Part shown: positions 1-40,748 of the stretch, piece after piece
How positions within the stretch are numbered: the stretch's first letter is position 1
Layout: the number at the start of each line of letters is the position of its first letter
Assembly (NCBI GenBank): GCA_964483635.1
Contig: CAZABS010000002.1
Span: 1-40,748 of the forward strand
DNA: 40,748 nucleotides
Direction of reading: 5' to 3'
Origin: an uncultured Bdellovibrionales bacterium
GTDB lineage: Bacteria; Patescibacteriota; Minisyncoccia; Moranbacterales; UBA1568
The notes under the pieces: generated by a model
Database searches by the model: none
Seen by the model: the letters and a program-made list of their open reading frames with translations, nothing else
What the model was told of the DNA's origin: nothing
Made by a program: the position numbers and the translations under genes

Positions 1-714
1 CTAATCTTTGATAATCGTCCCGACGAATTTCTTGCCAGCAATATAATTCGTGACATTATCAAGATCTCCACCATTAAGGATGGCTACTTCCATATTTTCT
101 GACTCAGCCATTTGAGAAGCGATCGGATCAAAAGGTGAATTCATTCCGGGATTCCATTTCGAACCGACAATTTTCCGAAAAGCTTTCCAGGTCAGATTAT
201 CAAATGACTTCGCATCACTATGGGTTCGTGGATCTTTATCATATACCCGTTCAACGTTTGAAAGGTTAACGATGCGTTTCACATCGAGATACTTCCCCAA
301 CACCACCGCATCAAAATCTGTCGAGAACCCAGGTCGCCAACCAGCCGCGACGAGAATTGGCTCGGGCGCTCCATAAAAATCCTCAAGGTCATGAGGATTG
401 GTATTGATCCTTGGATGAGCATACTCACGGAAAATGGTTCGGACGAGATGCGCATTCATACGGGTTGCATGAATTCCGAGCCAATCTTTGTCTTCATCAG
501 TAATCTTGGTCACCGTAGCGGCGGTATCAATATATTTCCGAGCCGTCTTCCCTCCACCCGTAACCAAGATAAAGTGATACCCGAGTTTGAGATGCGCCAA
601 TATAAATTTCTTAAAGTTAGCAACAAATTCTCGATCAATAGACTCTGGAACGAGGAGCGACCCGCCGAGAGAAATAATAATTCGCTCTTTCATCGGATAT
701 TTCTTTTTCATCAT
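1..714 (-). CDS. pyrH: UMP kinase, archaeal-type (amino-acid-kinase fold)
   Basis: Complete ORF (TAG at 1-3, ATG at 712-714 or 709-711). Motifs RIIISLGGSLLVPE and ILVTGGGKTARKYI, plus the 237-aa length, match archaeal PyrH as I remember it rather than the bacterial KLSGE type. The start overlaps the proS stop (711-713). Confidence 0.7.
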   Translation of the reverse strand: MMKKKYPMKERIIISLGGSLLVPESIDREFVANFKKFILAHLKLGYHFILVTGGGKTARKYIDTAATVTKITDEDKDWLGIHATRMNAHLVRTIFREYAHPRINTNPHDLEDFYGAPEPILVAAGWRPGFSTDFDAVVLGKYLDVKRIVNLSNVERVYDKDPRTHSDAKSFDNLTWKAFRKIVGSKWNPGMNSPFDPIASQMAESENMEVAILNGGDLDNVTNYIAGKKFVGTIIKD

Positions 715-1952
715 TTTTGGGTAAAGAATGAAATGAGTGAGTCAAAAGGAACTACGCTTGTTTCTTCTTTGGTTCGAGCTTTTACCTCTGCCGTCCCAGA
801 TTCAAGACTTCGCTTACCCACCACCACTCGATAGGGTATCCCCAAAAGATCTGCGTCGGCAAACTTTTCACCCGCACTTCCCGCCCGATCGTCATAGAGC
901 ACCTCAATCCCAGCTCGAGTGAGCGCATCGTAAATTTCAGCAGTCTTTTCATCTGCACCAAGCGATATGAGATGCACTCGAAAGGGTGCCACGCTTTCTG
1001 GCCAGACAATTCCTTTTTCATCTGCGAACCTTTCAACGATGACTCCCATGAGTCGCGTAATTCCAATTCCATACGATCCCAGAATTACCGGTTGATTTTC
1101 TCCTGCTTTGTTTTTGAAAGAAAGCCCAAGCTGTTCACTCTTTGCTCCACCAAAACTGAAGATATTTCCAACTTCAGCAGCCTTCACTTCCTCTAACTCT
1201 TCCCGTTCTACTCCTAGCTGCTTTAAGACATCATCCGTGAGCACTTCGGCATTAATCGCAAGCTTTTTCCCACGATGGAGGTATATCACGTCTTCTCCGG
1301 CCTCAGTCAGGGTTTGAAATTCATGACTAAACTGGGTAAACGCACCACCAGAAGCAAACGTTACAAAAGTAACATCTCCCAAACCAACTCTTTCAAAGAC
1401 TCGTAAATACGCCTCAGTCACCGCTGCATAGAATTTTTGATGAGCCTCCTCAGTTTCGCAGTAAGAATAGAGATCTTTCATGACAAACTCACGTCCACGC
1501 ATAATTCCACTCTTGGCACGAAGCTCATTGCGCAATTTTGTTTGAAACTGGTACACATACGCTGGCAAATCACGATAACTTGCAAGATAGTTTTTCATCA
1601 TCTCAGTAATCTGCTCCTCATGAGACCAACCGAAACCAACTTCCGTACCATTTTTCAGGACTGATTTAAACCAGACGTCCACCTTTGTATCATCCCAACG
1701 ATCGGTTTTCTCCCACAACTCCTTGCGCTGTAAACTCGTCATGATAAGCTCCTGTCCACCGATCGCATTCATTTCCTCCCGAACAATTTGCTTTATCTTC
1801 TCGATTACTCGCAAACCGAGAGGAAGATACGCATAAACCCCTGCCATTTCCTTGTGGATATAACCCGCTCGAATAAGAAGCGAGGCATTACGACTCACCT
1901 CATCTTTCGGTGCCGTTTTCGAAGTTTTCGTGAATAATTGAGTTTGGCGCAT
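711..1952 (-). CDS. proS: Prolyl-tRNA synthetase, minimal bacterial-type lacking the INS editing domain
   Basis: N-terminus MRQTQLFTKTSKTAPKDEVSRNASLLIRAGYI...GVYAYLPLG, class II motif 2 region RGREFVMKDLYSY, and a C-terminal class II anticodon-binding domain (FRVHLISLG...GIPYRVVVG). Only 413 aa. Confidence 0.85.
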   Translation of the reverse strand: MRQTQLFTKTSKTAPKDEVSRNASLLIRAGYIHKEMAGVYAYLPLGLRVIEKIKQIVREEMNAIGGQELIMTSLQRKELWEKTDRWDDTKVDVWFKSVLKNGTEVGFGWSHEEQITEMMKNYLASYRDLPAYVYQFQTKLRNELRAKSGIMRGREFVMKDLYSYCETEEAHQKFYAAVTEAYLRVFERVGLGDVTFVTFASGGAFTQFSHEFQTLTEAGEDVIYLHRGKKLAINAEVLTDDVLKQLGVEREELEEVKAAEVGNIFSFGGAKSEQLGLSFKNKAGENQPVILGSYGIGITRLMGVIVERFADEKGIVWPESVAPFRVHLISLGADEKTAEIYDALTRAGIEVLYDDRAGSAGEKFADADLLGIPYRVVVGKRSLESGTAEVKARTKEETSVVPFDSLISFFTQK

Positions 1953-2034
1953 AGGTAATTATTTTCCTTTAGTGTAGGGAAAAACCAGCCCTGTGTCAAA
2001 AGGGAGCACTCCGAAAAACTCGAGTAAAAAAGCA

Positions 2035-3174
2035 TTAAAAAGTGAGAGAAAGTGTTTCTTCTTTCCCGTCACGGAGTACTAAAAAAGAAACCTCATCGCC
2101 GCGTGCATACTGTCCGAGCGCAGCTGAGAGAGGATTATCTAAATTAATTTCTTCACCATTCACGGCGATAATAATATCGCCAAAGCGCAATCCGATTTTT
2201 TCTGCAACGCTCCCCGAGAGAACAGCGAGGCTGGTTCGTCCCGACGGGGCATACACGAGGGCTCCTCGATCACGAGAAAGACCCGTGGCAATAGCAGAGG
2301 CTTTCGTCAGAGCACGATAGGAAATACCCAAAACCGGTCGTTCCCCCAAAGTCCCACGAATAGCTCGCTCAAGAGACATTCGAAGAGCATTTGCTGGAAG
2401 TAAAAATGCCTGCTGTGTGCCGTCAAAACGGAGTGTTCCAACTAATCCAACCATTTCGCCATTGAACCCAATCGCTGGGCCGCCGACAAAATTCTCAAGA
2501 CTCGCGAGATCCATCTCAAAAACACCCTCCCATTTTTCGGAAGATGAAACTGTTTGACCAGCTAGATTGAAGGTACGGTTGTTATTTCCAAGAATTCCTA
2601 CCGCAAGCTGATTTTGATACTCGACACTCGAATTCCCAATCACAATAAGCTTTCTTCCCACCCGACTATCATCTGAATTCGCTAATGCAATAGCAGGAAC
2701 ATTGACCCCCTCCACTCGATAGTACACGACATTCATCAAGGTATCCGTGGCAATATAGCGAGCTTTTTGGCTCGTCCCGTCATAAAAAAGAACTTCTACT
2801 TCAGCATCGGGTGCAATAAGCGGCGCCACCGTATAGGTTACTACTAAACCATCGTTGGTCAGGAGCACACCGGTTTGTTGAGTGGATTGCTTTTCTTTCC
2901 GAGCAATAAGACTCACCACAGCGGTGGCTGGTTGTGAAACAATCCTCTCAACCGTGTCATCTTCACGAATAACCACCTGTTCAGTTTTTTGAACAATCGT
3001 TACGCGCTCAGTTAAATTTTGTAAGAAATGAAACTGAGAAAATGGCTTTGTACTGGCAAGCTGAGGAATAAGACGGTGTTCGAAATACACCCCCGCTCCT
3101 CCTCCCACTGCAAAGATAAAGAGGGTGAAGAAAAAAAAGCGTATTCCTTTTTTGACCTGAATTTCATGAAACAT
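2035..3174 (-). CDS. HtrA-like trypsin-fold plus PDZ protein with the catalytic His and Ser replaced (predicted pseudoprotease), N-terminal TM anchor
   Basis: Collinear with the HtrA at 4037-5323 and carries a clear C-terminal PDZ (GALVYAPSG...GLRFGDIIIAVNGEEI). The His box is VVTYTVAP (active copy VVTNKHVV) and the Ser box is ENFVGGPA (active copy GNSGGPL). Confidence 0.6.
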   Translation of the reverse strand: MFHEIQVKKGIRFFFFTLFIFAVGGGAGVYFEHRLIPQLASTKPFSQFHFLQNLTERVTIVQKTEQVVIREDDTVERIVSQPATAVVSLIARKEKQSTQQTGVLLTNDGLVVTYTVAPLIAPDAEVEVLFYDGTSQKARYIATDTLMNVVYYRVEGVNVPAIALANSDDSRVGRKLIVIGNSSVEYQNQLAVGILGNNNRTFNLAGQTVSSSEKWEGVFEMDLASLENFVGGPAIGFNGEMVGLVGTLRFDGTQQAFLLPANALRMSLERAIRGTLGERPVLGISYRALTKASAIATGLSRDRGALVYAPSGRTSLAVLSGSVAEKIGLRFGDIIIAVNGEEINLDNPLSAALGQYARGDEVSFLVLRDGKEETLSLTF

Positions 3175-3256
3175 ATTGTTTCCTTAGTGCTCCTGGTATA
3201 CCACACCCCGCGTCTCCAGGCAATCCAATACTCCTCAACACGTCTCGTTTCTTATT

Positions 3257-4012
3257 TTAAACCACCATCCTCCAAGGAGAAGACGTGAGGAGGAGGATCA
3301 GTAACCCAAGCAAGATAAGGCTTTCAATCAAGAAACCTTTTTGGGAAAAATTCCCTCGAAGGGCATCAAACACGACTTTCCAGATCCAATAATACAAGAG
3401 GAGTGTGGCAATTCCAGACGTCAAGTATCCAAACGGCCAAAAATGGAGAAGCCAAATAAACTCACCAAAAATGAGTCCAAGGCAGGTGCTGAGAAGAAGA
3501 ATAAAGGATTTTCTCTCCGGAGCTAGTGCCAACAGCGTTTGAAAGCTCACGACAAATGTTGCGCCATAAAATACTGCCATAAGGAGCCAAAGTGGCACCT
3601 CATAATTCAGATAGAGCCCATATGAAGCAGCGTACACAAAAAAGAGACTCCCGAGCGCGGCAACGTTTTGCATAGCTCGAGCCGTTTGATCACACGGAGC
3701 AGTGTGTAATCGATAAATACCAAGCAGAGAAAAATAATATAATCCACTCGCACCAAAAATAAAGATCTGCTGTCGCAGTGATTCATCGATCAGAGATAAT
3801 AGGAGCGGAGCACTAAACGCCACCACCCCGGGAAGAAACGCTGAGATCAACCGCCCCACAAGTCGTTTCGCTGCAACACCAGAAAGAATGAGGAGTGGAA
3901 TAATCGTTGAAAGATAAAACGTCCAAGAGGGTACACTCGCCCGTTCAGTAATCCATGTGAGAAAGAGAAAAAACAATAGCGAATAAAAGAATATAGCAAC
4001 ATGGAATATCAT
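3257..4012 (-). CDS. Polytopic integral membrane protein, unknown function
   Basis: 251-aa ORF, almost entirely hydrophobic helices (about 7). It lies between the two HtrA-like genes with short gaps. No family recognised. Confidence 0.55.
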   Translation of the reverse strand: MIFHVAIFFYSLLFFLFLTWITERASVPSWTFYLSTIIPLLILSGVAAKRLVGRLISAFLPGVVAFSAPLLLSLIDESLRQQIFIFGASGLYYFSLLGIYRLHTAPCDQTARAMQNVAALGSLFFVYAASYGLYLNYEVPLWLLMAVFYGATFVVSFQTLLALAPERKSFILLLSTCLGLIFGEFIWLLHFWPFGYLTSGIATLLLYYWIWKVVFDALRGNFSQKGFLIESLILLGLLILLLTSSPWRMVV

Positions 4013-4036
4013 ACTTCGTACCGTTCGCTTTAGAGC

Positions 4037-5323
4037 TTACTCCCGTTCTTCAAGTCGTACGTTTATTTCCTTTACTTCTCCCTTATGCCACAGTTTGAGG
4101 GTGACTTCTTCGCCCACTGAACGCTCACCAATGAGCTTCCCAAGTGGATGTTCAGCATCAACCTTTTGCCCCTGAAATTCCAGAATAATATCATTTTCCA
4201 TAATCCCGGCCTTGTCAGCGGGCGACCCAGGAATCACAGCGAAATCGGTCATGGTCTCACCCCGCAAAACCAACGCCCCATAATTATACGGAAGATTGTT
4301 GTTCTTTTGGATAGAATCGTTCAGCGGGATATAGCGCACTCCCAGATACGGCGTCGAAATTTTCCCGGTTGCTTTCACTTCATTCACTGCCCGCTTAATT
4401 GAGTTCACGGGAATAGCAAAACCGATGTTTTCCGCGCCTTGTGCCACCGCCACGTTCACTCCCACCACCTCTCCAAATAAATTGAGGAGTGGCCCCCCAG
4501 AATTCCCCGGATTAATGGCAGCATCGGTTTGGATGATGTTCGTGAGTTTTTCGACATCCCCTAGAAATTGAGAACCCGCGGTCACATCTCGTTGAAGACC
4601 CGAGACAATTCCTCGTGAAACAGAATTCGCAAACTCGCCCAAAGGATTTCCGATGGCAATAGCGGTCTGTCCCACCTTGAGTGTATCCGAGTCACCGAGT
4701 GGAAGCGCCGGGAAATCAGTCCCTTCAATTTTCAAGAGCGCAATATCATTGTTTGGATCACGTGCCAAGACCGTAGCTCCGTATTCTTTTCCGTCGTTAG
4801 TAATAATCGTATATTCGGCAGTCGTATCCGACACGACGTGCTTATTCGTCACGACTAACCCTTCTGCCGAAACAATAAATCCTGACCCACTCCCTACTTG
4901 ACGCTTCGTCGAATCATCTGTTGAACCTTGCGGTGATTGTTCTAGGTCATCGATACCAAAAGGACTAAAGAAAAACGGAAAACCTCCAAATCCACCCCGT
5001 TTCAATTGTGGGACATCTTTGGTAATGACAATACTCACTACACCGCGTGTACTTTTCTCTACAACATCAATCACTGCTTGATCTTCAGCCACGGCATTCT
5101 CCTTCGCTTCTTGAATATCTTCCGATGTCGGTTCGACCGTCTGCCTTCCAAGATTCGCCAGATGAATCTTCTCACTCACCGTCGCCAATTTTCCACCCGC
5201 AAAACCAAAAAGGAGAGCGCTTACAAGAAGAAGGATCCAACTTGATAAGCGAAGCTCTGGTCGCGAAACATGTGCTGGGGTTTCCTGAGGAACGTTTTGA
5301 ATTGGGGTAAGAGGAGTTTCCAT
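4037..5323 (-). CDS. htrA: HtrA/DegP-family serine protease with one PDZ domain, membrane-anchored
   Basis: Intact triad boxes GSGFIVSAEGLVVTNKHVV (His), NDIALLKIEG (Asp) and NPGNSGGPLLN (Ser). C-terminal PDZ (GSPADKAGIMENDIILEFQG). N-terminal TM WILLLVSALLFGFAGG. Confidence 0.88.
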   Translation of the reverse strand: METPLTPIQNVPQETPAHVSRPELRLSSWILLLVSALLFGFAGGKLATVSEKIHLANLGRQTVEPTSEDIQEAKENAVAEDQAVIDVVEKSTRGVVSIVITKDVPQLKRGGFGGFPFFFSPFGIDDLEQSPQGSTDDSTKRQVGSGSGFIVSAEGLVVTNKHVVSDTTAEYTIITNDGKEYGATVLARDPNNDIALLKIEGTDFPALPLGDSDTLKVGQTAIAIGNPLGEFANSVSRGIVSGLQRDVTAGSQFLGDVEKLTNIIQTDAAINPGNSGGPLLNLFGEVVGVNVAVAQGAENIGFAIPVNSIKRAVNEVKATGKISTPYLGVRYIPLNDSIQKNNNLPYNYGALVLRGETMTDFAVIPGSPADKAGIMENDIILEFQGQKVDAEHPLGKLIGERSVGEEVTLKLWHKGEVKEINVRLEERE

Positions 5324-5361
5324 TTTTTTATTCGTTACTACTTACAAAATACTTAGTTTTT

Positions 5362-6408
5362 TCATAATAAAAGGGTTGGATCACCATCCGCTTTTTCGAG
5401 AAGTTTCTTTTCAAACTCAAGAAATGGACCCGGTTGGAAATCGATCTCTGCAGAATCTGCGTTCCATTCGTATTCACGAGACCAAACCCGAAGAGGAAGC
5501 TTGCGAAGCTCTTCTGAAAGCCAGTCACTAAATGATGTTTTTTCAACAAAAATTTGACGTAAGTGGTAGAGCTGTTTCCCATTTTCAAACTTTGTTTCTT
5601 CGACGAGCAACAAATGAAACCCGAGATCACTTTCAACAATATCTGAAACGACGTTGCGCTTAGCCTTTTCAACCGGCTTTTGGAGATCTGGAGCCAAATC
5701 ATCTATCGTAAACCAGCCGAGTTCGCCACCCTTACTTGCCGTTTGCCCCTCGGAAAATTCTTGGGCGACATCTGAAAACGAAACTCCCTGCTTAAGTTTC
5801 GCTGCAGCCTTCTCTATTTTCTCGGAAGCGCCCTCTCGCTGCTTGGTATCCTTGCCAAATTCCTCTCGAAGTTTCTCTTCATATAAGCTTGGTCGAACGA
5901 CTTTTGCAGAAAAATCTGAAAGAGTCCATCCGTAGAGTCGTGCAAGGCTTTGTTCGACTCGAGTTTCCGTACCGAGCTCAGCAAGCTTCATCTCAACTCC
6001 CCGCTGCGCTTCTTCGGGTGTCACAAAAATCCCATGCGAGTGAGCTAATCGTTCCATCGCCCGATCCTCAATCATCTTGTTGAGTAAATCTTTCTCTCGG
6101 AGTTTCAGACGCATCTGGCCGTCTTCGGTCGAAAAATCAATACGCATTCCAACCTTACTAAAATCTTGACTCTCATAAAAGCGCCGGATGGAAAGCATAT
6201 TTTCTCCGAGATCACGCGAAGTAACCACATCGCTCCATCCGATACTCACCACGGGGAGCGGAATCAAGCGAGCAATGCGAACGGCTAAGGCATTTCCAGG
6301 CCAAGCGTATAAAAATCCCCCCACACCACAAATCACAAGGAGTGTCGCTGTCACTATACCCAGAAAAAGGGTCCGAGGAATTATTTTCAAGTGAGTATTT
6401 TTCCCCAT
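5362..6408 (-). CDS. Parvulin-type peptidyl-prolyl isomerase (PrsA/SurA-like), membrane-anchored
   Basis: N-terminal TM, then a chaperone-like helical region and a PpiC/rotamase core FSDVAQEFSEGQTASKGGELGWFT...DLGFHLLLVEE. Confidence 0.75.
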   Translation of the reverse strand: MGKNTHLKIIPRTLFLGIVTATLLVICGVGGFLYAWPGNALAVRIARLIPLPVVSIGWSDVVTSRDLGENMLSIRRFYESQDFSKVGMRIDFSTEDGQMRLKLREKDLLNKMIEDRAMERLAHSHGIFVTPEEAQRGVEMKLAELGTETRVEQSLARLYGWTLSDFSAKVVRPSLYEEKLREEFGKDTKQREGASEKIEKAAAKLKQGVSFSDVAQEFSEGQTASKGGELGWFTIDDLAPDLQKPVEKAKRNVVSDIVESDLGFHLLLVEETKFENGKQLYHLRQIFVEKTSFSDWLSEELRKLPLRVWSREYEWNADSAEIDFQPGPFLEFEKKLLEKADGDPTLLL

Positions 6409-6417
6409 ATCGAGTGC

Positions 6418-6807
6418 TTACTGATAAAAAAGGCGCAACCACTTTTGATAATTCGGAACCAGATCGTTGACGCTTTGTTCGCCTTTCCGAGCTTCATGAT
6501 CCAGTATTTCTGTTTCAGCCGCCATCATCTCTGGTCGAACTAAGACCACTTCTTCATCCTGACGCCTGTAACCGAGTTTTTGTTTCGCCTCTTGCTCTTG
6601 AAAATTCGGTGAGGAGAAATATGCAATCTTTTCTGATAGTCCCTGATTTTCCCGATCTATTTTCTCCGCTTCTGCTCGAAGCAAATCCACCTCTCTCTGG
6701 ATCCGCTCTCCTCGTTCATACTCTCTCCATGTTAGAGCTCCTGCTCCTACCGACCCGAGAAGAAGGAAGGCCAAAACAATCCGGGTGATCGGCGACTTCC
6801 AATTCAT
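6418..6807 (-). CDS. Septum formation initiator family protein (FtsB/DivIC-like)
   Basis: 129 aa with a single N-terminal TM followed by a coiled coil (REVDLLRAEAEKIDRENQGLSEKI) and the EQEAKQKLGYRRQDEEVV motif typical of FtsB/DivIC. Confidence 0.55.
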   Translation of the reverse strand: MNWKSPITRIVLAFLLLGSVGAGALTWREYERGERIQREVDLLRAEAEKIDRENQGLSEKIAYFSSPNFQEQEAKQKLGYRRQDEEVVLVRPEMMAAETEILDHEARKGEQSVNDLVPNYQKWLRLFYQ

Positions 6808-6810
6808 AGG

Positions 6811-6921
6811 TTAACTATAAAACATGGGTGCGACCAGGAAAAGGAGCATAGACAATACAACCAACAACGAAAGGATGGCCCATGCGACCGATATTTTTTT
6901 GCGACGAGAGGCAAAACTCAT
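6811..6921 (-). CDS. Small (36-aa) single-TM membrane protein; absent from the ORF track because it is under 60 aa
   Basis: Hand translation gives MSFASRRKKISVAWAILSLLVVLSMLLFLVAPMFYS, with ATG at 6919-6921 and TAA at 6811-6813. AGGA lies 5 nt upstream of the ATG. The ORF fills the dus to ftsB-like gap and ends 3 nt before the ftsB-like start. Confidence 0.35.
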   Translation of the reverse strand: MSFASRRKKISVAWAILSLLVVLSMLLFLVAPMFYS

Positions 6922-6955
6922 AGCATTCCTATTGTATCAAAAATGAGACGAGGGC

Positions 6956-7972
6956 TCAATGATGAGGTAAAACAGCCTCCTCAAGCGAAATGAACGCTGT
7001 ACCATCATGAGTTCGTAGAAACCGCTCCACGAGAAGTGTCACCTCTTCCGCCGCCTGAGCTTCCATCATGGAGGCACGCAGTTCTTTGGCACCTGGAAAC
7101 CCGGCTACATATGCCTGATAATGTTTTTTCAAGAGGCTGTGACTTTTGGTATCTTTCCAGGTTTCAAGAAAAATTGCCGAGAGCTCCAAAGCAGCTTCGA
7201 GACGTTCTCGCACAGTCACCCTTGTTTTCGTTTCATCAAAAAGCCATGGGTTTCCAAAGATGGCTCGACCCAACATCACGCCCTGACAGCCAGTCTCTTC
7301 TACTAACACACGCGCTTCCCGAATATTTCTTACATCTCCATTACCAATAATGAGCGTTCCGGTTCCGTATGCGAGACGCACAGCATCTTTGATGCGATTC
7401 CAGTGAGCTGGAACACTTGACATTTCCTTTTTTGTTCGAGCGTGCAGGGTTATCACCGCTGGCTTGGTTTCAAGAAGAGCCGGGAGCCAGGTTTCCAAAT
7501 CATCTTCGTTATAACCCAATCTTGTTTTCACCGAAACAGGGATTTCCCCATTGACTCCCCCAAGAGCCGCACGAATAATTTCCTGGGCTTGTTTTGGATT
7601 TCGCATGCAATTCGCTCCCGCCCCCTGCTTCATAACATTCTTATCCGGACAACCCATATTGATATCGAGGCCATCAAAACCGAGCTCCCGCACCATCCGC
7701 GCTGCACGAAACATGGTATCGGGATTTCCCGTAAAGAGCTGTGCCACAATTGGACGTTCTTCTTCATCAAAACGAAGATCACGCGCAAGCGCCAAAAGAC
7801 CCTTCGGATGACAGAGCCCATCAGCGGCAACAAACTCAGTCCACATAACATCGGGTTTTCTGTGCTTCACAATAAATTTTCGGAAAGCCGCGTCCGTCAC
7901 ATTGGCCAGTGGTGCCAACGCAAAGAATGGCTGAGGAAGTTTTTCCCAAAATCCAAGATAGGGTTGTTCCAT
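6956..7972 (-). CDS. dus: tRNA-dihydrouridine synthase
   Basis: FALAPLANVTDAAFRKF, FDGLDINMGCP (catalytic Cys) and ITLHARTK are typical Dus TIM-barrel motifs. Confidence 0.85.
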   Translation of the reverse strand: MEQPYLGFWEKLPQPFFALAPLANVTDAAFRKFIVKHRKPDVMWTEFVAADGLCHPKGLLALARDLRFDEEERPIVAQLFTGNPDTMFRAARMVRELGFDGLDINMGCPDKNVMKQGAGANCMRNPKQAQEIIRAALGGVNGEIPVSVKTRLGYNEDDLETWLPALLETKPAVITLHARTKKEMSSVPAHWNRIKDAVRLAYGTGTLIIGNGDVRNIREARVLVEETGCQGVMLGRAIFGNPWLFDETKTRVTVRERLEAALELSAIFLETWKDTKSHSLLKKHYQAYVAGFPGAKELRASMMEAQAAEEVTLLVERFLRTHDGTAFISLEEAVLPHH

Positions 7973-7993
7973 AATGCTAGAACCTTACCAAGA

Positions 7994-8022
7994 TTGACAA
8001 ACTCTCGCAATATTGATAGATT
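7994..8022 (+). promoter_or_regulatory. Putative sigma70-type promoter of the Rrf2-suf operon (TTGACA-17-TAGATT) with a downstream 5-3-5 inverted repeat
   Basis: TTGACA at 7994-7999, 17-nt spacer, TAGATT at 8017-8022. The inverted repeat GACTA-ATT-TAGTC at 8031-8043 lies between the -10 box and the ATG (8050) and could be an Rrf2 operator. Confidence 0.4.
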
Positions 8023-8049
8023 GTATATCAGACTAATTTAGTCCACTTT

Positions 8050-8457
8050 ATGAAAGTTTCGAAAAAAGCTTACTACGGACTCCGGGCGGTTTTGGCTCTC
8101 GCGGTGATCAAAAAACCACTTTCCATCCACGCCCTGGCTGAGCTCGAACATCTGCCTGAAGATTACCTCGAAAAAATCCTCCAGGCACTTCGGCGGAAAG
8201 AAATTGTCGTGGCCCAAAAAGGCGCCTCAGGTGGCTATACCCTAGCTCACTCACCCGAAGATCTCACTCTGTGGGACATTGTCAGTGCTCTTGATGGACC
8301 ACTCAAAACTTTTGAACCCCCGATAGTGAAACATGGTTCGCTCCCCTGTCCACAAGTCTCACACTGTCAATCTAATGAAGTCTGGCGCATCCTTGAAGAG
8401 AGTATCGAAAATACACTCTCAAAGATCACCCTCCGAAAGATGATTCCCAAAGCCTAA
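8050..8457 (+). CDS. Rrf2-family transcriptional regulator (IscR/SufR-like by position)
   Basis: N-terminal wHTH MKVSKKAYYGLRAVLALA...LEKILQALRRKEIV is characteristic of Rrf2. The gene sits directly upstream of sufC. I see only two Cys (C-x5-C) in the ligand region. Confidence 0.8.
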   Translation: MKVSKKAYYGLRAVLALAVIKKPLSIHALAELEHLPEDYLEKILQALRRKEIVVAQKGASGGYTLAHSPEDLTLWDIVSALDGPLKTFEPPIVKHGSLPCPQVSHCQSNEVWRILEESIENTLSKITLRKMIPKA

Positions 8458-8461
8458 TCCT

Positions 8462-9175
8462 ATGCTCAAGATCAATCACCTCTCCGTCGCTATTGATAAA
8501 CAGCCGATTTTGAAACAGGTCAAAGTAGAGTTTTGCCCTGGAAAAACCTACGTGCTCATGGGTCCAAATGGCTCGGGGAAATCAACCCTCGCACTGAGTA
8601 TTCTCGGGAATCCAGCCTATACCATCCTTCGAGGAAGCCAAATTCTCCTTGATGGAAAAAATATTACACGGAAAGCGCCAAATGAGCGAGCAAGAATTGG
8701 TTACTTTCTTTCCTTCCAAAATCCACTGGCACTCTCTGGCGTCTCAGTGAAGGATCTCCTGCGAATCGCTCTCGAAAAAAAATACACCCCATTTGAACTC
8801 TCCCAGAAAATCACAGCTCTCGCGAAGGAGCTTAAAATCAAAGATGAACTCCTGACCCGTTCACTCAATGATGGGTTTTCTGGCGGTGAGAAAAAGAAAC
8901 TCGAGGCGCTTCAAGCAGTCCTTCTGGCTCCGAAGGTTGCCTTCTTCGATGAGATTGATACGGGAGTAGATGTTGATGCTCTCAAAATTATCAGTCAATT
9001 TCTCAGGAAGCATCTTCCAAAAGAAACGACGCTCGTTTTTATTACTCATTCAACGCGTCTTCTCAAATATTTGAAGCCCCAAAGGGTTCTCGTGATGAAA
9101 GATGGCAGGATTCTCAAAGAAGGAACTGCTACCCTCGCGAAAAAAATTGAAACGAGGGGTTTTGATTGGATTTGA
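8462..9175 (+). CDS. sufC: Fe-S cluster assembly ATPase SufC
   Basis: Walker A GPNGSGKST, ABC signature FSGGEKKK, Walker B VAFFDEIDTGVD, and the SufC-like N-terminus LKINHLSV. Confidence 0.9.
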   Translation: MLKINHLSVAIDKQPILKQVKVEFCPGKTYVLMGPNGSGKSTLALSILGNPAYTILRGSQILLDGKNITRKAPNERARIGYFLSFQNPLALSGVSVKDLLRIALEKKYTPFELSQKITALAKELKIKDELLTRSLNDGFSGGEKKKLEALQAVLLAPKVAFFDEIDTGVDVDALKIISQFLRKHLPKETTLVFITHSTRLLKYLKPQRVLVMKDGRILKEGTATLAKKIETRGFDWI

Positions 9176-9310
9176 TAATAACGCCCACGTAATCTGCGGG
9201 TACAATTTTTCCTCGATCGAGGGTTTAGCATTTGATGAAAATGGCGAGTGAGTGCGTGGCCTGTGCACGTGAGGCTCACGAGCCATCGAAACAAACGCTG
9301 AGCCCAAGAA

Positions 9311-10723
9311 ATGAAATCCATGCCTCATAAAACTGCAAAAAATCTCAATTTTGACTACAAATACGGCTTTTCAATGCCGGAACGTTCGGTTCACAAAACC
9401 GGAACGGGTTTAAGTGCAGCCATTGTCACGGAAATTTCTGGCGTAAAAAAGGAACCGAAATGGATGCGTGATTTTCGACTGAAAAGCCTTGCCATTTTTG
9501 AAGCAAAACCACTCCCAAATTGGGGAGCTCCTCTTGATACCATAGATTTTGACAAACTCACCTATTACCTAAAGGCAACTCAAAAACAATCCCAGTCATG
9601 GGATGATCTTCCAAAAGAAATTAAGGATACCTACGACAAAATTGGCGTTCCCGAGGCCGAAAAAAAATTCCTCGCTGGTGTTTCTGCTCAGTACGAGTCA
9701 GAGGTTGTGTATGAAAGTGTGAACAAAGAACTTGAAAAACGTGGGGTTATTTTCTGTGACATGGATACTGCGGTCAAAAAATATCCCAAACTTGTCCGCG
9801 AGTACTTTGGGAAACTCATTCCTCCCCACGATAATAAATTTGCAGCCTTAAACTCAGCTGTTTGGTCAGGAGGTTCATTCGTCTATGTTCCCAAGGGTGT
9901 AAAAGTGGCGCTGCCACTCCAAGCGTACTTCCGCATCAATGCCGAAGCTTTCGGTCAATTTGAGAGAACGCTCATCATCGCCGAAGAAGGATCGTCGGTA
10001 CACTATATTGAGGGCTGCACCGCCCCCATTTATACCACTCAGTCACTCCACTCTGCAGTGGTAGAAATTTTCGTGAAGAAAAATGCTCGTGTCCGCTACA
10101 CAACGGTTCAAAACTGGAGCAAGAATGTCTACAATCTCGTCACCAAACGTGCTCGTGCAGAAGAAAATGCTCTCATGGAATGGATAGACTGCAATATTGG
10201 CTCTGGCGTCACCATGAAATATCCCGCGGTTTACCTCGCAGGGCGCGGTGCGCGTGGTGAAGTGCTCTCGATTGCATACGCAGGAAGAGGTCAGCACCAG
10301 GATACAGGGGCAAAAATGATCCATCTCGCAAATAACACTTCATCTCGAGTCATCTCGAAATCAATTTCAAAAGACGGCGGCCGCACAAGTTATCGTGGAC
10401 TTGTACATGTCGCTCAAGGTGCGAAAAACTGTACAGCATCTGTCGTTTGCGATGCACTTCTTCTCGATGAGCATTCAGAGACCGACACATACCCAACCAT
10501 GCGCGTTAACGAACAATCAACGACTCTTGAACATGAAGCGACCGTCGAACGTATTGGGGAAGAGAAACTACTCTACCTCATGAGTCGCGGACTCTCCGAA
10601 ACCGATGCCCATGGACTCCTCGTCAACGGTTTCATTGAGCCGATCGTTAAAGAAATTCCCCTCGAATATTCTATTGAACTCGGTCGTTTGATGAATCTCG
10701 AGATGAAAAACTCAATTGGATAA
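9311..10723 (+). CDS. sufB: Fe-S cluster assembly scaffold protein SufB
   Basis: 470 aa with conserved SufB blocks (VHYIEGCTAP, KYPAVYLAGRGARGE, HEATVERIGEEKLLYLMSRGL). An in-frame TGA at 9299-9301 prevents any upstream extension. Confidence 0.92.
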   Translation: MKSMPHKTAKNLNFDYKYGFSMPERSVHKTGTGLSAAIVTEISGVKKEPKWMRDFRLKSLAIFEAKPLPNWGAPLDTIDFDKLTYYLKATQKQSQSWDDLPKEIKDTYDKIGVPEAEKKFLAGVSAQYESEVVYESVNKELEKRGVIFCDMDTAVKKYPKLVREYFGKLIPPHDNKFAALNSAVWSGGSFVYVPKGVKVALPLQAYFRINAEAFGQFERTLIIAEEGSSVHYIEGCTAPIYTTQSLHSAVVEIFVKKNARVRYTTVQNWSKNVYNLVTKRARAEENALMEWIDCNIGSGVTMKYPAVYLAGRGARGEVLSIAYAGRGQHQDTGAKMIHLANNTSSRVISKSISKDGGRTSYRGLVHVAQGAKNCTASVVCDALLLDEHSETDTYPTMRVNEQSTTLEHEATVERIGEEKLLYLMSRGLSETDAHGLLVNGFIEPIVKEIPLEYSIELGRLMNLEMKNSIG

Positions 10724-10761
10724 TACGGTCACTGCAGTAGCCCATTACATAACCACGTCAA

Positions 10762-11358
10762 ATGAAATTCAAAGACATCACCCATGACCAACAGACTACC
10801 TACCGTCTTCAAGCTGAGGAAGAGGTGATGTTCTTCATGCTCGGTCGAACTGGAGAAATCAATTTTGAACTGGCTGGTCACGGAGGAACCGCTCATATTC
10901 TCTCGCTTTCGCTCGAAAATTCTGGAGAACATCAGCTCAAAATTACTCAGCACCATCTCGCGCCAAATACCGTTTCTCATTTTTACGGAAAAAATCTTGT
11001 TGGAGGAAATGCCCATACCAAGCTCGAGAGTCGCGTTATCATAGAAAAAGAGGCGACGGAGGCTGATGCTAGTCAGGATTGCCGGACTCTCCTTCTCTCT
11101 GATCAGGCTCGCGGCGAAAGCCGGCCCTTTCTCGAGATAAAAACCAATGCTGTACGCGCCCGTCATGCGGCTACCACCAGCACCCTCCGTGATGAGACTC
11201 TTTTTTATATGGCTTCGCGCGGACTGGATCCGAGCGCAGCACAGTCGCTCTCAATTCATGGTTTTGTCAATAATCTCCTCGATAAAATTCCGAGCCATTT
11301 CCAAAATAATAAACGCGAAATAAAGAACAGCGTCGAGCAATTCCTTGAGAAAATCTAA
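10762..11358 (+). CDS. sufD: SufD-like protein, about half normal length (198 aa)
   Basis: The C-terminal SufBD beta-helix and helical tail are recognisable: LLLSDQARGESRPFLEIKTNAVRARHAATTSTLRDETLFYMASRGL. The N-terminal half of canonical SufD is absent. Confidence 0.7.
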   Translation: MKFKDITHDQQTTYRLQAEEEVMFFMLGRTGEINFELAGHGGTAHILSLSLENSGEHQLKITQHHLAPNTVSHFYGKNLVGGNAHTKLESRVIIEKEATEADASQDCRTLLLSDQARGESRPFLEIKTNAVRARHAATTSTLRDETLFYMASRGLDPSAAQSLSIHGFVNNLLDKIPSHFQNNKREIKNSVEQFLEKI

Positions 11359-11367
11359 TCTATCATT

Positions 11368-12591
11368 ATGCAGACATTCCACAATATAAAAAAACAGTTT
11401 CCGATTTTTGAGAATCGGCCTGGTTTGGTATACCTCGATTCAGCCGCGACGGCGCTAAAACCAGAGCTCGTTCTCCAGTCTATGGATGAATACTACCGCA
11501 ATTACTCAGCCAATATCTCACGTGGTCTCTATCCGCTTGCTGAGTGTGCCACGACTGCTTTCGAAGCTGCCCGTGAAAAAATTGCACGCTTTATTCATAC
11601 AGAAAGTCCGGCTCAGGTCATATTCACAGCAAACGCTACTCAGGCTATCAATTTGGTTTCACTCGGGCTTGAGGAAATCCTCTCGCCGGGCATGAATATT
11701 GTCGTAACCTCACTTGAACATCATTCCAATTATCTTCCCTGGAAAGAACTCGCCAAACGTACCCGATCATCCGTTCGTATAGCTCCATTTCATGAAGAGG
11801 GCTTCCTTGAACCTCAAGAGCTCGTAAAACACCTCGATCATCAAACAAAGATTGTTGCCTTTTCTGCAGTGTCCAACGTCTTTGGAGTGCAGAACCCGGT
11901 AGGAGAAATTATCAAGATACTGAGAGCAAAATATCCGGAAGTTCTCATTCTCGTAGATGCTTGCCAGGCAGTCGGACATATTGAGGTAGACATCTTAAAG
12001 TGGGATGCCGATTACGTCGTTTTCTCTGGACACAAGCTCTTCGGTCCAACGGGCATTGGAGTGCTCGCTGGAAAAGAAGCTTCGCTCAAACTGCTGTCGC
12101 CAAAAAACGTCGGGGGTGGCACGGTTCTTGACGCGTGTCGTACTGAAACCCGCTACAAAAAACTCCCGGAAAACCTCGAGGGTGGTACCCCCAACATTGC
12201 TGGGGCCATCGGGCTGGGCACTGCCATTGAATTCATTGAATCGCTGGGAATTGATGCTCTTCATCAGCACGAAGTAAACCTCACAAAATTGTTGATTGAA
12301 GCACTCACCAAAGCTTTTGGAGATAAAATTCGTATCCTCGGAACCACTGAGAGCTCCAAAAGGGTCGGGATTGTTTCTTTTGTTCTCAAAGGCATTCACC
12401 CTCATGACTTGGCTCATCTTCTCGGCGAGCAAGACATCTCGGTTCGGGCAGGTGAACATTGTGCCTCACCACTTCACCTGGCCATCAAACTCGGATCCTC
12501 TACCCGCGTAAGCCTTTCCCTCTACAACGATGAGCATGATATCGAAAAGCTCATCAGTGCCATAAAAAAAGCGCTCGTTCTGTTTCACTAA
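11368..12591 (+). CDS. sufS: Cysteine desulfurase SufS (class II aminotransferase V)
   Basis: LDSAATALKP, PLP-lysine region FSGHKLFGPTGIGVL, and catalytic Cys loop RAGEHCASPL. Confidence 0.9.
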   Translation: MQTFHNIKKQFPIFENRPGLVYLDSAATALKPELVLQSMDEYYRNYSANISRGLYPLAECATTAFEAAREKIARFIHTESPAQVIFTANATQAINLVSLGLEEILSPGMNIVVTSLEHHSNYLPWKELAKRTRSSVRIAPFHEEGFLEPQELVKHLDHQTKIVAFSAVSNVFGVQNPVGEIIKILRAKYPEVLILVDACQAVGHIEVDILKWDADYVVFSGHKLFGPTGIGVLAGKEASLKLLSPKNVGGGTVLDACRTETRYKKLPENLEGGTPNIAGAIGLGTAIEFIESLGIDALHQHEVNLTKLLIEALTKAFGDKIRILGTTESSKRVGIVSFVLKGIHPHDLAHLLGEQDISVRAGEHCASPLHLAIKLGSSTRVSLSLYNDEHDIEKLISAIKKALVLFH

Positions 12592-12599
12592 AATAGGCT

Positions 12600-12965
12600 A
12601 TGCATTCTCTCTACCAAGAAAACCTCCTCGATCACTATCGTAATCCAAGAAATTGGGGGTCTCTTCCTCATCCAACTCATCGAGGAAGCGCCGAAAATCC
12701 TACCTGCGGAGACAAGCTTGAAGTAGACATTGATGTTTGGCATGATAAAATAAAGGCCATAAGGTTTCGTGGGTCTGGCTGTGCGGTTTCTCAGGCAAGC
12801 GCCTCACTCCTTTCCGAGCACGTACTCGGAATGAAAAAGGTGGAGGTTCTCTCTCTTACCAAAGAAACAACCCTCGAGCTCGTTGGAGTTCCCCTTTCTC
12901 CCGTTCGGATGAAATGTGCCCTCCTCTCGCTCGAAACCTTACAGCAAGCCGTTATTAATTCATAA
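12600..12965 (+). CDS. sufU: SufU/IscU-type sulfur acceptor or scaffold
   Basis: LLDHYRNPRNWG, NPTCGD, GSGCAVSQASAS and RMKCALL, which are the three conserved Cys contexts of SufU. Confidence 0.85.
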   Translation: MHSLYQENLLDHYRNPRNWGSLPHPTHRGSAENPTCGDKLEVDIDVWHDKIKAIRFRGSGCAVSQASASLLSEHVLGMKKVEVLSLTKETTLELVGVPLSPVRMKCALLSLETLQQAVINS

Positions 12966-12974
12966 GCCTCTCGT

Positions 12975-13247
12975 ATGTCACAGTGGAAAGATGAAAATAA
13001 GCCAGCTGGTCCCGTAACCCTCGCGAATGGTTGGACTATCGAAGTTGATCAAAATGCGTGCATTGGAGCAGCTCCCTGTACCGCAATGGCCGCAGGAACA
13101 TTTGCTCTCGATGAAGCTGGAAAGGCTGGAGTGCTTGCAACTGCCGATGGCGATGATCAAGACACCATCCTCAATGCTGCTCGTGCCTGTCCAGTCGGAG
13201 CCATCCGAATCAAAGATTCTTCTGGAAAACAAGTTTTCCCGGAATAA
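12975..13247 (+). CDS. fdx: Small ferredoxin (single-cluster type)
   Basis: 90 aa with CIGAAPC near the N-terminus and ARACPVGAI near the C-terminus, a typical Fer4_13/15-like pattern. Confidence 0.7.
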   Translation: MSQWKDENKPAGPVTLANGWTIEVDQNACIGAAPCTAMAAGTFALDEAGKAGVLATADGDDQDTILNAARACPVGAIRIKDSSGKQVFPE

Positions 13248-13412
13248 ACCCCTCCCCAAGTAAAACAAAACTTTCCTTTTTTGTGTGGCTTGAACCTTCG
13301 GAAGCATGATTTGTGCGCTGGAGCAATTCCGAACATTCATGTCAGTAAAATATTCTCTGGATATTTTACAGCAATTAAAAGGAAAGTTTTTTTGTGAAAC
13401 ATCATTCATCAT

Positions 13413-13724
13413 ATGCCAAAAGCGTCTCTCAAAAACCAAGTCCTCAATAAGCTCGACCAAGTCCTCGACCCGGAACTTGGAGTTTCCATCAAAGCCTTGG
13501 GTCTCATTTACGAAGTCGCGATTGATGAGAAGAAGCACTGCAAAATCACCATGACCCTCACAACTATTGGCTGTCCCCTCTTTGGCCAAATTCAAAAAGA
13601 AATTGAGGATCGAATCATGGAAATCGACACCATTGATGATGTTGAAATTGAGCTTACTTTTGACCCTGCCTGGAGTCCTGACAAAATGACCCCGGAAGCG
13701 AAAGCAAAACTTGGTCTCGACTAA
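13413..13724 (+). CDS. sufT: SufT/MIP18-family (DUF59) Fe-S assembly protein
   Basis: LDQVLDPELGVSIKALGLIYEV...TMTLTTIGCPL is the hallmark DUF59 motif. It is the last gene of the suf operon. Confidence 0.75.
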   Translation: MPKASLKNQVLNKLDQVLDPELGVSIKALGLIYEVAIDEKKHCKITMTLTTIGCPLFGQIQKEIEDRIMEIDTIDDVEIELTFDPAWSPDKMTPEAKAKLGLD

Positions 13725-13746
13725 AACCCCGCTGTGGCGGGGTTTT
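13725..13746. terminator. Bidirectional rho-independent terminator shared by the suf operon and the convergent OFOR operon
   Basis: AACCCCGC-TGTG-GCGGGGTT stem-loop (13725-13744) followed by TTTT on the plus strand. Its reverse complement is also followed by TTTT. It sits between the stop codons at 13722-13724 (+) and 13749-13751 (-). Confidence 0.7.
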
Positions 13747-13748
13747 CT

Positions 13749-14606
13749 CTATGAAAATTTTTGTAAAGCATGTTTCAAAGCTTCGTCATCACGCTGCCAG
13801 AGATACATCGGATCATCGCCTTCACGTAACAAGGTTTCATACGTTGGTTTCCCGGTACGTTGATACAAAACGCCAAGGGCGAGCTTCTCGGTTTCCAGTG
13901 CAAGTTTCATCGCGCCGAGTTTATCAGCTTTGTCATGTTCCTCGTCGAGATAGTAGGTGTGCTCTTTGAACCATTGGAAAGTATTTTGTTTATTGAAGAC
14001 GACGCACGGTTGAAAAACATCCACCAAGGCATAACCTCTGTGCTCAATCGCCTGTTTTACGATGGCTACCGCTTGCGGAATGTCACCCGAGAAAACCCGT
14101 GATACAAAAGTGCAGTCGAGGGAAAGAGCTACAGCTAATGGATTGAATGGTTCAAGAACTACTCCATCGGGTTGAATCGGATTCTTGAGCCCCCGCTCGC
14201 TCGTTGGTGAGGCCTGACCTTTGGTCAAACCATAGATCATGTTGTTGTGAACGATACTCGTGATATCTGGATTGCGCCGGATCGTATGGAGAAAATGATT
14301 CCCCCCCTCTCCATAAGTATCCCCATCTCCACTTTCGGCAATGACCGTGAGTTTGGGACTGGCAATCTTGATGGCAGTTGCTGGAGCAAGTGCTCGTCCG
14401 TGAAGCCCGTTGAAATAGTGCACCCTGAGATAATGTGGGGTCTTGGCAGCTTGACCAATTCCAGAACAAATGACCGCTTCGGTTGGTGGAATATCAAGCT
14501 CTGCGAGAGCAGTTTTGACAATATTGAGAATGGGGAAATTACCACACCCCGGACACCAAGCAATGTCCGTCCCATGTGGCATATCGTAGAGTTTCTTGTC
14601 GATCAT
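13749..14606 (-). CDS. korB: 2-oxoacid:ferredoxin oxidoreductase, beta (TPP-binding) subunit
   Basis: WCPGCGNFPIL at the N-terminus and the GDGDTYGEGGNHF TPP/Mg motif. 285 aa. Confidence 0.85.
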   Translation of the reverse strand: MIDKKLYDMPHGTDIAWCPGCGNFPILNIVKTALAELDIPPTEAVICSGIGQAAKTPHYLRVHYFNGLHGRALAPATAIKIASPKLTVIAESGDGDTYGEGGNHFLHTIRRNPDITSIVHNNMIYGLTKGQASPTSERGLKNPIQPDGVVLEPFNPLAVALSLDCTFVSRVFSGDIPQAVAIVKQAIEHRGYALVDVFQPCVVFNKQNTFQWFKEHTYYLDEEHDKADKLGAMKLALETEKLALGVLYQRTGKPTYETLLREGDDPMYLWQRDDEALKHALQKFS

Positions 14607-14953
14607 AACGGCAAACTGTTAGTGCTTATCTTTTTCATTTTCACATTCGATATAAGAGATCCAATAAGATACGCCACCAACAACCAAAAGATAATATCGA
14701 CTATGAATCCAGTAGAATTAAGTTCAGGATCGTATATCGAAGGATTCGTGTGCACCAGTACGAATGTAAATGTCGAAAGTTTAAATACGGATAGTACTGC
14801 TGCTGGGAAAAAAAGAATAAAAAATGCTAGCGGTTCCAAAAACGAAGTATTCCAATGATAATACTCTCCAACCAGGACCACAAAAAAAATACTCGCTATT
14901 GTTCCGATAAACCCCATCCATGTATATTCTGTTGGTTTCAAAAAATTCATCAT
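14603..14953 (-). CDS. Small membrane protein (116 aa, about 3 TM) embedded in the OFOR operon
   Basis: ATGA overlaps at both ends (14950-14953 with the alpha-subunit stop, 14603-14606 with the beta-subunit start). Hydrophobic helices. AT-rich relative to the flanks. No family recognised. Confidence 0.55.
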   Translation of the reverse strand: MMNFLKPTEYTWMGFIGTIASIFFVVLVGEYYHWNTSFLEPLAFFILFFPAAVLSVFKLSTFTFVLVHTNPSIYDPELNSTGFIVDIIFWLLVAYLIGSLISNVKMKKISTNSLPL

Positions 14954-16653
14954 ACGATTTTTTGAAGTGATTTCATCACATCTTCCACTGAAAATGGATT
15001 GCCATCGTACTGGAGAATACGCCGTGTGACCGTAATTTTATACTCCCGTTCCAAGAGATCGGCAAACTGACCCGTAGCATTATTTTCGATGACCACCACC
15101 TCCTTGTTTTTCGGAAAGAGTTTCTTCCCGCTTTCCGGGAGAGGATACACTTGGGGGAAATGAATATGGACAAAATAATCGTCTTGCATTCGATCAAGCA
15201 CCTCCTCGACGACACCGAAATTCGATCCCCACGTCACAACGAGACACTCCGCTTTTTTAATATTCCCGATAACCACAGGTGGGAGAACTGCACTCCGAAG
15301 ACCCTCGAGCTTCGAAAGGCGCTTTTCATGCTGTGCCAATCGAACGGTAGCACTCTCCGTGATATGAGCAGCTTCATCATGTTCATCGCTATCCACTCCG
15401 ACAAGACCCGTTCCAAACCCCGGAACTCCCCTCGGTGAAATCCCATTTTTCTGCATCTGATACCGCTGGTACTCTGGATTCGTTTCGGTTATGTAGTTTT
15501 TTACTGGCAATTGTTTTACATCACGTTTCTCGACGGTAGATATTGCATCTAAGAGAAACTGGTCAGTTAAAATAAAGACTGGGACTTGATACTTGTCAGC
15601 AATGAGAAACGCTTGCTGAGCTGCCCGATACACCTCTGCAAGTGTCCCTGGAGCGAAGATCGCCCGCGGAAATTCACCTGCCCCAGCATAGAGCGCGAGG
15701 TTAAGATCGGCTTGCTCTGTCCGAGTCGGCAGCCCGGTGGCTGGACCTGGTCGCTGACCAATATGTATCACCACAGGAGTTTCGATCATACCCGAAAGAC
15801 TTACTCCTTCAGCCATGAGAGAAAATCCTCCACCAGAAGTCGTCACAATCGCCCGCGCCCCGGCATACCACGCTCCGATAGCCATATTTATCGCCGCGAT
15901 TTCGTCTTCTGCCTGATCGACTACAATACGAGATGACTTTGCGTGTCCCGCGAGAAATGAAAGCAGCGTTGTCCCAGGCGACATCGGGTACGATGAAATA
16001 AAATTACACCCAGCAGCAAGAACTCCCAGGCCAAGTGCCGTGTCACCAGAAAGCAGGAAGCTGTCTTTTTGGATAGATCTCCGTGGAAGTGCTATTTCTA
16101 TTCCCTCAACAAATCCAATATGGGTGCCATGAAGATATCCCATTTTGGCTGCTTCGATATTCTTCTCCACTACTTCTTCTCCTTTACGCGCAAAACGGGA
16201 ACGGAGATATTCATGAAAGGGTTTTTCATCCGCCTTGAGCATCCCAAGGACTACTCCAACTGCCAGAGTACTCGTATATATGGGGTGCCCCAATTCCCGC
16301 ACAAACCGTGTAAAGGGAACATCAATCACCTGACACTGTGTCTCACAAACTTTATCTTTCTCTCCAATCACCAGTGTTTGACGTGAGAGTCGGGGCGCTA
16401 GGTGCTTCATGGCACCTTTATCGAGCACAAACAGCAGATCAATCTTCTTCACAAAGGCACGTCTTGGCTTACTCGTAATCCGGATTTCGGTTGAATTACT
16501 CCCTCCGCGAATTCGTGACATATACTCCTTCGACGCAAAAACAAAATACCCTTCACGACGGAGCACTTCAACCAGAAGTGCCTCCACGGTCTGGATCCCT
16601 TGTCCAGCCGCTCCACCCAAGACGATAGAAATATCCCCAGAAAAACGATGCAT
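14950..16653 (-). CDS. korA: 2-oxoacid:ferredoxin oxidoreductase, fused gamma-alpha subunit (start corrected)
   Basis: From MHRFSGDISIVLGGAAGQGIQT (gamma-domain GxGGQG) through the alpha domain (SSYPMSPGT, GGGFSLM). The track ORF extends to 16818 but would overlap xseB (16679-16882). ATG at 16651-16653 gives 567 aa. Confidence 0.85.
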   Translation of the reverse strand: MHRFSGDISIVLGGAAGQGIQTVEALLVEVLRREGYFVFASKEYMSRIRGGSNSTEIRITSKPRRAFVKKIDLLFVLDKGAMKHLAPRLSRQTLVIGEKDKVCETQCQVIDVPFTRFVRELGHPIYTSTLAVGVVLGMLKADEKPFHEYLRSRFARKGEEVVEKNIEAAKMGYLHGTHIGFVEGIEIALPRRSIQKDSFLLSGDTALGLGVLAAGCNFISSYPMSPGTTLLSFLAGHAKSSRIVVDQAEDEIAAINMAIGAWYAGARAIVTTSGGGFSLMAEGVSLSGMIETPVVIHIGQRPGPATGLPTRTEQADLNLALYAGAGEFPRAIFAPGTLAEVYRAAQQAFLIADKYQVPVFILTDQFLLDAISTVEKRDVKQLPVKNYITETNPEYQRYQMQKNGISPRGVPGFGTGLVGVDSDEHDEAAHITESATVRLAQHEKRLSKLEGLRSAVLPPVVIGNIKKAECLVVTWGSNFGVVEEVLDRMQDDYFVHIHFPQVYPLPESGKKLFPKNKEVVVIENNATGQFADLLEREYKITVTRRILQYDGNPFSVEDVMKSLQKIV

Positions 16654-16678
16654 TTTTTTATTTTGCCCCCCCAATTGT

Positions 16679-16882
16679 TTAGTTCTCCTCAAGCTCTTTT
16701 TTGACAATTTCAAACTCATTTTCAATCTCCTTGAGCCTGGCTCGACTGGTTTTGATGAGGACAGCTCCTTCCTTAACTTTTTCAAGAGCTCGTTCGACAT
16801 CAACCTCGCCCGTATCAAACCAGCTCACAATGTCTTCTATTTTTTTGAGCGCTTCGGTCAAATTGGTTGTTTTTTCTTTCAT
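16679..16882 (-). CDS. xseB: Exodeoxyribonuclease VII small subunit
   Basis: 67 aa; LTEALKKIEDIVSWFDTGEVDVERALEKVKEGAVLIK is the XseB helical hairpin pattern. The start overlaps the xseA stop by 4 nt. Confidence 0.8.
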   Translation of the reverse strand: MKEKTTNLTEALKKIEDIVSWFDTGEVDVERALEKVKEGAVLIKTSRARLKEIENEFEIVKKELEEN

Positions 16883-18450
16883 AACGGTGTTATTCCCTTA
16901 ATAATAGCGCTGAATTTTCCATTCGCCAATGAGCCCTCGATCGTTTCATCTATATGGATATCCTCAGTTCGTCGCACGAGTTTTCCCTGGCGCCGTAGCA
17001 GGGCGTACCCGCGCTCCAATACCCGCCTCGGATCGAGCGAGGCCAAGAGCTCTCCGAGTGTCCTCAGGGATTCCCCCACTCGCTCTACCACATGCATATG
17101 TTGCTGCATCAGCTGTTTTTCCGAATCACTGACGAAATTCTTTTTCGCTTGAATATGAAGTGTAAGAGAAAGTACTTCTCCATAAAATCGAGAAAAAAGT
17201 GTCTGAATATTTTTCTGTAACTCTCGGAAATACCCCTCGATTTTTCGCTCACTCTGGCCAAGAATTTCGTTCGTCTCCACCATCAAACCATTTCCAATAT
17301 TTACGAGGGTGGTTTTCGCAAGATCCGCTTCATGACGAGCCATTTCCCAACCAGATGCCAATTCTTTCGCAGTCGCCGTCGGTGTAGAGACCATCATATC
17401 GGCGACAAGCGCTGCGAGGGTCACATCTTTCTCATGTCCCACTCCACAGAGTACTGGCACCCGTGAGCGTGCTACTTCACGCACTAATTCTTCGTTGTTG
17501 AAGGCCTGAAGACTCTCGAGGCTCCCACCCCCACGAATGAGAACCAAGCAATCATATTCTTGAGCATTCTCTCGGAAAAATTGCAGGGCTTCGATGATTT
17601 CAAATACTGCCTTTTTCCCCTCCACAGCTGTTGGATAAAAATCAACGTGAATACCGTTTCGACCAAGATTCATCGTAAAGTCTCCGAGAGCCGCTCCATC
17701 CGCAGACGTCACGAGCGCCACCCGTTCGATGAGCCGAGGGAGAATTCGTTTACGCTCAGGAGCCAAGAGACCCTCCTGCTCCAGTTTCCGTTTCAGTGCA
17801 TCATAGGCTTTCTTGAGAGCACCTTCCCCAGCAAGCTCGATCACCCCAACCTTGAGACTAAATCTCCCGCTCGGCTTATAAATCTCCGGTACCCCCTCAA
17901 TGATAACCTCATCTCCAACAGCCAATTCAACTCCCGAAACCTGGTACTGATAGCGAAAAATGACACAGTTTACCAGCCCCTCACCTACCGGATCCTTGAG
18001 CGAAAAATATACCACACGTTCACGGAGATCCACACTCGTCACTTCCCCCTTCACCCGAGCCGCCATGCCCGACAGTTCGACATTCATTCCGTCGAGAAAC
18101 TGACTCACTGAGAGCGGCTCGTGATTCATAGATTCTCGTTGTTCCTCACCTCCCTCTGCCGGTCCAAATTCATTCTTCGCACTACTAAATCCTCTTCCTG
18201 AAAAATCGGTCACATTCGGCATATCACCCACTTTGCATTCTTCAAGAATACGGAGAAGAATTTTCCCGTACTTTTTGCTCTTGGCTGACTTGATCCCCTT
18301 CACCTCCAAGAGTTCAAGGAGTGTCGAGGGCATCCGGCCGACGAGTGCTTCGAGGGTTGCATTATTCATGACACGGTATGTCTCCACCCCCTCGATCCGC
18401 GCCTGTTCATCTCTCCAGTGCCGCAGCGTCTGCATCAATTTCTGTGACAT
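16879..18450 (-). CDS. xseA: Exodeoxyribonuclease VII large subunit with N-terminal HRDC-like domain
   Basis: XseA OB-fold begins at LSVSQFLDGMNVEL...VKGEVTSV...VYFSLKD. Catalytic region LIRGGGSLESLQAFN. The first ~75 aa (LRHWRDEQARIEGVETYRVMNNATLEALVGRMPSTLLELLEVKGIKSAKSKKYGKILLRIL) match the HRDC consensus. Confidence 0.85.
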   Translation of the reverse strand: MSQKLMQTLRHWRDEQARIEGVETYRVMNNATLEALVGRMPSTLLELLEVKGIKSAKSKKYGKILLRILEECKVGDMPNVTDFSGRGFSSAKNEFGPAEGGEEQRESMNHEPLSVSQFLDGMNVELSGMAARVKGEVTSVDLRERVVYFSLKDPVGEGLVNCVIFRYQYQVSGVELAVGDEVIIEGVPEIYKPSGRFSLKVGVIELAGEGALKKAYDALKRKLEQEGLLAPERKRILPRLIERVALVTSADGAALGDFTMNLGRNGIHVDFYPTAVEGKKAVFEIIEALQFFRENAQEYDCLVLIRGGGSLESLQAFNNEELVREVARSRVPVLCGVGHEKDVTLAALVADMMVSTPTATAKELASGWEMARHEADLAKTTLVNIGNGLMVETNEILGQSERKIEGYFRELQKNIQTLFSRFYGEVLSLTLHIQAKKNFVSDSEKQLMQQHMHVVERVGESLRTLGELLASLDPRRVLERGYALLRRQGKLVRRTEDIHIDETIEGSLANGKFSAIIKGITPL

Positions 18451-18487
18451 AATGTTCTCTCAGTAAACGGATTGTCTCTCAATTTTT

Positions 18488-21400
18488 CTAACGGCTCTGA
18501 TTATAGAGAGCAGCGATTTCAGAAGCACCAAGAGCTCTATTGTAGATGCGGACTTCGTCCAATTTACCTGAAAAAAATCCAAAAGATCCACCGAATTGAC
18601 CAATGTAGAGATTGGTACTCTCCGTTGTATAAGCACTTGGAATTCCGTCAAGAGACCCACTTGAAGTAACTCCATCGACATACATAACGTATGAACTTCC
18701 ATTAAATGTTCCGGCAACGTGATGCCATTGACCAATAGCTACACTGGCAGTTGCAGCCTGTGGTGCAAAAGTACCTGCATGATTTTTCAGAGCGAACATT
18801 TGTGTGACTCCTCCATCACGCGTACTTGCAATTAGTTGAATATTTTTTGATCCGTCATACCACGAAATAACTCTTCCATCTGCTGTTTTATTTATCCAAA
18901 GAGCAATCGTAAACCCACTTGAACTGAGGTTGAAATTGCCGTTTTGAGGTACAGAAATATAATCATTACTCCCATCAAATGAAAGCGCCTGGCCGAGTTT
19001 TCCTGGCGTGACGGCAGGGCCATTCGTCAAGGTGCCATTGTTCCCCGCTCCGCTCCGGTCATAAGCAGTCGTTCCCGAGACATCCTGCCCATTGAACGAC
19101 CAATAGCCCTTGAGACTGGTATCTGTCCCGGTCGGTGTCCCGATCCGGTAGAGCTGGGAGATCTCATCCTCCGAGAGAGCACGGTTATACGTTCGCACTT
19201 CATCTATCTCTCCTTTGAAATTACGAAGACCTGTCCCATCATCTCCCACCCAAAAGGAATTCACATTGGAGACATTTCCCGCAAGCGTACCCGACGATAC
19301 GAGTACTCCATCGCTATAGAGCTTGACGGTGCTGCCGGCACGTAGCCCCACGAGATGATGCCACGCGTCATCACTCAGCGCCGTCCCGCCCCCAGGATAA
19401 ATTTCCGTGCTCCCGTTATTGACGTTCATCTGTGGAATCGAGCTGCTATTGATACCAAAGTACCACCCAGCTGCGCTCGATGAGTCTACATTTTTCTTCC
19501 CCACGAGCATATTCCCCGAGCTCCCCTGTGCCGTATAGCCCCGCCCTTTCGCCCAAAACGCCACCGAGAAATCGCCAGAACCAAAGTCCAAAACACCCGA
19601 AGCTGGATCAGTCACCGAAGCAATAGCATTGGTATCGGAACCTCCCGGAAAAAAAGTGAGTGAGGTTCCCATTTTTCCGGTAGACCAGGATGGGCTATTG
19701 GTAAGGGTGAGGGTGGTACCATTGGTGCTGCTATCAGTTGCGCTCGATCCTGAACCATCATCAAATCTCCAATACCCAGCGAGGCCCGAGTCGAGGCGGC
19801 CGACACCCTGCGGAGTCGAGGCGGCGGAATTTACCTTGTCACTCTGCCCGCTCGCGTAAAGGGACTGGATTTCACTCACCGACAGGACACGGTTGTTGAT
19901 GCGTACTTCGTCAAGAATTCCACCAAATCGCCCCGTACTCCCATTGTCACGCGCACCGATAGTGATCGCTGATGTTGTATTAGACATTGACCCACTAAAA
20001 CTCGTGGTAGATCCTGAGAGCACGCCATCAACATAAAAATCGATTCGAGTTCCCGTTTGGATGGCGACTGTATATAAGTGCCACTGACCATCGTTTATCG
20101 TACGTGAAAGCGTGACACTTGCAATAGTACTTCCACCCGAGGTCCAACTAATAAAACAAATGGCACTATCGGACATCTGTTGCAGCGCCCATTCCCAGCC
20201 AGGACTAGTCGCTCCTTTCATAACAAGATAATACCCCGAATTTGTTCCGCAGGTCTGGCTGGAAACAGAGCCTGATTTCTTTGCCCATGTTGAAATAGTC
20301 ATGTTGTTTACCGATGGACTGTGGACATCAGCATCCGGAACAGAGACATAATCATCCGTCCCATCAAAATTCAAAGCCTGACCGACGGCTCCGGGGGTGA
20401 CGGCAGGGCCATTGGTGAGGGTGCCGTTATTCCCCGCGCCACTCCGGTCGAAGGCTGTGGTACCAGAGACATCCTCCCCATCGAAAGACCAGTAACCCTT
20501 GAGGCTCGTGTCCACCACTGTCGGTGTCGTGAGTCGGTAAAGTTGGGAAATTTCATCGGTGGAAAGAGTGCGGTTGTATACACGAACTTCGTCGATATCA
20601 CCAGTAAAGAAACCATCGCCACCATTATTCGTTAACCCAGTAACCTTATAACCCCCAATGCGCCAATAACTTGATGGGTACGATGAATAGACTGTTCCGA
20701 TGGCGGTGGTTTGCTGGAGAACACCATCGACATAGAGCTGTATCGTCTTATTGTCCCCGTTACTCACGCCTACAGCATGGTGCCAATTCCCGTCATTGAA
20801 AGTACTCGGCGACGTTGCATATTTACTCACACCATCGTAAACACGAAAATAAACCTTGCCATCTGTGCCAATATAAATATCACGATCATAATAGATAGAC
20901 CCAGTACCAGTTTGATTGCTTTCCAGACCAATAATCTTGCGTCCTGAGGCGGTAGAGGTTTTGAACCAAGTGGAAAGAGTAAACATCTTGAAACTACTCC
21001 CGTCACCAATGTTGGTAGTCGTGGTAATCTCGTCATTTGAACCATCAAATGTCACAGCAGTCCCGATCTTGCCTGATGACTGCCAAATTGGAGATCCCTG
21101 AAGAGTCCCTGTATTTGCGTTTGTACTTGCATCTGCTGCCGAAGTTCCCGTACCTTCATCAAATTTCCAGTAACCAGCGAGACCATTAGCGAGAGTACCT
21201 CCCCCCTGTTTTTGGGAGATACTCGAGTTTATTTTGTCACTCGAGCCGAGATCGTAGAGAGACTGGATTTCAGTCGCCGCGAGCGCACGATTGTAAACGC
21301 GGACTTCGTCCATTGAACCATTCACATTGAAATACGGACCCCCTGCTCCATACGAACCAACTTGAAAGAATTCACTGTTTGAAGTAGATCCCGAAACAGC

Positions 21401-22039
21401 CGTCGAACCAACTGATACTCCGTCTTGATAGAAATACATCGTGCTTCCGGAACGCACTCCCATGTAATAGTGCCAGTCACCAACAATGGAAGTAGGGGTA
21501 GCAAGAGCATAGGTAGAAGATCCATTTCGGACGACAAACTGCAACTGATTGCTACTCCCGTACTGGAAATAATACCCAGCTGCATTTCCCGTTCCGACCG
21601 CTGTTTTTGAGAGTGGCACGTTGACAGATGAACTCTGATCAACATATCCACTCGTTTTCATCCAAAACCCAACTGAAAAATCACCCGAGCCAAAGTCAAG
21701 CTGACCACCTGCCGGGTCACCAATATGGACATATGCTTGGGTATCCACACCATCTGGCCAGAAACTGAGCGCCTGGCCGACTTTTCCAGCGACTTTCGCC
21801 GGACCGTTGGTTAGTGTTCCATTTGCTCCCGTTGTACTTTTATCGGTTGCGGTTGTTCCAGAGATATCTGCTCCATCGAACGTCCAATAGCCAACCAAAC
21901 CCGATGTAAGCGTACCTGTCTGTGGAGCATTGAGGCGTCCCCCAGCACGAACGGAGAAATACCAATAACTGATGGCTATACCACCAAAGACAACAAACAG
22001 CCCCAGATATTGGATGACGCGGGAACGAGTATGAGACAT
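18488..22039 (-). CDS. Large membrane-anchored surface protein with five tandem LamG (concanavalin-A-like lectin, Laminin_G_3-type) domains
   Basis: N-terminal TM YLGLFVVFGGIAISYWYF, then five ~215-aa units. Each opens with L.GYW.F(D/N) and closes with DEVR.YNR.L...EI..LY. Approximate unit limits are aa 47-262, 286-501, 513-728, 752-964 and 976-1179. Confidence 0.8.
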   Translation of the reverse strand: MSHTRSRVIQYLGLFVVFGGIAISYWYFSVRAGGRLNAPQTGTLTSGLVGYWTFDGADISGTTATDKSTTGANGTLTNGPAKVAGKVGQALSFWPDGVDTQAYVHIGDPAGGQLDFGSGDFSVGFWMKTSGYVDQSSSVNVPLSKTAVGTGNAAGYYFQYGSSNQLQFVVRNGSSTYALATPTSIVGDWHYYMGVRSGSTMYFYQDGVSVGSTAVSGSTSNSEFFQVGSYGAGGPYFNVNGSMDEVRVYNRALAATEIQSLYDLGSSDKINSSISQKQGGGTLANGLAGYWKFDEGTGTSAADASTNANTGTLQGSPIWQSSGKIGTAVTFDGSNDEITTTTNIGDGSSFKMFTLSTWFKTSTASGRKIIGLESNQTGTGSIYYDRDIYIGTDGKVYFRVYDGVSKYATSPSTFNDGNWHHAVGVSNGDNKTIQLYVDGVLQQTTAIGTVYSSYPSSYWRIGGYKVTGLTNNGGDGFFTGDIDEVRVYNRTLSTDEISQLYRLTTPTVVDTSLKGYWSFDGEDVSGTTAFDRSGAGNNGTLTNGPAVTPGAVGQALNFDGTDDYVSVPDADVHSPSVNNMTISTWAKKSGSVSSQTCGTNSGYYLVMKGATSPGWEWALQQMSDSAICFISWTSGGSTIASVTLSRTINDGQWHLYTVAIQTGTRIDFYVDGVLSGSTTSFSGSMSNTTSAITIGARDNGSTGRFGGILDEVRINNRVLSVSEIQSLYASGQSDKVNSAASTPQGVGRLDSGLAGYWRFDDGSGSSATDSSTNGTTLTLTNSPSWSTGKMGTSLTFFPGGSDTNAIASVTDPASGVLDFGSGDFSVAFWAKGRGYTAQGSSGNMLVGKKNVDSSSAAGWYFGINSSSIPQMNVNNGSTEIYPGGGTALSDDAWHHLVGLRAGSTVKLYSDGVLVSSGTLAGNVSNVNSFWVGDDGTGLRNFKGEIDEVRTYNRALSEDEISQLYRIGTPTGTDTSLKGYWSFNGQDVSGTTAYDRSGAGNNGTLTNGPAVTPGKLGQALSFDGSNDYISVPQNGNFNLSSSGFTIALWINKTADGRVISWYDGSKNIQLIASTRDGGVTQMFALKNHAGTFAPQAATASVAIGQWHHVAGTFNGSSYVMYVDGVTSSGSLDGIPSAYTTESTNLYIGQFGGSFGFFSGKLDEVRIYNRALGASEIAALYNQSR
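19008..19205 (-). repeat. Intragenic DNA repeat, copy A (LamG unit 4/5 junction and unit 5 start)
   Basis: Aligns with 20397-20594 at a constant offset of 1389 nt (463 codons). About 75-80% identity by eye, with substitutions of all types. Confidence 0.8.
20397..20594 (-). repeat. Intragenic DNA repeat, copy B (LamG unit 2/3 junction and unit 3 start)
   Basis: Partner of 19008-19205. It encodes QLYRLTTPTVVDTSLKGYWSFDGEDVSGTTAFDRSGAGNNGTLTNGPAVTPG, against QLYRIGTPTGTDTSLKGYWSFNGQDVSGTTAYDRSGAGNNGTLTNGPAVTPG in copy A. Confidence 0.8.
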
Positions 22040-22042
22040 AGG

Positions 22043-22546
22043 TTATGCTCTCATTTTAGCACGCCACAAAAGAATGAGGAGGAAACTCATCCCAGCTATT
22101 CCGAGGACATCTACTAGGACATCCTGTAGGTGAGCGCCTCGCCCAAAAATGAAGAACTGATGGAGCTCGTCCGTGGCTCCGTACATGAGCGAAAACACGG
22201 CTGCCAATATCAGAACTTTTCCAAACGTTTCTTTCAAATAGACGAGCCAGAAAAAACGAAAAGTGAGGAAGGTTAGTACGGCATATTCGAATACATGTGC
22301 GCTCTTGCGCTCGACGACGTACCAGAAAGGTGGTTCCCAATTTACTCCCGTTCCAGGCTGGTGCGAAAAAAAGAAAATAAGCCCCATCCATAAAATGAGC
22401 CAACTCCCACGCGCTGCGATCCGGATCGATCGAGTCATGCCAAAAAAATAACTATTTCCCTCGGAATCTTTCCATGACCTCCTGAGAAAGAACAAAAAAA
22501 GCGTAAAATGGAAGCCAGAGCCATTTGGTCGAACGAAGAAAGTCAT
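22043..22546 (-). CDS. VanZ-like family membrane protein
   Basis: HVFEYAVLTFL and GATDELHQFFIFGRGAHLQDVLVDVLG are VanZ-like motifs. The stop lies 3 nt before the LamG start. An alternative ATG at 22436-22438 (MTRSIRIAARGSW...) would give 131 aa. Confidence 0.7.
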   Translation of the reverse strand: MTFFVRPNGSGFHFTLFLFFLRRSWKDSEGNSYFFGMTRSIRIAARGSWLILWMGLIFFFSHQPGTGVNWEPPFWYVVERKSAHVFEYAVLTFLTFRFFWLVYLKETFGKVLILAAVFSLMYGATDELHQFFIFGRGAHLQDVLVDVLGIAGMSFLLILLWRAKMRA

Positions 22547-22586
22547 CGAGTGTTTTATTGAGGTTCATACGAAAGATTTTAAGCTA

Positions 22587-22961
22587 TTAAGCTGAAGGGC
22601 TTTTGAGCTTGCTAATCATAGAGATTAACATCTTTTTTTCTTCATTAATTAAAACAAAGATCTCTTTTCTTAGCATACCATTTCCATATTTAAGCTCCTC
22701 GCTCACAATTAACTGCGTCTCGAGCTCTGCTAAAGAGCCGTGGGAAATCCGCAAAAACTGGACAAAATCTTTCCTCGATGATCGGCTCCTTCCTTCTGCT
22801 ATATTTGAAGGAATAGATACAGCCGCTCGCCTCATTTGTGATGATAAGCTATACATCTCCTCTTTTGGAAAAGAAGCAGTAAACGCATATATCTTCGTCA
22901 CCAAAATTATTCCTTTTTGCCAGACAATAAGCTCTTTATACGTTTCTATCATAGCTTTCAT
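22587..22961 (-). CDS. Four-helix-bundle protein (23S rRNA intervening-sequence protein / DGR Avd-like family)
   Basis: YKELIVWQKG...SLSSQMRRAAVSIPSNIAEGRSRSSRKDFVQFLRISHGSLAELETQL is the family signature as I remember it. 124 aa. About 38% G+C by hand count. Confidence 0.8.
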   Translation of the reverse strand: MKAMIETYKELIVWQKGIILVTKIYAFTASFPKEEMYSLSSQMRRAAVSIPSNIAEGRSRSSRKDFVQFLRISHGSLAELETQLIVSEELKYGNGMLRKEIFVLINEEKKMLISMISKLKSPSA

Positions 22962-22997
22962 TACAGCTTACAAGCTTAGCAGCTACAAGCTTCAAAG

Positions 22998-23711
22998 CTA
23001 ATGGCTGATCTCATAAATTACATCCTTTTTCTCAACGACGATGCGCCACCCTTCTTTTTCAGCCGTTTTCTTGAGATTTTTGTTGGGGTTGAAGGCAATT
23101 GGGTGTGCAACCATTTTAAGAAACGAGCTATCCGATTCAGTATCCCCCACACCCACCGAATCCTCAAGTGACAACCCGTGTTCAAAAACATATTGCTTCA
23201 CCACCTCACCCTTGTTGCGTGATGGCTCGAAAGACGCTACCCCGGTATACCGCTTTGCCTCATCTAACTCATAAACACTCCCAAAGACCGCATCAAATTT
23301 CAGATAATGGTCATTGTACTCAGTCACAATCTCAAGAGGTGATCCTGAAACCACAATAATGTGATAGTTTTCTTTCTTGAGTTTTCGAATCAGCTCCTCC
23401 GCAAAAATATAGGTGCGTTTCGCTTGAAAAGGCACAACGATTTTGGCTGCCCTGAGAACATCTGTTTCACTTACCCCTCGTATATGTTCCGCGTAGAGCG
23501 CCACGAGTGCCTTTCGATAATCTTCATACGTCCCTTCGTGTTCGATCCAATTGGAATAAATCTCCGTGAGGCGTTTGCGAACTTCATTGGAGAAAATCTT
23601 CATCCAAGAAAGCTCATTGATCAGCTCAAAGTGGAGATTCTTCCGGAAAATGGTTCCATCAATATCGAAAATGGCCAATTTCTTATTGGCGACTCCTTTT
23701 TTTGTTGGCAT
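22998..23711 (-). CDS. HAD-superfamily hydrolase, subfamily IB-like
   Basis: Motif I LAIFDIDGTIF, motif II IIVVSGSP, motif IV GVGDTESDSSFL. Confidence 0.75.
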   Translation of the reverse strand: MPTKKGVANKKLAIFDIDGTIFRKNLHFELINELSWMKIFSNEVRKRLTEIYSNWIEHEGTYEDYRKALVALYAEHIRGVSETDVLRAAKIVVPFQAKRTYIFAEELIRKLKKENYHIIVVSGSPLEIVTEYNDHYLKFDAVFGSVYELDEAKRYTGVASFEPSRNKGEVVKQYVFEHGLSLEDSVGVGDTESDSSFLKMVAHPIAFNPNKNLKKTAEKEGWRIVVEKKDVIYEISH

Positions 23712-24255
23712 AGGCTTCTTCTATTGTAGCCTGTAATTCATAGAGAGCAATACCACCAGCCACGGAAACGTTGAGTGACTCCTTTTCCCCGCGCATAGGT
23801 AGTTCCATAATAACATCTGCCAATTTGAGCGCTCGTGGCGAAAGTCCCAGTACCTCATTTCCAACCAGCAATGCCACCTTCAGAGGAAGCTGAGTGGCCA
23901 ACAATTTTCCACGTACGAAACGATAATCTTGGCTTAGAGGAGATTGTTCCAGTGCCACAATAGAATATCCGTCCTGGTGCAATCGTTTTGCTACCCTGCC
24001 CAACTCCCGAAGGTATGTCCAGGATACACTTGCTTCAGCCCCCAGCGCCGTTTTCCGGAGTTCTTTTTCAGCCACACTCAATACCAGTTGCCTCGAGCGA
24101 GCTGGTCTTGGAGAATAGCCCGAGAGGAAAACCTGCTTTACACCCGCGCCATCGGCCGATCGAAACAGCGACCCGACATTATGGGCGCTCCGCACATTAT
24201 GAATCACGAGCACAAGCTGAGCTATCTCTTCCGATTTGTACATCATTTCATCCAC
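23683..24255 (-). CDS. TrmH/SpoU-family RNA 2'-O-methyltransferase
   Basis: NVRSAHNVGSLFRSADGAG, LLVGNEVLGLS and ESLNVSVAGGIALYEL are the three SPOUT motifs. The 3' end overlaps the HAD start by 29 nt. Confidence 0.8.
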   Translation of the reverse strand: MDEMMYKSEEIAQLVLVIHNVRSAHNVGSLFRSADGAGVKQVFLSGYSPRPARSRQLVLSVAEKELRKTALGAEASVSWTYLRELGRVAKRLHQDGYSIVALEQSPLSQDYRFVRGKLLATQLPLKVALLVGNEVLGLSPRALKLADVIMELPMRGEKESLNVSVAGGIALYELQATIEEAYANKKRSRQ

Positions 24256-24258
24256 AAC

Positions 24259-25278
24259 TTACGGGTACCTCTCAAAGAGTTCCTTGGCTTTTTCCCATAC
24301 CTCAGGAGCGCTTTGTTTTTCCTTGAGCCAATACCACCACTCGCCACCCCAGAGATAAATATCTGGAAACCCAACTTGCCGAGCATAGGTAACGTTTTCC
24401 TCGAGCAGATCGGCATTCATGGTAATATATTGTTCCTCAAGTGGAACATTGGCAACCCAGCCGTTCGCCCACGGTTCCGCCTGGAGCTCGATCACTGAAA
24501 ACTGTTCCTGATTGGTGAGAAGTCGCACGAGAGCGGCTTTGAAATGAAAGAAGGTCGGACCGACTGGATACGTAAAATAGCCAATATTTCCTTTGTAAAT
24601 CTTCCGATAGAGCGTCGTCCCAAACATATCTCCTCTTGCGGCGGCACGATACCAGAGACTGAGCTCGCCTGAATCCGTAAGGAGCACTGGGCGATCTGGA
24701 TCCAGCTTTTTTACCAGTGCCACTTCTCGATCAAGCAAGGAAACATCAAGTGCTGGGCAGTTTCCAAAAAAGACGAGAAAGGGTTCATTTTCAACCTGCC
24801 AGATCTTTATCGATGCCTCATGCTGGTACCGCCTCACTACCTGACCAATAAAGTGAAGGAGGGCATTCTCCCGATCTTCTGCTGACGTGCTCGCCCAACT
24901 TGGAATATGACACTCTGGCCAGCGTGGGACGCGTTGTCCCACAACAAGAATTAGTTCTACCTCACGCTTGGCAGCTTCGCGCACTTGCCAATCAAGATCA
25001 TGCCAGGTATATTCGCCCTTCTTTGGTTCAACGAGGTCCCAGTAAACCGGCAGCCGCATTTTTTTCACACCGATGTCATCAAGGAGTGCCTCGTACGTCG
25101 CTCGCCAATCTAGTCCGAGATCATTCGCGTAGCGCGAAGAAAATGTCATACCAAGGTGGACATCTTCACGTGGTGTACTCACCGGAAGATTGAAGTATCC
25201 AAAAAGCAAGATAGCACCTAGACATAATACCAGGAACGTTGCTCCTACCATTTTCAGAAATCCACGCCAGGCATGCAT
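24259..25278 (-). CDS. Membrane-anchored clan GH-A (TIM-barrel) glycoside hydrolase, family uncertain
   Basis: N-terminal TM. YWDLVEPKKGEYTWHDLDW, WQVENEPF (candidate acid/base Glu) and VIELQAEPW (candidate nucleophile Glu) resemble GH5/GH42-type enzymes. Confidence 0.55.
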   Translation of the reverse strand: MHAWRGFLKMVGATFLVLCLGAILLFGYFNLPVSTPREDVHLGMTFSSRYANDLGLDWRATYEALLDDIGVKKMRLPVYWDLVEPKKGEYTWHDLDWQVREAAKREVELILVVGQRVPRWPECHIPSWASTSAEDRENALLHFIGQVVRRYQHEASIKIWQVENEPFLVFFGNCPALDVSLLDREVALVKKLDPDRPVLLTDSGELSLWYRAAARGDMFGTTLYRKIYKGNIGYFTYPVGPTFFHFKAALVRLLTNQEQFSVIELQAEPWANGWVANVPLEEQYITMNADLLEENVTYARQVGFPDIYLWGGEWWYWLKEKQSAPEVWEKAKELFERYP

Positions 25279-25302
25279 ATCAACTTGCGTTATTTTTTTC
25301 TG

Positions 25303-26241
25303 CTATAAAAACAACTTAATTCCCGTCGCTGTGACGGCGAGCCAAGTCCCAATCGCGATCAAAACAACGGCTACCGCCTTTTGAAACCAATCCCAAAAGA
25401 ACAGCCGCTCTTGAAAAATCTGTGGAAACCGATAGGAGAGCGGGAGCGCCATCGCCAAGAGGAATGCATATTGCACTCCATTGAGCGCCTGGATAAACGT
25501 GACTGGCCCAAGAAACGTCGCATAGGTAAGAAAAAAAGTTGCCAGCGCACCAAAAACTTTGTTGAGAATAAACCAAAATCCCGTGGTCAAATTATTCCGA
25601 TTGACTGTCGAAAAGGAGGTACATTCTGCCAGAATTGCTCGCCGAAAATCTGGAATGAGGAGAAGGGTTATCCCTCCAAGGATAAAACCAAAACGAGACC
25701 AGACAAGTCCATTTAGAAAGTCCGCATTCTTATAACCAGTTTTGAGAAAAATTAGTGAGAGCGCCATGAGTGACCCAGCCAAGAGAGTCGACTTCATGAT
25801 GGCATCAGTTTGGCGAAGTGGAAGATCAAAAGCAATCAGAAAGGCTCCAGCTAACAGGAGGAATAATGACAAAAAATGCATCGGAGAAAACGGAGCATTT
25901 GCCGCCGGACCGAAAGCGAGCGAGGCAACTCCGGCAATCACCGAAATAATGATGCCAACAAGTGGCGCAACACGAGAAATTTCACTCCGTTTAACGGCGA
26001 TATAAAAAGCTACCAGTCCGTACAAAAAAAAGACTCCGGAAATGAGGAACACCACCGCTGTCTGCCAGCGAATCGCCTGAAATCCAAACGGAATTAAAAA
26101 AACTGCAAAGAGGGAAAAGAGAGAGACAAAGAAAGCATACACCGCAGGTTCTTTAATCCGACCAGCCAAAAGAAACTTATCGAGCAGCGCCGTAACGGCA
26201 TTGAAAAAGTAAGCAACGAGTGCAAATGAAAGCCAAGCCAT
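25303..26241 (-). CDS. Polytopic membrane protein, DMT/EamA-like (about 10 TM)
   Basis: 312 aa, hydrophobic throughout with two similar halves. The family assignment rests on topology and length only. Confidence 0.45.
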   Translation of the reverse strand: MAWLSFALVAYFFNAVTALLDKFLLAGRIKEPAVYAFFVSLFSLFAVFLIPFGFQAIRWQTAVVFLISGVFFLYGLVAFYIAVKRSEISRVAPLVGIIISVIAGVASLAFGPAANAPFSPMHFLSLFLLLAGAFLIAFDLPLRQTDAIMKSTLLAGSLMALSLIFLKTGYKNADFLNGLVWSRFGFILGGITLLLIPDFRRAILAECTSFSTVNRNNLTTGFWFILNKVFGALATFFLTYATFLGPVTFIQALNGVQYAFLLAMALPLSYRFPQIFQERLFFWDWFQKAVAVVLIAIGTWLAVTATGIKLFL

Positions 26242-26328
26242 GAGTATATGTATTTGTTTTCATTATACTCCGAGAGGAACCGGAAACGCTACCCTCTCGA
26301 AGAACTGTGCCCTCAGAAACAGCGATGG

Positions 26329-27054
26329 TTAATCACGATGAACAATTTCCTGATAATAATGATCCACATCAGCGATCCATTTCCGAACACTCTCGGGACT
26401 ATGTGTCGCACAAGAATTCCCACATTTCCAAACAATCATTCGCTCGGGTGTCCCGCTTGATCGAAGATCACGCAACTCAACGAGCCGATTCCCAATCGTT
26501 CGTACCGCCGCTTCTGGAGTAAGCCAGCAGCCATATCCATCAGAGGTCAATCCGCGATCCCCAGCGCCACGATATCCCCAAAAATTGAAACATTCGTCAC
26601 CAGAGAGTTTCGGGGTGCGTTTTCCCCAATTTGATTCTTTTTTCCCAATTCCGACGATCAATCCTGCGATTTCACTGTCATATTTTGAAATTGCCTCTAC
26701 CATAGTCTCGATGGGAAAACCCGCTACCATGTTTCGGATCTGAACCGTTAACTTTTCAGAATCATTTCGAGAATCCTGAACCATTTCATCAGAAAGAGTC
26801 ACCACTTTCCTCAGGGCGAGCATGTCCTCACACGAGAGCGTTTCGGCTTGTACGGGCTCTTTTTGTCGACCTTCTGTTCGAGCAAAAAAGGCAAAATCAT
26901 TTCGAAGAGCACACAGATCAAGCGAGGGCTTTACGGGAGCATTCTGCTGATCAGCTCCCACCGGAACCGCCGAAAACAAAAAAAATGCTCCGGAGAGAAA
27001 CCCTCCAAAAAAAGCCGACATAAAAAAAATCCCCCTTCGAGTACTCTGACCCAT
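26329..27054 (-). CDS. Exported Cys-rich protein, paralog A, with a conserved KKESNWGK...FN(F/Y)WGYRG...WKCG.SC domain (lysozyme/glucosaminidase-like?)
   Basis: Signal or anchor segment FFMSAFFGGFLSGAFFLFSAVPVGA. The ~125-aa C-terminal domain is about half identical by eye to that of 27267-28259. Confidence 0.55.
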   Translation of the reverse strand: MGQSTRRGIFFMSAFFGGFLSGAFFLFSAVPVGADQQNAPVKPSLDLCALRNDFAFFARTEGRQKEPVQAETLSCEDMLALRKVVTLSDEMVQDSRNDSEKLTVQIRNMVAGFPIETMVEAISKYDSEIAGLIVGIGKKESNWGKRTPKLSGDECFNFWGYRGAGDRGLTSDGYGCWLTPEAAVRTIGNRLVELRDLRSSGTPERMIVWKCGNSCATHSPESVRKWIADVDHYYQEIVHRD

Positions 27055-27120
27055 ACTGCTATCTATATCTGTGCGGATTACTCTGTTCGAGAATCTCCCC
27101 TCACTGAAGACGCAAACCCG

Positions 27121-27149
27121 AATCTACTCTAATACGATGATGAAGTCAA
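27121..27149 (-). promoter_or_regulatory. Putative promoter for 26329-27054 (TTGACT-17-TAGATT on the minus strand)
   Basis: Reverse complement of 27144-27149 is TTGACT, followed by a 17-nt spacer; reverse complement of 27121-27126 is TAGATT. It lies about 67 nt upstream of the ATG at 27054 and just downstream of the hairpin at 27197-27216. Confidence 0.4.
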
Positions 27150-27196
27150 TCAAAATTATCCCCAAATTATCACTTTATTGGCTCTATTAAAGCAAA

Positions 27197-27216
27197 ATCT
27201 GCCTACGCAGGCAGAT
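27197..27216 (-). terminator. Putative rho-independent terminator after 27267-28259
   Basis: ATCTGCCT-ACGC-AGGCAGAT is a perfect 8-bp stem. On the minus strand it is followed by TTTGCTTT. It lies 51 nt after the stop codon. Confidence 0.45.
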
Positions 27217-27266
27217 GAATATTATATCACGTTTATTAATTTTTTGCAATACACCTCACCAACCAT

Positions 27267-28259
27267 CTAGCTTCCCTCATTAAGTTGGCTAAAGTAGAGA
27301 TCTACATCCGAAATCCATTTCCGAACACTTTCTCGACTATGACCATCACAACTATAACCACATTTCCAGACAACGAGCTTGGCTGGGGTATTCAGATTTT
27401 CTGAATGGATCAGCTTTTCCAGCCGAACGGCCACCGTATTCACGGCATCCTGGCGACTATTGAAACACGTATGCCCGCCGCTGCCCATGAGGCGCCTGAT
27501 CCCCCGATACCCCCAGTAATTGAAGCAATCTTGTCCCGCGAGCACCGGAATACGCTTTCCCCAATTTGACTCCTTTTTGGCGATACCAATGAGAAATGCG
27601 GCTACGATTCGATCTTGTTCAAGAATATACGGGAGCATATCTTCAATTGGATACCCCTTCACCAGCTCTCTGATCTTCTCGGAATATTCATCTTTGCTTG
27701 CCTCACTAAAAAACTGAAGGAAAAGATCATCGTTGGGGTCGTATTTTTCTGTCTCAGCCAAGAGTTCCTCTTTGAGCGCCGCCTTTTCAGAATCATCTCC
27801 CGAGTTTTCAACAAACGCCGCGCTACTGGCTACAACATTATCCGAAGTCGCAAAGTTTTGGATAATTCCCATTGACACCATACCAAAACTTACCCCGCCG
27901 AGCAGCGACGTGTACAAGAGTCGTTTGGGCGTACCACCAAAAACCGGGAGCAACCGTCCAAAACGTCGGATCACTCGTCGTAAGACGACATATACCCGCC
28001 GAAAAGAATGATGCCCAAATCGACGAAAGTTCTTCCAGGAAAAACTTTCTCGTGTTGGTTGGCGGAGCCTTACTGCATCGAGCTGCTTCCTCGCGTGCTG
28101 CATGCTACTCGTAACGAGAGGTTGCCGAGGGAGTGGCCGAGGTGGATCATAACGCCGACCATAGGCAATACCATCCATCAATACCTTCGCTCGAGAGATT
28201 GGCCGAATTTTTGGAGGAACAACTTCGTGCATACCGTGTTTGTTTTTGTCTTGGGTCAA
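27267..28259 (-). CDS. Bitopic Cys-rich protein, paralog B: basic Pro-rich cytoplasmic N-terminus, one TM, and the same extracytoplasmic KKESNWGK domain
   Basis: TM LLYTSLLGGVSFGMVSMGII at about aa 115-135. C-terminal GIAKKESNWGKRIPVLAGQDCFNYWGYRG...VVWKCGYSCDGHSRESVRKWISDVD parallels paralog A, including four conserved Cys. Confidence 0.55.
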   Translation of the reverse strand: MTQDKNKHGMHEVVPPKIRPISRAKVLMDGIAYGRRYDPPRPLPRQPLVTSSMQHARKQLDAVRLRQPTRESFSWKNFRRFGHHSFRRVYVVLRRVIRRFGRLLPVFGGTPKRLLYTSLLGGVSFGMVSMGIIQNFATSDNVVASSAAFVENSGDDSEKAALKEELLAETEKYDPNDDLFLQFFSEASKDEYSEKIRELVKGYPIEDMLPYILEQDRIVAAFLIGIAKKESNWGKRIPVLAGQDCFNYWGYRGIRRLMGSGGHTCFNSRQDAVNTVAVRLEKLIHSENLNTPAKLVVWKCGYSCDGHSRESVRKWISDVDLYFSQLNEGS

Positions 28260-28265
28260 ACAATA

Positions 28266-28640
28266 TTATTCTGTCTGAATTCCCGCCTTGGTCTTGAAGA
28301 ATTTCATGACATCTGGTTCTCCCACATGACAGGTGCCATTTTCAAAAATCATGGGTACGCCCACGTCTTGCGGACTCAGCTGACATATTTTCACTGCTTC
28401 GTTCATCTGCCGCGCATGCTGCGTGTTATGCCACACTTCGAGTTTCTCAAAAGCAACTTTTTCGGCAATGTTGTTTGCCGCAAGAAATTCAGCCACCCGC
28501 TGACAATGCGGACATTCTTCGCCGTAAAAATACGTCGTGCGCGTCACATCAAATCCGGTTGAAGTATCTTCGTTCATCCCCCACACAGACAACCCAACAA
28601 CAACGAGTATCAGAATACCGACACCAAGGAATACTTTCAT
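28266..28640 (-). CDS. Membrane-anchored thioredoxin/glutaredoxin-fold protein with a CPHC active site
   Basis: N-terminal TM GVGILILVVVGLSVWG. YFYGEECPHCQRVAEFL is a CxxC at the start of helix 1, and CPHC is the DsbA-type dipeptide. ATGA overlap with the lgt stop (28637-28640). Confidence 0.7.
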   Translation of the reverse strand: MKVFLGVGILILVVVGLSVWGMNEDTSTGFDVTRTTYFYGEECPHCQRVAEFLAANNIAEKVAFEKLEVWHNTQHARQMNEAVKICQLSPQDVGVPMIFENGTCHVGEPDVMKFFKTKAGIQTE

Positions 28641-29485
28641 AGTTTGAATTTAGATAGCTCTATTGTATCACGGCGCCAGAAAGAGAGGAAAAGCAGCGTT
28701 CCAATAACGGAAAGTCCTGCCGCCAATACCTGATTGAGCGTCAACCAAGAGAAAATAAGTGGGCTCCCCCTGTCTGGTGCACGGAAAAACTCTAACGCAA
28801 AGCGGATCACCCCATAGCCAATGAGAAAAAAACTCGTCAGCCATCCTGGTTTTAGCACCTTATGAGAAGCGGCAAGTCGTAGGAGCCAATACAGTACCAG
28901 CCCCTCTCCAAACGCTTCATAAAGCTGTGATGGATGTCGAAGAACAGTCGGATCACTGGGAAAATACATCCCCCACGGAACCTCCGTTGCTCGCCCAATG
29001 AGTTCCCGCCCCAGAAAATTACCCAACCGCCCAAAACCAAGTGCAATCGGGATTATTTGCACCAGCATATCTGTGAGCCGGAAGAATGGCCAGTGACGAC
29101 GACGAGCGAGCCACCACCAACCAAGCCCCCCTCCAACCACCCCACCAAAAAAACTCATCCCTCGAATTCCCGTCCAGATTTTATCGTGAACATCATAAGG
29201 AGAAATGATGCGCCACGACTCCTGCCAATATGAATCGTCACCATACACCAATACAAAACCGAGCCGAGCCCCAAGGAGCGTCCCAACCAGCCCCCAGAGC
29301 ACAATATCCGCATAATCGAGAACGGGAAAAAATTTCTGAGCAGGCAACAAAATATAACGAAAATACCACAGAGCCACACTTACTCCCAAAGCAAATGCAA
29401 GCCCGTACCAGGCGAGCGAAAAAAAATCGCCTTGCCACAAGACAGGGTCGATTGAGAGCGGCAAACGAGACCAACTCGTGTCCAT
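28637..29485 (-). CDS. lgt: Prolipoprotein diacylglyceryl transferase (start corrected)
   Basis: From MDTSWSRLPLSIDPVLW.., with FFGGVVGGGLG, GRLGNFLGRELIGR, PWGMYFP and RHPSQLYEA (Lgt signature blocks). The track ORF extends to 29845 but would overlap the AI-2E gene. ATG at 29483-29485 gives 282 aa. Confidence 0.85.
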   Translation of the reverse strand: MDTSWSRLPLSIDPVLWQGDFFSLAWYGLAFALGVSVALWYFRYILLPAQKFFPVLDYADIVLWGLVGTLLGARLGFVLVYGDDSYWQESWRIISPYDVHDKIWTGIRGMSFFGGVVGGGLGWWWLARRRHWPFFRLTDMLVQIIPIALGFGRLGNFLGRELIGRATEVPWGMYFPSDPTVLRHPSQLYEAFGEGLVLYWLLRLAASHKVLKPGWLTSFFLIGYGVIRFALEFFRAPDRGSPLIFSWLTLNQVLAAGLSVIGTLLFLSFWRRDTIELSKFKL

Positions 29486-29487
29486 AG

Positions 29488-30552
29488 CTAGGATGAGGCA
29501 TTGAATTCGCTGAGTTGCCCCTTGAATTCGATCGCGTATATCTCCCAGAGAGCCACAAAGAGCGAAACAATGATCGGTCCAATGATGAACCCAGGGAGTC
29601 CAAAAAATGCGATTCCACCAAGCGTCGCAAAAAACACCGTGAGTGGGTGCATCTGCGTATCTTGCCCCACTAGCTTGGGGCGAAGAATGTTGTCGATAAG
29701 TGAGATCACTCCAAACCCGACCACCAAGAGAAATACACCCTGCCATATTTGACCGAGAAAGAGGAGAATAAGCCCGGCGGGAAGCCACACAATGGCTGAA
29801 CCAATCATCGGGATAATGGAGAGGAGAATCATAAAGAGTCCCCAAATCGAGGGTGACGGAATACCGACAATCCAGAAAGCAATTCCTCCCAAAAGCCCCT
29901 GAATGACTCCTACCACGAGAGTTCCTTTGAGAGTAGCCCGACTCATGGAAACAAATTTCGAAATGAGGAGTTTCTCATGTTCATTTTTCAGTGGAGACAG
30001 TCGCATTCCCCCGGCCAGTGCATTCTTCCCATCGATGAGGAAATAATACAGGGTAAAAAACATCACGAACACCCAGAAAATAAAGTGGGTGATGCTTTGA
30101 TAGGCTGCTTGTAAGAGGCCGAGAGCGTTCTCCCCAAAACGACGGAAATCAACCATGACTTGCTCAGTATTCAGAGTCCGCTCATTAAACAAGAAGTGGA
30201 GATAGGGGGCATCATTCAGTTTTTTCACTGACTGATCGACGAGGCTCGTAAACGTCACTTCTTTACTCATCGTTTCGTACAAACTATTCGCTTCTCCAAT
30301 GGCCAAAGACAGAACAAAGAGAATCGGAGCTACAATAATAAGCGCTACGACCACACAGGTTGCCAGTGATGAAAGTGCACGATGGGCGCGCATCTTCACC
30401 TGGAAAAACTCATAGGTTGGTTTGAAGAGTGCCGCCAGAATAGCTGCGGCAATAATTGCTGTGAGGAACGGTTGGAAAATAAAAAACACCACTCCCCCGA
30501 CAATCAAGAGAATGAGAAAAAAGAAATAAATATTGAGATTGCGCGCTTCCAT
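29488..30552 (-). CDS. AI-2E family transporter (PerM/UPF0118)
   Basis: 354 aa, about 8 TM, with the C-terminal block IDNILRPKLVGQDTQMHPLTVFFATLGG typical of the family. Confidence 0.8.
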   Translation of the reverse strand: MEARNLNIYFFFLILLIVGGVVFFIFQPFLTAIIAAAILAALFKPTYEFFQVKMRAHRALSSLATCVVVALIIVAPILFVLSLAIGEANSLYETMSKEVTFTSLVDQSVKKLNDAPYLHFLFNERTLNTEQVMVDFRRFGENALGLLQAAYQSITHFIFWVFVMFFTLYYFLIDGKNALAGGMRLSPLKNEHEKLLISKFVSMSRATLKGTLVVGVIQGLLGGIAFWIVGIPSPSIWGLFMILLSIIPMIGSAIVWLPAGLILLFLGQIWQGVFLLVVGFGVISLIDNILRPKLVGQDTQMHPLTVFFATLGGIAFFGLPGFIIGPIIVSLFVALWEIYAIEFKGQLSEFNASS

Positions 30553-30563
30553 AAACGATTGAC

Positions 30564-31547
30564 TCAGAGGAGCCGTATAGCCTTATTATACTCGATACGT
30601 GCCTTTTTAGGAAAGGCTGTAAAAGTGACCCCGCCAGAGAGGATTTGGGCGTTGACGAGAGTATATCTCTTCCCCCGGAATTCCCCAACAGCCTGGGGTG
30701 GTCGTACGGAAAGCTTGAGTCCGTACTGATCACGGAAATATGCCTTGATAGCGCTTCGGCTACAGACTGTCCGTGGGAGAAAAAATGGCTTATACCCTCG
30801 TTTCGTCGTCGAGAAATACCGCTGATGACGTTCATGAAGAAAGAGGACGACGTAATCTGGTTTGGGAATAACTAATTTCGTTTTTCGTGCTTTATTCTCC
30901 TTTCGTCCACCCGTTGCGTAATACACACAATTGAGACGGAGCATACAGGCCTCACATTTTGGTCGTGCCGTGCACAAGCTCGAGCCGAAATCCATAAGAG
31001 CGGAATTCAGCCACGGAGCATCTTTCCCAAAAGCTTGATTCAAGCTGTCTTCTTGTCCCTTGACTCGTTCCTTCCCGTCGAAAAAAAATCTCCCAATCAC
31101 TCGCCGCACATTGGTATCCCAGGCGATCTCTGGTGCACCATACGCGAAACTCGCAATGGCCCTCGCTGTATAAGGTCCGATACCAGGGAGTTTTTGAAGC
31201 TCTGCTATTTCACGTGGAAAGACACTAGCGTATTGCTCTCCAATTATTTTTGCCGTAGTAAGCATGTTTCGGCCACGAGCATAGTACCCGAGTCCCTCAT
31301 AATATGGGAGGAATTCTTGCCACGAAACGCGCGCAAGTTTTTGAATCGTCGGAAATCGTCTGAGGAAACGTGTATAATACCCAATCACTCGCGATACCTG
31401 AGTTTGCTGGAGCATCACCTCCGACACCCACACTTCATAGGCTGAGATACCTTTTCTCCTCCATGGCAAATGCTCACGCCCAGATTTCTTGAAAAAATCA
31501 CGAAGTTTCCGGCGAAAGATTCGTAAAGTTGCGTCTGATATTTTCAT
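30564..31547 (-). CDS. mutY: A/G-specific adenine DNA glycosylase MutY (start corrected)
   Basis: EVMLQQTQV, HhH-GPD LPGIGPYTARAI, Fe-S loop CTARPKCEACMLRLNC, and a C-terminal Nudix-like domain. ATG at 31545-31547 forms an ATGA overlap with the mnmA stop. The track start at 31580 lies inside mnmA. Confidence 0.85.
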   Translation of the reverse strand: MKISDATLRIFRRKLRDFFKKSGREHLPWRRKGISAYEVWVSEVMLQQTQVSRVIGYYTRFLRRFPTIQKLARVSWQEFLPYYEGLGYYARGRNMLTTAKIIGEQYASVFPREIAELQKLPGIGPYTARAIASFAYGAPEIAWDTNVRRVIGRFFFDGKERVKGQEDSLNQAFGKDAPWLNSALMDFGSSLCTARPKCEACMLRLNCVYYATGGRKENKARKTKLVIPKPDYVVLFLHERHQRYFSTTKRGYKPFFLPRTVCSRSAIKAYFRDQYGLKLSVRPPQAVGEFRGKRYTLVNAQILSGGVTFTAFPKKARIEYNKAIRLL

Positions 31548-32662
31548 TCTGGCAATATCATTACCCCTCCGCCCAAACAATACTCGCCGTCATAGAATAC
31601 CGCAAACTGACCTGCAGCCACTCCTGAGTCTTCGCCCTGAAGAAGGACTTCGAGCGTCTTCTCATCCTGCCACTGTACCTCACATGGATACTCTTTCGGT
31701 CCATGACGAAGTTTTACAGAAAGCGCTTGACCATCTTCGGGCTTCTCATGAAACCAATTAAGATCGGTCACAAAAAATCTCTCGCGTGAGCATTCCTCTC
31801 GTTCCCTCGCGTGAGAAATAGTAATTGTATTCGCCTCCGGATCTTTCGCCACGACATACCATGGACCACCCGAGAGTCCCAGCCCCTCCCGCTGACCAAT
31901 GGTGTAATACCAAAACCCGGGGTGTGTCCCCAACTTTTTTCCCGTTTCATAATCGAGGATATCCCCTGGTCGTTCACCGAGGTGGAATTTGAGAAACTCA
32001 TCAAATGGAATCTTCCCGAGGAAACAAATTCCCTGGCTGTCTTTGCGCTCCGCATTGGGAAGCTCGAATTTCCGCGCGAGCGCCCTCACCTCTTCTTTGG
32101 TGTAGCTGCCAATCGGAAAGAGCGCTCGGGAAAGTTGACTTCGGGAAAGTTGTGACAGAAAGTACGTTTGATCTTTAATTGCATCCGGAGTTTTTTTCAG
32201 AAAAAATTTTCCTGAACGCTCTCCCACTTGCGCATAATGCCCCGTCGCAACCTTATCAAAACCACCAATACCTTTATCATACCCTTCAACTCCTTTCAGT
32301 TGCTCAGGGTTCGATTTTCCGCTGAGAAAATCAAAAAATGCTCCGAACTTGATACGCGCATTGCAGAGCATATCTGGATTGGGAGTTCGACCTGCTTTCA
32401 CTTCCGCAAGCGTATACGCCACCACGCTCTCCCAGTATTCTTTTTGAAATGGCACTATTTCGAGCGGTACCCCGAGTTTTTCTGTCACTCCACGGACGTA
32501 TGCAAGATCTTCTTCCCATGGACACTCACCAAGAAACGCCAGTTCGTCCTCAAGCCAAATCTTGAGATAAAACGCGGTCACGTCAAAACCCTGGCTTTTG
32601 AGGAGCGCCAATGCCACCGAACTATCCACCCCACCTGAAACGAGAACCGCAATTTTCTGCAT
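31544..32662 (-). CDS. mnmA: tRNA 2-thiouridine(34) synthase MnmA
   Basis: PP-loop IAVLVSGGVDSSVA, KATGHYA-like VATGHYAQV and DQTYFLSQL. Confidence 0.9.
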   Translation of the reverse strand: MQKIAVLVSGGVDSSVALALLKSQGFDVTAFYLKIWLEDELAFLGECPWEEDLAYVRGVTEKLGVPLEIVPFQKEYWESVVAYTLAEVKAGRTPNPDMLCNARIKFGAFFDFLSGKSNPEQLKGVEGYDKGIGGFDKVATGHYAQVGERSGKFFLKKTPDAIKDQTYFLSQLSRSQLSRALFPIGSYTKEEVRALARKFELPNAERKDSQGICFLGKIPFDEFLKFHLGERPGDILDYETGKKLGTHPGFWYYTIGQREGLGLSGGPWYVVAKDPEANTITISHAREREECSRERFFVTDLNWFHEKPEDGQALSVKLRHGPKEYPCEVQWQDEKTLEVLLQGEDSGVAAGQFAVFYDGEYCLGGGVMILPE

Positions 32663-32679
32663 AATCTATTTAAATAGAA

Positions 32680-32711
32680 GAAGCCGGACTTCCAATTGGA
32701 AGTCCGGCTTC
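32680..32711 (-). terminator. 32-nt perfect palindrome (hairpin) after the TraD-like gene; likely terminator or processing site
   Basis: GAAGCCGGACTTCCAA|TTGGAAGTCCGGCTTC pairs base for base across 32680-32711. On the minus strand it is followed by TTCTTCTATTTAAATAG. It lies 53 nt after the stop at 32765 and 18 nt before the mnmA ATG. Confidence 0.5.
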
Positions 32712-32764
32712 CAAGTCAACAAGGAGCTCTCGATTTTATACGGAAACACCCCATCCGTCAAGTA

Positions 32765-34765
32765 TCAATTATCGTCTTTCGAACGAGCGCCCTCGATAAT
32801 TGAGCGGACTTCAGCCATATTGATATCTGGCTTTTTTCGGAGATTTTTAAACTTTTTTGGTTCGATATATTGAGCCTGAGAGAGCTTCATCGGAGTTTCT
32901 GCCGAAGCATAGCTCTTCGGCGTGGTCACTCGCTGCGTACTCGTATTTTTTTGAACTTCAGGAGTCTTTGCCGACAAAGTGCCCCCAGAGTGAGACTGCT
33001 CTTCATTTTTTGCCTTCGCTACCGCTCTCTGATAATCCCGAAGACAATCTTTACAAAATGTCGGTCTGGAATCGTCAGGTTCAAATGGTACTTCAATTTC
33101 CATCCCGCACGTTGCACACGTGGCTGGATACAGCACTCTCTCAACAGGAAGAGACGCGGCTGCCACCACAGGAAGAGACACTGACGCCTCAACCTTCTCG
33201 AGAGGAAACTTTTCGGCCACGGAATCAGTCACTGGTTTTTCCGACACTTTTGGAGGCTCTACCACGGTCGGCTTTGACTTTGGTATCTCTGTCTTTTGAA
33301 TCCGATGTTCACCGATCCTTGGTACCATTGACTGAACTCGAACGGGCTCGTTTGAGGTTTTTGATTGAGCGGTTCTCGCGGGCGGTGCCAGAACGGGTTT
33401 TGGGCGCGGACGTTCTTCGGGTCGCCTTTCAGAGACACTCGGTGACTTCGGTGATTGAAGCACGGCTCTCTTTTCTTCAGCAGAAAGCACTCCAGTCCAG
33501 CGCCGAATTTTCTCCTCCACCTCCTCTTTTTTGGTCGCATAGCGATCCCGTGAAACCTTAATCACTTTCTCGTGCGCTCCACTCTCTTCAAGAGCAATCG
33601 GTGGTAAAACGGTCGCACTAAATGCATCTCCCGTTATCCCATCGATCATGAGCTTGAGGTAAATATTGTACTTCGGGAGATTGACGAGATCATTTGGGAG
33701 AAAAATCGGTTCAAATTCTTTTTCGAGGAATTCCGCATCAGCAGCTCCTACCCGAAACGTTACGAGAGTTCCAGCGTTTCCAAACACCGCATCACGCACG
33801 GGTTCTTCGAGTTGGGTAATATACTGATTCGCCAAAATAAGATCAAGTCGATATTTTCGAGCTTCCGATAAAATGTTGGCAAAAGAATCCGTAGCAAAGT
33901 TCTGGAATTCATCAACATACAAGAAGAAATCCTTGCGTTCTTCTTCCGGGATATCCACTCGCCCCATTGCCGCGAGTTGTATTTTCGTAATCATCATTGC
34001 GCCGAGCAGTGCTGTCGAATCTTCTCCTATTTTCCCCTTGGCGAGATTCATGATGAGAATTTTTCGCTCATCCATCGCCTTGCGCACGTCAAAGGCTGAG
34101 GTTGGTTGGCCGATAATATTCCGAATGAGACTATTCGAAGTAAACTGCCCGACTTTGTTTTGGATGGGAGAAATAACCTCTTGGAGCACCCGCTCATTCC
34201 ATCCAGAAAATTCATCTCGCCAAAATGATTTCACCACGGGATCTTCGACTTTTTCAATAACCCGTTCGCGATATGATTTATCCACGAGAATTCGCATCAC
34301 CCCAAGAAGAGTTGACCCGGGATATTCGAGGAGTGCCAGAATTGCATTGCGTAAGATGTACTCGAGCCTCGGCCCCCATGAATCCGCCCAGATTTTTTTA
34401 AAAACTCCCACAAGGCCAGATGCCACAAGCGAACGTTGGTCAGATCCGACTTGTTCGAGCACGTTGAATGCAATCGGGAAATCCTGATCAGCCGGATCAA
34501 AATAAATCACGTCATTTATCCGATTGGCCGGGATGGCCTTGATGAGTTTGAGCGCTGTATCACCGTGCGGATCAATGAAACAAATACCGTGTCCCGCCTG
34601 GATATCTTGGATTGCTAAATTCTCCATGAGGTTGGTTTTCCCCATACCAGTCTTCCCCAAGAGATACATATGCCGCCGCCGATCATCCGCTTTGATACCA
34701 AAAATCCGCTCCTGATTTCGGAAATTCGTTTTGGCAAAAAAGGCGATATCAGAATTTTGGGGCAT
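32765..34765 (-). CDS. TraD/VirD4-like (T4SS coupling-protein family, FtsK-HerA superfamily) ATPase without TM segments, with a C-terminal CxxC-x17-CxxC zinc ribbon
   Basis: Walker A GKTGMGKT (aa 37-44), FFLYVDEFQNF and ARKYRLDLILANQY. A ~120-aa P/E/K-rich linker follows, then CATCGMEIEVPFEPDDSRPTFCKDC (aa 550-574, nt 33044-33118) and a basic tail. Confidence 0.75.
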   Translation of the reverse strand: MPQNSDIAFFAKTNFRNQERIFGIKADDRRRHMYLLGKTGMGKTNLMENLAIQDIQAGHGICFIDPHGDTALKLIKAIPANRINDVIYFDPADQDFPIAFNVLEQVGSDQRSLVASGLVGVFKKIWADSWGPRLEYILRNAILALLEYPGSTLLGVMRILVDKSYRERVIEKVEDPVVKSFWRDEFSGWNERVLQEVISPIQNKVGQFTSNSLIRNIIGQPTSAFDVRKAMDERKILIMNLAKGKIGEDSTALLGAMMITKIQLAAMGRVDIPEEERKDFFLYVDEFQNFATDSFANILSEARKYRLDLILANQYITQLEEPVRDAVFGNAGTLVTFRVGAADAEFLEKEFEPIFLPNDLVNLPKYNIYLKLMIDGITGDAFSATVLPPIALEESGAHEKVIKVSRDRYATKKEEVEEKIRRWTGVLSAEEKRAVLQSPKSPSVSERRPEERPRPKPVLAPPARTAQSKTSNEPVRVQSMVPRIGEHRIQKTEIPKSKPTVVEPPKVSEKPVTDSVAEKFPLEKVEASVSLPVVAAASLPVERVLYPATCATCGMEIEVPFEPDDSRPTFCKDCLRDYQRAVAKAKNEEQSHSGGTLSAKTPEVQKNTSTQRVTTPKSYASAETPMKLSQAQYIEPKKFKNLRKKPDINMAEVRSIIEGARSKDDN

Positions 34766-34825
34766 ACGAGCTAGATACGTTGATCGAGCGAAAAAAGAGT
34801 CTCACAAATGTGAACGTAAACATTC

Positions 34826-36100
34826 CTATTGTACTGGCAAATTGGCTGGTGCGCTACCACGCCGAGTCGCAACCTTCGTCAACGCTGGCGCGGTCATCGT
34901 CATATCTGGAAGATGATAAAGGGTAGCAAGTTCTTCTGATGAAAGGAGAAATCGATTGTTTTGAGGATCAGAATCGCGACCTCGATACCGCCGAAGAAGC
35001 CGTCGCTGCCGATAACGGAGGCGCGAATCAACAAAAAGATAGCTCGCGTAGGTTTTGTGAGCATCATCGGGAATCATGCTGTTTAGATTGAGATCATTAA
35101 ACTGTTTGATCCCGCCAATGAAAGAAGAAACACCCACTTGTTTGGAGAAGCCCTCACGCCGACCGAGATAGACATGCCTCATCTTAATCTTGAACATCGG
35201 CTTTCCGATATTACTTTCCAGCGCTTTCAAAACGTCTTTCTGCCCCGGGGTCAAACGGAACTCAAGCGGCTGCTCTTCCTTCGCGGCCTTTTCAAGAGTT
35301 GTCCACTCGAGCTCTTTCCCCATAAGTCCGGGAGCAAGATTCCCAAACACTTCTCCCAGAGCATGCCACAAACGTGCCAAGACTCCAATGGATTCTTCTT
35401 TGGCGTGTCCGATGTATTCTTCAACGGTAAGTTGTCCTGTTTTCGGTCCCCAATCTTCTTTGACTGGAGTCATGATCAGTTGTAGCCACAAATGCTGCCC
35501 TGGCCCGAGCTTTCCCATGGTTTCGATAAGTCCGCCAAGTGGATCGATCATCTTCCCAGTAACCGACTCTTCAAAAAATTTGTAGGTTCGTATCGGATAC
35601 GCATCCTCTTTCAAGAGTTTGAATTCTACGCCCCAGAGATCCCATTCAGCATTCGGCACCGTGCGAGGAACGTTCTTGGTATAATCTTCGACTTCGACAA
35701 TTTCGATGTCTGGATACTGCGCGTAAAAATGTGCCTCGACGAGATTACGAAACCCCTTCTGGGTTCGAATATAGAAATGAACAATTCCTTCAGTACTCAC
35801 GAGTTCGAGACTAAACGAAACAGGAAATTCCCCTTTCACAAATTCTTCAACAGCATTCGGTGACTTGATCACGCCCGCAAAGCCAGAATAAATAAGCTCC
35901 ATCGGATGTGGGCTCTTTTCAATTTCGCGCGGCGGAATAATCTCGAGAAGTACCCACTCAATTTTTCCCGCGAACTTTCCTTGAACGTGTTCCATCCAAA
36001 GGAAATCCCAGAGCGGGTAAAGCAAAGGAGGCAACACGATATACCACACGTCGTGTGCCACTCCGAGCATGAACGATAAGTTGGACAAGAGTTCGGCCAT
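34826..36100 (-). CDS. Membrane-anchored conserved hypothetical protein, putative partner of the TraD-like ATPase
   Basis: 424 aa. N-terminal hydrophobic segment FMLGVAHDVWYIVLPPLLYPLWDFLWM and C-terminal LLSSEELATLYHLP. It lies 60 nt upstream of the ATPase gene on the same strand. Confidence 0.55.
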   Translation of the reverse strand: MAELLSNLSFMLGVAHDVWYIVLPPLLYPLWDFLWMEHVQGKFAGKIEWVLLEIIPPREIEKSPHPMELIYSGFAGVIKSPNAVEEFVKGEFPVSFSLELVSTEGIVHFYIRTQKGFRNLVEAHFYAQYPDIEIVEVEDYTKNVPRTVPNAEWDLWGVEFKLLKEDAYPIRTYKFFEESVTGKMIDPLGGLIETMGKLGPGQHLWLQLIMTPVKEDWGPKTGQLTVEEYIGHAKEESIGVLARLWHALGEVFGNLAPGLMGKELEWTTLEKAAKEEQPLEFRLTPGQKDVLKALESNIGKPMFKIKMRHVYLGRREGFSKQVGVSSFIGGIKQFNDLNLNSMIPDDAHKTYASYLFVDSRLRYRQRRLLRRYRGRDSDPQNNRFLLSSEELATLYHLPDMTMTAPALTKVATRRGSAPANLPVQ

Positions 36101-36147
36101 CTGAGGCGACTCAAAAAATATTTGTATCGATCGGTGAGTCGTCCGTT

Positions 36148-37212
36148 TTACGACTTACCTACAGTATAGATGTTTTTCCCCACTTTCGTGAAGAAGGTAT
36201 TCAAGTTGATGATAACCGTAGACTTTTTGACTCGACGTACTTTCATAATAGCAGAAAGGATTTCTTCGCGAGACATTGGTTTTGCGCCAGTTTTCAGGAT
36301 ATCAGAAAGGACTTCACGTACCGTACCACGTTTGTATCCCCACTCCGCCAAAGCATACGTTCCGCGACCAACGAGAACAAAGCGCTTGTCTTTAATGAGT
36401 TCATTGTGCACGGTTTGAGGATGCGTTTTCTTGTCGACACGGTAGAGTCCGTATTCATCAATCAACCGAGCTATTTCTCGGAAATGTTTCGGTTCACCCA
36501 ACATTTTCAAAATAAGATACGCGCGCTCACGAGTACCCCGAGGACGGATAGCACTCCACGTTACCAGCCCAAAACGGCCAAAGACATTCTTATCAATTGA
36601 AAGGGCTGGCGCTAAAAAGCTTTCCAATTTTTCTGGAGTTAGTAAGAATTTCTCAAACCGTGAAGAAATTGCATTCGTCAATTCTTCAATCGTCAAGACA
36701 TCCTGGTGTGCACGAAATTTTTCTTCAATGGCCTCAATCAGCTTCTTCCATTCAGAAAGCGAAAAGGTCAGATCAACGACACATTCGTGCCGCTCTTTGT
36801 TTTCCTTGAGAATTTTTGTTCCGGGAAGAGCATGAAGAAATATAGAAAGCGCTCCTCTCTCTTTGGGATCATCATGTGCCAAAACATCGAGCAGGTGTTT
36901 TGTTGGCATAATGAGAGAAGACTTCTCGAGGACTGCTCGAATCCGTTGAACTGGGACGTTCTCACTCTGTTCAGCCAACAGGCGTTTCAAATGTCGTAAC
37001 GACGTATCAATTACTTGGCGTACTCGCTCACGCGTAATTCCATAGATCTTGCCAATTTCTTCAAGTGTCTTGTGGCTCCCATCAGCAACACCAAACCGCG
37101 CAAGGAGAATCTCGCGGGAACGATCAGGAAAACGAGTGAGCAATTGCTCAAGCGCCCGAGTAAAATCAGCGAGCGTCTTTTCGTCCTCTTTTGACTGGTT
37201 CTTTTTTGGCAT
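36148..37212 (-). CDS. Sigma-70 region-4-like HTH protein fused to a HARE-HTH/winged-helix C-terminal region (start corrected)
   Basis: ILLARFGV...KTLEEIGKIYGITRERVRQVIDTSLRHLK (region 4.2-type HTH). YLILKMLGEPKHFREIARLI...VHNELIKDKRFVLVGRGTYALAEWGY (HARE-HTH as in RNAP delta). The track start at 37230 is a TTG. ATG at 37210-37212 gives 354 aa. Confidence 0.6.
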   Translation of the reverse strand: MPKKNQSKEDEKTLADFTRALEQLLTRFPDRSREILLARFGVADGSHKTLEEIGKIYGITRERVRQVIDTSLRHLKRLLAEQSENVPVQRIRAVLEKSSLIMPTKHLLDVLAHDDPKERGALSIFLHALPGTKILKENKERHECVVDLTFSLSEWKKLIEAIEEKFRAHQDVLTIEELTNAISSRFEKFLLTPEKLESFLAPALSIDKNVFGRFGLVTWSAIRPRGTRERAYLILKMLGEPKHFREIARLIDEYGLYRVDKKTHPQTVHNELIKDKRFVLVGRGTYALAEWGYKRGTVREVLSDILKTGAKPMSREEILSAIMKVRRVKKSTVIINLNTFFTKVGKNIYTVGKS

Positions 37213-37247
37213 AAACAATAGGTAAATCAATAGTCACAGGAATACCT

Positions 37248-37277
37248 ATATTAACGCATAATCTTGTTTTTTGTCAA
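37248..37277 (-). promoter_or_regulatory. Putative promoter for 36148-37212 (TTGACA-18-TAATAT on the minus strand)
   Basis: Reverse complement of 37272-37277 is TTGACA; reverse complement of 37248-37253 is TAATAT. The site is in an AT-rich divergent intergenic region. Confidence 0.35.
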
Positions 37278-37347
37278 GAGTCTATAGAAAATACCCTCTT
37301 TTTCGGAATTTTTTCTGAATAAAAAATATATCTGTGCGAATAAATAT

Positions 37348-37376
37348 TTGCCGTTGACAATAAAAGACTCTATAAT
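37348..37376 (+). promoter_or_regulatory. Putative promoter for 37436-38197 (TTGCCG-17-TATAAT)
   Basis: Perfect TATAAT at 37371-37376, with TTGCCG at 37348-37353 and a 17-nt spacer. A 7-bp hairpin ACAGTCA-TTTC-TGACTGT (37404-37421) sits in the predicted leader. Confidence 0.45.
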
Positions 37377-37435
37377 ATCAAGTGAAAAGCAACATCAAAA
37401 AATACAGTCATTTCTGACTGTCAAAAACAAATTGT

Positions 37436-38197
37436 ATGACAGAACCTCTAGACACACTCCCCCAGGATGAGGGTGAGCGTGGAAATAAAATTCAATCACT
37501 TCGAGAAATGATCATGAATGCTGAGCGCACCATCCAAGGTGCCAAGGCGATGCTTTTGCAACTCGAAGGAAAAAAGAAAACTGGTCGCCCAAAAAAGCTC
37601 GACGAGGATGTGGAAGGCACGGTTATCGAGGGTACCTTTGATGGGCAGATTATGCTCGGAACCGACGGAAAACAATATCCCGTTCCGGCTAATTATGCTT
37701 CCAAAAGCAAGCTCGTCGAAGGTGATATGTTGAAACTAACCATTACTCCTGACGGTTCATTCGTGTATAAGCAAATCGGTCCGATTGAGCGCCGGCATGC
37801 TCTCGGTATTGTGAGTCAGGATGAGCATGGCAACTTCCATATCCTCATCGAAGGCGAACCATTCCGAGTGCTCCTGGCCTCAATTACGTATTTCCGTGCT
37901 GAGCCAGGTGACGAAGTGGCGGTGGTTCTCCCTCGCGATCTCGAAGCTTCTTGGGTAGCCATCGAAAACATTCTCCAGAAAGGCGCGAGTCGTATCGCAC
38001 CTCCAGTCAAAAAGAAAAAAGTGGCGATCGATGACTGGAAAAAGGAACTCGAAAATGAAGCACCGGGTATTCCGCAAGAACCAATCACTGCCGATCAAGA
38101 AATCGTCACACCAAAAAATGAAGTCCTCTCACCGCTCGATGCTTGGGTACGTGACATGGAAAAAATGGAGCAGCAAGAAAGCGCCCCTCAACAATAA
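37436..38197 (+). CDS. Hypothetical protein with an N-terminal coiled coil, an AT-hook-like KKTGRPKK motif and a beta-rich core
   Basis: 253-aa ORF with its own promoter and short leader. No family recognised. Acidic C-terminal tail. Confidence 0.5.
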   Translation: MTEPLDTLPQDEGERGNKIQSLREMIMNAERTIQGAKAMLLQLEGKKKTGRPKKLDEDVEGTVIEGTFDGQIMLGTDGKQYPVPANYASKSKLVEGDMLKLTITPDGSFVYKQIGPIERRHALGIVSQDEHGNFHILIEGEPFRVLLASITYFRAEPGDEVAVVLPRDLEASWVAIENILQKGASRIAPPVKKKKVAIDDWKKELENEAPGIPQEPITADQEIVTPKNEVLSPLDAWVRDMEKMEQQESAPQQ

Positions 38198-38219
38198 TTT
38201 ACTTTTAATACGTTGTATC

Positions 38220-38750
38220 ATGGAATCCGCGCCTGTTGCTCCAGAAGTCACCACCCTCCCCGTTGGAGAAGTACCTCAGTCGGTATCAGCCCCAACCGTA
38301 ACCATCACACTGCGTCTCGTTCGACTCTTCAAGCAGTTTTCAAAATTCATCATCGTCGGTGGGGTAAATACCGGGATTGATTTTGCTATTCTCAACGTCC
38401 TCATGTATCTGACGCACATCAATAGCGGTTGGCCACTTTTTATTCTCAATTGTGTCTCGTTTTCCGTCGCAGTCGTCAACAGCTACTACATGAATAGGCG
38501 TTGGACCTTCAAAGAGGCTGCCAAGGGCATCGTGGATAAAAACGCCGGGGTGCAGTTTTCCCAGTTTTTCATCGTCAGTATTATTGGTATTACCCTAAAT
38601 GGAATCGTCTTGACAACCATTACCACAAATATCTCTGCCCCATTTGGTATCGGACCACAGCTTTGGGCAAATATTGGCAAACTCTTTGCCACAGGTGTTT
38701 CACTGGTCTGGAATTTTATTGGCTACAAGTTTTTCGTCTTCAAGAAGTAA
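38220..38750 (+). CDS. GtrA-family membrane protein (start corrected)
   Basis: FSKFIIVGGVNTGIDFAILNVL, NSYYMNRRWTFK and LVWNFIGYKFFVFKK are the GtrA 4-TM signature. The track ORF begins at 38031 inside the previous gene. ATG at 38220-38222 gives 176 aa. Confidence 0.75.
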   Translation: MESAPVAPEVTTLPVGEVPQSVSAPTVTITLRLVRLFKQFSKFIIVGGVNTGIDFAILNVLMYLTHINSGWPLFILNCVSFSVAVVNSYYMNRRWTFKEAAKGIVDKNAGVQFSQFFIVSIIGITLNGIVLTTITTNISAPFGIGPQLWANIGKLFATGVSLVWNFIGYKFFVFKK

Positions 38751-38767
38751 TTCCACATACCCGCTCG

Positions 38768-38798
38768 AAAGCCCCACCGAGGGGCTTTTTCTTTTTCT
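38768..38798 (+). terminator. Rho-independent terminator after the gtrA-like gene
   Basis: AAAGCCCC-ACCGA-GGGGCTTT followed by TTCTTTTTCTTT. Confidence 0.65.
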
Positions 38799-38902
38799 TT
38801 CCGTACGAGTATAATGAGGAGTGAAGTTCGGATAACTATCTCTTCCGATTGGAGTTTTTTTTCTCAGAATTTTTGACTCTTCGCTCAATATTCAATCTCT
38901 CT

Positions 38903-40588
38903 ATGGCTTCCTATACTTTTTATCGCAAGTACCGCCCAAAGAAATTCGCCGATATCGTTGGTCAAGAAGCTGTGGTCAAGACACTGAAAAGTTCGCTTGA
39001 GCAACAGCGAATTTCACACGCCTACCTCTTCACGGGTCCGCGCGGCACTGGCAAAACTACGCTCGCAAGACTCTTCGCTCAAGCCCTCAACTGCAGCACG
39101 CGAACCGGAGCCGAGCCCTGTGGAAAATGTCCTCATTGTCTGCTCCAAGAAGAAGGTCGCTCACTCGATCTCTTCGAGATTGATGCTGCCTCACACACCG
39201 GAGTAGATAATATCCGCGAACTCCGTGAAACGGTCACGCTTCCGCCCACCATCGGAACCTATAAAGTCTATATCATCGATGAAGCGCATATGCTCTCCAT
39301 TGGAGCTTGGAATGCTCTCCTCAAAACCCTCGAGGAGCCGCCAGCACACGTCGTCTTCATTCTTGCCACTACCAATGTCGGCAAAGTCCCCGAGACCATC
39401 CTTTCGCGTGCCATGCGTTTCGATCTCTCGCAGTTTCCCGTAGACGAGATCATGAATAAACTCCAAAAAATTGCCAAGGCTGAAAAAATCACCATTGAAA
39501 AAGAGGCTCTCCTCATCATCGCAAGAGCCGCCCGTGGTGGGATGCGCGATGCCGAGATGCTCTTCACACAAGTCGCAACCCTCGAGGAATCTCCGATTGA
39601 TGGAAAGAGGGTCGCTGTTCTCCTTGGTGTTACTGATCGACAAGCCTTAGCGAAATTTCTTTCATTGGTTGCTGCCAATGATTTTCTCCATGGGCTGGAG
39701 TTTCTCCGTGAGCTCAAAAGTAGCGGGGTGAATTTTATCCCATTCTTGAATCATCTCCTCGAATACACCCGCACACTCCTCTTTTTCGCGGTTGATGCAG
39801 CTGCGGCTGCCAAGCTCAGCCCTGATATGACCAAAGAAGAGAAGGAAACCGCCAAAACGGTTGCCGAATCACTCGGAAGTCATCGAATTATCGAATGCCT
39901 TGAGCGGTTCCAGGAAGCCTGCATCAACATGAAGGAAACCCCGATTGTTGAACTTCCACTCGAAATCGCACTTGCCAAGCTCGTCCATACTCCTCCAAAT
40001 CCGAAAGCTCCGTCTGCAACCCCACCTACCCCGCCAGTGGGAATTGCATCTTCCAAACCAACGGGATCACTCACTCCACCGTCCCAATTCTCTCCAAGTG
40101 GAATAAAATCAAGTACCGTTGAACCGGCAATAAAAACTCCCCACGAAAGTGTGGCTGCTCCTGATGAGGCTCTTGCCGGGTCGAAGCAGGTATTCAAGAA
40201 CAAAATCGAAGAGCCAGATCAATCGCTCGTCAAAGCCCTTCCTGTACCTGATTTCTCGCTCATTAAGAATCGTTGGTCACAAATCGTCGCCGAAGCCAAG
40301 ACCATCAATGCTTCAGTTGGCGTCGCTCTTTCAGCTGCAACACCGACTACCGTCCGCGGAAACAAGCTCGTTCTCACCGTGAAATACCCTTTCCACAAAG
40401 AACGTCTCGAAGCCAAACAACACCGATTGACACTCGGCAAAGCCTTTGATACGATTTTGGGGCTTCAGATAGGCTGGGTTGTCGAGGTTCATGGGAAAAC
40501 AGTTGCGAAAGAAACGCCCGAGAAACGCCCAGCTATCATCGATCAAGCCCTCGAAATCCTCGGTGGCCGACTCGCACAAGAAAGCTAG
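38903..40588 (+). CDS. dnaX: DNA polymerase III subunit gamma/tau (start corrected)
   Basis: MASYTFYRKYRPKKFADIVGQE, HAYLFTGPRGTGKTT, Zn module CSTRTGAEPCGKCPHC, YIIDEAHML and SRAMRF. The track start at 38849 is a TTG. ATG at 38903-38905 gives 561 aa. Confidence 0.9.
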   Translation: MASYTFYRKYRPKKFADIVGQEAVVKTLKSSLEQQRISHAYLFTGPRGTGKTTLARLFAQALNCSTRTGAEPCGKCPHCLLQEEGRSLDLFEIDAASHTGVDNIRELRETVTLPPTIGTYKVYIIDEAHMLSIGAWNALLKTLEEPPAHVVFILATTNVGKVPETILSRAMRFDLSQFPVDEIMNKLQKIAKAEKITIEKEALLIIARAARGGMRDAEMLFTQVATLEESPIDGKRVAVLLGVTDRQALAKFLSLVAANDFLHGLEFLRELKSSGVNFIPFLNHLLEYTRTLLFFAVDAAAAAKLSPDMTKEEKETAKTVAESLGSHRIIECLERFQEACINMKETPIVELPLEIALAKLVHTPPNPKAPSATPPTPPVGIASSKPTGSLTPPSQFSPSGIKSSTVEPAIKTPHESVAAPDEALAGSKQVFKNKIEEPDQSLVKALPVPDFSLIKNRWSQIVAEAKTINASVGVALSAATPTTVRGNKLVLTVKYPFHKERLEAKQHRLTLGKAFDTILGLQIGWVVEVHGKTVAKETPEKRPAIIDQALEILGGRLAQES

Positions 40589-40675
40589 TATGATTTCTGG
40601 AGTTGATGCGATCATTGAAAATTTTGACGGATCATTGTCTGATTCATAATTCCTGACTCCTGATTCTCAGATTTT

Positions 40676-40747
40676 TGGGGAGTAGCCAAGTGGTAAGGCA
40701 CGGCGCTCTGGACGCCGCATTCGTAGGTTCGATCCCTACCTCCCCAG
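40676..40747 (+). tRNA. tRNA-Gln (anticodon CUG)
   Basis: Hand-folded cloverleaf. Acceptor TGGGGAG/CTCCCCA (U1-A72), U8 and a GG in the D-loop. Anticodon stem CGGCG/CGCCG with loop CUCUGGA. 5-nt variable loop. T-arm GTAGG-TTCGATC-CCTAC. Discriminator G73. The window ends 1 nt later, so an encoded CCA cannot be assessed. Confidence 0.85.
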
Positions 40748-40748
40748 C

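Follow-up and report, generated by a model that had tools for sequence, protein, structure and literature searches.

The window, as we call the whole stretch of 40,748 nucleotides analysed, comes from the chromosome of a member of the Moranbacteria (Patescibacteria) and contains two adjacent genes whose products are, judged from their sequences, the two halves of one membrane-anchored ATPase that elsewhere is a single polypeptide. One half belongs to the family DUF8128 (Pfam PF26449) and the other is a motor of the coupling-protein (T4CP) type, and together they appear to form a DNA-pump-like ATPase. Our overall explanation, which is tentative and has a little less than an even chance of being right, is that the DUF8128-anchored motor feeds a substrate, likely DNA, to a conduit of the T4SS type. 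The relation between fused and split forms, with the split in the window lying exactly at the domain boundary, is new, as are the VirB4-like fold predicted for DUF8128, the linkage of the gene p253 and the conserved gene order HTH-DUF8128-ATPase.

The module consists of three co-directional genes on the minus strand, in agreement with the original prediction: a gene for an HTH protein of 354 aa (36148-37212, called from ATG, with a TTG at 37230 as a possible alternative start), the gene for the 424-aa DUF8128 protein (34826-36100, an ORF call with homologues carrying PF26449) and the gene for the 666-aa ATPase (32765-34765, an ORF call with Pfam and NCBIfam matches). The HTH gene opens the operon, upstream of the DUF8128 gene, and is followed towards dnaX by two genes, the divergent p253 and a GtrA-like gene. 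The intergenic region 37213-37435, already described as AT-rich, displayed 27.8% GC compared with 47% for the window, and holds a sigma-70-like promoter candidate upstream of the HTH gene (TTGACA-18-TAATAT, 37248-37277, minus strand), a pattern match only, which agreed with 10 of 12 consensus positions in a consensus scan. Downstream, palindrome and terminator scans located the predicted 32-nt perfect palindrome at 32680-32711 (strand-neutral). TCTATTT comes next on the minus strand, and with the T-rich tail included the element scores as a terminator on that strand; therefore, it is likely an intrinsic terminator closing the operon. The palindrome was not conserved in the related loci compared. 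A VirB4, relaxase, pilin or integrase domain was not found in any window ORF of at least 150 aa, consistent with the earlier statement that a conjugation apparatus is absent.

The 666-aa protein was identified as a VirD4/TrwB-type coupling-protein ATPase without a transmembrane (TM) segment and with a CxxC-x17-CxxC zinc ribbon near the C-terminus. It comprises a motor core (aa 1-420), a disordered linker of about 130 aa, the ribbon and a tail. Motif alignment placed Walker A (GKTGMGKT, aa 37-44) at 34634-34657 and Walker B (FLYVDEF, aa 281-287) at 33905-33925, both on the minus strand, and the motif ARKYRLDLILANQ occupies aa 302-314. Degeneration of the Walker motifs had been considered, and they proved intact; Walker A was present in 69/69 split orthologues, in which 153 of the 425 core columns were invariant. 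The Pfam matches TrwB_AAD_bind (PF10412, 2.4e-7), TraG-D_C (PF12696, 2.2e-5) and DUF87 (PF01935) were all over gathering scores. Profile comparison with TrwB (95.9% probability, E 5e-9, 325 columns) covered the whole nucleotide-binding domain and TrwB residues 110-483, so that the TraD/TraG/VirD4 signature recognised in the original prediction stands. Sequence matches in the PDB were TrwB and DotL (4.7e-4 for DotL). With TrwK/VirB4 the P-loop alone aligned, and no P-loop_TraG, AAA_10 or CagE match was found in Pfam, unlike phage G gp155, which has P-loop_TraG/AAA_10.

The motor shares the RecA-like FtsK-HerA superfamily core and the TrwB_AAD_bind and TraG-D_C signatures with the T4CPs VirD4, TrwB, TraD and TraG. 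It differs in lacking their N-terminal two-helix transmembrane domain, its anchor being a separate protein with a predicted VirB4-like domain, in the additional zinc-ribbon tail, and in having no adjacent relaxase or mating-pair genes; its score of 54 bits is far below the NCBIfam equivalog cut-off of 366 bits. As predicted, no hydrophobic segment was detected in the ATPase (best 19-residue Kyte-Doolittle mean 1.39). The treble-clef ribbon (aa 550-574, 33044-33118, minus strand) lies exactly where it had been noted and matched PF23477 (9e-12) and TIGR04272 (1.4e-12), both over their cut-offs. Nearly all complete split-type orthologues have it, while the fused homologues examined do not. The linker and tail were also found, but the linker is P/V/S/E-rich instead of P/E/K-rich, and the supposedly Lys-rich tail past the ribbon is only mildly so (13% K).

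PF26449 and PF10412 occur together in more than 90 Patescibacteria proteins, and fused forms are also encoded by Bacillus phages (phage G gp156, SPO1 gp27.4). Both window halves match phrog_5156 (2.4e-63 for the ATPase), and the DUF8128 protein aligned with aa 7-322 of phage G gp156, which holds both modules, at 98.2% probability in profile comparison. BLASTP alignments with fused homologues were collinear, the junction falling at the exact split point, which is a domain boundary. In the class ABY1, 3 nt separate the two genes. The earlier suggestion that the 424-aa protein supplies an anchor in trans is borne out, as the halves form one collinear polypeptide in many homologues. A precedent for a split anchor comes from pIP501, in which the coupling protein TraJ has no TM segment and is recruited by a separate membrane protein, TraI; this pair belongs to a complete plasmid conjugation operon.

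The AlphaFold (AF2) model of the DUF8128 protein (pLDDT 93.6) comprises one N-terminal membrane helix (aa 2-46) and an alpha/beta domain of about 380 aa. The hydrophobic helix, at about aa 8-40 by Kyte-Doolittle and the AF2 model (35981-36079, minus strand), is a putative single TM anchor, with the alpha/beta domain probably in the cytoplasm. The hydrophobic start that had been noted is accordingly seen in the model, although the window copy is borderline at 1.34; 82% of 150 family members score at least 1.6 for an N-terminal TM segment (Kyte-Doolittle). The C-terminal motif also singled out earlier, EELAT..H.P, is invariant or almost so in homologues.

The predicted structure shows a fold like the VirB4 N-terminal domain, which had been missed before. 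In a Foldseek search of the PDB, the top 14 matches of the model were all full-length TrwK/VirB4 chains, N-terminal domain included (E between 6e-5 and 1.4e-2, and below 1e-3 for the first 12), while CTD-only VirB4 (4AG5), TrwB and other RecA-like ATPases were absent among the 50 PDB matches listed. In BFVD, the model matched phage G gp156 (1.7e-17), phage JL (2.3e-15) and also the VirB4-like phage G gp155. The TrwK N-terminal domain (residues 15-400) is close in size to the DUF8128 domain, and that of R388 VirB4 binds VirB3 and the tails of VirB8 at the membrane (PMC9259494). VirB4/TrwK also has the same two-part design, an N-terminal domain of about 380-400 aa and then a RecA-like ATPase, but the motor half of the window is not of the VirB4 type and no VirB3 gene adjoins the module. 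No sequence-profile signal was obtained between DUF8128 and TrwK, TrsE or TrsD as single-sequence targets. The relation comes from structure prediction only, with TM-scores of 0.32-0.38, and this counts against our explanation.

In the mechanism that we propose, the DUF8128 half would tether and position the motor, presumably a hexamer, at the cytoplasmic membrane, as the VirB4 N-terminal domain does on VirB3/VirB8 in T4SSs. Its C-terminal peptide (EELAT..H.P...AP.NLP) may dock on the ATPase and so replace the covalent connection present in fused proteins. The motor would hydrolyse ATP and push its substrate, most likely DNA or nucleoprotein caught by the zinc-ribbon tail, into an envelope conduit, most likely a VirB4-type T4SS whose genes lie elsewhere on the chromosome and with which it would cooperate. 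In the HTH-linked subfamily, the motor has the extra disordered linker and ribbon, is transcribed after the HTH protein and is linked to p253. A single TM helix cannot by itself form a channel. Moranbacteria genomes, including that of locus L080, encode VirB4-TrsD-VirB3 elsewhere, and a clade of fused proteins (P0481) with a motor 53% identical to that of the window lies beside PrgI/VirB4 in loci L094, L097, L099, L100 and L107. The module was originally regarded as an orphan, minimal and self-contained device, a view that these loci do not support.

Several observations stand against a T4SS conduit. In more than 80 loci, no T4SS gene was found closer than 10 kb to the split-type module, which also means that this ATPase clade is not always embedded in T4SS/ICE loci. 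A published survey counted 5,713 T4CP homologues in 2,918 Patescibacteria genomes, mostly far from virB4 and only 148 of them near it, with 39 relaxase genes near t4cp genes, and suggested exaptation for the orphan homologues (Quinonero-Coronel et al., 2025, PMC12102498). Among these orphan homologues is the ATPase of the window. As far as consulted, the paper describes no DUF8128 partner or fusion, VirB4-N-terminal-domain-like fold, or HTH or p253 linkage, and its Table S3 does not call the neighbours of the two GCA_000990585.1 T4CP matches TrsD.

The phage coupling ATPases SPO1 gp27.4, phage JL gp150 and phage G gp156 (phrog_5156) display the same order of DUF8128 and then a T4CP-type motor, the motors being 24-30% identical to that of the window. 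They are fused, mostly without N-terminal TM helix and zinc ribbon, whereas the window pair is split, and the genes next to them encode a MobC/Replic_Relax relaxase and an actin-like protein, not HTH or p253 proteins. This relaxase and the 39 relaxase genes of the survey suggest a DNA substrate; the lack of a relaxase in the window counts against our explanation. The 0305phi8-36 orf201 was counted in the same group, the phage homologues belong to a 'DNA translocation operon', and deletion of this operon from 0305phi8-36 gave no detected growth defect in laboratory propagation (Pathria et al., 2012, PMC3357382).

Bacillus phages, which have no T4SS channel, encode the fused protein next to genes for a nickase and an actin-like partition protein; this is at odds with the T4SS conduit and fits a T4SS-independent, membrane-tethered DNA translocase. 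Such a translocase, for uptake behind ComEC, export, or handling of replicating or partitioning DNA, with the HTH protein and p253 as DNA-binding accessories, seems possible, if rather unlikely. It agrees with the absence of T4SS genes from the split-type loci and with the DNA-related recurrent neighbours (the HTH gene; dnaX in the window and L093), and the zinc ribbon and basic tail are consistent with nucleic-acid binding. However, a single TM helix is all that the module places in the membrane, with no channel component; none of the loci examined links it to comEC, comF or dprA, and a close relative is encoded beside VirB4/PrgI.

Comparison with Southlakia epibionticum (Saccharimonadia) bears on these alternatives. 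There, an HTH gene with both domains (SEML1_0294, aa 27-72 and 225-283, compared with 26-76 and 229-291 in the window) directly precedes the gene of an ATPase with TrwB_AAD_bind, which differs in being fused (SEML1_0293, 921 aa, motor from about aa 400). Its HTH neighbour and the positions of its domains suggest that SEML1_0293 is an orthologue of the window pair, and its N-terminus is probably DUF8128, given the published domain positions and the many fused Patescibacteria DUF8128 proteins. The fused Saccharibacteria example P0446 appears to be an orthologue of the other paralogue, SEML1_0142. SEML1_0293 and SEML1_0294 were flagged as 'core' and 'Patescibacteria-enriched', and in published Tn-seq SEML1_0294 was essential and SEML1_0293 dispensable, indicating that the HTH protein does more than serve the motor. 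The T4SS and its pilins were also essential, and whatever makes the T4SS indispensable is thus achieved without SEML1_0293, another point against the T4SS conduit. The dispensability of both comEC and SEML1_0293 for growth suits the T4SS-independent translocase, but the canonical FtsK is essential and thus a segregation role is not vacant there.

Export of protein (an effector or pilin) through the Patescibacteria T4SS, with ribbon and linker as a protein adaptor, is improbable. In its favour, the T4SSs of most Patescibacteria genomes lack relaxases and are thought to serve protein export or another role (PMC10633639; PMC12102498), and effector-translocator T4CPs such as the matched DotL belong to the same family. 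The phage relatives, however, pair with a relaxase, the HTH partner binds DNA, and SEML1_0293 is non-essential in contrast to the T4SS and pilins.

The order HTH-DUF8128-ATPase was found in 80/80 Moranbacteria genomes sampled, HTH genes being counted where the contig reaches that position, and also in ABY1 loci; the possibility that the 424-aa family is not syntenic with the ATPase elsewhere is thereby answered. ATPase cores were 66-95% identical across 80 species, compared with 44-57% for dnaX (full-length matches), and 66-67% identical between Moranbacteria and ABY1. The module has the same chromosomal position across Moranbacteria and the GC content of the window and genome. These synteny, identity and GC data support a chromosomal, vertically inherited module under strong purifying selection, an inherited core gene set and not plasmid debris. 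A decayed conjugative or prophage remnant kept by chance, which the relation to plasmid T4CPs and phage genes might suggest, is refuted by the conservation data and retains hardly any probability: the ORFs are intact, Walker A is invariant, and no integrase, repeat or tRNA boundary was found at the module. The earlier rejection of a decayed mobile element is upheld. The module is a phylum-wide accessory function, dispensable in laboratory co-culture where examined.

The HTH protein contains Sigma70_r4 (aa 26-76, 1.7e-12) and HARE-HTH (aa 229-291, 3.1e-11) domains but no sigma region 2 in Pfam, and is similar to both sigma region 4 and the delta subunit of RNA polymerase. In 18 metagenome loci the gene also precedes the fused gene, and in Saccharibacteria the fused DUF8128-ATPase adjoins the same HTH gene. 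This adjacency, kept in at least three classes in split and fused forms, is what a transcription- or nucleoid-associated ATPase would explain, one that works with the HTH protein as an RNA polymerase-associated factor and remodels or tethers DNA or RNA polymerase at the membrane without transport. We consider this unlikely, as the HTH gene but not the ATPase is essential in S. epibionticum, paralogues and phage homologues have no HTH neighbour, and the motor family is otherwise known from translocases only. Moreover, mnmA stays near the module across classes, indicating that part of the synteny reflects ancestral gene order and not function. The HTH protein had been called the module's own; the adjacency is conserved, but the S. 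epibionticum data make the ownership uncertain.

The co-directional cluster p253-HTH-fused ATPase (L146, L154), which would also fit a transcription-associated role, is one of three arrangements in which p253 is linked to the module as a fourth gene. The p253 gene (37436-38197, plus strand, divergent from the HTH gene) lies just outside the coordinates of the original prediction and was missed there. Its uncharacterised product has a coiled coil in the N-terminal part and a pair of beta-rich repeats with the motif YPVPANYASKSKLV, and no Pfam or PDB relatives were found. It adjoins the module in 55/80 Moranbacteria loci. It is 46% identical (E 9e-53) to an ORF directly upstream of the fused DUF8128-ATPase in L095 and L096, and p253 is followed by the fused ATPase in L143, L149 and L153.

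The three co-directional minus-strand genes of the original prediction were confirmed in the ORF listing, with the HTH gene at 36148-37212 (354 aa), the DUF8128 gene at 34826-36100 (424 aa) and the ATPase gene at 32765-34765 (666 aa). Profile-HMM searches of the three proteins matched the coupling-protein, zinc ribbon, Sigma70_r4 and HARE-HTH models. The upstream region described as AT-rich is an intergenic stretch of 27.8% GC before the HTH gene and contains a match to TTGACA-18-TAATAT. The predicted 32-nt perfect palindrome was located downstream at 32680-32711 and, with its T-rich tail, looks like an operon terminator, but it is not conserved, and no copy was found in 94 other loci. The flanks (mnmA/mutY and dnaX) do consist of housekeeping genes, although two genes separate the HTH gene from dnaX. 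The other window ORFs of at least 150 aa were housekeeping, envelope or unassigned genes, and included ProS-like, HtrA-like, PpiC, Dus, Suf, PFOR, XseA, Lgt, MutY, MnmA, GtrA and DnaX. No VirB4, relaxase, pilin or integrase domain was detected in window ORFs of this size, in agreement with the claimed absence of a conjugation apparatus, and an Rfam scan of the window gave tRNA as the sole match.

The ATPase matched TrwB_AAD_bind, TraG-D_C and DUF87, all above the Pfam gathering scores, with 30.4 bits for PF10412 (cut-off 20.5) and 24.8 bits for PF12696 (cut-off 22). Walker A (aa 37-44) and Walker B (aa 281-287) are both intact, and the motif ARKYRLDLILANQ occupies aa 302-314. The best 19-residue hydropathy mean was 1.39, without any hydrophobic segment, and the P-loop begins at aa 37, therefore leaving no space for an N-terminal TM domain. 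Thus, both the TraD/TraG/VirD4 signature and the lack of a TM segment were borne out. The motor profile aligned with TrwB over residues 110-483 (95.9% probability, E 5e-9), whereas only 34 P-loop columns aligned with TrwK, and none of the VirB4-type Pfam profiles (P-loop_TraG, AAA_10, CagE_TrbE_VirB) matched. The NCBIfam equivalog or subfamily cut-offs for TraD and VirD4-like proteins were not reached (TIGR03743, 54 bits versus 366; NF045973, 24.7 versus 250), and the FtsK/SpoIIIE domains PF01580 and PF09397 gave no match in the ATPase. Like type IV coupling proteins (T4CPs), the ATPase has a RecA-like nucleotide-binding domain, intact Walker motifs and T4CP-specific profile matches. However, T4CPs carry an N-terminal TM domain in the same polypeptide and are encoded with relaxase and/or mating-pair genes; the window ATPase lacks the former, and neither the 40.7-kb window nor the 10 kb around the module in the Moranbacteria and ABY1 loci yielded any of the latter. 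The CxxC-x17-CxxC ribbon mapped exactly to nt 33044-33118, with the four cysteines at aa 550-574, and the ribbon (aa 543-576 matched) scored 44.9 bits against the treble-clef PF23477 (cut-off 27) and 47.2 bits against TIGR04272 (cut-off 36). The tail described as Lys-rich is Lys-enriched, but only mildly so.

The 424-aa protein was assigned to DUF8128 through the precomputed PF26449.1 annotation carried by all of its listed homologues (up to 92% identical) and not through a Pfam match of its own; the closest of these were from Candidatus Moranbacteria. AlphaFold2 with 21 close homologues gave a model of pLDDT 53, which was not usable and was replaced by a confident one from a 150-sequence alignment (pLDDT 93.6, pTM 0.87). 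In this model, a single long N-terminal helix (aa 2-46) leads into alpha/beta domains, and 82% of 150 DUF8128 family members have an N-terminal segment whose hydrophobicity would suffice for a TM helix. In a Foldseek search of the PDB, the top 14 matches were all TrwK/VirB4 of plasmid R388 (E 6e-5 to 1.4e-2, the first 12 below 1e-3; probability 0.9-1.0; TM-score 0.32-0.38), and no CTD-only VirB4, TrwB or other RecA-like ATPase was among the 50 matches listed. Since DUF8128 also has no P-loop, the structural match is to the N-terminal domain (NTD) of VirB4. Among viral models, the best matches were phage G gp156, a 913-aa phage JL protein of the SPO1 gp27.4 family and the VirB4-like gp155. No signal emerged from sequence-profile comparison with pGO1 TrsD, pGO1 TrsE, R388 TrwK and phage G gp155, at the low sensitivity of single-sequence targets, and the DUF8128 profile found nothing among PDB sequences. 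The relation to VirB4 is thus one of predicted structure only, and at this level the model suggests that DUF8128 has the VirB4 NTD fold. In R388, TrwK/VirB4 dimerises through its NTD (residues 15-400), around which VirB3 wraps at the membrane, and VirB8 tails touch the outer VirB4 subunit (PMC9259494).

The original prediction had guessed at a joint function of the 424-aa protein and the ATPase, and both were indeed found in the same polypeptide elsewhere. Bacillus phage G gp156 (825 aa) holds both parts: the DUF8128 profile matched aa 7-322 with 98.2% probability, EEL..H.P motif included, and the motor profile matched aa 377-755 (E 7e-36). With gp156 as the query, more than 90 Patescibacteria proteins (725-1,140 aa) were recovered whose annotation combines PF26449 with PF10412, PF01935 or PF12696, distributed in Berkel-, Falkow-, Gottesman- and Saccharibacteria. 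The two window proteins were collinear with the fused homologues in BLASTP, and in the fused P0415 the DUF8128 part reaches residue 382 and the motor starts from 387; therefore, the window split falls exactly on the domain boundary. Both proteins also matched the phage fusion family phrog_5156 in the right order, the 424-aa protein at profile positions 27-204 (2.1e-8) and the ATPase at 408-806 (2.4e-63). These collinear fusions are strong evidence that the two window proteins act as a single unit.

The TrwB-wide alignment of the motor, its P-loop-only alignment with TrwK and the lack of VirB4-type Pfam matches suggest that this unit combines a VirB4-like N-terminal half, as modelled, with a VirD4-like motor, an architecture found in neither canonical family. 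VirB4 differs in its C-terminal ATPase, which is not of the type of the window motor, and in its adjacent small membrane partner of the VirB3/PrgI type, which is absent from the window. In phage G (L084:2220-6362), the VirB4-type gp155 (P-loop_TraG/AAA_10) is encoded immediately upstream of the fused gp156, and the two proteins of this jumbo phage share the same predicted N-terminal fold.

In SPO1-like phages, the fused gene is flanked by an actin-like partition gene on one side and a Replic_Relax nickase on the other. This phage arrangement has been described as a 'DNA translocation operon' consisting of a MobC-type relaxase and a VirD4-like coupling ATPase without TM domain (Pathria et al., 2012; PMC3357382), and its deletion gave no laboratory phenotype. 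The window differs from this MobC/Replic_Relax-associated phage family in having no Replic_Relax match. We considered whether the HTH protein, at the same gene position, could be a diverged MobC-type relaxase, but its profile showed no similarity to SPO1 gp27.3. The published domain assignments of SEML1_0294, its counterpart in Southlakia epibionticum, are all HTH or winged-helix and also count against this idea.

The HTH protein carries the two predicted domains, sigma-70 region 4 and HARE-HTH, and Pfam found no region 2. It thereby differs from sigma-70 family sigma factors, which have region 2 with region 4, and all NCBIfam sigma models were far under their cut-offs. A transcription-associated ATPase would fit beside such a protein, but the motor itself is of the coupling type, and we regard this as a lesser alternative. 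An HTH homologue was found directly upstream of the DUF8128-ATPase gene in 18 metagenome loci, most of them fused by a single-alignment criterion, while L159 looks split-type.

A fourth linked gene, p253 (37436-38197, plus strand), is divergent from the HTH gene and was present in 55 of the 80 Moranbacteria loci. Its product displays an N-terminal coiled coil, two beta-rich repeats and the motif YPVPANYASKSKLV. No relatives were found in Pfam, PDB, PHROG or NCBIfam, and the PDB and Pfam profile searches gave coiled-coil noise alone. In the loci L095 and L096, the ORF that directly precedes fused DUF8128-ATPase genes shares 46% identity with p253 (E 9e-53). The order p253, HTH, fused ATPase was co-directional in L146 and L154, and p253 preceded the fused ATPase gene in L143, L149 and L153. 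This linkage extends the module past its original coordinates. The family was seen in three gene arrangements beside DUF8128-ATPase genes (window 37436-38197, L095:5455-5991, L146 and L154). The small ORFs upstream of fused paralogues, one of which is a p253 family member, were considered as VirB3 analogues and rejected as they have no TM segments. An anti-phage defence system was also considered (PADLOC: mad8 9e-16, over ATPase aa 17-369; HerA). PADLOC found no matching defence-system component among the DUF8128, HTH and p253 proteins, and the hits were judged as generic ATPase-domain similarity.

A scan of species-representative genomes gave 80 loci, almost all from Moranbacteria MAGs, in which the HTH, DUF8128 and ATPase genes were collinear wherever the contig reaches far enough. 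The ATPase core was 66-95% identical to that of the window, compared with 44-57% for dnaX (full-length matches on the same contigs), while identities were 48-77% for DUF8128 and mostly 39-62% for the HTH protein. The motor had 153 invariant columns of 425, and Walker A was kept in all 69 of 69 orthologues. Three long ABY1-type contigs displayed SecDF, HTH, DUF8128 and ATPase followed by mnmA 1-3 genes on; there, 3 nt separate the DUF8128 stop from the ATPase start, and identity to the ATPase core of the window remains at 66-67%. As mnmA is nearby across classes too, part of this synteny reflects ancestral gene order, not function. An exhaustive DUF8128 profile search gave 2,365 cluster representatives, 850 of them with E <1e-30, and named members came from Komeili-, Kerfeld- and Falkowbacteria and from 'Parcubacteria' and 'Patescibacteria' groups. 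Collinearity in both groups, the conserved ATPase core and a module GC equal to that of the window mark this as a vertically inherited core locus. We therefore rejected a mobile-element remnant, in line with the original prediction, the phage relatives notwithstanding.

In S. epibionticum, published tables assign Sigma70_r4 (aa 27-72) and HARE-HTH (aa 225-283) to SEML1_0294, and the next gene downstream is SEML1_0293 (921 aa, TrwB_AAD_bind at aa 402-719). From these domain positions, SEML1_0293 would represent the fused arrangement. Both genes were flagged as core and Patescibacteria-enriched; by Tn-seq, SEML1_0294 was essential and SEML1_0293 non-essential, the normalised reads of the latter falling from 5,817 to 1,372 over the time points. 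A 945-aa Saccharibacteria protein with PF26449 (P0446) shares its gene neighbourhood with SEML1_0142: both have a YifB-like gene, gyrase and a small ORF upstream. By Tn-seq, SEML1_0142 and the small ORF that precedes it were essential, unlike the HTH-linked paralogue. With SEML1_0142 matched to P0446 by synteny, at least one DUF8128-T4CP family member appears to be essential. This second DUF8128-fused paralogue (L092:7651-10838; SEML1_0141/0142 by synteny in S. epibionticum) is preceded by a small non-TM ORF and located between a YifB-like gene and gyrase. On Berkelbacteria-like contigs (L095:2556-8784, L096:1941-8348), two fused paralogues of about 830 and 930 aa stand in tandem next to SecDF, and a small ORF precedes each of them. 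Together with P0446/SEML1_0142, they indicate diversification of the DUF8128-T4CP family, which is core to Patescibacteria. The module as an FtsK replacement was weakened as a candidate, S. epibionticum having a separate canonical essential FtsK.

The original prediction had called the module an orphan, which holds for its position only, since Moranbacteria encode VirB4, TrsD and VirB3 elsewhere in the genome. A survey counted 5,713 VirD4-type homologues across 2,918 genomes of Patescibacteria (roughly two per genome), only 148 of them near virB4, and suggested possible exaptation (Quinonero-Coronel et al.; PMC12102498). According to its tables, most Moranbacteria have VirB4, and the source genome of locus L080 has VirB4-TrsD-VirB3 elsewhere and two T4CP matches, its DUF8128 neighbour not being called as TrsD in these tables. 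A TM-less, fused clade (P0481), with a motor 53% identical to the window's, is divergent beside PrgI/VirB3 and VirB4, near dnaN in L094. Of the metagenome loci with enough flanking sequence, the four closest also had VirB4/PrgI neighbours, and more distant ones did not. DUF8128-ATPase family members can thus be associated with type IV secretion systems (T4SSs), as seen in relatives outside the HTH-linked subfamily. By analogy with these T4SS-side relatives and the relaxase-side phage relatives, and not from the window subfamily itself, DNA is favoured as the substrate; a protein-export coupling ATPase is a lesser alternative.

Our tentative explanation is that the module encodes a split membrane-tethered motor of the coupling type. 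The VirB4-NTD-homologue anchor would tether the motor at the membrane, and the motor would then probably pass a nucleic-acid substrate to a distant chromosomal T4SS. As SEML1_0293 is non-essential whereas the T4SS is essential, we argue that the main role of the T4SS needs no SEML1_0293. The main rival is a DNA translocase that would work without the T4SS, in uptake or export or in the handling of DNA at the membrane. It would agree with the lack of mating-pair genes nearby but leaves aside the VirB4/PrgI neighbours of the P0481 clade, and we consider it somewhat unlikely. A broader reading, which we hold to be rather doubtful, is that DUF8128 and its T4CP-type motor form a third, hitherto unrecognised T4SS-related ATPase lineage that, with the HTH protein and p253, makes up a dedicated nucleic-acid trafficking system. 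If so, the VirB4-NTD/VirD4-motor hybrid would keep the architecture from which VirB4 and the coupling proteins diverged, and could underlie DNA exchange or acquisition between nucleotide-auxotrophic epibionts and their hosts.

Patescibacteria, which depend on host cells, account for a considerable part of bacterial diversity. Their T4SS is essential where tested, yet no recognised coupling protein is present in its gene cluster, and orphan coupling-protein homologues have been counted in the thousands, none explained before. Orphan T4CPs and the DUF family name are already on record; in the literature searched, we found no description of the fused or split architecture, the VirB4-like anchor or the linkage to HTH and p253. 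The present analysis gives these orphans a defined anatomy, a predicted VirB4-like anchoring domain and a VirD4-like motor, fused or split, with fixed genetic partners (the essential HTH protein and the coiled-coil p253) and phage relatives that adjoin relaxases. From a vague annotation, it derives specific experiments for genetically tractable Saccharibacteria, and it bears on the evolutionary relation of VirB4 to coupling proteins.

Small T4SS_pilin (PF18895) genes were observed directly after dnaX in two ABY1-type contigs (L085:492-1255 and L086:986-1360), about 9 kb upstream of the module. The window ends just past dnaX and tRNA-Gln, so the equivalent position falls outside it. Three consecutive minus-strand ORFs (25303-28259; 312, 241 and 330 aa), a 205-aa ORF (12978-13595) and a 251-aa ORF between two HtrA-like protease genes (3257-4012) had no Pfam match at E <=1e-5. 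The mnmA and mutY-like ORFs as listed overlap by 37 nt (31544-31580), the latter having a TTG start and its HhH-GPD domain from residue 52. On the minus strand at 28637-30552, the Lgt ORF as listed, which begins with TTG at 29845, shares about 360 nt with the AI-2E transporter ORF upstream of it; its Lgt domain starts only at residue 134, and the true start is therefore probably further downstream. The minus-strand gene at 18488-22039, followed by a VanZ-like gene, encodes a 1,183-aa protein with five Laminin_G_3/concanavalin-like lectin repeats (E 5e-120), which is probably a large surface adhesin.
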